Below, piece by piece: positions 1 to 64,000 of a stretch of 64,000 nucleotides of DNA. The stretch is from Candidatus Bathyarchaeota archaeon (lineage in GTDB: Archaea; Thermoproteota; Bathyarchaeia; Bathyarchaeales; Bathycorpusculaceae), in the NCBI GenBank assembly GCA_963775685.1, contig CAVZJV010000014.1, positions 2,368,001-2,432,000 of the forward strand, written 5' to 3'. Position 1 is the stretch's first letter. The number at the start of each line of letters is the position of its first letter. The position numbers and the translations under genes were made by a program. The notes below the pieces were generated by a model. It had not been told where the DNA came from. It was given only the letters and a program-made list of their open reading frames with translations, and ran no database searches.

Positions 1-20
1 TACCTAGGAGACAATAATTC

Positions 21-704
21 TTGACTGTTTACTTATCAAGCATCGTTGGAAGCGCGAGCATAGGCGTGTATTCACTTGTAACCGAAGACATAGTTATGAT
101 TCCACGGATGGTGCCCCAGCAAAAAGCGCAGGAATTTGCTGACTGGCTAAATGTGAAGCTTGCCTACACATCAATAAGCGGCTCAGTTTTAGCGGGCTCG
201 CTGGTGTGTGCCAACTCTAACGGCATGCTTGTTTCAAATTCAATACGCGAAGAAGAATTAACGCAGATAAAATCGGTTTTCTCCGGAAACATCATTATTA
301 TGGAGACCAAAAAGACAGCTTATGGCAACCTTGTCTTAGCCAATGACAAAGGTGCTGTGGTTGATCCGCGTTTCAAAGAAACTGAAATCACAAAAATTTC
401 CCAAGCCTTAGGCGTGGAAGCGGTGTCTACCGAAATCGCTGGGTTACCGTACGTTGGCTCTTTAGCTTCAGCAACCAACAAAGGCGTGCTTGCTCACCCA
501 TTGCTGACCGCTGAGGAAAAGAAAACCTTAGAAACCGTATTCAAAGTTCCTGTTGATGTGGGTACAGTAAACTGCGGGGTTCCTTACGTTGGCACAGGTT
601 TAATCGCTAATAGCCATGCTGCTGTAGCTGGTTCTATGACCACTGGACCCGAGATGTTTATAATTGGGAATGCACTGGATGTTGTGCAGGAAGTAGAAAA
701 ATGA
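21..704 (+). CDS. eif6: translation initiation factor 6 (aIF6)
   Basis: Repeated eIF6 motifs (GNLVLANDKGAVV, GTVNCGVPYVGTGLIAN, TTGPE); conserved synteny with rpl18a-pfdA-ftsY. Confidence 0.95.
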   Translation: MTVYLSSIVGSASIGVYSLVTEDIVMIPRMVPQQKAQEFADWLNVKLAYTSISGSVLAGSLVCANSNGMLVSNSIREEELTQIKSVFSGNIIIMETKKTAYGNLVLANDKGAVVDPRFKETEITKISQALGVEAVSTEIAGLPYVGSLASATNKGVLAHPLLTAEEKKTLETVFKVPVDVGTVNCGVPYVGTGLIANSHAAVAGSMTTGPEMFIIGNALDVVQEVEK

Positions 705-928
705 AAGTTTACAAAGTAACTGGCAAAATCAACAAGCCAAATCTAAAGACTCCATTTGTTAGGGAACTCTTATCTGACAAGAGTGAGCATGCAGTGGAAA
801 AAGTCTACGCGGAAATAGGAAGCAGACACCGTGTGAAAAGACACCATATCAAAGTCATAAGCTCAGAAGAAATCTCTGTTGACCAAATCGAGAACCCCAT
901 TTTAAAGAAAATAGTAAGTGGGGAATAA
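701..928 (+). CDS. rpl18a: 50S ribosomal protein L18Ae/LX
   Basis: EHAVEKVYAEIGSRHRVKR motif; position between eIF6 and prefoldin. Confidence 0.93.
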   Translation: MKVYKVTGKINKPNLKTPFVRELLSDKSEHAVEKVYAEIGSRHRVKRHHIKVISSEEISVDQIENPILKKIVSGE

Positions 929-1373
929 GGTTTTGGCGCAGAGAGCTCAAGCCGAGGAAGAACTTCGCAGACTCAGTATGGAAATGCGTTACCTAGAACA
1001 AACGGCAGAAGCACTACAGCAACGTATAAGCATGGTAAACGCGGCTCTTACCGATATTAATTACGCTAACATGACGCTTGATGGTATTGAAAAAGAGAAA
1101 GAAAACTCTGAACTTCTCATACCAATTGGCGGTAGCTCTTACGTAAAAGTCAAGCTTGCAGACGCAAACAAAGTAATAATCGGCTTAGGTTCAGGCGTAT
1201 CAGTTGAGCAAACTCTTTCCCAGGCAAAAGCAACTCTTAAACAACGCCTAGATGAGCTCGAGAAAACTATGCATGCCGCCCAGCAACAGTTTAGCCAAGT
1301 GGCTGAGCGCATAAACTCTGGCAGAAGCAGACTAGAAACTTTGCTGGCGAGCGCACGAGAAGGGAAACAGTAA
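918..1373 (+). CDS. pfdA: prefoldin subunit alpha
   Basis: Coiled coils flanking LLIPIGGSSYV...VIIGLGSGVSVE hairpins; synteny. Confidence 0.93.
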   Translation: MGNKVLAQRAQAEEELRRLSMEMRYLEQTAEALQQRISMVNAALTDINYANMTLDGIEKEKENSELLIPIGGSSYVKVKLADANKVIIGLGSGVSVEQTLSQAKATLKQRLDELEKTMHAAQQQFSQVAERINSGRSRLETLLASAREGKQ

Positions 1374-1377
1374 TTCG

Positions 1378-2283
1378 ATGTTTGAGAAGCTAAGGTCTGG
1401 GTTTAAAGGCTTAGTAAACAAAGTAACAACAACCGAGCTTAAAGCTGAAAACCTAAATCCTATCTTATCAAATTTTAGAATGAGCCTTGCTGAAAATGAT
1501 GTGGCTTACCAGGTGGCAGATAAAATCTGCGATGAACTGGAAAAGCGTTTGGCGGGCGAGCAGGTTAAACGTTTAGATGACCGCAAAAAAATCGTCGAAG
1601 ATAACCTTAGGCAAGTTCTTTTGGATATTATGTTAACCAGCAAAAGAATTGACTTGCTAAAGTTAGCTGAAGAGAAACGTAGGAAAAAGGAACCGTTCAA
1701 ATTGATGTTCGTTGGCATCAATGGCACAGGAAAAACTACGACAATCGCCAAAGTTGCCCAGTTCCTTCGGGACCAAAGCTTCTCAGTGCTGCTTGCTGCT
1801 GCTGATACTTATCGTGCAGGTTCTATTGAGCAGTTAGAAGAGCATGGCAAACGTTTGGGTATGCGTGTTGTTAAGAGCATTTATGGCGGAGACCCTGCCG
1901 CTGTAGCTTATGATGCTGTTTGCCACGCGAAAGCCCATGGGATTAACATTGTTTTAATTGACACGGCAGGTAGGATGCAGACCAATCAGAACTTGATGAA
2001 TGAGCTTGTAAAGATTAAGCGTGTTGTTTGTCCAGATTTGACGGTTTTTGTTGTTGACTCGCTAATAGGAAACGATGCTGTTATGCAGGCGGAAGAATTC
2101 AACAAGGCAATCTGCATCGATGCAACAATCCTCACCAAAGTGGATGCCGATGTTAAAGGCGGTTCGGCTCTAAGCGTGACCTATGTGACGCAAAGACCGA
2201 TCTTGTTTATTGGCGTTGGGCAAACCTACAAAGATCTAGAGCTATTTAACCCTGAAAAGTTCGTTCACATGGTCCTAAGATAA
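1378..2283 (+). CDS. ftsY: SRP receptor GTPase FtsY
   Basis: GINGTGKTTT, DTYRAG, DTAGR, TKVDAD..GG motifs. Confidence 0.97.
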   Translation: MFEKLRSGFKGLVNKVTTTELKAENLNPILSNFRMSLAENDVAYQVADKICDELEKRLAGEQVKRLDDRKKIVEDNLRQVLLDIMLTSKRIDLLKLAEEKRRKKEPFKLMFVGINGTGKTTTIAKVAQFLRDQSFSVLLAAADTYRAGSIEQLEEHGKRLGMRVVKSIYGGDPAAVAYDAVCHAKAHGINIVLIDTAGRMQTNQNLMNELVKIKRVVCPDLTVFVVDSLIGNDAVMQAEEFNKAICIDATILTKVDADVKGGSALSVTYVTQRPILFIGVGQTYKDLELFNPEKFVHMVLR

Positions 2284-2285
2284 AC

Positions 2286-2675
2286 TTACGGTTCTTCCAA
2301 GCCGGATAGTTCGAAGCGGATTTTGTTAGGGTAAACCCAATATGCCTTGATGAAATCTTCAATAGCTTGGTCAACATCTATGGCATCAAAGAAATTAGTG
2401 AATTCGGCATCAATTCCATCAGGATTCTTTGACGTGAACAATTTGAGTTGAGCCAGGTATTCTTTTTTAGGTTGCAAATCTTCCATGGGTATGTTTTTGG
2501 GAATTTCTATGGTAAGAGGTAAATTAGTTAAAACGTCTATTGCGGCTGCTTTGCGGACTTTTTTGTTTATTGTATTTATGACTATTAGTCTTTGTTCGAT
2601 TTTTCGATAGTTCCAGTTAATATCCTGATTCATTGATGCTGACATATAAAATCCCTGTAAAAATAGTGCAAGCAT
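2286..2675 (-). CDS. hypothetical protein
   Basis: 129-aa ORF convergent with ftsY; no recognised motif; true start may be the internal Met (MSASMNQD). Confidence 0.6.
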   Translation of the reverse strand: MLALFLQGFYMSASMNQDINWNYRKIEQRLIVINTINKKVRKAAAIDVLTNLPLTIEIPKNIPMEDLQPKKEYLAQLKLFTSKNPDGIDAEFTNFFDAIDVDQAIEDFIKAYWVYPNKIRFELSGLEEP

Positions 2676-2687
2676 ATTATTTTTATG

Positions 2688-2980
2688 TTACTTCTTTAGT
2701 TCAACCACTAAGAGTTCTAGTGGTGATTGCCCAATGTTCTCAGCTTCATGAGACTGAGCGCTAAGAAAAATTACATCGCCATCCGCGAGGTCTAAAACAT
2801 CAGTTTTTCCCATAGTGGTCAGCTTCATTTTTCCGCTCATAAGCACAAAACCCCCATGGTCAGGCGCTGGTGCATTGCTGCTTTGTCTCCAGGTTCAAAA
2901 GAAACTTCGAACATATGTACATGGTCGTTCTCCTTTTTTATCTTGTAAAAGTTACTTGCAATCCTCCAAAGGGTCGCAAA
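2688..2980 (-). pseudogene. cupin-domain protein, frameshifted
   Basis: Manual translation: DPL/RIASNFYKIKKENDHVHMFEVSFEPGDKAAMH, frameshift near 2865, then PDHGGFVLMSGKMKLT...QSHEAENIGQSPLELLVVELKK*. Confidence 0.75.
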
Positions 2981-3518
2981 TATTCTCAGTTATCAAATCA
3001 ATTCACCAATTTTATGTTTAAGTTCAAAGGAATTAAGGCTGTGAGGTTACGTCTCTGCAGTCACAGGCACTTTAGTGCTCAAAAAAAACTAAACCCCTTA
3101 TAATGAGCACCGATTAAACCCGACCCCCCTCTATGGGTTTTGCAGAGTTTCTAATAGGCAACAAATAGGTAGCTAAGCGATATCTCTCGATAGTTTCAGC
3201 GTACCTTGATATTAGCCTTTAAATATGAATAACCGAAAAAACTTTAATCTAACATTACTGTATACTTATATTTGCAGAAGGAAAGATTACAAAAAGAGCG
3301 ATTGTTGTTTTATCAATAGTGGTCTTTGCATTATTCTGATAGCTGTTTTGTTTTTCGCAAACTCAGACTTTGCATTAACAAAGAAGTATGGACAAATGGT
3401 AACCTTATTCCACTGTAACAATTCCATCGTTGGGAAACGGAACAGACCATTATGATTTTTCCCTGAATTACACAAACACATAGTTTAAATTGACCTTAGA
3501 ATCCGAATACATCAAAAT

Positions 3519-3728
3519 TTATGATTCTTTTTTCCGTTTTGCTGGGTCACGCAGGTTCTGCACGGGGGAATCCGCGTTGAAGCCTAGACCAACTTGAGTG
3601 GTTTGTTTGTATTTTTGCTCGGCAAGTTTAGCTTTGCCTTCTTTGCTGCTCAACTCAACGCTATTCCCAAGTTTGTAGATGGTTCTGCCGATTCTGCGCT
3701 CTCCTCTTGTAGCAGTGCATCTTCCCAT
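3519..3728 (-). CDS. small basic hypothetical protein
   Basis: 69-aa ATG-started ORF, Lys/Arg rich. Confidence 0.45.
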   Translation of the reverse strand: MGRCTATRGERRIGRTIYKLGNSVELSSKEGKAKLAEQKYKQTTQVGLGFNADSPVQNLRDPAKRKKES

Positions 3729-3744
3729 TTTAATCTAACCTAAG

Positions 3745-4417
3745 TTAGACTTGTTTTGGTACCCTTTTAATTTTCTGTTCAAAAGAAACCTTTCCCTGCA
3801 ACGTTGTAGCTTTCGCTTCAAAACATGTTCTAAAACCGGCAAAGTCATCCCCATGAATGCACAGTTTTCTCAAGAACGTAATTCTTAGTAAACCTGCTTC
3901 TTAACCCCGCCAAGGTAACTATTACTCCCGTTTTCACCTCTGGCAATCCCAAACACTCTGCTGAACAGCAGATTTTCCTATTATTTTCTTGGACTGTTTC
4001 TGTGGATGTGAAACTGAGTAATGTACTGCCATAAGTAGGCAATGGCAGGGGCGGGTTATTTGCAGCAACTTTGGATTTGTTCTTTTGCTTGGCCGAGGAC
4101 CTAATTTGTGGGGACCCGCTTGATGGGGCGATGGATTTAACAGCAGTGATTTCTTCTGTCGATAGTTCTTCAAGCGTATTTGGGTACCCCATTTTTATTG
4201 CAACGACTTTGTTTAACTCAAACAACCCAGTGTTTATCCACGCTAACTTCGGGTCATCTATTCTGATGGAAAATGCGGTTAAAGTATTCTCAGTTTCTTC
4301 AACAAAGACACCTTTGGCTTTTATTTCGTATTTTTCAAATAAATCTTCGTTATTTACTGTAATGGTTTTAGGTGATTGAAAGTTTTGGTATTTCTTGTTA
4401 ACATCAATTGTCGACAT
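3745..4417 (-). pseudogene. phage late-control D / contractile injection system hub-like protein, short and frameshifted
   Basis: LFELNKVVAIKMGY..L....EITAV....PSSGSPQI and ECLGLPEVKTG.IVTLAGL.SRFT.NYVLEKTVHS; a +1 shift in a G run near 3850 restores DDFAGFRTCFE; AAGGAG upstream of ATG 4417. Confidence 0.6.
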
Positions 4418-4529
4418 AGCAAACAACTCCTTTACGAATTGGTAAAGTTGTGTTAGGATTTAATTCTGTTGCAGACGACATATTGTAGGGCAGCATCACA
4501 GTTAAAAGCTGTTATAGGCAAATACCTTA

Positions 4530-4961
4530 GTGGTCGTGTTGTTTTTGAACAAACAAGAAGTGACAACTATAACCCATAAAATTCTTATCTCCAAAGTGTC
4601 CCCCAAACAAGTCTACGACGCCTACGTGGACCCCAAAAATCACAGTGAATTCACGGGTAGCGAAGCCACAGGCAAACCGGTGGTCGGTGGCAAATTCACT
4701 GCTTGGGACGAATACATATCTGGCAAATTCGTTGTGCTTGAAGAAGGGAAGCGTGTGGTTCAAGAGTGGGCTTCAACGGATTTTCCCGAAGGTTACCCAC
4801 CATCTAGGCTGGAGTTGACCTTTTGCGAAGTACCTAAGGGCACAGAGATAATAATGATACATTCGAATGTTCCAGCTGAGATCTCGGACGATGCTGCTGA
4901 GGGCTGGACAGAGTTCTACTGGGAACCACTAAAAGAGTATTTTAGCAAAACAACAAGATAA
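4530..4961 (+). CDS. SRPBCC/AHSA1-domain protein
   Basis: SPKQVYDAYVDP..HSEFTG, GGKFTAWD, GWTEFYWEPLKEYF. Confidence 0.9.
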   Translation: MVVLFLNKQEVTTITHKILISKVSPKQVYDAYVDPKNHSEFTGSEATGKPVVGGKFTAWDEYISGKFVVLEEGKRVVQEWASTDFPEGYPPSRLELTFCEVPKGTEIIMIHSNVPAEISDDAAEGWTEFYWEPLKEYFSKTTR

Positions 4962-5239
4962 AGCTAAGAAATAAGAATTCTTGTTTCGGTAATTATTTCT
5001 CTATCTTGGTCTCTCTTATTGTTCCAACGATGCTCCGCATGGTTTCTTCGCATTCTTCTGGTTTCCACATACAAATGCCCTCAATAATTTCATCAAGATA
5101 ATGCGCTAACTCTTCACTTTGTATGTCTTTAGCTCAATCGACTTTTTAGATGATTTCTCCCTCTTTTCGGCTAACAGTGATTGAAACCGGAACATCATCC
5201 ATAACTTTCAGCTCTAACGCTATCTGACTTATTTCAGAT

Positions 5240-5482
5240 TTAAATTTCTTGTTTCCCTGCCTGCATGGTCAGGTATATTCGGTTAAAGTATTCCAGCGGG
5301 GAATACCTGAAGATTGTTATGGGTTTTTTGTATCCGGGATTTTGGCATTTATATTTTGTTTTTACGATTTCTCCGTGGTAGCTTTTAGGTGTTGGTTTTT
5401 CTAAGGAAAAAGCTGAGTGAAGTCTGTTGGGTGGTTCTACCTTGAGGATTTCGTAGCAGAAGGGGCATTCCAAAACAGCCAC
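5240..5482 (-). CDS. small zinc-ribbon-like protein (second knuckle degenerate)
   Basis: CPFC...CQNPGY; GGAGG upstream of GTG 5482 (ORF track start 5533). Confidence 0.5.
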   Translation of the reverse strand: MAVLECPFCYEILKVEPPNRLHSAFSLEKPTPKSYHGEIVKTKYKCQNPGYKKPITIFRYSPLEYFNRIYLTMQAGKQEI

Positions 5483-5572
5483 AAGATGCCCTCCAATTAC
5501 AATAGTGCGGTTTGCACTAAAAAAACTTGCCATTCGATTTGGAGAATCTATAAAACTTAATTAGCTTGTCGC

Positions 5573-6808
5573 TTGAAACAAAGCCCTAGGGTAACAAGAA
5601 TGAATAAGCTCAGCTTGGTGCTCTCACAAGTCTACCAACGACGGGTCTCTTTGAGGCTGCGTTATAAACTCCTCATAATAACGCTTGTAGCATTGCTTGT
5701 TTTCTTGTTTTCCAAAGGTCCTGCTCCTGGGCAAAACCATTTTGTCTATTTAGCTGATGCTTTCCTTCATGGGCGTTTAGGGGTGACTGGCGGGGGCACA
5801 GCGCTTGCAGAAATTGTTCCCTACAACGGTAACTTCTATGTTGTTTATCCGCCCATGCCTGCAGTTTTTCTTTTGCCTTTCGTGGCTATTTTTGGCACAA
5901 ATTTCGACCAAGGCTTAATGTCGATTTTTCTTGCATGTCTTTGCGTTGCAGCGATTTGGCTTATGCTAAAGAAAACGGGGGTAAATGGCAAAAAAACGGT
6001 GTGGTTAACGGCGTTGTTTGGTTTTGGAACATGTTTCTGGTTCATTGCGTCAGTGGGCTCCTCATGGTATATTGAGCATGTTTCAGCTATCCTCTTTCTT
6101 ACCTTGGCCATAATTCTTGCCCTCTACAAGAAACGCCCTTTCTTTGTTGGCTTACTCTTGGGCTTTGCATTCCTTTCGCGGCTTCCTGTAGTGCTTTCTT
6201 TTCCGTTCTTTCTGCTTCTGATTTATGATCAAAACTCCGAGTGGAAGCCCCGACTGAAGCAAGTTGCCGGCTTTCTAATCGGTTTAGGCATATTGGTTGG
6301 CTTATATGAATTGTATAATTTTGGTCGCTGGGGTGTTTTCTCCGACCTTGGTTATGGTCTAATCCCTGGCATTTCCCAGGATCCTTACTTTACAAACGGA
6401 ATCTTTAACCTCAGTTACATTCCACGTCACATCTATGCAATCTTCTTCCAAGGTCCTATCCTTCTAAACAGCTTCCCCTACTTTGAGCCAAATTGGGTGG
6501 GTTTGGGCTTATTCTTCACCACCCCTGCCTTCATCTATATCTTCAAGGGACCATGGACTAAACTCAGCAAATACACTGCCTTAGCGGTAGTCTGCATCTT
6601 GCCAAGCTTGATTACTCATGGCACTGTTGGTTTCACCCAGTTTGGCTACCGCTTCAGCCTCGACTTCACGCCCTTCCTTATGTTGCTGGTGGCGAAAGGG
6701 ATGAGAGAAAATCTGGGCTGGGAAGAAAAGGCACTGATAGTTCTGAGTTTGCTGGTTAATTTGTGGGGTGTAGTTTCGATAATTGAATTCAACTTCGTAA
6801 GTTTTTAG
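5573..6808 (+). CDS. multi-pass membrane glycosyltransferase (GT-C superfamily-like)
   Basis: About 10 hydrophobic segments; LADAFLHGRL, YPPMPA, QFGYRFSLDF; start may be ATG 5600. Confidence 0.7.
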   Translation: MKQSPRVTRMNKLSLVLSQVYQRRVSLRLRYKLLIITLVALLVFLFSKGPAPGQNHFVYLADAFLHGRLGVTGGGTALAEIVPYNGNFYVVYPPMPAVFLLPFVAIFGTNFDQGLMSIFLACLCVAAIWLMLKKTGVNGKKTVWLTALFGFGTCFWFIASVGSSWYIEHVSAILFLTLAIILALYKKRPFFVGLLLGFAFLSRLPVVLSFPFFLLLIYDQNSEWKPRLKQVAGFLIGLGILVGLYELYNFGRWGVFSDLGYGLIPGISQDPYFTNGIFNLSYIPRHIYAIFFQGPILLNSFPYFEPNWVGLGLFFTTPAFIYIFKGPWTKLSKYTALAVVCILPSLITHGTVGFTQFGYRFSLDFTPFLMLLVAKGMRENLGWEEKALIVLSLLVNLWGVVSIIEFNFVSF

Positions 6809-7138
6809 CCTATTCCTTGGTTCTAAGGAGCAATTTTGACCCGTAATTGTAAGGGACAAAACTATTATATGGCAATAACGATGTTATATTTCAATGAGCA
6901 GGAGGCGTGATAGCTTTTTACCCTTGCCCAATGGTATAAGTCACCCTCATGCTTCCTGTTTCATTCTATATTTTTCTGAAAACTATGTTTGATCTATTTT
7001 CTCCTCCGATATTATGAAGGAGATTTAAAGAGTTCAACAAATTGAAGTTTTTATGGTTATGAAAAAGTTTGGGTTTGGAGTTGAACTTGTTTTGTGCGCC
7101 GAGGAGGGGGGTAACTCTTTTTCGCATTGAGTGTAGTT

Positions 7139-8600
7139 TTATTTTCGTTGTCTTTTTTTATAGATGGATATGGTCGCGTTTATAGTTATCAAGGTGGTGG
7201 CTATGATGGTTGCGTAGAGAAGTGTTGAGTTTTCTTTTGGAGATGGTGGTTTTGTTGTTGAAGTAGCCTGCGGGGAGAGTGATGAAGGCGGTGATAGGCT
7301 TGGAGTTGGTAGGCCTTGGCGTGGGATTGGGTGTGGAAGATGGAGTTGATGCGGAGGGTTGTGTTGGGTTTGGTGTAGGGGTCGAAGTTGGGTTTGGGGA
7401 GGGCGATTTTCCAATAACATTGGCTCTAAGACTGTGGATTTCTCCGCTAAGAGAACAGAAGTAAAGCTCTTTTTGTTCATCTACTCCGAATGAAGAAATA
7501 TTGAGACTTGTATCAGCCAGCAGACTATTCATGGTCTTCGCACCTATACCGTATTGAAGCGCCCAAATTTTGCCTGAACCGTAATCGCCATAGATGTATT
7601 TTGAGTTAAGTCTCGCCAGGTTTGAGCCATGGTAAACATAGCCGCCGATAACCGCAATGCCTTCAGCGTGGCTGTGCTCCCACACAGGTAAATCCAATCC
7701 AACCTGACTCGCACTAGAATAAGTTAATGTGCCTTCCATTATGTTCCAACCGTAGTTTTTACCCTTTTCAACAAGGTCAATTTCTTCCTGCTGGTCTTGC
7801 CCCACATCTCCGACCCAAAGTCTTCCAGTCGGTGTATCGAAGCTAAATCGCCTGGGGTTGCGAAAACCGTAAGCGTAAATCTCCTCTTTATAGCCCGAAG
7901 GGTTGCCAAAGTAAGGATTGTCTGGAGGGATGTTGTAGTTTCGTCCTTGAGACGGGAAATCAACATCTATGCGCAAGATTTTGCCCAGCAGGGTCGAAAG
8001 GTCCTGAGCGTTTCCTAAGGGGTCGCCTCCCGAGTCACCATCGCCCAAACCAATGTAAAGGTATCCGTCGTCTCCAAACGCAATTTGTCCGCCTTTGTGG
8101 TTAGAAAATGGCTGATTTATCTCAAGTAGAACCAGTTCGGTATTTTTTAGTGCCTGGTTGGGATTGTTCTGAGAGACGGAGTACCGGGCAATCACTGTTC
8201 GAAGTGGATTCTCAGCCACGTAATCAATGTAGAAATATCCATTTGATGCGTAGTTAGGGTGGAATGCAAGACCGAGAAGCCCTTGTTCGCCACCAAACAA
8301 AACCCGTGTGCTAATGTTGAGAAAAACGGTGGATTCTGCAACGGTTGGCGCGTTTCTCAAACACACGAATAACCCCTGCCTGCCTCAATCACGAAAAGCC
8401 TGTTTGTTCCGTCACCTGGGTTAGCTATTCCAACCGGCTGATTAAAGACTATGTTGGGGAAGGCCAAATCAACCAAGTACGCGTTTTGAGTTTGGCCCGA
8501 AAGGTCAGGGATATTCCAAGAAAGAAAAAAGACAACAAAGCCCAAAACCACAAGGAGAGATATGACAAAGTATAGACTCTTTCGCTTGATATTTTTTCAT
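7139..8600 (-). pseudogene. PQQ-dependent glucose/sorbosone dehydrogenase family surface protein, multiply frameshifted
   Basis: GEQGLLGLAFHP, NHKGGQIAFG.DG.LYI, YAYGFRNP, DVGQ..EEID, GKNYGW; signal peptide (8357-8600), P/T linker and C-terminal TM lie in different frames; shifts near 8595, 8385, 8355, 7312. Confidence 0.85.
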
Positions 8601-8819
8601 CTCAAAATTATTTATTAAAAGAGCAATACTTGAAGATTCCTAAGTCGCTGCAAAGCCACATTTCCCTTCCCCCATAAGGTTCAAAGAAGTGAGTCGTACT
8701 CAAATATTGTTAAGCAGGCTACCGCTAAACCAATTCATCCGTGTCACAAACTGTCCGTAGACACCAACTGCCGAATCAATTAAATACCTAAAGGTTTCCA
8801 GATTTAGTATAGTGAGACT

Positions 8820-9047
8820 GTGCAGAAGAAAATCACTTTCAAATTCCTGTTTGCAACAATTCAAAGCTTTATTGCTTTTTCTGCACTAATCTTGGCTGCC
8901 CTGTTAAACTTCGACCTTCTCAATGCACAATCACTAAGTATATCTAAAGATGCCCTCAGTTTCTACGTCGTTATGCTCATTATTTTTGGCATCACTTTCC
9001 TGATAAGCAGTCTTTTTCTAATTTATGAGTGGTGGGAAAACCGATGA
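8820..9047 (+). CDS. small two-TM membrane protein
   Basis: Two hydrophobic helices; overlaps start of the permease gene. Confidence 0.6.
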   Translation: MQKKITFKFLFATIQSFIAFSALILAALLNFDLLNAQSLSISKDALSFYVVMLIIFGITFLISSLFLIYEWWENR

Positions 9048-10618
9048 ACTTGCTTCAAAAAACCGGCAAAAAATCTAAGGGCTTTGGCTTGTTCGATATC
9101 GTAATGGCTGGTCTTAGCGGCGCTATCGGTTTTGAAATCTTTGTGCTCCTCAACTACGCCTACTTCCACTTAGCGGGACCCGATATGCTTATCGCGTTAG
9201 CTCTTGGTGGCGTTATAAACTTTCTAATAATGCTTAGTTATTGTGAATTAGCCACTGCCATGCCCAAAGTTGGAGGCGAATACACCTATATTAAAACCGC
9301 GTACGGAGGCTACATCAGCTTCATTTTCGGGTCTTTCAGGTGGCTTGCTAGCATATTTGCTGCCGCTCTTGCAGCGGTCGCTTTCGTTTTGCAGTTTTCA
9401 TATCTTTTCTCAGCCATTTCACCTCAAATTCAAACTGGTATTCTAAACCAAGGTTGGTTAATTGCTCTTGTTCTGGTCTTTGTTATGGGTCTTTTTGAGG
9501 TTAGAGGTGTTAGGCAAGTTGGAAACATCATCGTAATTGCTTTTATCTTATTGTTTTTGGGCTTTATCATCGGTGGGTTTGTTCAGGGAATCGGTTCGGT
9601 GAACCTTCCAACTGCCTCCTTGCCGACAGGAGTCTCGGGAATCTTTGCAGCCGTAGTTTATGTTTTTCCAATGTTTATAGGCACTCGCGCCATAGTTGCT
9701 GCCGCTTCCGAATCTAGAAGACCTGACAAAGACATATCCCGTGGACTAATAATATCTGCATTGATAATAATTCCCATTTACATTCTTCTTGCATTAGTTG
9801 CTGTTGCCACGGTAACCCCTGCAGAGACACTTGAACAGGTTCCGCTTCTAAGCTTTGCTGCAGGTAGAGTGTTCGGCAGCTACGGTAGCATTATATTTTC
9901 CATAGCAGGCATGGCGGCTTGTCTTTCTGCCTTGGGAACTTCTCTATCTATTCAATCCAGCATATCCCGCGGCATGAGCCGAGATGGCTATTTTCCCAAA
10001 ATCCTTCTTTCAATCCATTCTAAATACGGAACCTTCCATGTCGCCGCCATCGTAGGCACCCTTTTCATTATGCTTCTTAGCACTTTGGGTGCTGTGCCTT
10101 TTCTAGGTTACGCTGCAAGCTTTGGTTCCTTGTTGGTCTTTGCTGTTGTCAACCTTTCTCTCATACGATTGAGAAAAACAAAGCCCTATATGGATCGGCC
10201 CTTCAAGACGCCTCTGTATCCTTTTACACCCGCTTTAGGTGTAATTCTTTCAGTGGCTCTGTTGTTTATTCCCGTATTGATCGGAGATGGAAATGCAATT
10301 GATGCTTTAACCTCAAGCATCGGGCTTTCAGGAATAGTCTTTGCGAGTTATTATCTTAGGATGGCAGGCCGCTTCCGGGCGCAAATAGCTTTGGGAGGTA
10401 TAGGCATCGGTACAGGCATATTAATTGCAGTGTCTTCACTTCTTGCTCTTTCGGGCTCAGGCATCAACATCTTGCCCTTCATTCCCAGCTACATTCAGGT
10501 CTTCATAAGTGTCGTCTTTATAGTGACTGGATTTTTTAATCTCAAAGCAGGAGCCAAAAAAACGATGCCTAATCCAAAGGAAGCTGAGCAGCAGATTAAC
10601 TCGAAGATTACTGCATGA
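9029..10618 (+). CDS. APC family amino acid permease
   Basis: SYCELATAMPKVGGEY, SRDGYFP, RPFKTPLYP; 12+ TM segments. Confidence 0.92.
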   Translation: MVGKPMNLLQKTGKKSKGFGLFDIVMAGLSGAIGFEIFVLLNYAYFHLAGPDMLIALALGGVINFLIMLSYCELATAMPKVGGEYTYIKTAYGGYISFIFGSFRWLASIFAAALAAVAFVLQFSYLFSAISPQIQTGILNQGWLIALVLVFVMGLFEVRGVRQVGNIIVIAFILLFLGFIIGGFVQGIGSVNLPTASLPTGVSGIFAAVVYVFPMFIGTRAIVAAASESRRPDKDISRGLIISALIIIPIYILLALVAVATVTPAETLEQVPLLSFAAGRVFGSYGSIIFSIAGMAACLSALGTSLSIQSSISRGMSRDGYFPKILLSIHSKYGTFHVAAIVGTLFIMLLSTLGAVPFLGYAASFGSLLVFAVVNLSLIRLRKTKPYMDRPFKTPLYPFTPALGVILSVALLFIPVLIGDGNAIDALTSSIGLSGIVFASYYLRMAGRFRAQIALGGIGIGTGILIAVSSLLALSGSGINILPFIPSYIQVFISVVFIVTGFFNLKAGAKKTMPNPKEAEQQINSKITA

Positions 10619-12227
10619 GTGCTTGGTTAAACTCTGCGGACTCGCTTTCTGATAACCAGCCTTGCTCCTTTAACTTGGCCAGTCCGCTCCTAACTGTGTC
10701 CTGCGCTTTTTCTGTTTGCAGTACGTTAGCTTTCAAGCATGCTTCGGATATTTCATGGCTGAAAACTATGTTATCATCCATTAACCTGACGAAGCAGTTT
10801 AGGATTGAAATTATTTTCTTATCCTTTGGCTGAAAAAGTTGGGTGATTTTTGTTTTTCCTAAGGCTTTTAGTCGTGTGCCTAAACCGCCTTCATTCACGT
10901 CTGAGGGCGCCAAATAAGTGTAGCGGTTGGCGGATTTAGAGTGGTAACATGACAAATAAAAGGGCATGTATACTAAAGAGAGCTCTGTTCTTTTCTGCCT
11001 AATGCCCAAATTTTCAAACTCGAGCATTTTCTCTTCGCTGTTTTTTGCCATTTCATTAACTTTGCTGATGATGTTTGAAGTTAAATCTCCAATCTTCTCT
11101 ATCTCATTTTGAAAAACCTTGATTTGAGCATCTCGGGACGATTCAATTTCTAACAAATCCTTGCTGGCTTCTTTAATTTTAGCTTCATTGTCCTGCTTAA
11201 GTTGAAATAGAGCGGTTTTTTTCGCCTCTTCTTCCTGATCGATCAGCTTTTGCATTTCCTTTAGGTTGGAAATGATTTCTGGGCGCTGATCCTTTAACTC
11301 GTTACGTTTCCCTTTCCATTTTTGTTCTGCGGAATCGTCTTTATTTATTGCAGCTGTTTTTATTTCTGATTCAGCATGTTCTATTTCTGCATCCAACCGC
11401 TCTTTTTCCTTCTCAAACTTAACCGCATCTTTATGCAGAATTGTTATTTTCTGCTCGAACTTGCCTGAGACTTCCGTTACTTCATCTGAATATGCTTTGT
11501 TAATTTTAGAAACCTTGCTATCCAAGATGGCCTTGGCTTTTTGGATTTTAACACTAAATTCTTTTTCAACGGCTTTGGTTTCTTCGCGTATGTCAGATTC
11601 GGATTCAAGACTCTTTGAGTTCAAGAGCTTGATTACTTCCTTTAAGTCTGCTAACTCCTTTGAAAGTGTTAACCTCGTGTTTTCAATGTTTTGAAGCATT
11701 TTTAAAACGCCATCTTTAATCAAAGCAGGTGTGACAAGGACCGCTTCGGTCACGGGTAAATCCGTTGTTGTTGCATGTTTGGTGTATTTTAAGAATTCCA
11801 TGGTGAATTCTGCATCGTTCTGAAGGCCTTCTATAGAGAGTTTCTGTTCGTTATTTGAAGTTTGAAAATAGTTTTGAGTGTTGGAGAGAAATTCTGAGTG
11901 GACATGGCGGGTCATTTGTTGATCCCTCAGTTTTTCCATAAACGCCTTAAGATCCGGTAAGGTTGGGTAAGTTATGGAGTAAGAGGTTATGTTTAGGCCA
12001 TCTATAAGAAGCGTTAATTCTCTAAGTGGTGCTACCCAAAAAGGATAGAGGACTTTTGAGGTGAAAACCAGCTTTTCGGCATCTTGCTTCCTGAAGAAGC
12101 CTCCGCCCTTTTGCCTATCCAATTCTGCGATACAGAAAACTGCTGCTTTCTCAACATCACCGTTAAAGACTTCGTTTGCTTGAGATGTTGCAAAGGGTAA
12201 GATTGTTTTCTCAATTGGTTTTTGCAA
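10608..12227 (-). CDS. hypothetical long coiled-coil protein
   Basis: 539 aa; central E/K-rich heptad region between globular ends (LYPFW, YMPFY). Confidence 0.8.
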   Translation of the reverse strand: MQKPIEKTILPFATSQANEVFNGDVEKAAVFCIAELDRQKGGGFFRKQDAEKLVFTSKVLYPFWVAPLRELTLLIDGLNITSYSITYPTLPDLKAFMEKLRDQQMTRHVHSEFLSNTQNYFQTSNNEQKLSIEGLQNDAEFTMEFLKYTKHATTTDLPVTEAVLVTPALIKDGVLKMLQNIENTRLTLSKELADLKEVIKLLNSKSLESESDIREETKAVEKEFSVKIQKAKAILDSKVSKINKAYSDEVTEVSGKFEQKITILHKDAVKFEKEKERLDAEIEHAESEIKTAAINKDDSAEQKWKGKRNELKDQRPEIISNLKEMQKLIDQEEEAKKTALFQLKQDNEAKIKEASKDLLEIESSRDAQIKVFQNEIEKIGDLTSNIISKVNEMAKNSEEKMLEFENLGIRQKRTELSLVYMPFYLSCYHSKSANRYTYLAPSDVNEGGLGTRLKALGKTKITQLFQPKDKKIISILNCFVRLMDDNIVFSHEISEACLKANVLQTEKAQDTVRSGLAKLKEQGWLSESESAEFNQALMQ

Positions 12228-12377
12228 AGCAACCGACCATAGTTAAATGGATATTTGTGGCGAGAGTCCATTTAAGATTTGCTACTATTTTGCTTTTTTC
12301 TGATTTGAAATGCCAAGACAAAGTTTAACATGCAGAGGGAGTGTAATTTCTATTGAGAGCACAAGGAGTCTACTTCC

Positions 12378-12713
12378 ATGTCGTCAGATGAAGAGAACAA
12401 GGAAATAACGGTTAAAGCTCCTTCAAAACCAGTTGACTCTTCTGAGAAAAAGGCTGAAGAGATCGCTGAAAAGTCCTTAGAGGAAGAAAGGTTTAATGTG
12501 CTTGAATTTCCTAAGAAAATTGGGAAGTACGTGGGTTTGGTTGTTGCGGTTACAGGTGTTTTACTTCTTTTTCTTTTCGTTTACATGAGTGCAACAGGTC
12601 AAACAGGCGGTATACTTTTATCCTCTGGAAGCGGTTGGTTAAGTTTTGTGGTTTGGGGATTTGTGGGGTTACTCAATGTCTTTATCGGTTTTCTTTTTCT
12701 GGGACGCGAATAG
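12378..12713 (+). CDS. small membrane protein
   Basis: Charged N-terminus plus two TM; AAGGAG upstream. Confidence 0.7.
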   Translation: MSSDEENKEITVKAPSKPVDSSEKKAEEIAEKSLEEERFNVLEFPKKIGKYVGLVVAVTGVLLLFLFVYMSATGQTGGILLSSGSGWLSFVVWGFVGLLNVFIGFLFLGRE

Positions 12714-12950
12714 GTCTTTTAGTCTTTTTTCCCTAAAGACCAAAAGGATGCCGCAGAACACGTCCAAAAATCCCAGAAATGCCACTGCCCCTATCATAAC
12801 TCCGCTTTGGAATATATTTTTCATGTCTGCGGCGCCAGTGGATGTTAATATTACGATGACTAGAATGATGAATCCTGTGAAAGAAACGAATCCTCCTAAG
12901 GCGGTTTTCAACCGTTTATTGGTTGATAGGGTTGACAAGGCTTTAACCAA
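12669..12950 (-). CDS. small membrane protein
   Basis: Two TM segments; convergent overlap with previous gene. Confidence 0.55.
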   Translation of the reverse strand: MVKALSTLSTNKRLKTALGGFVSFTGFIILVIVILTSTGAADMKNIFQSGVMIGAVAFLGFLDVFCGILLVFREKRLKDLFASQKKKTDKDIE

Positions 12951-13807
12951 TTCTAGATTGCAGACTTGCTAGAACATAACTTTTTTGCTAAAGTTCTTCT
13001 AAATCAAGGTGAATGTATCTGAATAGAACGTTGGTTATTTGGAATAGAACAACATATTGTAGCCTTATACGCTATCGTTTGTGACTGAGGTTTGTTGTTT
13101 TTCGTTGTCTATATAGAAGGCAAGTAGTAAACTGACTTCCGATGAATTTGTGAACTATTTAGTGTGTGAACTGATCTGTTCTGCGACAATTTTTTGTTGT
13201 GTTAAGAGAACAACAACACTTGAATTTGCTATGCTGAAAGCTTATTTTTGGGGTGGTTCTTTAATTTAGGGGTTGTGGTGTTTGCAGGTTGCGTCTGGAA
13301 ACGTCACAAAACGTCATGAAAAGTCAACGGATCATGGGAGAAGAACAACAATGCCGTTAACTGAACAAGTAAAATGGTGTTGGTTGATTGTTATAACTCT
13401 TCTTAGAGAGCGGGTTGTGTCAATAACAGCAACAACTTCTATTCTTTGCAGTCGATTGAGTCAATTTTATTTTGCCGAGGCTCAGGGACTGATTATCAAA
13501 TAGGTATAATTTGAGAGTTTTTTGCATACGCTTTTTCTATTATTTTTTTCCAGACCCTGCAAAACTTTCTTTATGAATCCCGAGCTTGTCTATTTTTATC
13601 TAGTTGGTTACCGTTTATCTTTTTTAACGTGGTCTTATGGGGATTTGAACTCTGAGGTTTTCTCTTTCCCAAGGGAACTGCTGATAAGAGAAAAATTTTT
13701 TTACCGTTTTACTTTCGGTTTTCCATTAATAGATAATTGGTTCTTTATGGTTTGAAGTTTGGAAGGAGGATGATTTGAGAGTGTATTAGGGTTTAACTAT
13801 TCTTTGG

Positions 13808-14140
13808 TTAGAACCCATGTTTAATTATTGATGGGGTAACTGGGTGCTTATTTTCTTTGGCTTTCTTTTCATGCTTGAACCTGTTGATTTTGACGACGTT
13901 ATTTTCTGCAGAAGCCCCGTATTTGTTGCTGAGATTTTTGTGGCGGATAAACTTTGTTACCATTATTATCAACGAGTAAGTCGGAACATCATCTATGTTT
14001 AACTCCAAGCCTTCAGAGGTTATCTTTGAAGCCAACTTGAATTGGCTACCCAAAAAATCTGCAAGTTTCTCTTTTTCAGATTCTAAATCTGGCATGTAAA
14101 CTTTTACAACATTCTTACGTTTAAACAGCAAAACTTTCAC
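13808..14140 (-). CDS. possible ribosomal protein eL22-like protein (divergent)
   Basis: EKLADFL...VTKFIRHKNL..KY....ENNVVKI pattern and size resemble eL22 homologs as recalled; not verified. Confidence 0.45.
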   Translation of the reverse strand: MKVLLFKRKNVVKVYMPDLESEKEKLADFLGSQFKLASKITSEGLELNIDDVPTYSLIIMVTKFIRHKNLSNKYGASAENNVVKINRFKHEKKAKENKHPVTPSIIKHGF

Positions 14141-14452
14141 TCTAATTGTATTATATAACCTTGTTCTGCCTAAAAAAACCTTCTATGTGACCGCAAGAAC
14201 TGCTTTAAGATCATTGATTAATCGTAATCATTGGTTGGTCAAATGCTCCAGACTTGGAGACCCATCCTTGATGAACAATGGGTAGTAGAACTGGGAATGG
14301 CCCGTGTGTAATGGTAAATAGGCCGTTTGAGTTTGCTTAGCTTTATAGTTATTATCTGATTCAACATAGGTGAACCCCATTTTTCTAAAAAAGGGGTGAT
14401 TTGTCTTCTCGAAAGACTTGTATGGGTCAATTAAGTTTGGTTTCTTATTTGG

Positions 14453-14587
14453 TCATCTCCTTGTTGGGTTTTGGTTAAGAGCATTTTCTTTGATGAATTT
14501 TCGGTATTTTGTATTATAATAGATAAAGCCTGCTGTTAACGAGCCTGTGAATAGTGCAAATAGGATTATACTTGTTTCTGCGAACAT
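14453..14587 (-). CDS. 44-aa single-TM microprotein
   Basis: Manual translation MFAETSIILFALFTGSLTAGFIYYNTKYRKFIKENALNQNPTRR*; AGGCGAG upstream. Confidence 0.5.
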   Translation of the reverse strand: MFAETSIILFALFTGSLTAGFIYYNTKYRKFIKENALNQNPTRR

Positions 14588-14680
14588 TTTTCTCGCCTAC
14601 ACATGTGAAAAGTACAGGATTTCTTTAGGATTGATTTTCTTAAGGGATGTTTTTTCCATTATTACACCACAGTTTTTTGA

Positions 14681-14740
14681 TATTGATTAATCAATAAATT
14701 GATATAAAGGTGTTTGAGATTTGTTCATAATTATTATGAA
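14681..14740. promoter_or_regulatory. two perfect AT-rich palindromes (candidate operators)
   Basis: TATTGATTAATCAATA (14681-14696) and TTCATAAT-T-ATTATGAA (14724-14740). Confidence 0.35.
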
Positions 14741-14908
14741 AAATTAGGTATATTGCATATTTGGTGGTTATTATAGTGAATTAACGTTAAGGTGTTCTAT
14801 TAAACAGTTGTCATTTGTCAAATTGCGTTAAGGTGGTTTAAAGCTTATGTTCCAGATCCTTTTTGTGAAAAACTTTAGCCTATGTAGTGAGGCGGAGTGT
14901 AAATAGGT

Positions 14909-14969
14909 CAAAGCTTTTCAAAATGTATATGCGTTATCGAAGCATCTCTTGTTTAGCTAATCAACAAGG
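14909..14969 (+). repeat. ~64-bp dispersed element, degenerate copy 1
   Basis: CAAAGCTTTTCAAAATG...GTTTAG-CTAATCAACAAGG; core starts 48 nt after CAA. Confidence 0.45.
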
Positions 14970-15052
14970 CTTGTTAAAAAAATAAAGTGGCTTTCATCAG
15001 TTGGCCTTTGCAACGGATTCGTGAACGATTTTGGATCGCGTGTTTATTGCAA

Positions 15053-15481
15053 CTATTGTGCGAGCTTTGAGAGGCAATTCGACCGTTGAGGGCGCAATGG
15101 TGTTGTTTGTCTTCGCGGGTCTTCTATTATGGGTAGTGCTTGTGTTAGTTCTCGGAAATACTTCAGCACAATTATTCCACGCTGGGTAATTGCGAAAACT
15201 ATGCGTTCCTTTTCGACAATTCGTTTTTCGATTAACTCTTGTTTGATTAGAAAGTCTATGTGTTCATTGAGTATGTTGCAGTTGATATTGGCTTTGTACA
15301 TGATATGTGTCAATTTTAATGGTCCTCTCTGACCCAAAACGTTGAGGACATCGATGTGCATCTCTAGTTTTGATCGTCTCATCTTTGAGCACCTTTCCAT
15401 CTTAATCACTTGTATATATCTACATGTTATGAAAAAGAATGCTATAAGCTTTGCTATTTTACTCTTGTTTAATTCAAGCAA
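15053..15481 (-). CDS. winged-helix DNA-binding protein (HTH_45-like)
   Basis: MRRSKLEMHIDVL..L...GPLKLTHIMYKANIN...ITQRG; true start likely the internal Met. Confidence 0.88.
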   Translation of the reverse strand: MLELNKSKIAKLIAFFFITCRYIQVIKMERCSKMRRSKLEMHIDVLNVLGQRGPLKLTHIMYKANINCNILNEHIDFLIKQELIEKRIVEKERIVFAITQRGIIVLKYFRELTQALPIIEDPRRQTTPLRPQRSNCLSKLAQ

Positions 15482-15655
15482 TTTTGCTTTTTATTAGCAA
15501 AATAAATATTTATATTAAAAAATGCATTTAATACGATATAAATAAAGTAAAATTTGTATTATCTCTAACATGATTGTGATTGTGCCGCGCCTACTACAAT
15601 ATTTAATATATTATTCAAAGGAATCATAGATTCTCTTGGCTCAAGGGGGCGGGAA

Positions 15656-15919
15656 ATGGGTATGACAAAAAACAACATTCAAAAAAGCAACTTCATTTTG
15701 AGTAAAGGGCGGACCGACAATTTTGTTGTACATAAAACGAACATGCCAATTATCAAGTGCGCATGCGGCTTCAAAATTTTGGTTGTACCCGATTTGAAGG
15801 CCATGAACTGCGCGATAAAAAATCATGTAGCTCAGCACAATAAATCGTCCTCAGAAAGGTTGACGGATTTCTTAACAGAGCAGGTTCTAATTGTGACAAG
15901 CAAAATAAATTTTGCTTAA
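15656..15919 (+). CDS. small Cys/His metal-binding hypothetical protein
   Basis: IKCACGFKILVVPDLKAM..AIKNHVAQH (CxC...HxxxH). Confidence 0.7.
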   Translation: MGMTKNNIQKSNFILSKGRTDNFVVHKTNMPIIKCACGFKILVVPDLKAMNCAIKNHVAQHNKSSSERLTDFLTEQVLIVTSKINFA

Positions 15920-15928
15920 ACATACAAA

Positions 15929-15992
15929 CAAGGTCTTCCAAAATCTGAGTTAATAGTGAAAAATCCTTCTCGTTTCGGCTAATTATCAGAAC
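15929..15992 (+). repeat. ~64-bp dispersed element, copy 2
   Basis: CAAGGTCTTCCAAAATCTGAGT...CTAATTATCAGAAC; core 50 nt after CAAG. Confidence 0.7.
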
Positions 15993-16073
15993 CTAAAAAG
16001 AAATAAATAGAATAATAATCATGTCGGTTGTTCCTGTTCCGCATTTTTGAGGCCGGTCTTTGATTGAAGGAAT

Positions 16074-16238
16074 TCAGAATTTTTTATGCGTTAAAACAAA
16101 GACATGTACGTTCATTATTGCAAAGCCAATCATCCACAAGACTATGGCGTAAAACATTAAATTGAAATATGCGGGTACACAGCCTAAACTAAGAAATATG
16201 AGCGCTGAAAAGCCTAAGGTTTTTTGTTTGATGTCCAA
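16074..16238 (-). CDS. 54-aa two-TM microprotein
   Basis: Manual translation MDIKQKTLGFSALIFLSLGCVPAYFNLMFYAIVLWMIGFAIMNVHVFVLTHKKF*; TTG start after AAGTGAT. Confidence 0.5.
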   Translation of the reverse strand: MDIKQKTLGFSALIFLSLGCVPAYFNLMFYAIVLWMIGFAIMNVHVFVLTHKKF

Positions 16239-16373
16239 ATCACTTCGATAGTCTGCTTGCTTTTCAGCGAAAATAAGTTTTATGAATTTAAAATATTGAT
16301 ATTAAATATAATAGCTGCTGGGTTTGCTTAAATGACTTTTATGGTCTTTGCCTAGAATTTAAGTTAAATGCGT

Positions 16374-16667
16374 TTAGCAGAAAATATTTTCAAAATTTCT
16401 ATAGGCTATAACATATAAGCAAGCTGGCCGTTCGCGAGAAAAGGTTACCTGGTTTTTTTGATGCCTTCTATAAAAGAAAAATAAAGAGATAACCCCAACC
16501 ACAATTGTCATAAACAGCAATATTAGCGGTATAGTGATGGAAATACCAGTTGGTGAAGACAATACAGTCGGTGCCTTAACAGAAATAACAACCGGTTGGG
16601 TAAGCGGATGTTTGTCAACATTATTTTGGTCAATTAGGAATGTTCCTTTTCCACAATAGTCGTCCAA
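16374..16667 (-). pseudogene. C-terminal remnant of a NosD/beta-helix surface protein
   Basis: IDQNNVDKHPL motif followed by TM anchor and basic tail; N-terminal bulk missing. Confidence 0.5.
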
Positions 16668-16957
16668 TAGTCATAATTGAAGCGAGAAGTATTGAAACTA
16701 CTATGTTTGCGATTATCAACTTCTTACGATTGTCCAACCTTTGACACTTAATAGTAAAATAAATATCCTTCACTAAAGATATCTTGACTCGATTAAGTCA
16801 AGGTTTGTAGATGATTCTTTATTGGATTAATGTACAAATAATGTTCTTTATGTTATCTCTAGCAAACCCGTCTTTAATCGTGCTCCGTCGACAAAACTAT
16901 TGATGGCTCAAACTTCTGAGCGTTAAGTTCATTATGAAATGTCCTGCGAGATAATGG

Positions 16958-17899
16958 TCAAAGTTCATAATCGGTTTTCCACACTATTAGAAATGAAGGC
17001 ATCAGGTAATGCTTTAGCTATGGCAAAACTTCCTCTTCAACCTGTGCAATGTGATGGGATTATCCGCCCAGAGTTTATGTATTTTAATTTTCAACCGTCT
17101 GGTCAATTCTATTTTCGTTCTCTTTTCCAGCAAAGTGAAAGCCACTTATTACTGCGTAGACCTCTCTGTTTTCAGTAATCTTCCGGGCATAATGAATGGT
17201 GTTGATTATGCCTGCATGGGCGCGCCCTGAGATGATTATCAAGCCTTTGCCTCTAATCCAGATTACGAGAGCACGATCATCCAAAATCAGGTCAGATTTC
17301 CATGATCCATCTGCGTAGGCGCAATGCTTTGAATATCCTTTTTCGAAGTTGTTGATGCGTGGTATCTCTCCTGTGATAAGTGCCATACCATCTGCAATGA
17401 GAATGGGTTGTTCCGTTTGGACAAGGTTTGCTCCCTCTATGTTCTCTCTCAAAGGAGAGTTCGGATAACTTTCACTTCGCAATCTTGGTTCGAGGTTCCT
17501 CTGACCTTGAACATGTCTGAGCACAATAATCGGAGTATTCTTCTTGTTAATTGGTTTTAAATGCGGCAAGGAGCTCCCGATATGGTCCCAATGACCATGA
17601 GACAATACGATAAAGTCTACTTCCCTTAATTTTAGGTCCAGGTGAGCAACGTTTTTAAATATGCTTGTGGGATTGAGCCGGTGGCAAATAGTATTTGGAT
17701 TTTTCTTTCATTTTGGGTAGTAATTAGCATTGAAAACCCATTGTCAGCAAAAAGAAGAGTTGAACCTTTTTTTTGCCAATTGTCTCAGAGATTGCAAGCT
17801 TTCTTTATTGGGGCTGGAAAGCAAATCTGCAGAGTTATCAACTAAGCTGATTAGTTGCACGTTATCGACGGGCTTTATTGCAATTTTTTGGCTAACCAT
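16958..17899 (-). pseudogene. MBL-fold metallo-hydrolase, disrupted
   Basis: MVSQKIAIKPVDNVQLISLVDN at 17899; SHGHWDH, LITGEIPR, DDRALV, SG.AHAGIIN, GFHF, PSHCTG* across several frames. Confidence 0.85.
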
Positions 17900-18060
17900 G
17901 GTTTTACATGACCGTTTTCCTAGCGGGGGTTATTCAATGGGCACCCATTGCATTTATTAGTTGAGAATTGATTGCAAGAATTACAATCGACGCCACAACT
18001 CTTTGTAGTCATATTCTTGTTTTGTGTTTTTTTAGGCAGCTTACTCTCTAAATGTTGTCG

Positions 18061-18082
18061 GTTTTTTCTTATGATTAGAAAC
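18061..18082 (+). repeat. dispersed element, core-only copy 3
   Basis: GTTTTTTCTTATGATTAGAAAC. Confidence 0.6.
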
Positions 18083-18189
18083 TATAATAAACAAACATGA
18101 TTCAAGCGGCTTGTTGTTATGGCGCCCAATCCTTAGAAGATCTTTCAAACCAATAATCATAAAAGCATAACTCGCCTTCAAGGGGTTAT

Positions 18190-18657
18190 ATGCAGTTAGC
18201 TAGAGACAGCGGGAGAATCACGGCCGCCTATTCGGTTGAGACGGTTTGCCCTTGGTGCAAGATAAGCAAACTAAGGTACAATTTGGAGTTCCAAGTAGCA
18301 ACGATCGAAAAGGGGCAAATCATTGACTCGAGCCATTTAATCAAAAATGTATGTTCACACTGTTTGACGGTCTGCGAAGAACCGCCCTCGATGGATTTCT
18401 TGTGTGCCAAATGTGGTCAACTCACGCTTTACACTCAAGAAGACCCCAGCCTAATCGAACAGAGCCTTTTCAAGAAGCTATTTTTAGGCACCGGATTCGC
18501 TGATTTCTATGAACAGCTGCTTTTAGGAGGGCAAAAGGAGGGCAAGCGGTTCTGCCTACCTTGCATGTACAAGATTTGGCAGAAGTTTCTGAAATGTCCT
18601 GCTTCGTTGCAAGAAGAGTTGGAAAAGCCAAAACCCGAATATGCTCTGAAGACATAA
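18190..18657 (+). CDS. multi-CxxC zinc-finger hypothetical protein
   Basis: CPWC, CSHC, CAKC, CLPC; AAGGGG upstream. Confidence 0.65.
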   Translation: MQLARDSGRITAAYSVETVCPWCKISKLRYNLEFQVATIEKGQIIDSSHLIKNVCSHCLTVCEEPPSMDFLCAKCGQLTLYTQEDPSLIEQSLFKKLFLGTGFADFYEQLLLGGQKEGKRFCLPCMYKIWQKFLKCPASLQEELEKPKPEYALKT

Positions 18658-18662
18658 TCGCC

Positions 18663-18725
18663 CAAAATCTTCAATTTTCTAAGGGTATAGAGTAATGTCT
18701 TTATGGTTTAAGCTAATCATCAGAA
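18663..18725 (+). repeat. ~64-bp dispersed element, copy 4
   Basis: CAAAATCTTCAATTTTCTAAGGGTATAG...GTTTAAG-CTAATCATCAGAA; core 50 nt after CAA. Confidence 0.7.
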
Positions 18726-18833
18726 TTTATAAAATAGAATAGTTATTTTTGGATTTGAAGTATCCTGTAGCGTCTAATCCGTGGAAAGCCTTTAGGGTAA
18801 CACATCAACAAAAATGTTGGATGTGTGGCTTTG

Positions 18834-19121
18834 TTAGGGCTTTGCGAGAGTTATTTCCATCGTGGAAACCATTCTGGATCTGTTCTCGCCTTCTCTTGGT
18901 GGCATTTCTACGGTGCCGATTGCTATGTTTGTCACTTTGAGGTCTTTTATGAAGCGGTTTCTTGCGATTTCTGCGCAGTCAACTGCGGTTGTGATCGCTT
19001 GGCCTCGAGCTTTTAGGGTTATTTCCTTTTGAGCTCCAGAGAACGCGGTTATGATGGCAAGTACATAGCTCATTGGTGGTTTATTTCCGACGAAAATTAC
19101 GTCATTAGATTTTTCAGTCAT
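18834..19121 (-). CDS. albA: DNA/RNA-binding chromatin protein Alba
   Basis: IFVGNKPPMSYVLA, ITLKARGQAITTAVD.AEI.RNRF, VSTMEITL. Confidence 0.97.
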   Translation of the reverse strand: MTEKSNDVIFVGNKPPMSYVLAIITAFSGAQKEITLKARGQAITTAVDCAEIARNRFIKDLKVTNIAIGTVEMPPREGENRSRMVSTMEITLAKP

Positions 19122-19189
19122 ATTCTTTTCACTCTGAATTTTAATGGTAGCATCAATTAAATAGTTACCGCCGATTCAGTAACGGTTAC

Positions 19190-19253
19190 CAAGACATTAC
19201 AAAATTTTGGGGGTATGGTAGGAAAAACCCGAGTTTTTTCTTATGATCAGAAC
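19190..19253 (+). repeat. ~64-bp dispersed element, copy 5
   Basis: CAAGACATTACAAAATTTTGGGGGTATGGTAG...GTTTTTT-CTTATGATCAGAAC; core 50 nt after CAAG. Confidence 0.75.
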
Positions 19254-19383
19254 CAATAAAATACAAATAATTTTTTTGGAGTTGACTTATTCTATATGTG
19301 TCAATCCGTAAAAAGGTCTTTTGCCTCGATTACCCATTCAGTCCTTTACATAGCCAATAAGAAATAAAAAAAGCTCGACACAG

Positions 19384-19788
19384 TTACTTTTTAGCATAGA
19401 CTTTAAAAGTGTATTCGCCTGTTGCCATATTGTAGGTAGCTTCTGACCAGCCCTTGATCGTGTTGATGTATGCCAGCTTTTGAGAAGGCGTCTGAAATAT
19501 CAGGGTTCCCTCAATCTTTCCGATTGGAGTGGGGTCTACGAGTTTTCCGTCTGCTTTTCCTGCTACGAAGATAGGCTCGCCGTTGCTGAAGATGATTGAC
19601 TTTAGATCAAGTTCGCTTGTTCCTCCCGGCTTCATGAGAATGTTGTGTGTAGACATGATTTGTCCTGTTATCTTGCCGTTGACTTTTCAGGCGACAGTGA
19701 TGTCGAGTCTTACGCCTTCTGAACTGAATTCCTTAATATTGACTGAACTGGTGTTCTCTTTTCCTTCAAAAAGTAGTTCTCTTTCCAA
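19384..19788 (-). pseudogene. hypothetical protein with one in-frame TGA
   Basis: TTG 19788 MERELLFEGKENT...LDITVA*KVNGKITGQIMSTH; TGA at 19687-19689, in frame with the 90-aa ORF. Confidence 0.65.
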
Positions 19789-19918
19789 AAGTAGTTTCAG
19801 CGTAGATTGTAGGCTGAACCAGCCAAGTTAAGCGTTTGTGATTGTTGTTTGACACTTACAAAAGTAATTTGTCCTTGCTATCTTACGCCTAAACAATTAG
19901 GCTGTATCTGCGCATTCA

Positions 19919-19985
19919 GAAGGCCCTCAAGTTTTAAGAGTATGGTAGCAAAAAGGCTTTACAGGTTTTTTCTTATCATCCGAAC
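19919..19985 (+). repeat. ~64-bp dispersed element, copy 6
   Basis: GAAGGCCCTCAAGTTTTAAGAGTATGGTAGCAAAAA...GTTTTTT-CTTATCATCCGAAC. Confidence 0.7.
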
Positions 19986-20459
19986 ATAATAAAACAACTA
20001 AATAAAAATCAAGAAATTTATCTCTTTACCCCTTCTTTCGTGGAAGACATTGTCGCCAGAAAACTCGCGTATCTGTGCAAAAAGCCAGCCAACTTTAACT
20101 TGGTGGCTCCTCAAACAAGCATCAACGCGTCCGTTTTAACCTGTTCACCTTCCTCTCACGTTGCTCATATGCATTGCGAGTTCCTCTCCGATGACATAGT
20201 TTAGTTTGGACGAGCCCTATGAAGAACAAATACTCAGCATCACGGGCTTTTGGGCTGACGGGAATCTATTTTGAAAGTTTTGTCCCATTATTCCTTGGTC
20301 TGTCTGAGACTTCTTGTCCGTATCCATCCTTCTTGACTTTCAGCCTTCTTATCTTGAATAGCCTTCCTATATTTCGACAAGGTTTTTTATGGTGAATAAG
20401 TAAGGTGCAGCAAACAGAAAAATAGACTATAGTCATAAAAAAAAGATTGTAAGTTTTGT

Positions 20460-20537
20460 TTATTCTTCATCTTCACAGTCTTCGCAGTCGCAATCTTCAT
20501 CGCAACCGCAGTCATCGTCTTCTTCTTCAAATGTCAT
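20460..20537 (-). CDS. 25-aa acidic Cys-rich micro-peptide
   Basis: MTFEEEDDDCGCDEDCDCEDCEDEE*; TATTTAA at 20570-20576, GGTAGG at 20546-20551, T8 tract at 20437-20444. Confidence 0.6.
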   Translation of the reverse strand: MTFEEEDDDCGCDEDCDCEDCEDEE

Positions 20538-20894
20538 TATACAAACCTACCGTATGGATTAATTACGAGTTAAATAGATGTTTCGGAAGCTATCCATTTT
20601 CAGGAACGAAAATCTACGTGTGCAGTCGTGGAGCTGGGGCTGGGAGTTGAACACTTCATCTGTGGAGATTTCTCTCACATGCTCTCTTTTTTCACTCAAA
20701 GAGCTAACGGAATTGGATGAATCATGTTACACGGGGCTACACAAGAACTTATTTTTGCAGAACAAATCCGAAGTGCCATTTTTATTATCAGACTACGCAC
20801 TCTACTTCAGGATAGATCTTGAAAAAAATTTTTATCTGAGCAAATCCCTATCTTCTCCTTCTATAGTTGATAATGAGCAAAGAGATGACTCACT

Positions 20895-22370
20895 GTGAGC
20901 AGCAGATGTGAAGTATTGGTGATAGGGGGTGGCGTGATTGGCTGTGCGATCGCAAGAGAACTATCAAAATTTAAAATCGAAACAGTGTTGGTGGAGAAGG
21001 AAACCGACGTTGGTTCTGGGGTTAGCAAAGGCAACAGTGGAGTCCTTCACACCGGTCTTTACTATCCGAGGGGAAGCTTGAAGGCTAAACTGTGTGTTGA
21101 AGGGCGACTGATGTTTCCAGAGTTGGCAAAGCAACTTGATGTACCTTTCAAACTCTGTGGAAAACATGTAATTGCCCGAACAGAAGAGGAACTCGAAGAC
21201 TTGGAAAGCTTAAAAGCAGTGGGGGAAGGAAACGGAGTCAAAGAATTAAACATAATCTCTGGGGAAGAACTGAAAAAGCGAGAACCCCACTTGGACGCTC
21301 TCTATGCGTTATATTCTCCTGTGGCTGGAATCGTTCCCCCTTATCTTTTTACGATTGCCTTAGCCGAGAATGCCCTAAACAACGGCGTGAAAGTTCAGGT
21401 CAACACCCAAGTGTCCGCGATAAAACAAGTAAATAGCGGTTACAAAGTAACAACAAATCAGGGAGTCTTTCATGCAGATATCGTTGTGAATAGTGCAGGT
21501 CTCTTCGCAGACAGAATCTCCGCTATGGTAGGGATTGATAATTACAAACTCTATCCCTGTCGTGGCGAATATCTCATCATTGACAAGAATTGCCACGACC
21601 TAATCAACAGTATGGTCTATCCGGTGCCGCCAAAAATTGCAGGAGTCTTGGGGGTTCATCTCACGCCCACATTAGATGGAAACATTTTGATTGGACCTAG
21701 TGAAGAATTCATCAACGCGCGAGAAGACACAAGAACAACCAAAGAAAAGATTCGGCAACTAATTAAGGGGGCGAAGAGTTTACTTCCGTCTATCCCCCTA
21801 AACCAAGTTATCTACGGCTTTGCTGCAGTGAGGTCTAAGATTACTCCACCAGAGGAGAAGGGATCTCGTGACTTTATCATCCAAGAAGACGTTAAAAACT
21901 TCATCAATATGATAGGAATGGAGTCTCCTGGTCTCACGTCCTCTCCTGCCATCGCAAAATTGGTTGTTCAAATGATCAAAGAAAAAATGGATTTGGAAGA
22001 AAAAACAGATTTTAATCTTATTCGTAGAAGAACAATTCCTTTTAGCGAAGCATCAAGAACAGAGCAAACTTCTTTGATTAAAGTAGATCCCGCATACGGC
22101 GAGATCGTGTGTAGGTGTGAACATGTATCCAAACGGGAAGTCTTAGATGCGTTAAACAACCCAATTTCAGAAAAAACAATTTCCACTGTGAAATACCGTA
22201 CCCGAGCAGGTATGGGCAGATGCCATGGGGGCTTTTGCTTACCAAAAATTGTGGAAATTCTAAAAGAAGAATATGGGCTGTCTCCCGAAGAGATTAAGTT
22301 GAAGAATCTAGATTCGCCTCTGTTCATCGGTGAAACTAAAGTCCTGAGGGAGAGTAAAAAAAGTGAGTGA
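20895..22370 (+). CDS. FAD-dependent oxidoreductase, glycerol-3-phosphate dehydrogenase/LhgO-like, with C-terminal BFD-like [2Fe-2S] domain
   Basis: GGGVIG, SKGNSGVLH, SPGLTSSPAIA, CRCE...RAGMGRCHGGFC. Confidence 0.9.
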   Translation: MSSRCEVLVIGGGVIGCAIARELSKFKIETVLVEKETDVGSGVSKGNSGVLHTGLYYPRGSLKAKLCVEGRLMFPELAKQLDVPFKLCGKHVIARTEEELEDLESLKAVGEGNGVKELNIISGEELKKREPHLDALYALYSPVAGIVPPYLFTIALAENALNNGVKVQVNTQVSAIKQVNSGYKVTTNQGVFHADIVVNSAGLFADRISAMVGIDNYKLYPCRGEYLIIDKNCHDLINSMVYPVPPKIAGVLGVHLTPTLDGNILIGPSEEFINAREDTRTTKEKIRQLIKGAKSLLPSIPLNQVIYGFAAVRSKITPPEEKGSRDFIIQEDVKNFINMIGMESPGLTSSPAIAKLVVQMIKEKMDLEEKTDFNLIRRRTIPFSEASRTEQTSLIKVDPAYGEIVCRCEHVSKREVLDALNNPISEKTISTVKYRTRAGMGRCHGGFCLPKIVEILKEEYGLSPEEIKLKNLDSPLFIGETKVLRESKKSE

Positions 22371-23616
22371 ATTGTCATCTCAAGATGTTGATTTGGTTGT
22401 GATAGGTGCTGGTCCAGCAGGGCTAGCTGCAGCCATCAGTGCAAAGAAAAATGGCCTTCAAAACTTGGTTATCATAGAAAGAAACGGTTGGCTAGGTGGC
22501 ATCCTTCCTCAGTGTATTCATGATGGTTTCGGTCTTGAACTCTTTAAAGAACAAATGACTGGTCCGGAATACGCTCAAAGATACGTCGATGAACTGAATA
22601 GATTAAAAATCCCGTATATGCTTGACAGCATGGTGCTTGAGGTCACTTCTGAAAAAAAGGTGTTCGTTGCTAGTCCTAAAGGTCTGTTTTATTTTGGCGC
22701 CAAAGCCATAGTTCTTGCTATGGGGTGTCGTGAGCGAACCCGTGGACAGATTTACATTCCAGGAACAAGACCTGCAGGAGTGTATACTGCTGGTGTAGCT
22801 CAGAATCTCATTAACTTGAAGAATCTAATGGTTGGCAAAGACGTTGTTATTCTCGGTTCGGGGGACGTAGGTTTGATTATGGCTCGTCGGCTTACTCTAG
22901 AAGGCGCTAAAGTCCATATGGTAGTTGAGATTCTTCCTCACACCAATGGTCTGCCGCGAAACATTCAGCAGTGCTTAATTGACTATGACATTCCTCTTCT
23001 TCTCTCACACACCGTCACCGAAATCCATGGGCAGAACAGGGTTGAAGCAGTCACAATCTCTCCCGTAGACAAGGATTTGAAGCCAATCAAGGGAAAAGAG
23101 CAAAATATTACTTGTGATACACTCCTTCTCTCTATAGGTTTAATTCCAGAAAATGACCTATCCAAAAATTGTAATGTTAAACTCAGTCAAGTTACTGGAG
23201 GAGGTATCGTCGACGAAAATCTTGAAACTTCTATGTCTGGAGTTTTTGCGTGTGGGAACGCCCTTCATGTTCATGATATAGTGGATTTTGTTACTCTTGA
23301 AGCGGAGAAAGCGGGAAAAAGCGCAGCGGAATACGTTCTTGGCAAGATTCAAAAGGTGGCGAGAATCACTATAGAGGCAGGTAATAAAATCCGGTATGTT
23401 TTGCCCCAAAGCATCCGCTGTGGCGCTGACATCGAGTTGTCGATTCGTGTGACCTGTCCCGGAGAAGATGTGGAAGTTGGGTTCTTTGATGGAGAAACGC
23501 TGATAAAGACAGTAAAGTTACGTAAAGTTCATCCTGCTCAGATGATCAAGATAAAACTGAAAGGAAGCGAAACCAGCGCTATTAACTCACTAAAAGTTGA
23601 GGTTTTAAGGAAATGA
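22363..23616 (+). CDS. NAD(P)/FAD-dependent oxidoreductase (partner subunit)
   Basis: GAGPAG, LGGILPQCIHDGFG, AMGCRER, GSGDVGLIMARR, ACGNALHVHD. Confidence 0.9.
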   Translation: MSELSSQDVDLVVIGAGPAGLAAAISAKKNGLQNLVIIERNGWLGGILPQCIHDGFGLELFKEQMTGPEYAQRYVDELNRLKIPYMLDSMVLEVTSEKKVFVASPKGLFYFGAKAIVLAMGCRERTRGQIYIPGTRPAGVYTAGVAQNLINLKNLMVGKDVVILGSGDVGLIMARRLTLEGAKVHMVVEILPHTNGLPRNIQQCLIDYDIPLLLSHTVTEIHGQNRVEAVTISPVDKDLKPIKGKEQNITCDTLLLSIGLIPENDLSKNCNVKLSQVTGGGIVDENLETSMSGVFACGNALHVHDIVDFVTLEAEKAGKSAAEYVLGKIQKVARITIEAGNKIRYVLPQSIRCGADIELSIRVTCPGEDVEVGFFDGETLIKTVKLRKVHPAQMIKIKLKGSETSAINSLKVEVLRK

Positions 23617-23987
23617 AGAAGGAATTGATCTGTATCGGCTGTCCTATGGGCTGTTATCTCAGTGTTGATTTCGTCGGGACAACAATACGTGACGTTAGCG
23701 GAAACCGATGCAAAGTAGGGCTGGAATACGTGGAAAAAGAGATTTCCAATCCTGAACGAACCCTAACAACCACTGTGAAAGTTAAACACGGTCATCTTCC
23801 TTTAGTTAGCGTTAGAACAAACAGACCAATACCTAAAAGTAGAATCTTAGACGCTATGAATTTGTTGGCAAAAGTTGAAGTAGAAGCACCCATCAAAATC
23901 GGAGAAACGATCATCCAAAACATCTTCAATACAGGAGTTAACATAGTGGCTACAAAAGGCATCTCAAAAAAGACAAGCTGGTGTTAG
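23613..23987 (+). CDS. DUF1667 family Cys-containing protein
   Basis: LICIGCPMGC, GNRC, P.RTLTTTV. Confidence 0.9.
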   Translation: MKKELICIGCPMGCYLSVDFVGTTIRDVSGNRCKVGLEYVEKEISNPERTLTTTVKVKHGHLPLVSVRTNRPIPKSRILDAMNLLAKVEVEAPIKIGETIIQNIFNTGVNIVATKGISKKTSWC

Positions 23988-24203
23988 TTTGTGGCTAATC
24001 AAAGTAATCAATTGGAGAAAAGGTGCACATCTATACTCTAAGAATGATGAAATTGTTAACTACTCACTTAGGGCATTAAACTAAATATGAAGTTACAAAT
24101 GACCTTTTTACTTTAAAAAAATACTTATTGAAATCAGAGAGACAGATAAAGATTTAGAATTTCTAATAAAGAATCCATAAGGGTTGCAACCACGACCATC
24201 TAT

Positions 24204-24216
24204 AAAATCATCAGAA
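24204..24216 (+). repeat. dispersed element, partial core copy 7
   Basis: AAAATCATCAGAA. Confidence 0.4.
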
Positions 24217-24436
24217 AATTTCCGATAACTTTACAAAATTTTTACAATAAATAATTTAGAGGCTGACTCTTTCAATTGGGGCCAATCGATGTGAGGCCTT
24301 TGTCAAGTGCAGTGTTTCTGGTTTGGAAAACATTTTAAAAAGGGTTTTTGCAGCTAGATTGCCCATAATCCTCATGCGAGGTGTTCCAGGCTAGCTGGTT
24401 TGCCCTGGCCTTTTGCTTAGGCTTCTTATAATTTAG

Positions 24437-24595
24437 TTATTTGGGTTTTAGGGGGGCGGCTTTGTTGATCCATGTTTTTATTGCTTCTTGGGCCGCTTTG
24501 GATAAGTCGCCTTTTTTGCCTCCGAATTGCTCGAAGGTTTTTAATCTGAATTGTTTTTCTAAGTCGTCTGAGATGTCTATGTTGATGCGGCCCAT
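24437..24595 (-). CDS. ribbon-helix-helix (CopG/Arc-like) protein, 52 aa
   Basis: Manual translation MGRINIDISDDLEKQFRLKTFEQFGGKKGDLSKAAQEAIKTWINKAAPLKPK*. Confidence 0.8.
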   Translation of the reverse strand: MGRINIDISDDLEKQFRLKTFEQFGGKKGDLSKAAQEAIKTWINKAAPLKPK

Positions 24596-24715
24596 TTTTT
24601 GTCACTTGTTTTTGCTGGTTGGATGTTGTTGTGGTAAGCGAGTAGTCAATTTTTGTTTTCGGTTTTTGTGTTTGTCATGTTTTTTCCCTTTAAGATTCGC
24701 TTATTCACATTAGTA

Positions 24716-24755
24716 TATAAGTGCATACGCACTTATAAGTGTATGTGTTTAAGTG
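24716..24755. promoter_or_regulatory. candidate RHH operator
   Basis: TATAAGTGC-ATAC-GCACTTATA inverted repeat (24716-24737), overlapping CACTTATAAGTG palindrome, three direct TAAGTG boxes, upstream of the RHH gene. Confidence 0.5.
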
Positions 24756-24811
24756 TGTAAAATGTCTGGATCCTGCAACGTACGCTGTTATAACGCAAAG
24801 AGGTGGGGTGC

Positions 24812-24877
24812 CAAGACCTCCAAAATCTGGGTCCATTAAGAAGAGAGGTCTTCCGCCTAAAATCTAATCATCAGAAC
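24812..24877 (+). repeat. ~64-bp dispersed element, copy 8
   Basis: CAAGACCTCCAAAATCTGGGT...CTAATCATCAGAAC; ends about 77 nt from the tRNA-Cys 3' end. Confidence 0.75.
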
Positions 24878-24953
24878 ATACTGCGCAACTGACGGCACAA
24901 AGTTATTCAGAAAAACGGAAATAATCCCGCGAAAGCATATGATTCAAAAAATG

Positions 24954-25026
24954 AGCTGGGGATGGGAATTGAACCCATATAGAGCAGCTCTGCAGGCTAC
25001 CGCCTGAACCGTTCGGCCACCCCAGC
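24954..25026 (-). tRNA. tRNA-Cys (GCA)
   Basis: Acceptor GCTGGGG/CCCCAGC, anticodon loop CTGCAGA, T-arm ATGGG-TTCAATT-CCCAT, U discriminator; no intron. Confidence 0.95.
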
Positions 25027-25113
25027 ACGGGAACCTAGGGTTGTGACTGACATAAAAATATTGTTGGCAGGGTTTTATTTTCTGTTATGACTCTCAGCGC
25101 TTGTTGCTGAAAT

Positions 25114-25476
25114 TTATTTTTTAAATGCTAATCCCGAGAAGACTGCGACCTGCTTGTTCTGGTTGCAGACTGAAACGTTGTACAAGCCCATGGTTTTGCC
25201 GTCTGAAACCCTTGTTGCCTCAGCAATTAAGGTGTCACCTTCGATGGATGGCTTAAGAAAATTTATACTTACCTGAACCGCCACTGCAATGTTGTCGCCG
25301 TAGTTGCAGGCTTGCGCAAAAGCGTAATCTGCCAATGAAAAAATGGCGCCGCCATGAGTGAAACCTAGGGCGTTTGTGTGGTTTTTCTCAACTTTCATCG
25401 AGACTTTGGCATATCCATCTTTTGCTTCGAGCAGCTTGATGCCTAGTGTTTCAGCAAAATAATCTGAGCCTTTCAT
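25114..25476 (-). CDS. paaI: PaaI family hotdog thioesterase
   Basis: N.LGFTHGGAIFSLAD.AF, SINFLKP. Confidence 0.9.
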   Translation of the reverse strand: MKGSDYFAETLGIKLLEAKDGYAKVSMKVEKNHTNALGFTHGGAIFSLADYAFAQACNYGDNIAVAVQVSINFLKPSIEGDTLIAEATRVSDGKTMGLYNVSVCNQNKQVAVFSGLAFKK

Positions 25477-26585
25477 TTTGGTTTTGTTCCTTTGCTTTTT
25501 GGTTCCGAAATAAGGTAATTGTAGATTTTTTGGACGATCGATATTAAGCCTTTTGGGGCGAAAATAACGATGACAAGAAGGATAACGCCTATTATTAGTA
25601 GGCTTATGGGTGCACCTACGTTGCTTACATTTGGGAAATATGAGCCAAGCCCTCCATTAAGTGTATTTACGACACTGGGTAACGCCAAGGTTTGTTGTAA
25701 TGAAACGAGAAAAATTGATCCGATTATTGGACCGCCAACTGTCCCTAAGCCTCCTATGACGGTCATGATTAGGGGCAAGAATGAATTTGTTGGCGAAAAG
25801 ATTGAGTTGTCGATTAGCCTGATCAAGTAGGTGTTTAATCCTCCAGCTATCCCCGCGAAGAATGTGCTTATGACAAACGCTATTAGCTTGTATTTTGCAG
25901 TGTTTATTCCAATCATCTTCGCTTCAGTTTCATTTCCATGGATAGCTCTAAACGCTAAGCCCATTCTGGAGCCCATTATGAACTGCATTACTAAAATGGA
26001 TGCCATAGCGAAGAGAACCACAAGAATGTAGAAAGGGTATCCTCTGGGAACAAGCGTCGTTGTCGCATACCCATTTATCCCCTGAGTGATGGAGTCAAAT
26101 TGACTCGATAGAGTAGCTGCGATGACTGAAAAACCAAAAGTTACCATAGCAAGGTACCACGCCTTCAATCTTACACAAGCTAAACCTATCAACAACCCAA
26201 CTCCAGCCGAAAGCAGCCCACCCAACAAGAGAGCTAATACCAAAATGGTCACCGACAAGCCTCCAACCGGCATTTGAATGACACCTAGAGCGTTAACTGC
26301 TGCTTTTGATATAGAGCCACCTATTATTGCTGAAGCAAAGCCACCGATGCCCAAGAAGACTGCATGTCCAAGTGAGCCTTGTCCCGAATTTGCCAAGAAA
26401 TTCCAGCTTGCAGCGTAGATGGCGAAGATAGTTATCAAAGTCATAACAGTTAAGAAAAAATTATCCCGAACAAGTAAAGGAACGAACGCTAATATGGTAA
26501 AGAAGGCAACTATAAACAAGAAGCCTTTGGAATGAATAAGTGTGCTTATTGTCTTTTTTAGTTGCATACTATTCCCCCTTCTCAC
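25473..26585 (-). CDS. livM: branched-chain amino acid-type ABC permease LivM
   Basis: GQGSLGHAVFLGIG, YLAMVT, GLAFRAI..NE..A..IGIN. Confidence 0.9.
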   Translation of the reverse strand: MRRGNSMQLKKTISTLIHSKGFLFIVAFFTILAFVPLLVRDNFFLTVMTLITIFAIYAASWNFLANSGQGSLGHAVFLGIGGFASAIIGGSISKAAVNALGVIQMPVGGLSVTILVLALLLGGLLSAGVGLLIGLACVRLKAWYLAMVTFGFSVIAATLSSQFDSITQGINGYATTTLVPRGYPFYILVVLFAMASILVMQFIMGSRMGLAFRAIHGNETEAKMIGINTAKYKLIAFVISTFFAGIAGGLNTYLIRLIDNSIFSPTNSFLPLIMTVIGGLGTVGGPIIGSIFLVSLQQTLALPSVVNTLNGGLGSYFPNVSNVGAPISLLIIGVILLVIVIFAPKGLISIVQKIYNYLISEPKSKGTKPK

Positions 26586-27447
26586 CGAAGATTCCGTTAG
26601 GTCGAATTATAAGCACAATTATGAGTAAGGCAAATGCAACTGCGCTTCCCCAAGTGCCTCCCAAAAACAAGGTCGCCATCTGCTCTGTTATACCATAGAG
26701 TAACCCACCGATGATTGCGCCTTTGATGCTTCCTAATCCACCCATTATTATGATGGCAAAAGCAATAATTGTAGGTAAAGCTCCAACTTGATAATCAAAG
26801 GGGTAAATCACTCCATACAACCCTCCGGCAACCGCTGCTAAAGCTGCTCCAAGGGCGAAAGTAAACATGTAGACTTTTTGTACGTTTATGCCCATTAGCA
26901 TGGCTGTTGTGTTTCTTTGGCTGGTTGCTCGCATAGCCAAGCCGATCTTTGTTTTCCACTGCAGCAAGCCAAAAATCGACAGTGCAGCGACTACGACAAA
27001 GACAGCTATGACTCGGTCGTAAGTTATCGAAAAGCCTGGCAGGCTAACGCTCATGCCGTAGAAGGGGCTTACAACCTGTTTTGAGCTGGCTCCCCAGATT
27101 AGCATGGCTACATTTTCAAAAATGTAGATTAAGCCTAAGCTTACAAAGATTTCATTTAGTTTGTCTGTGCCAAGCACCCTTCGGAAAGTGAATCTTTCAA
27201 TTACAACGCCTAAAAAAGCGACGATAATCATGGAAACAAGTATTGCTAAATATGCGTTTAATCCAAGTGAAACAGAAATGGTCCAAGTTAGGAATGCACT
27301 TATCATAAGCAACTGACCATGGGCAAAATTAACGAGTTTCATGACTCCAAAGATTATGTTTAAGCCTGTGGCTAAAAGGATGTATACGCAGCCGATTGCT
27401 ATACCCCAAACTAACGTTAAAACAATTGTCGGCGTCGTTATGTCCAT
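26569..27447 (-). CDS. livH: branched-chain amino acid-type ABC permease LivH
   Basis: GLNIIFGVMKLVNFAHG, GGLGSIKGA, RPNGIFG. Confidence 0.93.
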   Translation of the reverse strand: MDITTPTIVLTLVWGIAIGCVYILLATGLNIIFGVMKLVNFAHGQLLMISAFLTWTISVSLGLNAYLAILVSMIIVAFLGVVIERFTFRRVLGTDKLNEIFVSLGLIYIFENVAMLIWGASSKQVVSPFYGMSVSLPGFSITYDRVIAVFVVVAALSIFGLLQWKTKIGLAMRATSQRNTTAMLMGINVQKVYMFTFALGAALAAVAGGLYGVIYPFDYQVGALPTIIAFAIIIMGGLGSIKGAIIGGLLYGITEQMATLFLGGTWGSAVAFALLIIVLIIRPNGIFGEKGE

Positions 27448-27545
27448 GGTTTAATTCGTCCCTTAGGTTTAAGGCGATTGACATAATTTCTCATGTTAAC
27501 TATTTAAAACATGCGAGAAACTAAAGAAAAGAGAGGGATTTAGTT

Positions 27546-28922
27546 TTACTGCCCCGCTTTATAGCCTGTTGGCAGTTTGAAGTCTACTTGTTTGAGGTTG
27601 CTGCTTCCTGGTGGTGACCAAACTATTTGTGATGTTAGATGGCTTGTTGATGCGTCCCAGCTAAGTTGCTCAATGAAAGTTATAGGGTCGATTTCATGGT
27701 AGTTGACACCCGTGCTAAACTGTATTTTACCTGTTTGTGTCTGGATAAGCATTTGGTTAAGGTTGGTTTTTTCTATGGCTGTGCGGACGGCTGCCTTATC
27801 AATGGTTCCTGCTCTTTGGATTGCGTCTTTAGCGATGTAGAGGGCATCGTACGTGTCGGCTCCCATCATTCCTGGCATTATATGTGGATTGGCCATGTCA
27901 AAGTTCTTAACGTAGTCTCCAACAACACTTGAGTACGATGGCGTCATGAAGGGGTCAAGTTTTGACTCAAGAAGCTGCCCATCACCAACGCTTCCCAACA
28001 GGTTATAGAATGCTTCGTCTTGGTTGTTTTCAACTGCAATGTAGACTGTCTTTAGTCCAACATCATCCCATCCCTGCTTTATTATGAGCGGTGTTTTGTC
28101 GGGGTTGTCAGCGATGAATACTGCATCTGGATGTGCTGAGGCGACTGCTGTTAGGTCAGTCTGATAGTTTGTTGTTGCTGGATCATAGTTTCTATCTGCA
28201 ACGATTGTAATTGGGAGGTTTTCGCTCTCTATCCAGAATTTAGTGGCTTGTTCAACGCCCTGTCCAAAAGCATCGTTTCGATAAAGAATTGCGAGGCTAA
28301 AGTTTCGGTCAGCTGCAACCAAGGGCTTCATTTCAGAAGCGAAAAAGTCTACGACTGTTTTGCTGTAATGGTAGGTTGTCGTGCAGTAATGGAAGATGTA
28401 GCTCATGCCTTCAGAGTCGCTTACGCTGTTTGCGCCATCCGCTCCAAAGCCGCCGTAGTCTCCTTGAGGTCCTCTTCTGGTTACGAGTTGGTTAGATGCT
28501 CCAGTTATTATGTAAGGGACTTTGTTATCGATAGCTATCATTTCGTTAGCTAAGGTTCCTGCGCTTCCGTATCCGCCTATTAGTAAGTCAACGTTATCAG
28601 TTTCTACTGCCCGTGTAACTGGGGTTACTGCATTGGCTGGTGCATCATTTACTGTGTCAGCGAGGACAAGGGTTAGGTTTACGTGTGCATTCCATCCTGA
28701 AACATAGACGCCACCTGCATCATTGATTTCTTGGACTGCTAATCGGGCGGCGCGTTCCATATCCTGCCCAACGGGCGATCCAGATATGGGAGCGACCAAT
28801 CCTACTCGTATGTCTCTAGCATCTGCAGAAGGTTCATTGGGGGTTAATTGCGAATATATTGCTCCTATTGCCGCAACTGCAATTATTATAACGACTAATA
28901 TGGCTAGTATTTTCTTTTGCAA
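27546..28922 (-). CDS. LivK/LivJ-type ABC substrate-binding protein
   Basis: N-terminal anchor, VGLVAPISG, LAVQEINDAGG, NDAFG, TYDALY. Confidence 0.88.
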   Translation of the reverse strand: MQKKILAILVVIIIAVAAIGAIYSQLTPNEPSADARDIRVGLVAPISGSPVGQDMERAARLAVQEINDAGGVYVSGWNAHVNLTLVLADTVNDAPANAVTPVTRAVETDNVDLLIGGYGSAGTLANEMIAIDNKVPYIITGASNQLVTRRGPQGDYGGFGADGANSVSDSEGMSYIFHYCTTTYHYSKTVVDFFASEMKPLVAADRNFSLAILYRNDAFGQGVEQATKFWIESENLPITIVADRNYDPATTNYQTDLTAVASAHPDAVFIADNPDKTPLIIKQGWDDVGLKTVYIAVENNQDEAFYNLLGSVGDGQLLESKLDPFMTPSYSSVVGDYVKNFDMANPHIMPGMMGADTYDALYIAKDAIQRAGTIDKAAVRTAIEKTNLNQMLIQTQTGKIQFSTGVNYHEIDPITFIEQLSWDASTSHLTSQIVWSPPGSSNLKQVDFKLPTGYKAGQ

Positions 28923-28975
28923 TTTATTTTCCTCTTGTGCTTTCTTTGCTATATCTCAAAGAATCGTTAATAAAA

Positions 28976-29563
28976 TTAACTCTTTAACACACAATCCCTG
29001 CCTAGCTGGAAGGCTTTAAGGTTCAAATTGATGTATTTTTCCTTAATCCTGCCAGCTATCGCTTGCTGGAAAGACTCCACCTTCACGGGTATCTCTGGAA
29101 GAGCCGAAAGCGCTCCTAAAAGAACAGTATTTACGACCAGTAAGTTGCCAAGTTTCTCGGCGATGCTCACGCCATCAACCTCATGGACCAAAGCCCTATC
29201 CCGAAGAATTGCCATAAGTGCCTCAACATTTTTGGGTTTACCTCTCAGACCTACGCAGCTGGGAGGAATATACTTCATATTAACTATTATTGAGCCTTTT
29301 TTCTTAATCATAGGTAATGCTCTAGCGGTTTCTAAAATCTCAAAACCTACAACTGCGTCCGCTTTTCCTGTTTCAATCAATGGTGATTCAACTTTGGGGC
29401 CGATTCTCGTGAATGCAACAATTGAGCCTCCCCGTTGAGCCATACCGTGAATCTCAGCTTTTGCAACATCAAAACCTTCAAGCATTGCCGCTTCACAATA
29501 GATGTCGCTTAAAACCACCACTCCTTGGCCCCCAACGCCACTAAAAACTATGTCAAGGGTCAT
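28976..29563 (-). CDS. iorB: indolepyruvate:ferredoxin oxidoreductase beta subunit
   Basis: GVGGQG, EIHGMAQRGGS, NTVLLGA, NLKAF. Confidence 0.95.
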   Translation of the reverse strand: MTLDIVFSGVGGQGVVVLSDIYCEAAMLEGFDVAKAEIHGMAQRGGSIVAFTRIGPKVESPLIETGKADAVVGFEILETARALPMIKKKGSIIVNMKYIPPSCVGLRGKPKNVEALMAILRDRALVHEVDGVSIAEKLGNLLVVNTVLLGALSALPEIPVKVESFQQAIAGRIKEKYINLNLKAFQLGRDCVLKS

Positions 29564-31752
29564 TTCTCTTTTCTCCTTATTGCATCAAACGGGCAGACAG
29601 TTTCACAAACGCCACAGCCGTTGCAGAGGGTGGCGTCGATTTCAGCCCGTTGATTCGTTAGACTGATAGCTGGGCAACCGAAGGCTTTTACGCAGACCCC
29701 GCAGGCGTTACACTCTTCTTTGATTTCTCGGGGCTTGCCTTTCTCAACAAGAAGTGGGCATGCCCGCTGCGAAATGATGACTGATGGACCCTGGTAATCT
29801 AGTGTTTCTCTTACGGCGGCCATTGCAGCTTCAAAGTCATAAGGGTCAACTGTCACAACCTTCTCAATTCCTACTGACTTGGCGATTTCTTCGATGCTAA
29901 CTACTTTAGCTTCAGTTCCCATAGCGGTTTTTCCTGAACCCGGCGTCGGCTGATGACCCGTCATGGCAACAACACTATTATCCATTATGATTACGCATAC
30001 ATTCGCTTTGTTGTAGACTATATTTAAAAGCCCTGGCATGCCCGCGTGAAAAAAGGTTGAATCGCCGATAACGGCGAACATTTTTTCTTTAACTCCAGCA
30101 TGAATCATACCGGCTGCCTGAGAAATTCCTCCGCCCATGCAAAGACAGGTTTGCACTGTACTTACTGGAGGAAAAACACCCAACGTATAACATCCGATGT
30201 CACCGGTTACGATTTTGTCATTGGATTTTCCAGTCAAACTCAAAGCGGTCTCGGGGCAAGCTGGGATGCATTTTGGATCGCCTCCACACAGATCACATAC
30301 CATTGCTTTGTGGCTGCTGGGATGAAGGGTTATCGCACCGTACTGGCAAGCATCAATGCACCAGTCGCAGCCTTTGCATTTCTGCTCGTCAACGATGATA
30401 GCCCCAGTTTCCATGGACTGACTTATGGCTTTCTCGGGGCAAGCATTGATACATGGCGCATTCATGCATGCTTTGCAGGTAACCGCCGTGTTGAAGGTTA
30501 GGCTGATTCTAACTGAGCGAATCCGAGACTTGAGGGGATTGAAGACCCTTTCTTTCTCAAAAGAACAAGCATACTCACAGTTGTCGCAGCCTACACATTT
30601 CTCGTTATCGCAGTTTATGGATTGGTAGGTCATATTTAAGGCGTAGTAGAATGCTCGGTGAGGGCATCCGGGGCAAAGCGCTGGGGGTCTTGGAGGCAAA
30701 TCTAGAGGTTCTTGTCTTTCGGCTGGAGTTGCAAGTCCCAGTTTAGCGAAAGCTTCCCGGACACTGTCAGGCGTGAATTCACCAACTTCTTCTAAGCCTA
30801 ACTGCCTTTTCCCAATAACTTGAAGGTTTAATCGCTGAAGGTTTTCCTCTATGTAGGGTCTTAATTCCTCGATAACTATGATTTTTTTTACTTTGGAAGC
30901 AAAGGTTCTAACCATCTCCGCTGGGAACGGATAAACAAACCCCAACTTTAGCCAAGAAAATTTTGTTGGTTCCAAAACTGACCTTGCATAATAGTAGCCA
31001 ACTCCGCTCCCTACAATGCCGATTTCGCAGCCGTTATCCTCAAGAGTGTTGAAATTTGAGTTTTCCGCTAGTTTTTTCGCATCCTCCAACCTGTTTTCCA
31101 AAATTCGGTGTTGCCGTATGGCGTTAGATGGAACCATAACCCATTTTGAACTGTTCTTATCAAATTCGACTCGGCGGCTGATTTTCTGGAAATCTCCAAA
31201 TCTTACTCTAGATTTCCCATGCGCAACTCTTGTCGTTAGGCGTAAGATGACTGGGAGGTGAAGTTTCTCACTAATTTCAAAAGCACCTTTTGCCATATCG
31301 CGGGCTTCTTGGGGGTTGCCCGCATCCAGCAAAGGCAACTTTGAGTGGACGGCAAAGAAGCGTGTATCCTGTTCGTTTTGGCTACTGTGTAATGCGGGGT
31401 CGTCGCAGACAGCGATCACCATGCCTCCCTCAACTCCAGTATATGCCAAAGTCATGACGGCGTCTGCGGCAACATTTAAGCCAACATGCTTCATGGAAAC
31501 AATGGAGCGAACCCCCGTCATCGAGGCGCCCGCAGCAACCTCGGCAGCCACAATCTCATTGATGCTCCATTCAGCATAAAATCCAAAATCTTTTGCAACC
31601 TCGGCTAGTGCTTCTAAGATTTCCGTAGAAGGTGTCCCGGGGTAGGCTGTGGCAACTTTAACGGTTGCTTCCACTGCCCCGCGCGCAACTGCTTCATCAC
31701 CGTTAAGCAAGGCAAACGCGCCTGGCTTACCTGTTGCAATCTTAGAAGTCAT
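29560..31752 (-). CDS. iorA: indolepyruvate:ferredoxin oxidoreductase alpha subunit with inserted 4x[4Fe-4S] domain
   Basis: YPGTPSTEI, MKHVGLNVAAD, SSQNEQD, LCPGCPHR, GDIGCY, GDSTFFH, MTGHQP, C-terminal 2x CxxCxxC. Confidence 0.93.
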   Translation of the reverse strand: MTSKIATGKPGAFALLNGDEAVARGAVEATVKVATAYPGTPSTEILEALAEVAKDFGFYAEWSINEIVAAEVAAGASMTGVRSIVSMKHVGLNVAADAVMTLAYTGVEGGMVIAVCDDPALHSSQNEQDTRFFAVHSKLPLLDAGNPQEARDMAKGAFEISEKLHLPVILRLTTRVAHGKSRVRFGDFQKISRRVEFDKNSSKWVMVPSNAIRQHRILENRLEDAKKLAENSNFNTLEDNGCEIGIVGSGVGYYYARSVLEPTKFSWLKLGFVYPFPAEMVRTFASKVKKIIVIEELRPYIEENLQRLNLQVIGKRQLGLEEVGEFTPDSVREAFAKLGLATPAERQEPLDLPPRPPALCPGCPHRAFYYALNMTYQSINCDNEKCVGCDNCEYACSFEKERVFNPLKSRIRSVRISLTFNTAVTCKACMNAPCINACPEKAISQSMETGAIIVDEQKCKGCDWCIDACQYGAITLHPSSHKAMVCDLCGGDPKCIPACPETALSLTGKSNDKIVTGDIGCYTLGVFPPVSTVQTCLCMGGGISQAAGMIHAGVKEKMFAVIGDSTFFHAGMPGLLNIVYNKANVCVIIMDNSVVAMTGHQPTPGSGKTAMGTEAKVVSIEEIAKSVGIEKVVTVDPYDFEAAMAAVRETLDYQGPSVIISQRACPLLVEKGKPREIKEECNACGVCVKAFGCPAISLTNQRAEIDATLCNGCGVCETVCPFDAIRRKEK

Positions 31753-31762
31753 AGGTTTGTCC

Positions 31763-33082
31763 TTACATTTTGCCTTTCCGCAAGTCCAAAACTCTTTTTG
31801 CTTTACCTTCGGTCCTTGGAAGTTCGCCAGGCTTTACGATTTCGACCTCAGCCGATATTCCCGTTACGATGTGGATTCTTTTTTGGATGTCACTTATCAA
31901 TGCTTTTTTGTCTAGTTGCGGGTTTTTGGCGGCTTGTTCACTTAACTCAACCTTAACCAAGAATGTGTCGAGTGCGCTTGGTCTGTCAAGAGCTATAAGG
32001 TATTGAGTTGCAAGTTCAGAGAAACACATGACAGCATACTCGATTTGAGATGGGAAAACGTTTACACCCCGAATAATCAGCATGTCATCCGATCTTCCAG
32101 TAACCCTGTCCATCCTTGCATGGGTTCTTCCACATGCACATTTCTCTACATTGATTTTGGAAATGTCTCTTGTTCGGTAACGTAAAATAGGTAAACCAAT
32201 TTTGCTGAGTGCAGTGAAGACTAGTTCGCCTTCGTCTCCAATAGGCAACACTTCACCCGTGTCAGGGTTGATGGTTTCCACGATAAAGTGGTCTTCCCAA
32301 ATATGTAATCCTTTATGCTCAGGGCATTCGATCGAGACTCCAGGACCACAAAGTTCTGTTAACCCGTAAACGTCGTATGCTTCAATTCCCATATCTTTTT
32401 CGATTCGTTCCCGAATTTTATGCGACCAGGGTTCAGCACCAAACATTCCTATTCTAAGTTTAAGATCCCTTTGAGGAACTATGCCTTCCTGAGCCATTGT
32501 TTCGGCAAGGTAAACCGCGAAACTTGGAGTGCAAGCCAATAATGTTACATCTAGATCTTTCATGAGTTTAATTTGGCGCTGCGTCATGCCGCCGCTTGCA
32601 GGAACAATTTTTGCTCCAACTTTCTGTGCGCCATAATGGAATCCTAAGCCTCCAGTGAACAAACCATAGCCGTAAGCGATGTGGATGACATCCTGGCGTC
32701 TGCCGCCCGTGACGTAGATGCTGCGCGCCATGAGTTCCTGCCACATGTCCATATCGCCCTTGGTGTAGGCGCCTATAATCGGGTTTCCTGTGGTTCCACT
32801 GGAAGCATGAATCTCAACTATCTCATCTGAATTAGAAGCAACCATGCCGAAGGGATAATTGTCTCTTAAATCGCTCTTTACGGTAAAAGGAATCTTTTGT
32901 AGGTCGTCAAGGGAACGGATATCCTCAGGTTTGAGACCGGCGCTTTCAAATTTTTTACGGTAAAAGGTGCTGTGTTCGTAGCAGTGTTTGACTTGTTCTT
33001 TGAGTTTTTGGAGCTGAAGTTTCCTTATTTCTTCAACTGGCATGGTTTCTATTTTTTCGTTCCAGTATTTGCCATCCGCCAA
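31763..33082 (-). CDS. paaK: phenylacetate-CoA ligase
   Basis: HASSGTTG, YGYGLFTGGLGFHYG, YGLTE, LRYRTRD, GRSDDMLIIRGVNVFP, GKAKR. Confidence 0.95.
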   Translation of the reverse strand: MADGKYWNEKIETMPVEEIRKLQLQKLKEQVKHCYEHSTFYRKKFESAGLKPEDIRSLDDLQKIPFTVKSDLRDNYPFGMVASNSDEIVEIHASSGTTGNPIIGAYTKGDMDMWQELMARSIYVTGGRRQDVIHIAYGYGLFTGGLGFHYGAQKVGAKIVPASGGMTQRQIKLMKDLDVTLLACTPSFAVYLAETMAQEGIVPQRDLKLRIGMFGAEPWSHKIRERIEKDMGIEAYDVYGLTELCGPGVSIECPEHKGLHIWEDHFIVETINPDTGEVLPIGDEGELVFTALSKIGLPILRYRTRDISKINVEKCACGRTHARMDRVTGRSDDMLIIRGVNVFPSQIEYAVMCFSELATQYLIALDRPSALDTFLVKVELSEQAAKNPQLDKKALISDIQKRIHIVTGISAEVEIVKPGELPRTEGKAKRVLDLRKGKM

Positions 33083-33101
33083 GTTTTTTGTCCCTCTCTG
33101 G

Positions 33102-33806
33102 TTAAAGGCCTAGATACACTTCTTTTATGTGACTATTAGATAAAAGTTCCCTACTCTTCCCTTCCAAGATTATCTTGCCTTCCTCAAGAACATAGCCTCG
33201 ATAGGCAACGTTTAAGCTATCATGAATATTCTGCTCTACCAAAAGAACTGTCACGCCTTCTTCGTTAATCGTTCGCACTGTATCAAGGACCTTCTCCACA
33301 ATGATGGGTGCCAACCCCAGGGAGGGCTCATCAAGGATTAGCAGTTGCGGATTAGACATTAGGCTTCGGCAGATAACCAACATCTGTTGTTCCCCACCGC
33401 TAAGAGTTTGAGCCAGAGCTTTCTCTTTCTTTTTCAAGACGGGAAAAATCTCGAAAACCCAGTCTTTGGTCTTATTAACTTTTGCGTTATCGGTTATGGT
33501 ATAAGCTCCCAGCGATAGGTTTTCCTCCACCGTCATGCGGGGAAAGATTTCTCTGCCCTCGGGAATCATGGTGAGTCCTTTTTTGACTATCTCGTAGGTG
33601 GGCAGTTTCTCGATGTTTTCGCCCTTGAATTTTACAGTGCCAGTTTTCGGATGCAAAAAACCCATGATGGTTTTCACCAAAGTGGTTTTGCCTGCGCCAT
33701 TGGGTCCGATGATGCTCACGATTTCGCCCTGTTCCACCTTAAAGTTTACGTCGTAGAGTATTTGCACCATGCCATATGCTGCAGACAACGTTTCGATATC
33801 AAGCAT
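33102..33806 (-). CDS. livF: ABC ATP-binding protein LivF
   Basis: GPNGAGKTT, PEGREIF, LSGGEQQM, LDEPSLGLAP, VEQN. Confidence 0.95.
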   Translation of the reverse strand: MLDIETLSAAYGMVQILYDVNFKVEQGEIVSIIGPNGAGKTTLVKTIMGFLHPKTGTVKFKGENIEKLPTYEIVKKGLTMIPEGREIFPRMTVEENLSLGAYTITDNAKVNKTKDWVFEIFPVLKKKEKALAQTLSGGEQQMLVICRSLMSNPQLLILDEPSLGLAPIIVEKVLDTVRTINEEGVTVLLVEQNIHDSLNVAYRGYVLEEGKIILEGKSRELLSNSHIKEVYLGL

Positions 33807-33809
33807 TTA

Positions 33810-34556
33810 TTATTTCTCTCCAAAAGTGAACCGCTTCCCCAAGTAAACCTTCACAACATTCTCGTCACAAACCACAGACTTGGGGGAGCCTTCACAGATT
33901 TTTTCGCCATGGTTCAAGACAATAACACGGCTGCATAAGCCCATGATAACCCGCATAACGTGTTCAACAATTAGCACTGTTACACCCTGTTTGTTGATGG
34001 TTTTGATTAGTTCTATCGCTTCATCTGACTCTTTAGGGGTTAAACCTGTTAGCAATTCATCGAGCAAAAGCAGCTTCGGGTTGGTTGCCAACGCTTTTGC
34101 AAGCTGGATCCGACGCAACTCAACGACGTTTAGTTTCTTGGCTGGCAAATCAAACTTTTCCTTGCCCAAACCCACAAACTCCAAAAGCTGCTGCGCTCGA
34201 GGCAAGGCATCGGTTTTTCCGCTGTACTTTTTCTCGTTAAACAAAACGCTCGTTAGCACGTTTTCAATAGCGGTCATTTCTGGGAACGACTGGACGGTTT
34301 GCGCTGTTTTGGTTATGCCTATTGCGCAGATCTTGTAGGGCGCGAGCTTTGAAATGTCTTGGTCTAAGAACATTATTTGTCCAGAGTCGGGTTTATAGAC
34401 GCCGCTGATTAGGTTTAATAGCGTGGATTTGCCTGAGCCGTTGGGTCCGACAAGTCCTGCTATCTCGCCGCTGTTTAATTTGAAATCGACGTTTTTTAGT
34501 GCTTGAAGTCCCCCAAAACGTTTGGACACTTCATTGCAATTAAGCAAACTTTGCAC
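33810..34556 (-). CDS. livG: ABC ATP-binding protein LivG
   Basis: FGGLQAL, GPNGSGKST, LLLDE, VEH, V..VYLG. Confidence 0.93.
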   Translation of the reverse strand: MQSLLNCNEVSKRFGGLQALKNVDFKLNSGEIAGLVGPNGSGKSTLLNLISGVYKPDSGQIMFLDQDISKLAPYKICAIGITKTAQTVQSFPEMTAIENVLTSVLFNEKKYSGKTDALPRAQQLLEFVGLGKEKFDLPAKKLNVVELRRIQLAKALATNPKLLLLDELLTGLTPKESDEAIELIKTINKQGVTVLIVEHVMRVIMGLCSRVIVLNHGEKICEGSPKSVVCDENVVKVYLGKRFTFGEK

Positions 34557-34666
34557 TCTCCGAATAGCAAGAAATTATTAATGTGGAAATATAAAGGTTG
34601 GTAGAAAACCAATTTCTCCCTTAAAAGTTAAATATCAACTTATCTTATCCTGTTGTAGGTGTCTGT

Positions 34667-35113
34667 TTGCCTATACCGCAAGTAAGCGTATTTCTCGATA
34701 ATCATCCAGGGTCTCTTTTCGATACTATGTCGCAGCTTGATAAAAATAAAATCAAAGTATTCGCGCTCTCCATCGCGGATGCAGGCGAGTTCGGTTTGGT
34801 TCGACTGATAACTGAGGAACCCTCAAAAGCTTCCAAAATTCTGGAAGATGCAGAATTTAATCTTGCCAAGTCTAAGAAGAACACAGAGGTCACAGCAACA
34901 TTCATTTCTGAGCAAAATACCCTTTCGAAAATTACAAAGATTTTAGGTGACGGCGGCATAAACATAGAATATGCCTACTCTTCTGCAGTACATATGGATG
35001 GAAAAGTAGCTTTGATTCTACGTCCAAGCAACGTTGATTTGGCAGAGGAGATGCTCAAGTCCGCCGGTGTTGCAGTTTTGTCGCTTGAAGAAATCCAAAA
35101 GTATTTCCAATAG
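34667..35113 (+). CDS. tandem ACT-domain protein
   Basis: QVSVFLDNHPGSL, ALSIAD..EFGLVRLI, INIEYAY; family commonly next to paaK. Confidence 0.9.
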   Translation: MPIPQVSVFLDNHPGSLFDTMSQLDKNKIKVFALSIADAGEFGLVRLITEEPSKASKILEDAEFNLAKSKKNTEVTATFISEQNTLSKITKILGDGGINIEYAYSSAVHMDGKVALILRPSNVDLAEEMLKSAGVAVLSLEEIQKYFQ

Positions 35114-35213
35114 CTTTTCTTTTAGAGTATTATTATAATATTTGAAAATATTGATTCTGGGACAATAAGCTTTAATTTGTGACATTATACGCCCTAAGGC
35201 AGAGGTCAGATAC

Positions 35214-38033
35214 ATGGTCACCAAAAACCTTGACAAGATTTTCAATCCTTCAAATGTAGCCATCATAGGCGCCAGCGACGTTGAAGGGTCCGTCGGCTAT
35301 GCTATAGTAAAAAACTTCACCCAGATGGGTTACACCGGCAAAGTTTACTTTGTTAACATACGCAAACCAGAAATTTTAGGCGTTAAAACTTATCCTACGG
35401 TCGACCAAATTCCAGAACCCGTCGACTTAGCCATCATCGCAACTCCAGCAAAAACCGTCCCCGATGTAATGGAGGAATGCGGCAAAGGAAACGTCAAAGG
35501 AGCAATCATCGTTTCCGCAGGATTCAAAGAAACAGGACCTGCGGGAAAAGCGCTGGAAGAAAGAACCCTTCAGGCAGCCAAAAAATACGGCATCAGAATT
35601 ATCGGTCCCAACTGCATCGGAGTAATCCGACCCCGAAATAGCCTCAATGCAACTTTCCTAGACAAAATGCCCAAGCCCGGCAACATAGCCTTCCTATCCC
35701 AGAGCGGCGCTTTGGGCTCTGCAATTCTAGACTGGGCTCTGCACGAAAACATAGGGTTCAGCAACTTCGTTTCCGTTGGCTCCATGATTGACGTGGACTT
35801 TGGCGATTTAATCGACTATTTTGGCTCTGACCCCAAAACCAAGAGTATTCTAATGTATGTTGAGGGCTTAACTGAAGCCCGTAAATTCATGAGCGCCGCC
35901 CGGCACTTTGCCCGAACTAAACCAATAATTGTCGTTAAATCAGGCAAATTCTCGGAAAGCGCACAAGCAGCCGCATCCCACACAGGCTCGCTTTCAGGCG
36001 AGGACGGCATCTACGATGCAGCATTCAAACGCGCCGGCATAGTCCGAGTTAATGAAATCGCTGACTTGTTTAATGCTGCGGAGGTTTTAGGAACCCAACC
36101 ATTGCCGAAGGGACCCAGACTCGCCATAATCACCAACGCAGGTGGACCCGGCGTAATGGCAACTGACTCACTAATCGCACAAGGCGGCAAACTAGCTAAG
36201 CTCAGCCAAAAAACCTTGGATTCCCTTAACGCTTTATTGCCTCCGTTCTGGAGCCACGGTAACCCAATCGATGTATTGGGAGACGCCAAATCGGAGCGAT
36301 ATAAGGCGGCGGTTGAAGCTTGCTTAAACGATGAAAACATCGATGGTATATTGATTATTTTCACTCAGCAGGCAGTTTCTGAATCTGTGGAAATCTCAAA
36401 AAACATTGTTGAACTTGTGCGTAACAAGACTTTCCAGAACAAGACAATCCTAACCTCGTTTATGGGTTTTGGCGCAGTGCAAGAAGCAAACAACATCCTA
36501 AATGCCAACAACATCCCCACATACAGCACGCCAGAACAAGCAGTACGAACCTACATGTATATGTACAACTACCAACGCAACGTCGACCTCCTCTACGAAA
36601 CTCCTGAAGAAATGCCTGTTGATGCAGCGCCTCCAAAACGACCAATCATGGCAATCTTAAGAAACGCGGCGTTTGAAGACCGTGAAATCCTAACTGAAGA
36701 CGAAGCCAAAAAAATCCTCAAATACTATAATTTCCCAGTTATCAAAACCGAAGCCGCAAACAACGTAGACGAAGCCGTTGTGTATGCGCAGGAAATGGGC
36801 TTCCCAGTTGTACTCAAAATTCTTTCACCCCAAATCGTTCATAAGAGCGACGCCGGCGGAGTAATCCTAAACGTTAACTCGCCAGACGAAGTGAGAAAGG
36901 CCTTCGAACTATTAATCCAGAGAGCAACCGCATTCAACCCGAAAGCCCAAATAATCGGTGTCACTGTCCAACCCATGGTTGCAAGGAAAGGCTTTGAATT
37001 AATTATTGGGGGAAAAACCGACCCAGTTTTTGGTCCAGTCATCCTGTTTGGAAGTGGCGGGGTAGGAGTGGAACTTTTCAAAGACACCTCTATTGGGTTG
37101 CCTCCGCTCAACACAACCCTTATTCATCGTATGATGGACGAAACCAAAGTCTACAGCCTCCTTAAAGGTTGGCGAGGCGCAGCTCCAGTGGACCTTAAAA
37201 AACTCGACGAAACTATGCTCATGTTCTCCCAGTTGCTAGTTGATTTTCCACAGATAAAAGAAATCGACATAAACCCACTTTTGATCAGCGAGAAAGAATC
37301 CTGCATCCTAGACGCCCGCATAGTCGTCAACAAGGCGGCTATATGCAAGAAATTTGAACCTCACGAACACATGGTTATAAGTCCTTACCCTAAAAAATAC
37401 GAGCTTTTGTGGCTGCTCAAGAATGGCCAAGAAGTCCTGTTACGCCCCGTAAAGCCGGAGGATGAACCAATGTGGCTGGAAATGTTCCAAAGCCTCTCCG
37501 AAGAATCAATACGCTATCGCTTCTTCCAAATGCTAAAAGACACACCACATGAAGTCCGCGTCCGATACTGTAACATAGACTACGACCGAGAAATTGCAAT
37601 CGTCGCCGAAATGGTTGAAAACGGCAAAAGAAAAATCCTGGGAGTAACCCGCCTAAGCATAGAATCCGATGAGAAAAGCGGTGAAATCGCTTTCCTTGTA
37701 AGCGATTACTGGCAAGGCTTAGGATTAGGCACAAAAATGGTCGATTATGTGCTCGACATCGCAAAAGAGAAGGGAATGGAAAGAGTCCACTCCATAATCC
37801 TGCAGGATAACTACCGAGCGTTGAGCTTATCAAAGAAGATGGGCTTCAAGATTGATTACTTAAACGACGGTACAGTCAAAGCAACCCTTAACCTAAAAGA
37901 AGAAGACATAGACTTCCGCTGCATACAACTACCTGAACCACCACAAAAAAAACAGGAAAAGCAAAAGCAAGAACCTCCCATTTCCGAGGGCAAAAAAATA
38001 GTTCGGGAACCGCAAGAAGCGTCACCTGCTTAA
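35214..38033 (+). CDS. NDP-forming acyl-CoA synthetase-like/GNAT fusion (Pat/Pka-type)
   Basis: AIIGAS, GPNCIG, SQSGAL, ASHTG, NPIDVLGDA, ATP-grasp (LKILSP.I.HKSDAGGV, EIDINPL), C-terminal GNAT (WQGLGLG). Confidence 0.92.
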   Translation: MVTKNLDKIFNPSNVAIIGASDVEGSVGYAIVKNFTQMGYTGKVYFVNIRKPEILGVKTYPTVDQIPEPVDLAIIATPAKTVPDVMEECGKGNVKGAIIVSAGFKETGPAGKALEERTLQAAKKYGIRIIGPNCIGVIRPRNSLNATFLDKMPKPGNIAFLSQSGALGSAILDWALHENIGFSNFVSVGSMIDVDFGDLIDYFGSDPKTKSILMYVEGLTEARKFMSAARHFARTKPIIVVKSGKFSESAQAAASHTGSLSGEDGIYDAAFKRAGIVRVNEIADLFNAAEVLGTQPLPKGPRLAIITNAGGPGVMATDSLIAQGGKLAKLSQKTLDSLNALLPPFWSHGNPIDVLGDAKSERYKAAVEACLNDENIDGILIIFTQQAVSESVEISKNIVELVRNKTFQNKTILTSFMGFGAVQEANNILNANNIPTYSTPEQAVRTYMYMYNYQRNVDLLYETPEEMPVDAAPPKRPIMAILRNAAFEDREILTEDEAKKILKYYNFPVIKTEAANNVDEAVVYAQEMGFPVVLKILSPQIVHKSDAGGVILNVNSPDEVRKAFELLIQRATAFNPKAQIIGVTVQPMVARKGFELIIGGKTDPVFGPVILFGSGGVGVELFKDTSIGLPPLNTTLIHRMMDETKVYSLLKGWRGAAPVDLKKLDETMLMFSQLLVDFPQIKEIDINPLLISEKESCILDARIVVNKAAICKKFEPHEHMVISPYPKKYELLWLLKNGQEVLLRPVKPEDEPMWLEMFQSLSEESIRYRFFQMLKDTPHEVRVRYCNIDYDREIAIVAEMVENGKRKILGVTRLSIESDEKSGEIAFLVSDYWQGLGLGTKMVDYVLDIAKEKGMERVHSIILQDNYRALSLSKKMGFKIDYLNDGTVKATLNLKEEDIDFRCIQLPEPPQKKQEKQKQEPPISEGKKIVREPQEASPA

Positions 38034-38098
38034 CTTCTTTACTTTTTGTTTTTGGTTAGTTTTAAATTTTTAAGCCACCACTATTAAATGGTGGAAGC

Positions 38099-39580
38099 AT
38101 GAGAAAGCTCATCTGGCTAACATTGACTATCGCAACCTTGGTCACCAGCCTTTTTCTGTTTGCCAACGTGCATGCCGCCACTTCTGTTACAGGGCAAATC
38201 AATTCTGATACAACCTGGACCTTTGCCAACAGCCCCTACAGGTTAACTGGAACCGTCTTTGTGAGTCCAGGTGTCACTTTAACTATTGAGCCTGGAGTAA
38301 CCATAGACTTTAACATGTTTTCCCTTCAGATAAATGGCGGCACACTGATTGCTCAAGGCACAAATGACAACAAAATAATCTTTTATTCTTCTTACATTTA
38401 TAGTTCCATTTCAATTATCCTCTCTTCCGGCACAAGTTGGAATGACACAACTGGAACCGGCAGCATAATTGAAAACGCGGTCCTCAATTCTGCATACATC
38501 TCCATAGCCAGTTGCTCGCCTAAGATAAGTAACAACTATTTTACAAATAATCGTTATACCTCACTTAGTATTGTCAACGGGTCTTCTTTGATCCTGAACA
38601 ATTCCTTCGATACCCAATCAACGAGTATCTATGTTTCAAGCACCGTGCCATGTTCCCCCAAAATCTTTGACAACTTTGTAAAATGTACCAGCATAACAGC
38701 TTACGGAATTAACGTTGGAAGCAACAACGCCTACATATCCGCCAACAACGTCACAGGCTGCTATATGGGCGTGTACGCCACTGGCAACGCAACCGTCACA
38801 AGAAACCTAATCAGAAACAATACTTACGGGATTTATCTGGGTAGCAACTCGGCAAATACAGCATCGGTTACAAGCAACATAGTCGCTAACAACAGCATTG
38901 GAATAAGCATTGGAGGTGGCATAATAATGGATAACACTATCGGCAACAACCAAATAGGACTATCTGTATCAACCACATCGGCAAACATTTCACAGAACAA
39001 CATCTTTGCCAACACACAATACAATCTGGGCATCTCAACAGTAAACGCAGTTGATGCACGCTATAACTGGTGGGGAATCGCAGACAGTTCAGTCATCAAC
39101 CAAACAATTTATGACAACAAAAACTCCACCTCCTTAGGAAAAGTCAGCTTTACACCCTTTTTGAATGATTCAAACACAGCCGCGCCCGCTATAGAAAGCA
39201 TAAACTTTGTTCCCAACCCTACCCCAACAGCTATTCCCACCCCAGTTCCCGCCCCAACCCAAACATATACTCCGATACCGACAAACATTACCTTTGGGCC
39301 TATCTCAACGGAAACTCCGCCGCCCACCCTTCCCACATCCGAACCAACACCCATCCCAACACCCACTCCAATGCCAACGCCGACCCCTACCCAAAAAGTC
39401 ATACCCGGCTCTCCACTTTCGATGGGCGGTCAATCGTTAGCCGAAGCAATATCCCAATTCGACCTCATGGGAGTAGCCCAGTTAGTACTCATCATATTGG
39501 GCGTTATGTGGACGGTTGTAATCTTGGTTTACGTTAATAAGACGGTTGGGAAAAAGAAGAAAGCATCCACAGGCCTCTAA
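38099..39580 (+). CDS. secreted right-handed beta-helix surface protein with P/T linker and C-terminal TM
   Basis: Signal peptide, DTTWT...SPY, TLTIEPG, Asn-rich repeats, VDARYNWWG, (PT)n linker, TM plus KKKK. Confidence 0.85.
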   Translation: MRKLIWLTLTIATLVTSLFLFANVHAATSVTGQINSDTTWTFANSPYRLTGTVFVSPGVTLTIEPGVTIDFNMFSLQINGGTLIAQGTNDNKIIFYSSYIYSSISIILSSGTSWNDTTGTGSIIENAVLNSAYISIASCSPKISNNYFTNNRYTSLSIVNGSSLILNNSFDTQSTSIYVSSTVPCSPKIFDNFVKCTSITAYGINVGSNNAYISANNVTGCYMGVYATGNATVTRNLIRNNTYGIYLGSNSANTASVTSNIVANNSIGISIGGGIIMDNTIGNNQIGLSVSTTSANISQNNIFANTQYNLGISTVNAVDARYNWWGIADSSVINQTIYDNKNSTSLGKVSFTPFLNDSNTAAPAIESINFVPNPTPTAIPTPVPAPTQTYTPIPTNITFGPISTETPPPTLPTSEPTPIPTPTPMPTPTPTQKVIPGSPLSMGGQSLAEAISQFDLMGVAQLVLIILGVMWTVVILVYVNKTVGKKKKASTGL

Positions 39581-39667
39581 AACATTTTTCATTTTCAAGT
39601 TCCATTCGTTTCTTCGGAACGAAAGATTGAAAGAGACAAACGAAGATGCTACTTTGTTAGATGCGTT

Positions 39668-40246
39668 ATGGTTGAAACGTTTTATCTGCATTTAGAATTT
39701 AGAGGCAAAAACGGTGGATGGTCAATTAACCTGCCTTTCTTGTGCAATAAATGTGGTATTTGCTGTACTCTTGACGATTTCTTGACTGCGGGAGAAATTA
39801 CCGCCAAACCTCAAGAGCAACCAGAAGTCCACGCCAAAATAAAAGTCCTCTTTGAAGAGTTGGGCAGGATGTGGGAAGCAAGCGAAGCAAAATACGACCA
39901 ATACGTCCAGCAAAACCCCTGCCCTTTTCTGATAGATAAATCCTGTTCTATCTATGAATTCCGACCTGACGGGTGCCGACTTTTCCCCAAAACCAAGTTT
40001 GGCATGCAAACCCAAGACTGCCCACCTCTCAATCGTTTTAAAAAAATGCGTGCCTCCCTAAAAAAAGGTAGACTCAACAAAGAGAACTACTATTTTACAG
40101 GAACAATTCAAGAGCCAATAAAATACACAAAGTTAACAGAAAAACAATACCAAACATGCATAACAAAACTGCGCCAAGCAGGAATGACCGACGACGAATT
40201 AGAACTTTTCAACTACTTCAATGGGCAAAATAAACCTCAAATTTAA
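39668..40246 (+). CDS. YkgJ family cysteine-cluster protein
   Basis: CNKCGICC, CPFL, CSIYEFRPDGCRLFP. Confidence 0.88.
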   Translation: MVETFYLHLEFRGKNGGWSINLPFLCNKCGICCTLDDFLTAGEITAKPQEQPEVHAKIKVLFEELGRMWEASEAKYDQYVQQNPCPFLIDKSCSIYEFRPDGCRLFPKTKFGMQTQDCPPLNRFKKMRASLKKGRLNKENYYFTGTIQEPIKYTKLTEKQYQTCITKLRQAGMTDDELELFNYFNGQNKPQI

Positions 40247-40802
40247 CTTTGAAGTTGGGCATATCAAAAGCAGTCTATTAAATGGTCGTTAACCAATCCA
40301 GCTGCCTGCATGAATGCATAGCATATTGTGGGTCCCACAAACTTGAAGCCCCTCGCCTTGAGTTCACTACTCATCGCTTTCGACTGCTCTGTCTCGGCTG
40401 GCATTTCAGAAAAATCCTTGAAAGCATTCTGAATTGTTTTTCCATGTACAAACTGCCAGATGAATTTGTCAAAAGTAACGAATTCTTTTTGGACTTTGAG
40501 AAATTGTTGTGCGTTAGTTATGGTTGCGGAGATTTTGGCTCGATTCTTAACAACGCCGGGTGCTTTCATTAAACGCTCAACATCCTTGGCGGTGTATTTT
40601 GCAACTTTTGCAGGGTCAAAACCGTCAAACGATGTCCTGAACGCTTCTCGCCTCTCCAATATCAGCCACCACGACAACCCTGCCTGAAAACCATCCAAAA
40701 CCAAAAACTCAAACAGCTCTGGTCGTCGTGAACAGTTACGCCCCATTCTTCATCGTGGTATCTGATGTAGAGTTGCTTATCAACATTCCAGCATCTTTTC
40801 AC
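40243..40802 (-). pseudogene. tag: DNA-3-methyladenine glycosylase I, disrupted
   Basis: GTG 40802 KRCW...YHDEEWG..VHDD, frameshift near 40718, LFEFLVLDGFQAGLSW...GFKFVGPTICYAFMQAAG.VNDH..CF, premature TGA at 40264. Confidence 0.88.
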
Positions 40803-40859
40803 CGCCGCAGTAATGGCTTGTTATTAACCATCAAGTTATGTTTAAACCTAATCGAAGGT

Positions 40860-41414
40860 TTATTTGCTGAGTTCCTTTCCGATGTTCCACGCTTTAGCTA
40901 TTTTTTCTCCTGCACCATAGTAACTTTGGTTATTCATAACAAATAATATTGGTTGCACTTTTTTGATGTCTACTTCGCCGTTAGTGAGAATTGTTTCATC
41001 GCAGAATGTGTTCGCTATTTTGCCTATGAATATGTCATGGTTTTTGAAATCTAAGGTTTTTATGAGTTCGCATTCCATGTTGATGCTGCATTGTTCAATC
41101 ATGGGCGCGGTTTTAAGTGTTCCATAGAACGTTTTAAACAGATCTGCTTTGTTGTGGTCTTTGCCTGAAGTTAAGCCGCAGTAGTCGGTTTCTTTTATCA
41201 TAGCTGTTGAGGGGATGTTGATGCTGAAGGTTTTGACTGCTTTTATTCCCGCATTGGTGTAGTGACGTTTGTTCATGCCCAGCGAAACCGATTCGAGCTC
41301 CATTATGCCAATGTGGGCTATGGTGATATAATTGGGTTTCCCATCAACCAACGCCCCAACCAGTACAGTTGGCATAGGGTACAGACAGTTTTTTGCTCCA
41401 AGTTCAATCTTCAT
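40860..41414 (-). CDS. flavin reductase family protein (flavoredoxin-like)
   Basis: LYPMPTVLVG, FSINIP, DYCG..SG, APMIEQC..NMEC, HDIFIG. Confidence 0.9.
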   Translation of the reverse strand: MKIELGAKNCLYPMPTVLVGALVDGKPNYITIAHIGIMELESVSLGMNKRHYTNAGIKAVKTFSINIPSTAMIKETDYCGLTSGKDHNKADLFKTFYGTLKTAPMIEQCSINMECELIKTLDFKNHDIFIGKIANTFCDETILTNGEVDIKKVQPILFVMNNQSYYGAGEKIAKAWNIGKELSK

Positions 41415-41761
41415 TTTTAACCCTCAAAAAAAGTTCTTCCAGCTGAAAGTCTGTTGTTCTTAGTATTTTAAGGAAGCGACGACCAACATTTATCCTTTCA
41501 CTAATTTATCAAAAGGGTTCGCCAACAATAGGTTTGTGTTTTCTCTGGGTTTTTGGTTTGCTTAGGGCCGCTTGCACAACAAGCAGTCAACCCAGAGGTG
41601 AGGCAAAAGAAAAAGTAATAGACAGAGCATTCTGTTGGCTGTTATTGCGTAAGGGTATTCTGACACAACTACAAAAGAACCAGCCAGCTACACCCAAAAA
41701 ACTAACTTTTGGCGCTTGAAACTCTTATATACGGCAGTTGCTAATTTCTCTGTTGAGTGTC

Positions 41762-42070
41762 ATGGCTGAAGTTTGTTCAACATGCGGACTACCAAAGGAC
41801 CTTTGCGTTTGTGGAGAAATAGAGAAAGAACAACAGCGCATTCGTATCCGTCTTGAAACCCGGAAATTTGGCAAAGCAACCACCATCGTCGATGGCATGG
41901 ATGATAAAAACTCAAATTTAACCAGCATTGCCCAAAAACTCAAAACATACTGCGCATGCGGCGGAACTAGCAAAAATGGGCAAATTATGCTTCAAGGCGA
42001 CCACCGGGATAGAGTGCGTGAGTTCTTGGTTAAGATGGGTTACCCACAGGAAAACATTGAACTACAGTAA
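41762..42070 (+). CDS. sui1: translation initiation factor aIF1 (SUI1 family)
   Basis: CSTCGLPKDLCVC, RKFGK, LK..CACGGT, LQGDHR; ATG 41762 preferred to the TTG at 41738. Confidence 0.95.
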   Translation: MAEVCSTCGLPKDLCVCGEIEKEQQRIRIRLETRKFGKATTIVDGMDDKNSNLTSIAQKLKTYCACGGTSKNGQIMLQGDHRDRVREFLVKMGYPQENIELQ

Positions 42071-42108
42071 CCCTCCCGCGTAGTCTCAAACAAGGTGAAT
42101 GTTTCCTA

Positions 42109-42330
42109 ATGAAAAAGACAGATGGCATCCGCGATGTCTTCAAAAATGTTAGACATCGCAAACCAACCCAAATTTATTGTCCTCGCTGCGCAAGCCCAAA
42201 AATCGCTTTATCAAGTAGCCTCTCTATGTGGTTAACGCCTAGAGAATACTTTTGCGAAAACTGCGGTTACCTTGGAATAATTGTTATGGAACTCGAAAAA
42301 GAAGATGAAAAAGAAAAAGAAGAAACTTAA
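42109..42330 (+). CDS. small zinc-ribbon protein
   Basis: CPRC...CENCGY; AAGGTGA upstream. Confidence 0.8.
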   Translation: MKKTDGIRDVFKNVRHRKPTQIYCPRCASPKIALSSSLSMWLTPREYFCENCGYLGIIVMELEKEDEKEKEET

Positions 42331-42355
42331 TTTTGCTTAAGTAACGAAAAGTGCC

Positions 42356-43297
42356 CTAATCGGGCAATTCAAGGTTTAATTGCTTTTTGAGTGTTTTGTA
42401 TCGGTTGCGAACGGTTACTTCGGTTACTCCAGCAGCTTCAGCGATGTCTTTTTGTGTTTTCTTCTCGTTATTCTGGAGGCATGCGATATAGAGGGCAGCA
42501 GCAGCTAAACCCATTGGGTCTTTTCCTGCTGCGGCACGCTTTCGCCTTGCCTCTCTGAGTATTTGGATGGCTGCTCCTTGAGTTTTTCCTGAGATGCCTG
42601 TTTTTTCAGCAATCTTGGATACGTAGGTTAATGGGTCAGCGATGGGCATGTGAACATCGAGCTCTCGCAACAGAAGCCTGTAGCATCTTGCGACATCTTT
42701 TTTGTCAACTAAGCTGGCTTCAGCGATTTCCCGTAGCGTACGTGGGGTTCCACTTCCACGGCATGCAGCGTATAATGCTGCGGCGGCTATAGCGGCAATG
42801 GATCTTCCACGAACGAGACCTTTGTCAAGTGCTTTTCGATAGACGACGGCAGCTTTTTCTTTGATTGGTGGTGGAATGTAGACTTTGTCAGATAAACGGT
42901 CGAGTTCCGCCATGGCTTGTGCGAGGTTGCGATCTATGGATGAATGAACGCGGCTTCGGATTTGCCATTTACGTAGACGCCACATCTGTAACCTCGTGGA
43001 CAGCGGCAGCTTTCTGCCAAATGCATCGCGGTCCACCTGGCTAATTGCAGTTGATAAGCCTTTGTCATGGACTGAATAGGACGTTGGGACACCGACACGA
43101 CTTCTTGAGGCTTTCTCCTCTTGAGTGAAGGCCCGCCATTCTGGTCCTTTATCCATCATTTGTTCATAGACGACTAGTCCACAGTCGCCGCACACGGTTT
43201 CTCCAGTATCGTAATCGTGAACTAAATTCTCGCTACCGCACTCTGGGCACTTGTCTACCAAGCGCTGAGTAGTGCGTGGTTTTTCTTTTGTGCTCAA
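42356..43297 (-). CDS. tfb: transcription initiation factor IIB
   Basis: CPEC/CGDC ribbon, DKGPEWRAF, two cyclin repeats, GVTEVTVRNRYK. Confidence 0.98.
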   Translation of the reverse strand: MSTKEKPRTTQRLVDKCPECGSENLVHDYDTGETVCGDCGLVVYEQMMDKGPEWRAFTQEEKASRSRVGVPTSYSVHDKGLSTAISQVDRDAFGRKLPLSTRLQMWRLRKWQIRSRVHSSIDRNLAQAMAELDRLSDKVYIPPPIKEKAAVVYRKALDKGLVRGRSIAAIAAAALYAACRGSGTPRTLREIAEASLVDKKDVARCYRLLLRELDVHMPIADPLTYVSKIAEKTGISGKTQGAAIQILREARRKRAAAGKDPMGLAAAALYIACLQNNEKKTQKDIAEAAGVTEVTVRNRYKTLKKQLNLELPD

Positions 43298-43672
43298 TCT
43301 CTCTCTACCTCGATTTTAATGTGCGTAGAACCGTCACCATAGGCCACTCTGGCTAGAAAATAGTACATTCGGCCCGCGCAAACTAAGCAAAGGAACTGAT
43401 TAAATATTTAAGCTTTGTGGTTTATTAAACCTATTGCACACTATGGTTTCGAATTTCCTGATATGACAAAAAAACCGAATGGAAAAAAACATAAGAAAGT
43501 GTAAAAAAGTACAAATACGCGCTAGGGCGCACCATGAGCTAATTACATACTTTTTCTCATGAAAACTGACCCCAAAACATTTCTAATTATCACAGCGAGA
43601 ATCCTTATTAAGAAAAAAGCCAACCATTAAACCTCTAACAATAAATAAAACAAATGCTAATTGAAATCGTGC

Positions 43673-43748
43673 AGCCCGGTGGTGTAGTGGTCAAGCATAG
43701 TGGGCTTTGGACCCACCGACGAGAGTTCGAATCTCTCCCGGGCTACCA
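43673..43748 (+). tRNA. tRNA-Gln (TTG), CCA encoded
   Basis: Acceptor AGCCCGG/CCGGGCT, anticodon arm GTGGG-CTTTGGA-CCCAC, GAGAG-TTCGAAT-CTCTC, ACCA. Confidence 0.96.
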
Positions 43749-43773
43749 CATCAAAAATCTTAAGGTGAAAAGT

Positions 43774-43890
43774 ATGGCAGATTTGAAAGGTTGCCCGTTT
43801 GGTCAAGACATAAAAAACGATTGCAAGAACTGTGACTACGGAGACACAAACCACTTCGACGCTGCCCGTGGGAAATGTGTTAAACGTTAA
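43774..43890 (+). CDS. 38-aa Cys-rich microprotein
   Basis: MADLKGCPFGQDIKNDCKNCDYGDTNHFDAARGKCVKR*; AAGGTGA upstream. Confidence 0.6.
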   Translation: MADLKGCPFGQDIKNDCKNCDYGDTNHFDAARGKCVKR

Positions 43891-45158
43891 TTGACCCGTA
43901 TTTTGGCAATTCAGCAACGTAAGCATCCAGATCCAGGAACCTGTTTATTCCTTTGGTGTTTTCTTCTCCGCAGTATCCGATAGAAAGCGTTATTTCACCG
44001 TTGAAGGTGCTGGTTCCCAGCATAAACCCTGGCAGATATATAATTGGACTTGAGATAAATCCCTTTATCATAATTAATTCTCCAAAATGATATGCGTTTA
44101 GGATCCCGAAGTTTGACAGCAACGGAAAAGGAACGTTATTTTTTTTGTCCATCTCCGCAGATTCCGCAAGATGCTTCTCCATCCCCGCGTATCCTTGACT
44201 AAAAAGGTGCTCCAGCCCCGCAGCACTTTCAAGTCTAGGGTAGTTTTCTTTTATTTTCTCCATGGCTTCGGTGACCTTTGCAAGTGTGTCGTCGAATGTT
44301 TCAGATTTTTTCCTATATAGTCCTATTACGTTGCTCCTGAAAGGTTGCATATCGCTTCCGCTTTGCAGTTGGAAATGTACCGTCTTAGGTCTATTGAAAT
44401 CTGAGTTATCATGGGTTTACCCTACGCACTGTTGTTTACGGCAAAAGCGTTCGATAAAGCGCAGTTAGAAATACGTCGTTTATGGTTGCTTTTTTGTTGC
44501 CGGCATAGTGTTTTATTGCAGTGAATTGGGCTTGGGATATTGTTCTGAAGGTATGCAATGGTTCGTTGCCTTTTTTTGGGCATTGACCCGGTTGGTTTGG
44601 GATAACCTTTCATTGCCATGCTATTGGTGTTTTTTTATGTGTTCAAAGATTTGGCTTTGGTCTCGTCTGCCCAAATTTGGCTGAATGGAACTTCTTCCAC
44701 AAGTAACCAGCCTGCTGTAGACGTCAGAGACTAAAAGCGCATAGTCTTTAAGTCGGCCTGCGTCACAGACAGCGTGGTTCACTTTTTATGCATATGGTGT
44801 CAGTATCTTTTTTTCTGAAAACCTTCAAGGCAACAAGCGGATCTACGTCTGCATGGATAGCTTTGTTAACAAAAGCATTTATTGCCTGTTCTGGCGAATC
44901 AATTTCGACGACTTAACACAGTTCTATCTGGTCTAAGTCGACTCTGCGTTCCCAAAAGGGGTCACCGCAGTTCTTGACCAGTCTATCCCAAAACAGGCTC
45001 CAAATCCTCGGTCAAACGGATAGCTTTTGCCAGAGAATTCTCATCTATCTCTCCGCTTAGTTTAGAACCATGCAGAGTTGCTGGTCAGCAAAAAACTTGC
45101 TCAAAGCATAATTGTACGCATCCTGTGCAGTTACCTTAAATTTGTAAAGGATACTCAT
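43880..45158 (-). pseudogene. condensation-domain/CoA-dependent acyltransferase, heavily disrupted
   Basis: ATG 45158 MSILYKFKVTAQDAYNY; NHAVCDAG (HxxxD-type motif) near 44760-44780; C-terminal PLLSNFG...GTSTFNGEITLSIGY; multiple stops and shifts. Confidence 0.7.
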
Positions 45159-45179
45159 TTTGCCCTTTTCCTGTAGTAT

Positions 45180-45968
45180 TTACTTCTTTTTTGGTTTGCC
45201 GTTTTTGGAGGCGAAAATCTGAAAACCTACTATTGCGGAGTAAAAACCGTATGAAAGCAAGAGTATTGGGCGGTGAACCGCATATTTTAAGTCGCTAACG
45301 ACAAATTCGATATGTTTTTGGAGTGTCCAGACGTGTTCTGGTCTGTAATGAATGCAGCAAGGCTCATAGACACCAAGCACCTTGTAGCCTTTTTTCTCTA
45401 TCCAATCTTTTATATATCCATCTTCGTAGGTGTGCAGATCAAATGGGATGTTGATATCTTCCACTGTTTTTCGGCGAACCAAAAGATCGTGAGTTCCACC
45501 CCTTTTATCAAAAATTTTTAGGGTGACTCTCTCGAACAAGCTTAAGATTTTTGAGTCCTTTAGAACAGACCAAATCTCAATTCCCCAGACTGCGCCAACC
45601 CCATCGTTTACCAGTTTTTCTGCCTCCGCAAACCAGTTATTGGACAAAACCACATCACTGTCGACAAAGACAAACCAGTCACTATTCACCAGCCCAATTG
45701 CCGTCTGCCTGGCACTGCCTCGGGTTCCCTTCTCTTGAACAAAGACAACATTGCCATACTTTTTTTGGTACTCTTTTATAATGGGTACAGTTTTGTCGGT
45801 GGAAAAGCCGTCAACAACAATCAGGTTGTTAACAGGTATGTTCTGGTACACGGAGTCAAGGCATTCTTTTAGTTTTCGTTCGCTATTCATAGTGAGAATG
45901 GCGACGTCTACGGATGTTTTTATGGTTGAATAGGCTGGTTTTGGTTGTTTGTAGTCGGCGTTTGTCAA
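45180..45968 (-). CDS. glycosyltransferase family 2
   Basis: VVDGFSTDKT, FVDSD, YED. Confidence 0.9.
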   Translation of the reverse strand: MTNADYKQPKPAYSTIKTSVDVAILTMNSERKLKECLDSVYQNIPVNNLIVVDGFSTDKTVPIIKEYQKKYGNVVFVQEKGTRGSARQTAIGLVNSDWFVFVDSDVVLSNNWFAEAEKLVNDGVGAVWGIEIWSVLKDSKILSLFERVTLKIFDKRGGTHDLLVRRKTVEDINIPFDLHTYEDGYIKDWIEKKGYKVLGVYEPCCIHYRPEHVWTLQKHIEFVVSDLKYAVHRPILLLSYGFYSAIVGFQIFASKNGKPKKK

Positions 45969-45996
45969 ATAGGTGTCTCCTTAGGATCACGTCATT

Positions 45997-47166
45997 TTAG
46001 TACCCCATTAAGCCGCAGCACCGAGAACATATTGGAAAAACTCCGTCTTCGCAGCTTTTTAGGGCTCGTCTAAACTTGCGATGTTTTTCACTATTATAAA
46101 TTTCAAGGATGCTTTGTTCCTGAATGTTTCCTGTGACAAAATCAGGAAAGTCTCGGCATGTAACTGTGTCTCCGTTTGGCATCACATCTAGTTGGAACCA
46201 GGGTGAAATGCATTTTTTGTATCCGAAGAAGTTTTCTGGCTCAGTGTAGTATGTTTTGATTTGCTCTGGTTTAAGGTCAGGAACAAACAGGATTGGAGTT
46301 TTGAATTTATCAGATTTAATCTTTCGTACTTGTTCAGCGATTTTTTCCATATCCAATATTGAAGTGTCGCGGACATAGCCCTTCCAAGCGAAGGGTGTTA
46401 CACCTAACTTTTCTTCTGCTATTTTGATGTGTTTTTGCCCGATGGATTCTTTTGTAAACCAGGAATAGTAAATTATCATTCCGTCAGGTCTAAGTTTTTC
46501 TGCTTCTTGCACAGTCTCAAACAGTGTTGATTCGTTGTTCTTGGAAATTGTTGTTAAAACAAAAATGCCTGGCTTGCTGGTTTTTTTCTCTTTCTTTAAC
46601 TTTTGGATTGCCATTATTCCACGAGTTGCTGTATCCAATGCTCCAGGTGTGCCGCGGCATTTATCATGGATTTCTCTAGGTCCATCGAAAGAGACACAGA
46701 TCATATCCCAGCAGTTATCTACTATGGTTTGAGCGTTTTTTTCCAGCCCAACGCCGTTTGTCACAATCTGAACTGTTAGGTCTTTTTGTTTCATGTAGTT
46801 AACAAGCGGAACAAGCGGTTCGTAAAGGAAGGGTTCCCCGCCTGTTATGTAAACATGAACTTTTTTAGGCGCGACTTCGTCTATTACGTTTTTGTAGGTT
46901 TCAAGAGGGACTTCGCCTGTGACTTTTGGCGTATCTTCCCGTGCGTTGTATCCGGTGTTGCCCCATTGAGCGCAGATTGCGCATCTGTGGTTGCAGCGGT
47001 GTGTGATTCTTAGGCTTAGCAGCCATAGAGACGAGCTGCTTCCGTCTTTGTTTCGATAATCCATTTTGGTTTTTACAAACTGTCTGTAGGAGCCTCGTGC
47101 AAAGCTCATTAGGAGCTGAGGATTTTTGCACACTGGACCGAAGAGCTGCGTTGGAATCCTTTTCAT
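45997..47166 (-). CDS. radical SAM protein with SPASM/twitch domain
   Basis: CNHRCAIC, TGGEP, TNG, SFDG...HD..RG, CISPW...NGD...C...CSRCC. Confidence 0.92.
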   Translation of the reverse strand: MKRIPTQLFGPVCKNPQLLMSFARGSYRQFVKTKMDYRNKDGSSSSLWLLSLRITHRCNHRCAICAQWGNTGYNAREDTPKVTGEVPLETYKNVIDEVAPKKVHVYITGGEPFLYEPLVPLVNYMKQKDLTVQIVTNGVGLEKNAQTIVDNCWDMICVSFDGPREIHDKCRGTPGALDTATRGIMAIQKLKKEKKTSKPGIFVLTTISKNNESTLFETVQEAEKLRPDGMIIYYSWFTKESIGQKHIKIAEEKLGVTPFAWKGYVRDTSILDMEKIAEQVRKIKSDKFKTPILFVPDLKPEQIKTYYTEPENFFGYKKCISPWFQLDVMPNGDTVTCRDFPDFVTGNIQEQSILEIYNSEKHRKFRRALKSCEDGVFPICSRCCGLMGY

Positions 47167-47409
47167 GAATACTACCGTTTGCTTAGTGCCTTAGTGAGGA
47201 GTGGCATTTAAATTTGCCCCAAATTACTCACAAGTTAACAAGCATGTAGATTCATAAATATGGTTCTTTCTGACTGAAAAAACAAATCGACTCATATTTT
47301 CATGTCGGTCACAGCTCATTTTCTATGTCTACGGAATAAAGGGCTTAAGGCTAACTTGGAAAGAGTTATCTCTCTCACAGGAACTATCCTTCTCGGAACC
47401 TTGAGTGTA

Positions 47410-48402
47410 TTAATGATTTTCCGAATGGTGTTCTTTTATTTCGTTGGGCATATGTTTCTTTAAAATGTCAATCCTCTTTGAGAGTAAAGGCAAGAGTTTT
47501 TCCACCGCTACAAACGCCACAGTCGCGTATGCTATTCCTCCTAAAACATCAACAAAATAGTGCTCGCCAAGATAGACAGCGCTAAACCAAGTTCCAACAG
47601 GAATCACTAACACCGGAAGACTCTTCCACTTCCAAATTTTAAACGCAAAGAGGAAAACTAGCCAAGGCATGGCTGAATGCATGCTTGGAAAGGCAGCGAA
47701 CAAGTTCCCGCCTAAGAAATCAAACAGTGTTTTGTAAACAGGTATTCCCAGGTTAACGTCAACTGAACTAGTTAAGAGTCTTTCAACTACAGGTCCAGTA
47801 TAGGATGACGTGAAGGCTGAGTTAAACTGGTACCATGGAGGCGACACTGGGTAAAACAGGAAAGTTATCAACGCAGAGTAAGTTAGCACGCCAAAGGCAA
47901 CGATGTATTTCCAATAATTCTTAGGGCTTTTCCTCCAAACGATGTATGCGAATATAGTTGGAACAAAGAAATATATTCCATAGAAGACAGCTCCCACATA
48001 ATCTAAAGCCGGAAACCTAAAACCTTGCTGCAAAGCTAGACTTGGCAGTTGCCCAAATAATTGCATATCCCAACTGCGTGGTCCTCCATGAAGATTATAA
48101 AGCGAGATAGAGCCAACGAAACTGTACATTATTTCGTAAGAGATGAATACTGTAACAAAAGGAAGCCAATCCTTCAAAGCACGCCAGGTTCGCTGATTAT
48201 AAGATGTGTAAAACAGGATGCCTAAAACAAGAAATTCCGGTCCTGGAATAATGCTGTATTCCACGCAGAAGATTGCTATTGCTGCCGCATAGATTCCTAA
48301 AAAAAGAAGAGAAAAGAACCTTGAAGAATGATAATCAAAGCTCAAGTCATGCTTCATTTTTTCGAAGTTGAGCTTTTTATTCTCTTCTTTCCTTTTCACC
48401 AT
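47410..48402 (-). CDS. PAP2 superfamily membrane protein (AUR1/IPC-synthase-like)
   Basis: YPVSPPW, AAFPSMH, VYLGEHYFVD. Confidence 0.88.
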   Translation of the reverse strand: MVKRKEENKKLNFEKMKHDLSFDYHSSRFFSLLFLGIYAAAIAIFCVEYSIIPGPEFLVLGILFYTSYNQRTWRALKDWLPFVTVFISYEIMYSFVGSISLYNLHGGPRSWDMQLFGQLPSLALQQGFRFPALDYVGAVFYGIYFFVPTIFAYIVWRKSPKNYWKYIVAFGVLTYSALITFLFYPVSPPWYQFNSAFTSSYTGPVVERLLTSSVDVNLGIPVYKTLFDFLGGNLFAAFPSMHSAMPWLVFLFAFKIWKWKSLPVLVIPVGTWFSAVYLGEHYFVDVLGGIAYATVAFVAVEKLLPLLSKRIDILKKHMPNEIKEHHSENH

Positions 48403-48593
48403 TAGCTGATCGTCCAGTTTTTTAATAAATAATCTTCATCCTTTTTAAATGGCTTTTCCCAATTCCTCCGGAGAACTGATGCCAAAATAAGATATACATT
48501 TGCTTGTTAGACAATCCAGCATATGTTGGATAAGAAACTTTAGAAACCGCAAGAAACTTAAAAGACCTTCAAACCTATAACGGCTGTGAAACA

Positions 48594-48908
48594 ATGGAAA
48601 AAGTTTGGGATGAACTGAAAAAAATTGAAGCCCAAGCAGAGCAAATCCAGAACGACGCTCAAGATAGGGCAAAAAATATGGTTCTTCTCGCAAAGCATGA
48701 TGCTGAAAAACTGATTCAAAACAGTAAAACCTATGCTGAATCTGAGTCACAGAAGATTTACGCAGAAGCTATAGAGAGAGCTAATCAGGAACGCGATGAA
48801 CACCTAAAAGCGAATGAGCAAGCTGGTGGGATCCTGAAATCAAAAGCTGAAAAACGCATGGATAATGCGGTTTTAGTGGTTGTGAATGCCGTACTTGAGG
48901 ACACATAA
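48594..48908 (+). CDS. A-type ATP synthase subunit H (G-like), probable
   Basis: 104-aa A/E/K-rich helix directly upstream of subunit C. Confidence 0.65.
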   Translation: MEKVWDELKKIEAQAEQIQNDAQDRAKNMVLLAKHDAEKLIQNSKTYAESESQKIYAEAIERANQERDEHLKANEQAGGILKSKAEKRMDNAVLVVVNAVLEDT

Positions 48909-48910
48909 CT

Positions 48911-49963
48911 TTGACTCAGACAACACACTATGCTTCTGTTCTAGCTAAAATCGGTGCAGAAAGAAGCAAACTCATTGAAGAATCAAAACTCAAAGCGCTC
49001 GCAGAAAATAAAAGCCTTAATGAATTTGCCACTCAACTTCGAGAAACAAGCTACCAAGAACAAATCGCCAAAGTAACCATGCCACTTACCAGCCAAAAGC
49101 TTGAAAGAGCATTCAACGAAAACCTTATTGACACCTACATAAAAATCATAAAGTATTCACCAAAAAAAACAAGAGAATACTTGAGTTTGTATCTGTTACG
49201 GTTCGAGATTGAACATGTAAAAGCTCTTATGAAAACAATTAGTGCCAAGCTGACTCCTGAGCAAAAGCTGGCAAAAATATATTTTTCCGTTGAGGATTAT
49301 TTCAAGAAACGAGCAGTCTTGGAGGAAGCAGCTAAAGCCTTATCTCCCATCCAAATGATTCACGCGTTTAAAGGCTCAGAGTATTTTTCTGCTCTATCCA
49401 TTGGGCTGAAAAAACATGAGGAAAACTCTTCTACAGCATCTTTTGACATATTTTTAGACAAGATCTTTTATGAAAAACTCTATGAAAGCTACCAGCGCCT
49501 TGACAAAAAAGAGCAGACTTACGCAAATTTCTATGCAAGCACAGAAAACGATGGCTTCGCGTTGGTGACATTACTTAGGGGAAAAGCACTAAATTACGAG
49601 CCAAATAAGCTGCGATTGGTCGTTCCTCAAAGCTTCTTCAACCTTCGAGAACGAACAGTTGAAGCTCTCGTTACATCGATTGATTTTGAAGCGGCATTAA
49701 AGATTGTTCTCGACAGTTACTATACCAAGTTTTTTGTTAAAGCCCAAACTCCAGAAGATACAATAGCTGTTGCAGAAAAAGCCTTAAAGAAAGCAGTGAT
49801 TCAGCACGCCAAATCAAATGTAATTAGTAAGGCATTTAATATAGGGTTACCGCTTGCATTCATAACCCAGAAAGAAACTGAAGTTTACAATCTCTCCGTT
49901 TTAAGTTTAGGCGTAGATGCAGCAATGAAGCCTGAAGAAATCCGCAACCAACTTTTACTTTAA
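48911..49963 (+). CDS. atpC: A-type ATP synthase subunit C
   Basis: 350 aa, LRETSY, LLRFEIEHVK, FITQKETEVYNL; locus context. Confidence 0.85.
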   Translation: MTQTTHYASVLAKIGAERSKLIEESKLKALAENKSLNEFATQLRETSYQEQIAKVTMPLTSQKLERAFNENLIDTYIKIIKYSPKKTREYLSLYLLRFEIEHVKALMKTISAKLTPEQKLAKIYFSVEDYFKKRAVLEEAAKALSPIQMIHAFKGSEYFSALSIGLKKHEENSSTASFDIFLDKIFYEKLYESYQRLDKKEQTYANFYASTENDGFALVTLLRGKALNYEPNKLRLVVPQSFFNLRERTVEALVTSIDFEAALKIVLDSYYTKFFVKAQTPEDTIAVAEKALKKAVIQHAKSNVISKAFNIGLPLAFITQKETEVYNLSVLSLGVDAAMKPEEIRNQLLL

Positions 49964-49977
49964 CTTTTTTTCGAGCC

Positions 49978-51993
49978 TTATTTTAAAGGCTCTTTTTTCT
50001 TCAGGACCAAATCGGTATAGACGAATTTCTGTTTGAAAGGACTGAACTCTGTTCCTGTACCTTGGTAGAATTTGCTAAACCACTCGTAGAAATGCAACCT
50101 CAATGTGTGGATGAAAACTATTAAGCCTTCAAGTGCCAGCACGAATATGTTTCCGAACACTATGATTACGCCCGCGAGAATTAAACCTAATATCGACGCT
50201 GAACCGACTGGATTGACCAAGTCAGCGATTGTATAAGTTACCAACATCAGTGCCCAATGCGCCATCAGCAAGGCAAGAATTCTTGAGTAAGAGATCGTGT
50301 TGCTTAGCAGGCGAGTGATTAAGTCTCCCCCTTCAAACAATCTGCCAGAAATTGAGTCTGCTTCAGCGTGGGCTGTTGCAGTGCCGTGATGCGGTGGCTT
50401 TGCTATAGCTAGATAGATTGGTTTCCCAACGACTAATATAATGAAAGGGATTATCGTGATTAATATTGGGCCACTGAACCATGCGCCGAAGTTTAATTGG
50501 TAGAAGTAGATCAAGTACACTCCACCCACGAAGAAACCAATTTTTGGCAACGAAGTCAAGAGGGTATCAGCTACATTGTGTTTCAATGCAAAATTTACAC
50601 CTTCTAAGACAATTCCGCTGATTATCTGAACTATGCCTACAAATAGGGCAAAGATCAGAAATGTAAACACGTTTTCGAATGGACTAAACCATATAGGCGC
50701 AAATAATTGTGTGCCAAAAAACTCGCCAAAGAGTAATCCCGCCCCAATGGCGCCTATTCCGCATGCGGCCATTATAAAGCAGACATTTTTCATTGCTTGA
50801 TTGCTTTTGATTAAAGTGCCTACGATTAATCCTCCGAGCAAAAGAATTAAGCCATGTCCAACATCGCCGAACATTAAACCAAAGAGAATCGGAAATGTTA
50901 TAGCAATTACAGGTGTTGGGTCTACTTCGTCATAATGGGGTAAACCATATAGTTTAGTGAGTTCCTCAAAAGGCCGAATAAACCTGCTGTTGATAACTTT
51001 TGTAGGCGGATCTTCAGCTTCTCCCACTTTATTTTCGAGGACCAAAACTTTTCCATCAAGCATTCCCGTAACTTTTTCGTTTAGTTCCTTGAGCTTTTTC
51101 TTGGGCACAAATCCTTTAACAGTCGCAAGGCGACCTGACTGAAATATTTTTCTTTCTGCATACAGAAGCGCAAGAATGTTTTCTGAAGTTTCCTTCAACG
51201 AAGCAAGATTATTCTTGTTTTCTTCGCCTAACATTTTTAGTGAAGTGCAAAGTGCTTTTTCTTTTTCTGTGTTTTCTTTTAGTTGCTTGTTGACTTCTCT
51301 TAGTGCTTCAGTCATGTCGTGAGGTAGCTCTTCTGGTACATGAAAAATTTCGGCATGATGAGTTTTTAGGATTTTCTCGATTTCTGCCTGATTTTTGGTT
51401 GGGCTGGCTAAACACACAAAGGCTACTTCCTTGGCTATGGCGCAACGGTCAATAAAAATAGGCAAACCTGAGAGGGCAGTTTCTAACCCGCTGAAGTTTT
51501 TTATCGGTACGCTTGCAGTCGCAACATAAATCAGTTTTAAATCTTCCAAAGCTTCAAGGTCTGCGCCCATGAAGTTGAGTCTTCCCAACATATCTTTGGT
51601 ATAGTTGAGTTGTCCAGTTTTTTCTTGAATGCCCAAAAGTGATTCATTGAAGGTGTCAGTTTCTTTTTTTAGCGCTAAAATTTTTTGGCTTGTGGTTTCT
51701 AAGAGAGCCTTCCAATTTTCCTCTGTGACCGGTATTTTAGTTGGTAGATTTAACTTGAAGATTGAAAACAGGCTTGATTTTTCCTGGACCAGCTGATCAA
51801 TCAATAAATTTACGTCTGAAAGAGCCTCTTCGACTTTCTGGATGGTCTGGTTAGATTCACCTAAATCTGCGTTGTCTTGAGCCGTTTGTTCAATATGGAA
51901 TTCTTCAAAGCTGCTGAGTGCTTCCAAAATTGACTCTACATCTTTCTTAACGCAGATTATTGATGTCGAGGTCATTCTTTCTGGTCGCAACAT
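49978..51993 (-). CDS. atpI: A-type ATP synthase subunit I (a)
   Basis: [56 protein letters not shown]; ATG 51993. Confidence 0.95.
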
Positions 51994-52049
51994 TTTTAAC
52001 AGGATGTTTGATTTACCAGCAAACATTTAAAGTTATATTTGGCGATGGC

Positions 52050-52358
52050 ATGATTGGCTTCGTAATAGGTGATAGCGACATGATTACGGGCTTTAGGCTC
52101 GTTGGCGTTGAAGGCGTCGAAGCATCCACTGCCGAAGAAGCACTAAAAGCCCTAAATAAAGCATTAACACGCGATGGTGTCGGCGTGATAATAATCAGCG
52201 AATCATTCTTCAATGACCCATCCATACGGGAAGAAGTAGATAAAATACGTCAAGAACGTGTAACCCCTTTAATCGTGGAAATTCCGGGCAGTAAGGGTCC
52301 GGCAAATAAAATGCAGCTATCTGACATGATTAGCAAAATATTGGGCAACAAAATCTAA
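52050..52358 (+). CDS. atpF: A-type ATP synthase subunit F
   Basis: VIGDSDMITGFRLVGV, PLIVEIP; ATG 52050. Confidence 0.93.
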   Translation: MIGFVIGDSDMITGFRLVGVEGVEASTAEEALKALNKALTRDGVGVIIISESFFNDPSIREEVDKIRQERVTPLIVEIPGSKGPANKMQLSDMISKILGNKI

Positions 52359-52984
52359 TGGTGACTTACATGATCTTTAAAAACGGTATTTCAGCAATTG
52401 CCAACGATGTTTTAGGCGACGTTCAAAAAGAAGCTGAAGCGTTGATCTTAGCAGCTGAAAAAGAGGCAAAAGCAACCTTAAAGGCAGCAAAGGAACGAGC
52501 CGACCAAAACTACCGTGCTATGATTAATGAGGCAACTGCGAACGCGGAGGCTGAAAAACGAAAAATTGCTTCGGTAACTGAAGTGGAAATTAGGAACAGT
52601 TTACTTCAAGCAAAAGAAGATTTGGTTGATGTAGCGTTCGAGAAAGCTTTGGCTAAACTTAAGAATTTTGTAGAAACTGACGAGTACCATGATTATCTTC
52701 TGAAGATAATACAAACTTCCGCTGAAAAAATTGGCCAAAAGAACTTAACCATACAATTAAACGCTAAAGACAAAGGTTGGTTAACGCAAGTGCTGAAGCG
52801 TTTATCAAAGAAGTTGCTTTGTGAATTGACGCTATCCGACAAGGCTGAAGATTACATTGGGGGATGTATAATTCAAACCGAAAACGGCAAAATAATTAAC
52901 GATGTCACAATAGACAATCGGTTGAAAGAGCTTAAACCGGCTTTACGTGTTGAACTAGCAAAAACATTGTTTGGCGAGGTGTAA
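52358..52984 (+). CDS. atpE: A-type ATP synthase subunit E
   Basis: N-terminal coiled coil, IGGCII...G. Confidence 0.9.
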   Translation: MVTYMIFKNGISAIANDVLGDVQKEAEALILAAEKEAKATLKAAKERADQNYRAMINEATANAEAEKRKIASVTEVEIRNSLLQAKEDLVDVAFEKALAKLKNFVETDEYHDYLLKIIQTSAEKIGQKNLTIQLNAKDKGWLTQVLKRLSKKLLCELTLSDKAEDYIGGCIIQTENGKIINDVTIDNRLKELKPALRVELAKTLFGEV

Positions 52985-52991
52985 TAGAAAA

Positions 52992-54761
52992 ATGCCCGTT
53001 AAAGGCCGCGTAATAAGAGTTGCAGGACCAGTTGTCGAAGCCAGCGGCATGGCACAAGCCGTTATGCATGAGATGGTTGAAGTCGGAAATGACCTGTTAG
53101 TAGGTGAAATCATCCGTTTAGAAGGCGAACAAGCCACAATTCAAGTTTACCAAAATACCTCTGGACTCAAGCTTGATGAGCCAGTTTTAGGAACTGGAAG
53201 TCCCTTATCAGTGGAATTAGCTCCGGGCATCTTAGGCCAAGTCTTCGACGGCATCCAAAGACCGCTTGAAGAACTAAAAACCCTAACAGGGGCCTTCATT
53301 AAGCAAGCCTCTGGAGTCACATCCCTTTCTAGAACTAAAAAATGGACTTTTATACCAACTGCAAAAGTTGGTGCTAAACTTGTTGGAGGGGACATACTTG
53401 GCATAGTAAAAGAAACCAACCTGTTTGAGCACCGGATACTAGTTCCCGTTAAGGTACAAGGCAAACTGGTTAAGATTGTACCACAAGGCGACTATACAAT
53501 TACCGAAATAATCGCTTCCGTAGAATCAAATGGTGTCACGGTTGATTTGCCAATGCTTCAGAAATGGCCAGTAAGAGAACCACGCCCCCACAAAAGAAGG
53601 TTATTTGCTACTTCTCCATTAATCACAGGACAACGCGTAATCGACACGTTCTTTCCCATCGCAAAAGGTGGAAGCGCATGTATTCCTGGTCCCTTTGGCT
53701 CAGGAAAAACCGTCACCCAGCAACAACTCGCAAAATGGTCAGATGCAAACATCATTATTTACGTGGGTTGCGGAGAACGCGGCAACGAAATGGTCGATGT
53801 TTTAGATAGCTTCCCCAAACTAATTGACCCAACAACAGGACGCCCACTCATGGAGCGAACTGTCCTCGTTGCTAACACAAGCAATATGCCTGTCTCTGCC
53901 CGCGAAGCCAGCATTTACACTGGCATCACCCTTGCAGAATATTTCCGTGACATGGGCTACGCCGTCGCGATGATGGCAGACTCTACAAGCAGATGGGCAG
54001 AAGCACTCAGAGAAGTGTCGGGGCGTCTTGAAGAAATGCCTGCTGAAGAAGGCTTCCCAAGCTATCTGCCATCGCGACTCGCTGAATTCTACGAACGCAC
54101 GGGAGTTGTGGAAACGCTATGTTCAGATAAACGTGTTGGATCTATCTGCGCTATTGGCGCAGTTTCTCCTCCAGGAGGAGACTTCTCAGAACCAGTTACT
54201 CAGCACACGAAACGTTTCACTAGAGTCTTTTGGGCACTGGACGCTGAACTCGCAGCTGCAAGACACTATCCATCGATCAACTGGATGTCAAGCTACAGCG
54301 GCTATATCCAAAACCTCGCTGAATGGTGGCATAAAAACGTTGATAAAAACTGGAATAGCTACCGCGAAGAAGCCATGCGTATTTTGCAGGCGGAAGACGA
54401 CCTTAAAAACATCGTTAAACTCGTTGGACCTGAAGCTTTACCTGACAAACAACGCTTAATCTTGGAAACCGCTCGGATCATCCGCATTGCGTTTTTGCAA
54501 CAGAACGCATTAGACGCTATTGACACTTATAGTACTCCTCAAAAACAATTCAAGATGTTAAAGTTAATTGTGGATCACCACCGATTAGCAGACAACGTGG
54601 TAAGCAAAGGCGTACCAATCTTTAAAGTTACAGAAATGCCCATCACCGACGAAATTATGCGTATGAAAACTTCGATACCTAACGATAAAGTTGATCTCTT
54701 AGATGATTTAGAAAAACGGATGTATGAAAGCTTCGGAACGTTGGAGGCATCACTGAGGTAA
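52992..54761 (+). CDS. atpA: A-type ATP synthase subunit A
   Basis: [41 protein letters not shown]; no intein evident. Confidence 0.98.
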
Positions 54762-54766
54762 TATTT

Positions 54767-56173
54767 ATGGCAACAAAAACAGGACCCGGATTAGAGTATA
54801 AAGGGGTAGCTTCAATTTCAGGGCCTATCATCATAGTAGAAAACGTAAAGGGCGTAGGCTACGATGAGCTTGTCGCAGTGAAACCGCAAAGTGGCGAAAT
54901 ACGTTTGGGCAAAGTAGTTCAAATAACACAGAAAGCGGTATTCGTTCAAGTTTTCGAAGGCACAACTGGCCTCTCCCCCGCAGAAACCCGCACCCGCTTT
55001 CTTGGGCACTCGTTACAAGTTCCAGTATCTATTGAAATGCTTGGGCGCGTAATGAACAGCTTCGGCGAACCAATAGACGGGCACCCGAGATTCTTCACGG
55101 AAGAAAAACGTGACGTCAACGGTTACCCGCTCAACCCCGTTGCCCGAGAATACCCCAAAGAATTCATCCAAACAGGTGTCTCGGCGATCGATGGTTTAAC
55201 AAGCCTCGTGCGCGGTCAGAAACTCCCAGTCTTTAGCGGTCCAGGGTTGGCTCACAACGAACTTGCCGCACAAATTGCAAGGCAAGCCCAGATTCGCAGT
55301 GGAGGAGAAGACTTCAACATAGTTTTCGTGGCTATGGGTCTGGAACACGACGATGCAGCCTTCTTTCAGAAAAGTTTCGAAGAAACAGGCGCCATCAAAA
55401 ACGTTGCAATGTTTCTCAACTTAGCTGAAGACCCGCCAGTCGAGCGCATCATTACCCCTAGAGCAGGGTTAACATTAGCAGAATACTTAGCATATGACCA
55501 AGACCGACACGTACTCGTAATCATGACTGACATGACTAACTACTGCGAAGCTCTTCGCGAAGTCAGTGCCTCAATGGAAGAGGTGCCCAGTAGGAAAGGG
55601 TATCCCGGTTACATGTACAGTGACTTAGCAAGCATATACGAACGGGCAGGCAGAATACACGGCAAAAAAGGGTCCATTACACAGATGCCAATTTTAACTA
55701 TGCCAAACGACGACATTACCCACCCAATTCCAGACCTCACTGGTTACATTACTGAGGGACAAATAGTTTTGTCTCGCTCGCTTGAGAAACAGGGAATATA
55801 TCCGCCAATCTACATATCCACAAGTCTTTCCCGACTGATGAAGGACGGTATAGGCAAAGACAGCACACGAGATGACCACGCTAACGTTGCAAGCCAACTA
55901 TACTCGGCATATGCACAGTACAACTCAGTAAAATCACTAGTAACAATCATAGGCGAAGAAGGCCTAGGTCAACGAGACAGAGAATACTTACGCTTCGGCG
56001 AAAGCTTCGAGAAAACCCTCATCAATCAGGGCAAAAATGAGAACCGGACAGTCGAACAAACACTTTCAATCGCTTGGGATGTCCTTTCACTTCTGCCTGA
56101 CGAAGAATTAACGAACATAAAGCCTGAATACATCCATAAATACTATCCAAAGTTTGCTAGCGAGGTAAAGTAA
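54767..56173 (+). CDS. atpB: A-type ATP synthase subunit B
   Basis: [39 protein letters not shown]. Confidence 0.98.
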
Positions 56174-56178
56174 CAAAA

Positions 56179-56808
56179 TTGTCATCTGAACACGTTAGCC
56201 CAACAAGAATAAATCTCATTCAAACAAAGAAGACGCTAAACCTTGCAGAGTCTGGCCGAGAGGTCCTTGAACGCAAACGTGATATTCTGTTGCGTGAGTT
56301 GAGAAACAGTATATTCGAGGCTGAAAGGGCCCGCGAGGAAATTTTGGATGCTCTTGCTAAAGCTTACCAAAGCTTAAGAGAAGCCAACATGGCTAATGGG
56401 TCAGAGACAATTGCAAGCGTTGCCTTAGGCTCTAGCAACGTGGCTAACTATAACATTGACTACAAAAGTATCATGGGCGTAACTATCCCAACTGCAGAAT
56501 TTCAAAGGAAAGCTAACATGAAACCAGATTACGGTTTCGCCAACACTAGCGTGGAACTAGACAAAGCATTCAAGCAATTCCACAACATACTAACTTTAAT
56601 CGCTGAATTAGGTAGAGCTGAAGGCACGTCATTTCAGATTGCAAATGACGTACGCAGAACCCAACGGCGAGTCAACGCCTTAAACTATGTTCTTATCCCT
56701 AGGTACCGTAAAACTGCTAAATGGATTGAACTAGTGCTCGAAGAAAAAGACCGCGAAGAATTTGTTAGGACCAAAATAATTAAACGTGTAGTTAAGGAGC
56801 GTAAATAA
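56179..56808 (+). CDS. atpD: A-type ATP synthase subunit D
   Basis: PTRINL, LERKRD.L, TQRRVNAL, EEKDREEFVR. Confidence 0.95.
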   Translation: MSSEHVSPTRINLIQTKKTLNLAESGREVLERKRDILLRELRNSIFEAERAREEILDALAKAYQSLREANMANGSETIASVALGSSNVANYNIDYKSIMGVTIPTAEFQRKANMKPDYGFANTSVELDKAFKQFHNILTLIAELGRAEGTSFQIANDVRRTQRRVNALNYVLIPRYRKTAKWIELVLEEKDREEFVRTKIIKRVVKERK

Positions 56809-57252
56809 ATGAAGTTCAGTTTTCAAACCATAAAAAAAATCTTAGTTCCCACTGATGGTTCAGACTACAGTATTCATGCAGCTGAATACGCCATAGGCAT
56901 TGCAAAAACTCATGATGCTCAAATCATGTTTGTTTATGTGTTGGATGAGGTTGTTATCGACCGATTTACCAAAATAACTGAACGTGCGGATGTTGAAAAG
57001 GAACTTAAAGCGGATGGTCAAAGATACATAAATTACATCCTCAGTCTGGCTGAGAAAGAAGGCGTTAAAAATACCTCTCTGATTGCAAAGGGCAGACCGT
57101 TTGAACAAATTGTGCATTTAGCTAATGGCTTAGACATCGACTTAATTGTTATGGGAACGTATGGACGAAGAGGTTCGGAGAGAATTCTTATCGGCAGCGT
57201 TGCCGAGAGAGTAATTGAATATGCACATTGCCCTGTCCTAGTTGTGAAATAA
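56809..57252 (+). CDS. universal stress protein (UspA family)
   Basis: KILVPTDGS, DLIVMGTYGR...LIGSVAERV...CPVLVV. Confidence 0.95.
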   Translation: MKFSFQTIKKILVPTDGSDYSIHAAEYAIGIAKTHDAQIMFVYVLDEVVIDRFTKITERADVEKELKADGQRYINYILSLAEKEGVKNTSLIAKGRPFEQIVHLANGLDIDLIVMGTYGRRGSERILIGSVAERVIEYAHCPVLVVK

Positions 57253-57275
57253 AAAAGCGGTTGGGAGTCAAATCT

Positions 57276-57452
57276 TTGACAAACAAAGCCCAGTTAGACC
57301 AAGATTTCGATAACTTGAATCTAGAAATAGAGCGAGAGACAGAAAAAGAATTAACCAGAATCCGCGCAGAAATCAATACGCTCAAAGACAACGCCATTAA
57401 GATGAATGAAATACTATCGAGCCCTCCCTCCAATGAAGAGAAAAGAAGTTAA
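57276..57452 (+). CDS. small coiled-coil hypothetical protein
   Basis: TTG 57276 after GGGAG; 58-aa charged helix. Confidence 0.5.
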   Translation: MTNKAQLDQDFDNLNLEIERETEKELTRIRAEINTLKDNAIKMNEILSSPPSNEEKRS

Positions 57453-57511
57453 GTGAGAAAAAAGTTAATAGCTAAGCTTATTGTGTGCAATGTTAATGGA
57501 GTGAACGTAGC

Positions 57512-57847
57512 TTGAAAACTAAACTATTATTGCTCGTAATCCTTCCGCTATTGCTTCTGCCGCTCATGGGAGTGGCAGCTGCACTAACAATCGACACCGT
57601 TCAAAATCAAACTACGACAACAACTGGACAATTTGACAGAGTCGGTATTGCAATCAGTGCGGCATTAGCAATTGGCTTACCTGGTCTTGGTGCAGGGCTT
57701 GCCATTTCTGCTGCTGGTAGTGCTGCAATTAGTGCCTTAGCTGAAAAACCTGAAACGTTCTTTAGAAGTTTCTTGATTGTGGCGTTGGCGGAAGCGTTGG
57801 CAATTTACGGTTTGATTATGGGTATTCTTCTCTGGCTGAAGCTATAG
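57512..57847 (+). CDS. atpK: A-type ATP synthase subunit K (c), single hairpin with N-terminal leader
   Basis: GLPGLGAG, AEKPETF, ALAEALAIYG. Confidence 0.93.
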   Translation: MKTKLLLLVILPLLLLPLMGVAAALTIDTVQNQTTTTTGQFDRVGIAISAALAIGLPGLGAGLAISAAGSAAISALAEKPETFFRSFLIVALAEALAIYGLIMGILLWLKL

Positions 57848-58096
57848 AAGAGATCCCTTTTATAGTCGGATTGGTGCTGGTAGAAACCAGTTTATCCCTT
57901 TTTAGTTTCTGTTACCCTAATGGTGGCAGATTAAGAACTTTAAGTGTACCCAGAACAGATAGCAGTTAAATGTTGTTGAGGCCACTTCTGATTTGGCAGT
58001 AGAAGCTTTTGGTTAATCCGTTTTAATTTTTCTCCACATTTCTGTGGTATTCAATAAGCGTTAAATAATACCTTGAAATAAGACAGCGAAGGCGAC

Positions 58097-58408
58097 ATGA
58101 TGGATAAATGGGCTGATTACTTAGTCTCTGCGGTAAAAACAAACCCTGACCAAAAATATATTGACTCTGTAGAATGTCATTCGGACTTTGGTTGTGTAGT
58201 TTGTGAGAACATCATAATTTCCAGGTCTGAACTAATATCAAACATAAAGAAGGGGTGCACCTACACTACAGTTTTTAGGACTGCCATTGGCAAATGGCGT
58301 AAAGGCCAAGAGGTGCATCTAATAAATGTGGACGGTACCGACTTCCTTAGAACTGACTCAAAAAACACTGCCGCTTCCGATAACTTTGACGATATTCCAG
58401 AGTTTTAG
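58097..58408 (+). CDS. DUF3892-like protein
   Basis: KWADYLVSAV, W.KGQEV, FLRTD.....DNF..IPEF. Confidence 0.8.
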   Translation: MMDKWADYLVSAVKTNPDQKYIDSVECHSDFGCVVCENIIISRSELISNIKKGCTYTTVFRTAIGKWRKGQEVHLINVDGTDFLRTDSKNTAASDNFDDIPEF

Positions 58409-58578
58409 GGTTGAAGCTCTTTAGAGATTTTGGGTGCGGTATTGAATGAGGCATTGGCGATTTACTGATTAATCCTTGGATTATCTTGCTCTGGCTAAAA
58501 TTGTACGGTTTTGGTCTCCAGAAACGTTTTATGCTAACCCTTATAGGGTACCTGCGACTAGGCAGATATTGACGGAAC

Positions 58579-59937
58579 TTGTCGCTCTTCAAAGGAAAAT
58601 TTTTTCAAGCTCGAACAATACTGCTCTTACTTTGTTTTTCGCTATTTCTGATTGTTTTGGGAGGTTTTCTTTCTTCTTCGGCGGCAACTAACTCGGCGAC
58701 GTCAACTCAGTCTGTGGTGGCAGGGGATGTGGTTATGGTTGTGGATTTTAGTGTTCAAGTGGATCCAGGGTCTGCCACATTTATGTCTCGTGTTGCTAGC
58801 ACTGCGCAGAGTCAAAACGCGGCAGCTATCCTTATAGAGATGAATACGCCCGGCGGCTTGTTGAGCGATATGATTTCGATTGTTAGCTCAATTACTACTG
58901 CGAATCAGTCTGGTATCCCAACTTACACATTCATTGTGCCAAACGGTTTAGGCGCGTCCGCAGGCAGCTATATTGCAATGGCGACTAACCAGATATTGAT
59001 GGCGCCAGGTAGCGAGATTGGTCCTAGCACCCCTATTGTGGTTGGGGGATCTGCGCTGGAGCAAAATCACACTCAAGCTGTCATGCTTGACTACATGACG
59101 AGCCTCGCGGAAAGGTGGGGCCGAAACACCACTGCTATCTACAATATGGTTCAATATAATGAGGCATTCTCGGCTAACGAGGCGGTTGCAGTGCATGTTG
59201 CTGATGGAACTGCCGATTCATTTTCCGCGGCTCTTAGCCAACTTGGGTTGTCGAATAATCCTCAGGAAAAGCTCGTGGAGAACCTCTATGAACAGATAAT
59301 TAGCGCATTAAGCAACACTATTCTTGACGGTATCCTCATATTGTTGGGTATTGTAGCCATTGTTCTTGACATTTATCATCCCATGATTGTTTTAACCGTT
59401 GTAGGTGTTATAGCTATTGTTGCTGGGTTAATCGGCGCTGAAGTGATTGACGCGTCAATACTTGGGCTTGTCATTTTGGTGCTCGCCGCGGCTTTGATTA
59501 TTTTGGAGTTGAAGCTTGGTCACGGTTTCGCGTTAATGGCAGGCGTGGTATTGGGTGCATTTGGTATATATTATCTGTCTTTTGGTCTGCAATACGCGCC
59601 TTCGCCCATAACGGAGCTCGTGGAAATAGAGCTCGGGCTACTTGTTGTCTTCGGGGTGCTCATTGGTTTGTATATTCGTTGGATAATTGGGCCACTGAGG
59701 CGAAAAAACAAACTCACTGGTCCGGAAGCCATGAAGGGCAAAACAGGCTTAACGGTAACGGATCTCACTCCGAAAGGGGAAGTTCGAGTTCAAGGCGAAA
59801 TCTGGAGAGCTGAATCCATTTCAGGTAATATTGTAAAGGGGGATCAAATCATCGTTAAAACTCTAAAAGGGCTCGTTGTTATAGTTGAAAAAGCCCCACT
59901 TCCTGAGGAAAAGATACATGCGGACCCTGCAGCTTAG
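58579..59937 (+). CDS. NfeD family membrane protein (ClpP-class N-domain, TM region, OB C-domain)
   Basis: NTPGG, ASAGSYI, MAPGSEIG.STP, GRN, G.VRVQGEIWRA. Confidence 0.9.
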   Translation: MSLFKGKFFQARTILLLLCFSLFLIVLGGFLSSSAATNSATSTQSVVAGDVVMVVDFSVQVDPGSATFMSRVASTAQSQNAAAILIEMNTPGGLLSDMISIVSSITTANQSGIPTYTFIVPNGLGASAGSYIAMATNQILMAPGSEIGPSTPIVVGGSALEQNHTQAVMLDYMTSLAERWGRNTTAIYNMVQYNEAFSANEAVAVHVADGTADSFSAALSQLGLSNNPQEKLVENLYEQIISALSNTILDGILILLGIVAIVLDIYHPMIVLTVVGVIAIVAGLIGAEVIDASILGLVILVLAAALIILELKLGHGFALMAGVVLGAFGIYYLSFGLQYAPSPITELVEIELGLLVVFGVLIGLYIRWIIGPLRRKNKLTGPEAMKGKTGLTVTDLTPKGEVRVQGEIWRAESISGNIVKGDQIIVKTLKGLVVIVEKAPLPEEKIHADPAA

Positions 59938-60243
59938 CTTACAATATAATGGGCTGTCGGCAGGAGGTTATTAGCTCTAACTCGTTGTTACACATGCTAT
60001 GCTACAACATAACCTTAAAAGCGTATCTTAAATTTGATGGAACGCACATTGGGTACACAAGCCTGCGCATACTTGCTTACTTCTTTGATACACTTAAGAT
60101 TAAGTGACTGTAACAACACACCTACAAGATATGCTGTGAACCCTTGGAAATTAGCTTTTTTCCTCTTGAATTCTTATGGATGCATTGGTTTCAGCAAGCT
60201 TTACATTGTGGGCTATTCTTAATTTAAGGTAAGGTGAAACCGA

Positions 60244-60471
60244 ATGGTAGTTCCTTTCTATATGCTGCTTAGAACCAGAGTGGGGCAATCTAAAAATGTT
60301 GTTCATGCAACTCTCAAGATTGAAGGCGTAAAAGTATCCCATTCCGTTATGGGCAATTATGACGTTATACTCTACGGAGAAGGAAAAGACATCGAAGACG
60401 TACGACGCATTCGCGACGCTGTATTTGAAATTGATGGCATAACTATATCGGAAACAGTAGTGCACGCTTGA
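60244..60471 (+). CDS. Lrp/AsnC ligand-binding domain protein
   Basis: IEGV...HSVMGNYDVI, IDGI..SET; AAGGTGA upstream. Confidence 0.88.
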   Translation: MVVPFYMLLRTRVGQSKNVVHATLKIEGVKVSHSVMGNYDVILYGEGKDIEDVRRIRDAVFEIDGITISETVVHA

Positions 60472-60636
60472 TTTTTTTTATCCAATTTTTTTCAGATCAT
60501 AAACTACCTATTTTAACATAACCTTTTAAACCCTGATTATAGAGGGTAAAAATTGGGTGATGTGTATAGTCTCCAGGAAATTTCATTTAAAACTAATATT
60601 CGCATCTAAATTAATTAATGCACGGGGATTATTGAG

Positions 60637-61314
60637 TTGAAGAGCTTCAAGGGGGTCTTAGTGATTGGGGAAAGAAATATTTTTGGTGAATTATCTCAGA
60701 TTATCTCCATTGCCGCCCAGGTCAACCTCATTTTGAAAGCCATGTTCAAGAACTGCTGTAACAGTCAAGCGTTAACAGAGAACATGCATGCCGTCCGAGC
60801 TCTCGAGAAGAAGTCGGATGAAATCGCTTTCAGACTCAACGAGGATATAACGTCTGGAGCAATCAGCCCCAACCTAATCGACGACCTCATCGAAAGTACC
60901 CACTTAGCTGATAACATAGTGGATCTTATATTTTATTTGAGCCGAGAACTCAGCCGTATGGCTAAAGTTAACATAACAGATCCCTCGGCGGCTCAACAGG
61001 AGGTTGAGTGGGCTGAAATTTACTTACAAATGCTTGCCCTCGTTGACCGATCACTTCCGAAACTGCAATCGATGCTATCCAATAGCAACGTTCCAAATAT
61101 TATACAGTTACGAAAAGAAATTGAAGCCATAGAAGAACAAGGCGACGACGTCAAGGATGCCGGGTTCGATAAACTCTACTCAAAGGCTTCTGGAATGCAT
61201 TTTCTCCATTTTTACCATTACAGTGAAATGCTGCATAAATCCGATGATATCTTAGACACTTGCGAAGATTTCTCTGATATAATCGTGTCGATAGTCACAT
61301 CTATTCTCAAGTGA
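60637..61314 (+). CDS. DUF47/PhoU-like phosphate transport regulator
   Basis: LEKKSD...D and IEEQGD...D.CED repeats; coupled to Pit gene. Confidence 0.88.
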   Translation: MKSFKGVLVIGERNIFGELSQIISIAAQVNLILKAMFKNCCNSQALTENMHAVRALEKKSDEIAFRLNEDITSGAISPNLIDDLIESTHLADNIVDLIFYLSRELSRMAKVNITDPSAAQQEVEWAEIYLQMLALVDRSLPKLQSMLSNSNVPNIIQLRKEIEAIEEQGDDVKDAGFDKLYSKASGMHFLHFYHYSEMLHKSDDILDTCEDFSDIIVSIVTSILK

Positions 61315-62231
61315 GTCTAAATATGATGTTGTTGTCTGTTGCTCTTCTAATTTTGGTGTTTGTAGCGGTAATGTTGGTAGCAGGCAACAACTTGTCAGCT
61401 TGTGTGGGTCCTTCCATAGGCTCAAGAATAGTTACAAAACGGTTCGGCGTACTTGTGGGTGCAACAGGCTTTTCTGTTGGATTGCTGGCTCAAGGTTCAG
61501 CTATGATGCAGTCGGTTGGTACCTTACTTCCTAATGCTTCGCCTGAGTTAAGGGCGGAAGCTTTGCTGGTGGCAATTACAGTCTTTGTTATAGCCTACAG
61601 GATTCGGGTACCCATGTCGCTGAACATGTCGCTGGTGGGACTTCTTGCAGGCTTGTCAATTGCTGGGAATTCCCGCTCGACTGGTTTGTTTGTAGTTGAA
61701 GTAGTTTTAACCTGGATTGCTGTTCCACTAATAGCGCTTGCAGTAGCATTTTTTCTAATTCGCTTCTTAAATAGGGAGTGGCCAACAAACTTTTGGCATC
61801 GCCTTCAAACCTACAAGATTCTGATTGTAGTAGCGTCATTCACAACAGCCTATGTAACCGGAGCCAACACACTGGGAATGATAGTTGCAACAGAAGGATT
61901 TGATTTAGCATCAGTTTTAGTCGCCATCGCTGCAATTTTCGTCGGATCTTTTTTCCTCAGCGAAGGCGCCATAAGAAGAGTTTCAGAAGAATTCTTTCTG
62001 ATGCGTTATGCAAATGCGACTGTGACACTAATAACTTCAACAATTCTAGTGGAAGCAGCCACAATTTTCAACATTCCCCTATCCATAACCCAAACAACTT
62101 CAATAGGCGTCCTCGGAGCAGGGTTATCTTACCGAACACGATTTGTTTCGGCAAAACCGTTCTTAAAAATTGTAGCCGGCTGGGTAATTGCTCCCTTGTT
62201 GAGTTTTGCCATCGGTTTACTTATCGGTTAA
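61311..62231 (+). CDS. PiT family inorganic phosphate transporter
   Basis: AGNNLS, GANTLG, PLSITQ, GWVIAP. Confidence 0.85.
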   Translation: MSLNMMLLSVALLILVFVAVMLVAGNNLSACVGPSIGSRIVTKRFGVLVGATGFSVGLLAQGSAMMQSVGTLLPNASPELRAEALLVAITVFVIAYRIRVPMSLNMSLVGLLAGLSIAGNSRSTGLFVVEVVLTWIAVPLIALAVAFFLIRFLNREWPTNFWHRLQTYKILIVVASFTTAYVTGANTLGMIVATEGFDLASVLVAIAAIFVGSFFLSEGAIRRVSEEFFLMRYANATVTLITSTILVEAATIFNIPLSITQTTSIGVLGAGLSYRTRFVSAKPFLKIVAGWVIAPLLSFAIGLLIG

Positions 62232-62368
62232 TCGTCGAGTGTTTCGCTCATAGGTTTGCCGCAGCACCAAGGTGCCTTCTCCACATTACGTTTGGCATCG
62301 CCTGTGCAGGACACTTCAAATTCGTTTCGCGTTTTGCGACCGCATACAGTACACTCAAACAATGGCAA
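62228..62368 (-). CDS. 46-aa CxxC...CCG metal-binding microprotein
   Basis: Manual translation MPLFECTVCGRKTRNEFEVSCTGDAKRNVEKAPWCCGKPMSETLDD*; GAGG upstream of TTG. Confidence 0.7.
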   Translation of the reverse strand: MPLFECTVCGRKTRNEFEVSCTGDAKRNVEKAPWCCGKPMSETLDD

Positions 62369-62993
62369 TACAAAGCCTCAACTCGTGTAACTGAAAGGTT
62401 TTATAAAAAATTTCTGCTTAGCGATGCAACAATTGACGAAGAAGTAACAAATACCGTCAGGCTTGCCAAAAAACTGATTTGCAAAGTTATCGCCATAACG
62501 GTAGTAAATCAAGCGAAAAAGCCTTTGTCATTACGTTTTTATTTGTTGAACCCAATAAAATTTGATGAGGGTTTGAGAAAGGAGAGAAAGGTTAACTTAA
62601 ACGCAAGCGAATTCAGGAAGAGAGAGGGGAACACTTCGCCTGCATTTAAGCTAACCTTTTCTGTATTCTATACTGAGAGTCTTTGAACCATAAATAATGA
62701 TGTGATTGTGCCTATACAGCAACAAGTTAGATTTGATGATGCCGAATTGGTTAGTTTTTGGATTTATGCGGGAGCAGGTCTTGTGAAGTGCAAAATGGTG
62801 TTTGAGTCGTATTTTTCCTGATTACCGACTTGCTTTTCCATAACCTTTCCGTTACCAAAAAAACCTTTTCCTGCAATAAGAAGGTCTAAAAAACGATAAA
62901 AAACTATAAAATAATCTTGAATTATTTATCCAATACATCACAACCTCATCGATGTTACATTTAACCGGATTTAGTTATCTTTGTGAGGGTGGA

Positions 62994-63010
62994 AAAGAAA
63001 TGTTTATATC
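62994..63010 (+). promoter_or_regulatory. candidate rRNA operon promoter (BRE/TATA)
   Basis: AAAGAAATGTTTATATC about 320 nt upstream of 16S. Confidence 0.45.
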
Positions 63011-63327
63011 AGTTGACTAGGCTTCTGTTAGAATTCAGCTATAATTGCTAACCCCGCAATTTTCACATGGCGGCGGCTCAACCCCTACCGAAACGGCGAT
63101 TACGCCTTGCAGGAATGACGGAGTTGGCCTCCAGTTGTGGGGACAAAAAATAGGAAATGTAGACCTGACTAATTGCTCAGTTAGGTCTGAATTGGGCTTT
63201 GACGTATAATTTGTGGAGAATGTTTCTCCCTCCAAATCCAGTTAGGCACAAAAATGCGAAAAGTGCAGAACGTACCACACAAAAAACATGATAGTAAGAA
63301 TCCGCAGAAATCAAAACGGAGTGCATA

Positions 63328-64000
<673 letters not shown>

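Follow-up and report, generated by a model that had tools for sequence, protein, structure and literature searches.

Mosaic temperate phages exchange modules by recombination at short conserved intergenic linkers, and Correia elements (prokaryotic MITEs) and REPINs are small sequences with inverted arms that lie between genes, near gene ends, and possibly act as promoters or terminators. The attC sites of integrons have the end motifs GTTRRRY and RYYYAAC. Our analysis of a 64-kb stretch of a Bathyarchaeia genome (the window) concerns an array of repeats that invites comparison with all of these. Integrons have been described in archaea, and clusters of attC sites without an integrase are known as CALINs (Ghaly et al. 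2022, PMC9668308). As portrayed there, integron arrays and CALINs share with the Bathyarchaeia arrays tandem, co-oriented repeats less than 4 kb apart between short unrelated modules, the presence of the same modules in different arrays, and a preponderance of arrays without an adjacent integrase. The preliminary description of this DNA had proposed an integron-like cassette array, and the likeness stands as far as co-oriented repeats bounding interchangeable modules are concerned. Membership among the integrons fails, as there is no IntI, no attC-type end motif in the repeat, no conserved single-strand fold and no single crossover point. Unlike that of attC, which is variable, the centre of the Bathyarchaeia repeat is conserved; again unlike in integrons, the repeat is about 150 bp long and limited to one genus, and the genes in the modules face either way, with promoters of their own predicted. 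The locus is an integron-like gene-shuffling array, yet one without the hallmarks of integrons.

Like the phage linkers, the repeats appear as conserved intergenic points of exchange, with independent histories on their flanks and breakpoints that vary within the linker. Unlike those linkers, one long, structured and strictly co-oriented repeat stands at almost every module boundary, and it does so in chromosomal arrays, none of nine pattern matches on viral contigs having been confirmed. Correia elements and REPINs are similar in size to the repeat, likewise have inverted arms and lie near where genes end, and may in the same way act as promoters or terminators, but the halves of the repeat are inherited independently, its copies are co-oriented and arrayed, no target duplication was seen, and neither a RAYT nor a Y1 transposase was found in the 97%-complete genome. 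The arrays also resemble the tandem or decayed tRNA-integrated elements of archaea (cryptic integrated elements; Krupovic et al. 2019, PMC6563490) in lying against the 3' ends of tRNAs together with remains of integrases and a duplicate of a tRNA 3' fragment, and in a cargo of small genes of the wHTH, RHH and zinc-finger types. They differ from these in having 150-bp internal repeats that are not tRNA-derived and that split the island into units of one to three genes; in the parts of that account of integrated elements available to us, no comparable internal repeat was found.

What had first been taken for a 64-bp element is real, but is merely the left half of a non-coding, multi-copy repeat of about 150 bp: conservation extends about 85 nt past the 64-bp unit and takes in ATATAAAAT with the A/T tract behind it, and then a right arm. 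Two inverted arms of about 35 bp enclose an asymmetric centre formed by a 15-bp quasi-palindromic core and a TATA-like A/T tract. The left arm has the form AAGGYCTTCC-AAAATYTGG-..-TATAGAGG and is followed by a second AAGGTCTT dyad; the conserved centre then runs through a T/A tract, the core TCTWATCATCAGAAC, ATATAAAAT and the A/T tract; and the right arm repeats the left one imperfectly, in inverted form. The AAGGYCTT dyad is present three times per repeat, with the core in between, and a profile HMM of the repeat also gives weak reverse-strand matches to its own copies. We trained this HMM on copies from the genome, which has 19, searched the window with nhmmer, and pooled 136 unique copies from the genome and related loci. 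The core pattern CTWATNATYMGAA has six matches in the window, all on the plus strand, against a mean of 0.09 in dinucleotide shuffles (six reached in none of 100), which, together with these genome and pooled copies, upholds the view that the motif is not due to chance.

Seven HMM copies were found in the window, all on the plus strand and within 15927-24882, in an array that ends at tRNA-Cys. An eighth copy had been claimed with a start at 14909; over 14909..15045 (+), nhmmer gives no match even with its filters off. This stretch is colinear with the consensus over columns 4-132 with a score of 39 (shuffles 19.8 +/- 3.3), a value reached by none of 500 shuffles and none of 50 other window pieces, and it occupies the position of the upstream repeat expected from synteny with paralogous modules in loci L001 and L002; on these grounds it is read as a decayed copy. 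It would form the upstream boundary of a module (15053..15919) that pairs an HTH_45 winged-helix gene (15053-15481, minus strand; Pfam 8.2e-14) with a divergent gene for an 87-aa Cys/His protein (15656-15919, plus strand), with paralogues in L001 and L002 (76% and 78% DNA identity). Beyond a full copy (15927..16072, +; columns 4-152, E 3.8e-23) come three ORFs of 54, 97 and 173 aa (16074..17605, minus strand), none with a Pfam family at E<=0.01. A right part comprising T-tract, core, A/T tract and right arm (18053..18157, +; columns 46-153, E 2.2e-15) precedes the ORF of a 155-aa zinc-finger-like protein (18190..18657, +); its homologues in metagenome contigs are 55-57% identical, and in two of four loci the repeat again comes next, so that the pairing of gene and repeat persists down to this level of protein identity. 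Full copies at 18660..18805 (+; E 7.7e-25) and 19187..19328 (+; E 1.4e-24) enclose an Alba paralogue (18834..19121, minus strand; Pfam Alba 2.3e-19), and locus L019 has another Alba module between two repeats. An ORF for a 90-aa hypothetical protein without a Pfam match (19384..19656, minus strand) lies before the full copy at 19919..20063 (+; E 3.1e-26), and an oxidoreductase operon (20895..23987, +; DAO/BFD 3.1e-73, Pyr_redox_2 2e-32, DUF1667 1.5e-32) falls within a younger integrated segment. The last module, a small RHH-type gene (24426..24605, minus strand) with a palindromic upstream region (24700-24753, inverted repeat I16), is bounded on its left by a right part that runs from the core on (24206..24303, +; columns 63-143, E 1.3e-5) and on its right by a left part that ends just past the core (24810..24882, +; columns 5-79, E 1.2e-15). 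Its RHH assignment comes through the paralogue L003:4813-5001 (RHH_6 at 6.6e-5), the two modules sharing 93% DNA identity across 564 bp.

The module labels given earlier thus hold for HTH_45, Alba, the DAO/Pyr_redox_2/DUF1667 operon and, through its paralogue, RHH; those of MBL and NosD find no Pfam match at E<=0.01. The copies reported to begin at 15929 and 18663 do lie between convergent 3' ends, 10 and 5 nt past plus-strand stops and with the end of a minus-strand gene next, and the conserved blocks are indeed free of copies, the sole further match of the window scan at E<=1 being a reverse-strand self-match of the copy at 18053 (18064-18144, E 0.027).

The repeat is confined to one genus of soil archaea, where it is patchy: 28 of 61 genomes have it at E<=1e-6 and 33 are free of it, as are all 16 genomes examined from other families of the order. 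Copies are clustered in arrays, not dispersed, and several arrays abut tRNA 3' ends. The claim of co-orientation is borne out by 50 adjacent pairs in the same orientation versus 2 in opposite orientation (pairs less than 5 kb apart, 25 loci from 12 genomes); in a named collection of 26 HMM-confirmed loci, all copies lie on one strand wherever there are at least two, and in L019, L029, L031, L003 and the window the arrays have one fixed polarity, facing the 3' end of the tRNA. The genes themselves stand in either orientation, as had been suggested (33:34 among right-flanking genes), with 34 of 67 right-flanking and 33 of 65 left-flanking genes pointing into the repeat, and orientation is fixed per module family (47 of 50 genes follow the family majority). 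That the copies delimit interchangeable modules is confirmed, in that modules of one to three genes recur across arrays and genomes beside different neighbours: HTH_45 with its Cys/His partner, a 145-aa protein, a DUF5752 protein, Alba, RHH, a nitroreductase and the zinc-finger protein, HTH_45 regulators being the second commonest cargo family (11 members). The same modules are found at non-orthologous loci, at tRNA-Cys, at tRNA-Thr and beside SMC, and module sets differ between orthologous arrays at tRNA-Cys (four genomes) and at tRNA-Thr (two genomes). Every genome compared belongs to a different species, so no gain or loss of a single module could be caught in the act.

Comparison of the copies shows that the left ~50 bp goes with the left module and the right ~40 bp with the right module, which makes each copy a chimera. 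Left and right parts share a best partner in 2 of 97 full copies; in many pairs of copies, identity is 88-98% for one side against 40-70% for the opposite one; and pairwise identities of repeat segments, about 55-77% per segment, correlate at -0.04 to 0.31. Modules carry the adjoining halves of their flanking repeats along. Between L001 and L002, identity starts at 44-68% to the left of the first core, rises to 88-96% across the genes and on through the following left arm as far as its core, and drops to 50% after that; the 93% block shared by the window and L003 starts about 20 nt past the copy at 24206 and ends at the core of the copy at 24810 (...CAGAACATA). Two arrays of a single genome share a 946-bp duplicate (99.9% identical) that breaks off within the second dyad (column 44/45), and, in aligned rows read by eye, a repeat at tRNA-Thr (L002_6828) has a left arm like that of L019_7643 and a right arm like that of L001_7061. 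Two modules, the RHH module of the window and a DUF5752 module in L035, are flanked by core plus right part and by left part plus core. Of 16 left parts that lie clear of contig ends, 5 stop at columns 76-84; of 14 such right parts, 4 begin at columns 51-58, and a fifteenth (24206) begins at 63. Breakpoints had been expected at the core; they are scattered instead over columns ~44-106 with no single crossover, lying by pair at 44/45, about 66-76, about 97 and 100-124. Left-linked blocks end at columns 43-51 in 21 of 31 cases and right-linked blocks start at columns 46-106 (n=5), so the centre seems tied to neither side, which a single simple crossover does not predict and which may reflect gene conversion. 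The homologous flanks that were compared showed no empty site, and the only public run with any share of the region, a small one, gave no excision circles.

Our preferred reading, which we hold tentatively and at somewhat less than an even chance, is that a mobile array of gene modules (cassettes) has these elements as its junction repeats, the modules being exchanged by recombination inside the repeat. The interiors of two co-oriented repeats would recombine and loop out a circle with one complete repeat, which could then insert by recombining with any resident repeat; modules entering and leaving in this Campbell-style manner would keep all repeats co-oriented automatically. Exchange guided by homology or microhomology in the conserved centre is slightly favoured over a dedicated single-site recombinase, because the breakpoints are so spread and half-repeats form at core-like sequences; as 55-77% identity is low for classical homologous recombination, this variant leans on 15-25 bp of conserved centre. 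A true integron analogue, in which a dedicated recombinase encoded elsewhere acts at a defined site (the core or the AAGG|YCTT dyads, with the arms as accessory arm-type sites as in a complex attP), is rather unlikely by comparison. The strict co-orientation and fixed polarity speak for it, as do the complex-attachment-site-like layout of a quasi-palindromic core flanked by three dyad copies, the retention of the core in half-repeats, the two modules with attL/attR-like halves that both contain it, and the youngest breakpoint, which falls exactly at a dyad centre. The window holds no recombinase gene, in keeping with the earlier suggestion of one encoded elsewhere, and tyrosine recombinases are plentiful in the genome (20 PF00589 matches). 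However, linkage of the arrays to a recombinase finds no support, nothing IntI-like or conserved standing beside them: the adjoining integrases are diverse, fragmented, about 30% identical to one another and not consistently present, and their attachment site was evidently the 3' end of the tRNA. The breakpoints that differ between pairs, the failure to confirm the repeat on viral contigs and the lack of any serine recombinase or Y1 transposase in the 97%-complete genome also count against it.

It is more doubtful still that the repeat is a regulatory or architectural module only, a promoter-operator-terminator unit of an integrated-element family (bound, for example, by HTH_45, RHH or Alba proteins) that does not mediate mobility, with arrays inherited by descent and mosaic halves arising through gene conversion. 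The TATA-like ATATAAAAT stands directly behind the palindromic core, 12 right-flanking genes that run in the same direction begin no more than 60 nt from the right arm, which leaves no space for another promoter, two integrase genes begin 6 and 110 nt past a repeat, gene 3' ends lie within about 0-30 nt of the arms, T-rich tracts run both ways, and HTH_45 regulators are common cargo. Yet a promoter role that is purely directional fails, since one flanking gene in two faces into the repeat; the recurrence of modules at non-orthologous loci calls for movement, not descent; and the distribution within the genus is patchy. Such patchiness would also fit a MITE inserting alone into intergenic accessory DNA as a non-autonomous transposon whose terminal inverted repeats are ~35 bp long, as would the size, non-coding nature, copy number and imperfect inverted arms of the repeat. 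This last reading, raised earlier as a decayed MITE, is very improbable and largely refuted: the halves travel separately with the adjoining modules, orientation is non-random, copies are arrayed instead of dispersed, 18 copies inspected by eye have no visible target duplication, homologous flanks offer no empty site, no partner insertion sequence with such ends was found (those of a local IS1182-like element are unrelated), and no Y1 transposase was detected. Under the preferred reading of recombining junction repeats, the repeat probably persists as it also works as an intergenic boundary module, with predicted roles as promoter, terminator and protein-binding site: it has a TATA/BRE-like box, tracts rich in T in either direction, and three AAGGYCTT dyads that with the palindromic core resemble sites for dimeric DNA-binding proteins such as HTH_45 regulators.

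The anchoring at a tRNA that had been proposed is borne out: arrays adjoin tRNA-Cys in at least three further species and tRNA-Thr in two. Judging from sequence, this anchoring is explained more simply by decayed tRNA-integrating elements, which attached at the 3' end of the tRNA rather than at the repeat; the arrays would lie beside tRNAs through being sited in integration hot spots linked to tRNAs, with decayed elements that bear integrases around them. In the window, tRNA-Cys(GCA) (24953..25026, minus strand; ARAGORN, Rfam tRNA 55.7 bits) is preceded by a putative 3'-end remnant of a tyrosine integrase gene (24882..24924, +; ..KLFRKRK*, with a 1-nt insertion) that aligns with integrase ends of the genus, and in other genomes of the genus integrase genes end about 30 nt from tRNA-Cys. 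A candidate older remnant, an integrase-like tail followed by a duplicated tRNA-Cys 3' fragment (20595..20652, +; direct repeat D19), reads as a relic attachment site; the fragment itself (20631-20652) is identical to the tRNA at 20 of 22 positions and is the only tRNA-Cys fragment in the window.

The co-oriented elements that the preliminary description had reported in the window are not a product of chance. The core pattern CTWATNATYMGAA matches six times, always on the + strand, against 0.09 matches on average in dinucleotide shuffles of the window, none of which (0 of 100) reaches six. Genome-wide, a core-type pattern matches 12 times, on + strands throughout; by eye, nine of these carry the left motif described with the elements, two look like chance matches, and one is a copy consisting of the right part only (window 18068). 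We also show that the element, although real, does not end at the core as had been thought: when longer flanks are aligned, conservation continues through ATATAAAAT and an A/T tract to a second arm. An iterated profile HMM built on this longer repeat finds 19 copies in the window's genome (16 on the + strand and two on the - strand of contig C14, and one on contig C5), and gives weak reverse-strand matches to its own copies because the two arms, of ~35 bp each, are imperfect inverted repeats. Seven copies lie in the window, all on the + strand and within 15927-24882. At E<=1 the HMM adds just one match there, that of copy 18053 to itself on the reverse strand; the conserved blocks of the window are therefore free of copies, in agreement with what had been noticed from the sequence. 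For copy 14909 nhmmer gives no match; it aligns colinearly with the consensus at a score of 39 (shuffles 19.8 +/- 3.3, with 0 of 500 as high), which none of 50 other window pieces reaches, and since it occupies the place of a copy in paralogous arrays, we treat it as a decayed copy.

The consensus spans 153 columns and reads, from left to right, AAGGCCTTCC (columns 6-15), AAAATTTG (16-23), TATAGAGG (29-36), GGTCTTTC (43-50), a T- or A-tract (51-58), the core TCTTATCATCAGAAC (59-73), ATATAAAAT (74-82), an A/T-rich stretch (83-100) and the right arm (101-141), whose final letters are CCAATTCGTGAAAGGCCTTTG. Judging by these motifs, the three AAGGYCTT dyads and the palindromic core are putative sites for dimeric proteins, and ATATAAAAT with the preceding AGAAC may be a TATA/BRE-like box. 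A promoter role would fit the 12 co-directional right-flank genes that start less than 60 nt from the right arm and the two integrase genes that start 6 and 110 nt past a repeat, but a simple promoter or terminator role is disfavoured, since half of the flanking genes point into the repeat. In two tracts, columns 24-28 and 51-58 (e.g. window 19209-19214, and 10379-10385 of the array locus L001), the copies carry complementary versions, GGGGGT versus ACCCCC and GGTTTTA versus GGAAAAT or CCTAAAA, and no partner change was seen elsewhere.

Neighbouring copies less than 5 kb apart form 50 co-oriented pairs and two that are not (25 loci, 12 genomes), which bears out the co-orientation first described, and in the 26 HMM-upheld loci of a named species collection all copies are on one strand wherever there are at least two. 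From start to start they lie a median 689 bp apart (range 241 to 4390, n=50). Several arrays adjoin tRNA 3' ends, with the right arm towards the tRNA. The distance to tRNA-Cys is 71 nt in the window, 21 nt in genome G001, 34 nt in G023 and 2.65 kb in G002, and arrays lie beside tRNA-Thr(GGT) in genome G016 (31 nt) and in the window's own genome (locus L002). A single copy lies 657 nt from tRNA-Ala at locus L003, and an SMC gene adjoins arrays in two genomes (L001, L030). Relative to the repeat, genes on the right flank run in the same direction in 33 cases and in the opposite direction in 34, those on the left flank 33 to 32, and within gene families direction is constant, 47 of 50 members (11 families) sharing the majority orientation. 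As is usual for archaeal mobile DNA and accessory genes, the cargo comprises HTH_45 regulators, an 87-aa Cys/His family, RHH and Alba proteins, Lrp-type ligand domains, histidine kinases, nitroreductase, hemerythrin, metallo-beta-lactamase, AIPR and many proteins without a family match. The 87-aa Cys/His protein (e.g. window 15656-15919), whose gene is usually paired divergently with an HTH_45 gene in arrays, is a multi-copy family with 10 matches in the window's genome and up to 13 elsewhere; it is present in 39 of the 61 genomes of the genus, and we rejected it as a marker of the system because some of these are repeat-free. Upstream of the RHH gene of the window, a 25-nt inverted repeat centred on CACTTATAAGTG (24700-24753), kept in the paralogous locus L003, is a likely candidate for an autoregulatory operator.

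The two halves of a repeat copy are rarely related to the same partner. In the HTH_45 + Cys/His module shared by L001 and L002, identity is 44-68% left of the first repeat's core, 88-96% from that core through both genes and the next left arm to its core, and falls to 50% beyond the second core. Between the window's RHH module and L003, identity is 93% as far as ...CAGAACATA, after which the two are unrelated. Across 97 full copies, the best partner of the left part (columns 6-50) is also that of the right part (columns 101-141) in two, which are each other's partner. Many pairs of copies match at 88-98% on one side and at 40-70% on the opposite one, and correlations of pairwise identity between different repeat segments run from -0.04 to 0.31. 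By eye, in aligned rows, repeat L002_6828 has a left arm like L019_7643 and a right arm like L001_7061. Such independent halves fit a model in which the repeat is a module boundary, since each half belongs to the neighbouring module. Orthologous tRNA-Thr arrays of two species both open with an integrase fragment, a repeat and then the HTH_45 module, with an extra Alba module before the latter in one species; the other modules differ.

Change points, located in 36 one-side-linked pairs with column-specific background identities, fall within columns 43-58 in 25 cases. Left-linked blocks end at columns 43-51, the second dyad (GAAAGG|TCTTTC), in 21 of 31 instances, and the five right-linked blocks begin at columns 46, 76, 85, 100 and 106. 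Two arrays of one genome share the product of the youngest event, a 946-bp duplicate at 99.9% identity, which has one end in the middle of the second dyad (column 44/45) and the other outside any repeat. Other pairs break at or just past the core, or near column 97, and stringent BLAST ends lie at columns 9-45 on one side and mostly at 100-141 on the other. The 136 unique copies include 98 full ones, 20 left parts and 17 right parts. When those at contig ends are set aside, five of 16 left parts stop at columns 76-84 and four of 14 right parts begin at 51-58, a 15th right part (window copy 24206) beginning at 63. The RHH module of the window (half-repeats 24206 and 24810) and the DUF5752 module of locus L035 each lie between a core with right part and a left part with core, and these flanking half-repeats resemble attL and attR. 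At the right junction in the window, the core adjoins the last codons of an integrase gene and overlies a similar stretch of that gene; an integrase remnant was also considered for the left junction of the RHH module and rejected, as the alignment was not convincing. No contiguous empty version of the L035 site was found, its flank being kept only through the neighbouring gene. A direct repeat of ~30-40 nt (GGATTTT..GTAGTCTCAAACGAAG; L035:7290-7330 and 7940-7975) encloses the DUF5752 gene with its half-repeats, its two copies differing in their distance from the respective core. Among public reads, one DNA run contains 0.06 of the words sampled from the region, and no RNA run is listed as containing them; the DNA run yielded six short contig pieces and no joints.

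By eye, at least six of 26 loci of the genus with tRNA-Cys have a tyrosine integrase end (..KLFRKRK and stop) ~30 nt away in the 3' flank, and several others have remnants of it. The window has such an integrase 3' remnant at 24882-24924, beside tRNA-Cys, and a relic attachment site at 20595-20652, where a decayed integrase C-terminal tail is followed by a 22-nt tRNA-Cys 3' fragment (20631-20652, 20/22 identical) 4.3 kb from the real tRNA. Both marks of a tRNA-integrating element, an integrase beside the tRNA 3' end and a duplicated 3' fragment, are thus found here, and the integrase remnants together with the duplicated fragment indicate that the region is a stack of decayed tRNA-integrated elements. 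Of these, the segment 20653-24952, which carries the RHH gene module and the oxidoreductase operon, is apparently a younger element whose integrase is almost wholly lost. The attachment site of the decayed elements is the tRNA end and not the repeat, and their fixed integration polarity can explain the polarity of the arrays towards the tRNA. Fragments resembling tRNA 3' ends (GGTTCAAATCC...CCA-type) beside half-repeats at L005:4860-4940 and L035:7180-7215 suggest further relic attachment sites. PF00589 matches 20 times in the genome, and nowhere in the window. No conserved recombinase adjoins the arrays: the integrase genes next to repeats (L001, L020, L035) are fragments that share ~30% identity. 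The one between the L001 array and the SMC gene (L001:11074-12279; G000:C14:2157074-2158279 in the window's own genome) is a pseudogene of a tyrosine recombinase; it has a zinc ribbon at the N-terminus, at least two frameshifts and RHW..GH..Y motifs readable over three frames. An adjacent integrase was accordingly rejected as the array recombinase, given this pseudogene and the diversity of the other fragments. A 267-aa tyrosine recombinase ORF, putatively XerA-like, lies at C14:891211-891657.

We tentatively read the repeat, at a little under an even chance, as the junction repeat of mobile gene modules: these would be gained and lost Campbell-style by recombination inside the repeat, with exchange in its interior probably steered by homology or microhomology. 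Crossovers are not confined to one point. An unrecognised archaeal gene-capture system, with a dedicated site-specific recombinase encoded away from the arrays, seems to us unlikely. Its enzyme would act on a complex ~150-bp site, recognised by its AAGGYCTT dyads and core palindrome, and would insert and excise circular modules of one to three genes in either orientation; the attL- and attR-like half-repeats recall such a site. If true, it would be a functional analogue of integrons, independently evolved in Bathyarchaeia. Integrons themselves are marked by an IntI-type tyrosine recombinase by the array (absent in CALINs), by attC sites with inverse-core and core ends, a variable centre and a conserved single-strand hairpin, and by promoterless cassette genes that are mostly co-oriented. 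The integron-like cassette array first proposed stands as regards its outcome, interchangeable modules, and the co-oriented sites less than 4 kb apart and the short cassettes are integron-like; membership in the integron class does not, as the arrays differ in every molecular mark tested. No IntI-type recombinase was found beside arrays. The repeat ends in ACCAAGGCCTT and AAGGCCTTGGT, with no inverse-core or core motif of the attC type, and its centre is its most conserved part (core mean identity 0.77), whereas that of attC is variable. RNAalifold predicted no pairs on 13 or on 102 copies. In the single plausible stem, the first AAGGYCTT pairs with the second in 81.3% against 81.2% in column shuffles (192 of 500 as high), and the pairing potential therefore stems from the repeated quasi-palindromic motifs and not from selection on a hairpin. 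Unlike those of integron cassettes, the array genes point either way.

A MITE, the alternative first raised, would share with the repeat its short non-coding form and imperfect ~35-bp inverted arms, but is contradicted by the rarity of shared best partners and by the segment correlations; the chimeric pattern is not what a transposing unit predicts. In 18 copies inspected by eye there is no visible target-site duplication, and homologous flanks yielded no empty site. Derivation from the local IS1182-like element was rejected because its ends are unrelated to the repeat, and a REPIN/RAYT or IS200-type strand-specific insertion because the 97%-complete genome yielded no Y1 transposase (PF01797, no match; control genomes match). 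It yielded no serine recombinase either. A small RNA gene (C/D box, H/ACA or hairpin RNA) can likewise be set aside, with no Rfam match, consensus fold or stem covariation: at gathering score the Rfam scan of the window matched only rRNA and two tRNAs, and the reverse strand of the repeat has UGAUGA-like letters, but by eye no D box. The arms loosely recall ORB boxes, but a role as replication origin was rejected, since the genome's orc1-linked repeats are different (TCCAGTAGAA..GGGG) and the HMM scores their region at E 0.37 or worse. Two of these, at G000:C14:1875570 and 1876013, lie in a region of 36% G+C upstream of the orc1/cdc6 gene, which is likely a replication origin with ORB-like boxes.

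A sequence-only covariance model, used to score spread across genomes, matches at E<=1e-3 in 11 of 24 other genomes of the genus and in none of 16 from the order's other families. In a larger draw at E<=1e-6, 27 of 60 other genus genomes match, which, with the window's genome counted, makes 28 repeat-bearing and 33 repeat-free. When the named species collection was scanned with a two-motif pattern, 80 loci were listed; the HMM upheld 26 of them (25 titled Candidatus Bathyarchaeota or Bathyarchaeia, one 'uncultured archaeon') and none of the bacterial matches. A viral or plasmid origin was rejected, none of nine pattern matches in viral contigs being upheld by the HMM, with a pattern of low sensitivity that recovers 13 of 81 known copies. 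The initial observation is thus confirmed and extended, and no description of such repeat-bounded arrays was found in the literature searched. To our knowledge, the gene-cassette arrays described so far are essentially integrons, which rely on a single recombinase family and a single type of folded site. In Bathyarchaeia, an uncultured and globally abundant archaeal class, the same outcome appears to come from different parts, namely co-oriented repeats and interchangeable small modules common to arrays and species. With a dedicated enzyme behind it, this would be an independent invention of gene capture and possibly a new tool for recombination; were host recombination responsible, it would be a clear natural case of modules being exchanged through linkers in a cellular chromosome. 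The 150-bp model provides a searchable marker for accessory-gene hot spots in Bathyarchaeia, and the arrays a set of testable junctions.

A separate observation concerns the surroundings of the single copy at L003, where a cluster (L003:75-3532; G000:C14:1464075-1467532) has Pfam matches to COX1 (3.2e-55) and FixO (6.7e-32), together with cbb3-type cytochrome c domains and weak FixS/FixP_N matches, and looks like a cbb3-type oxidase, unexpected in a Bathyarchaeia genome.
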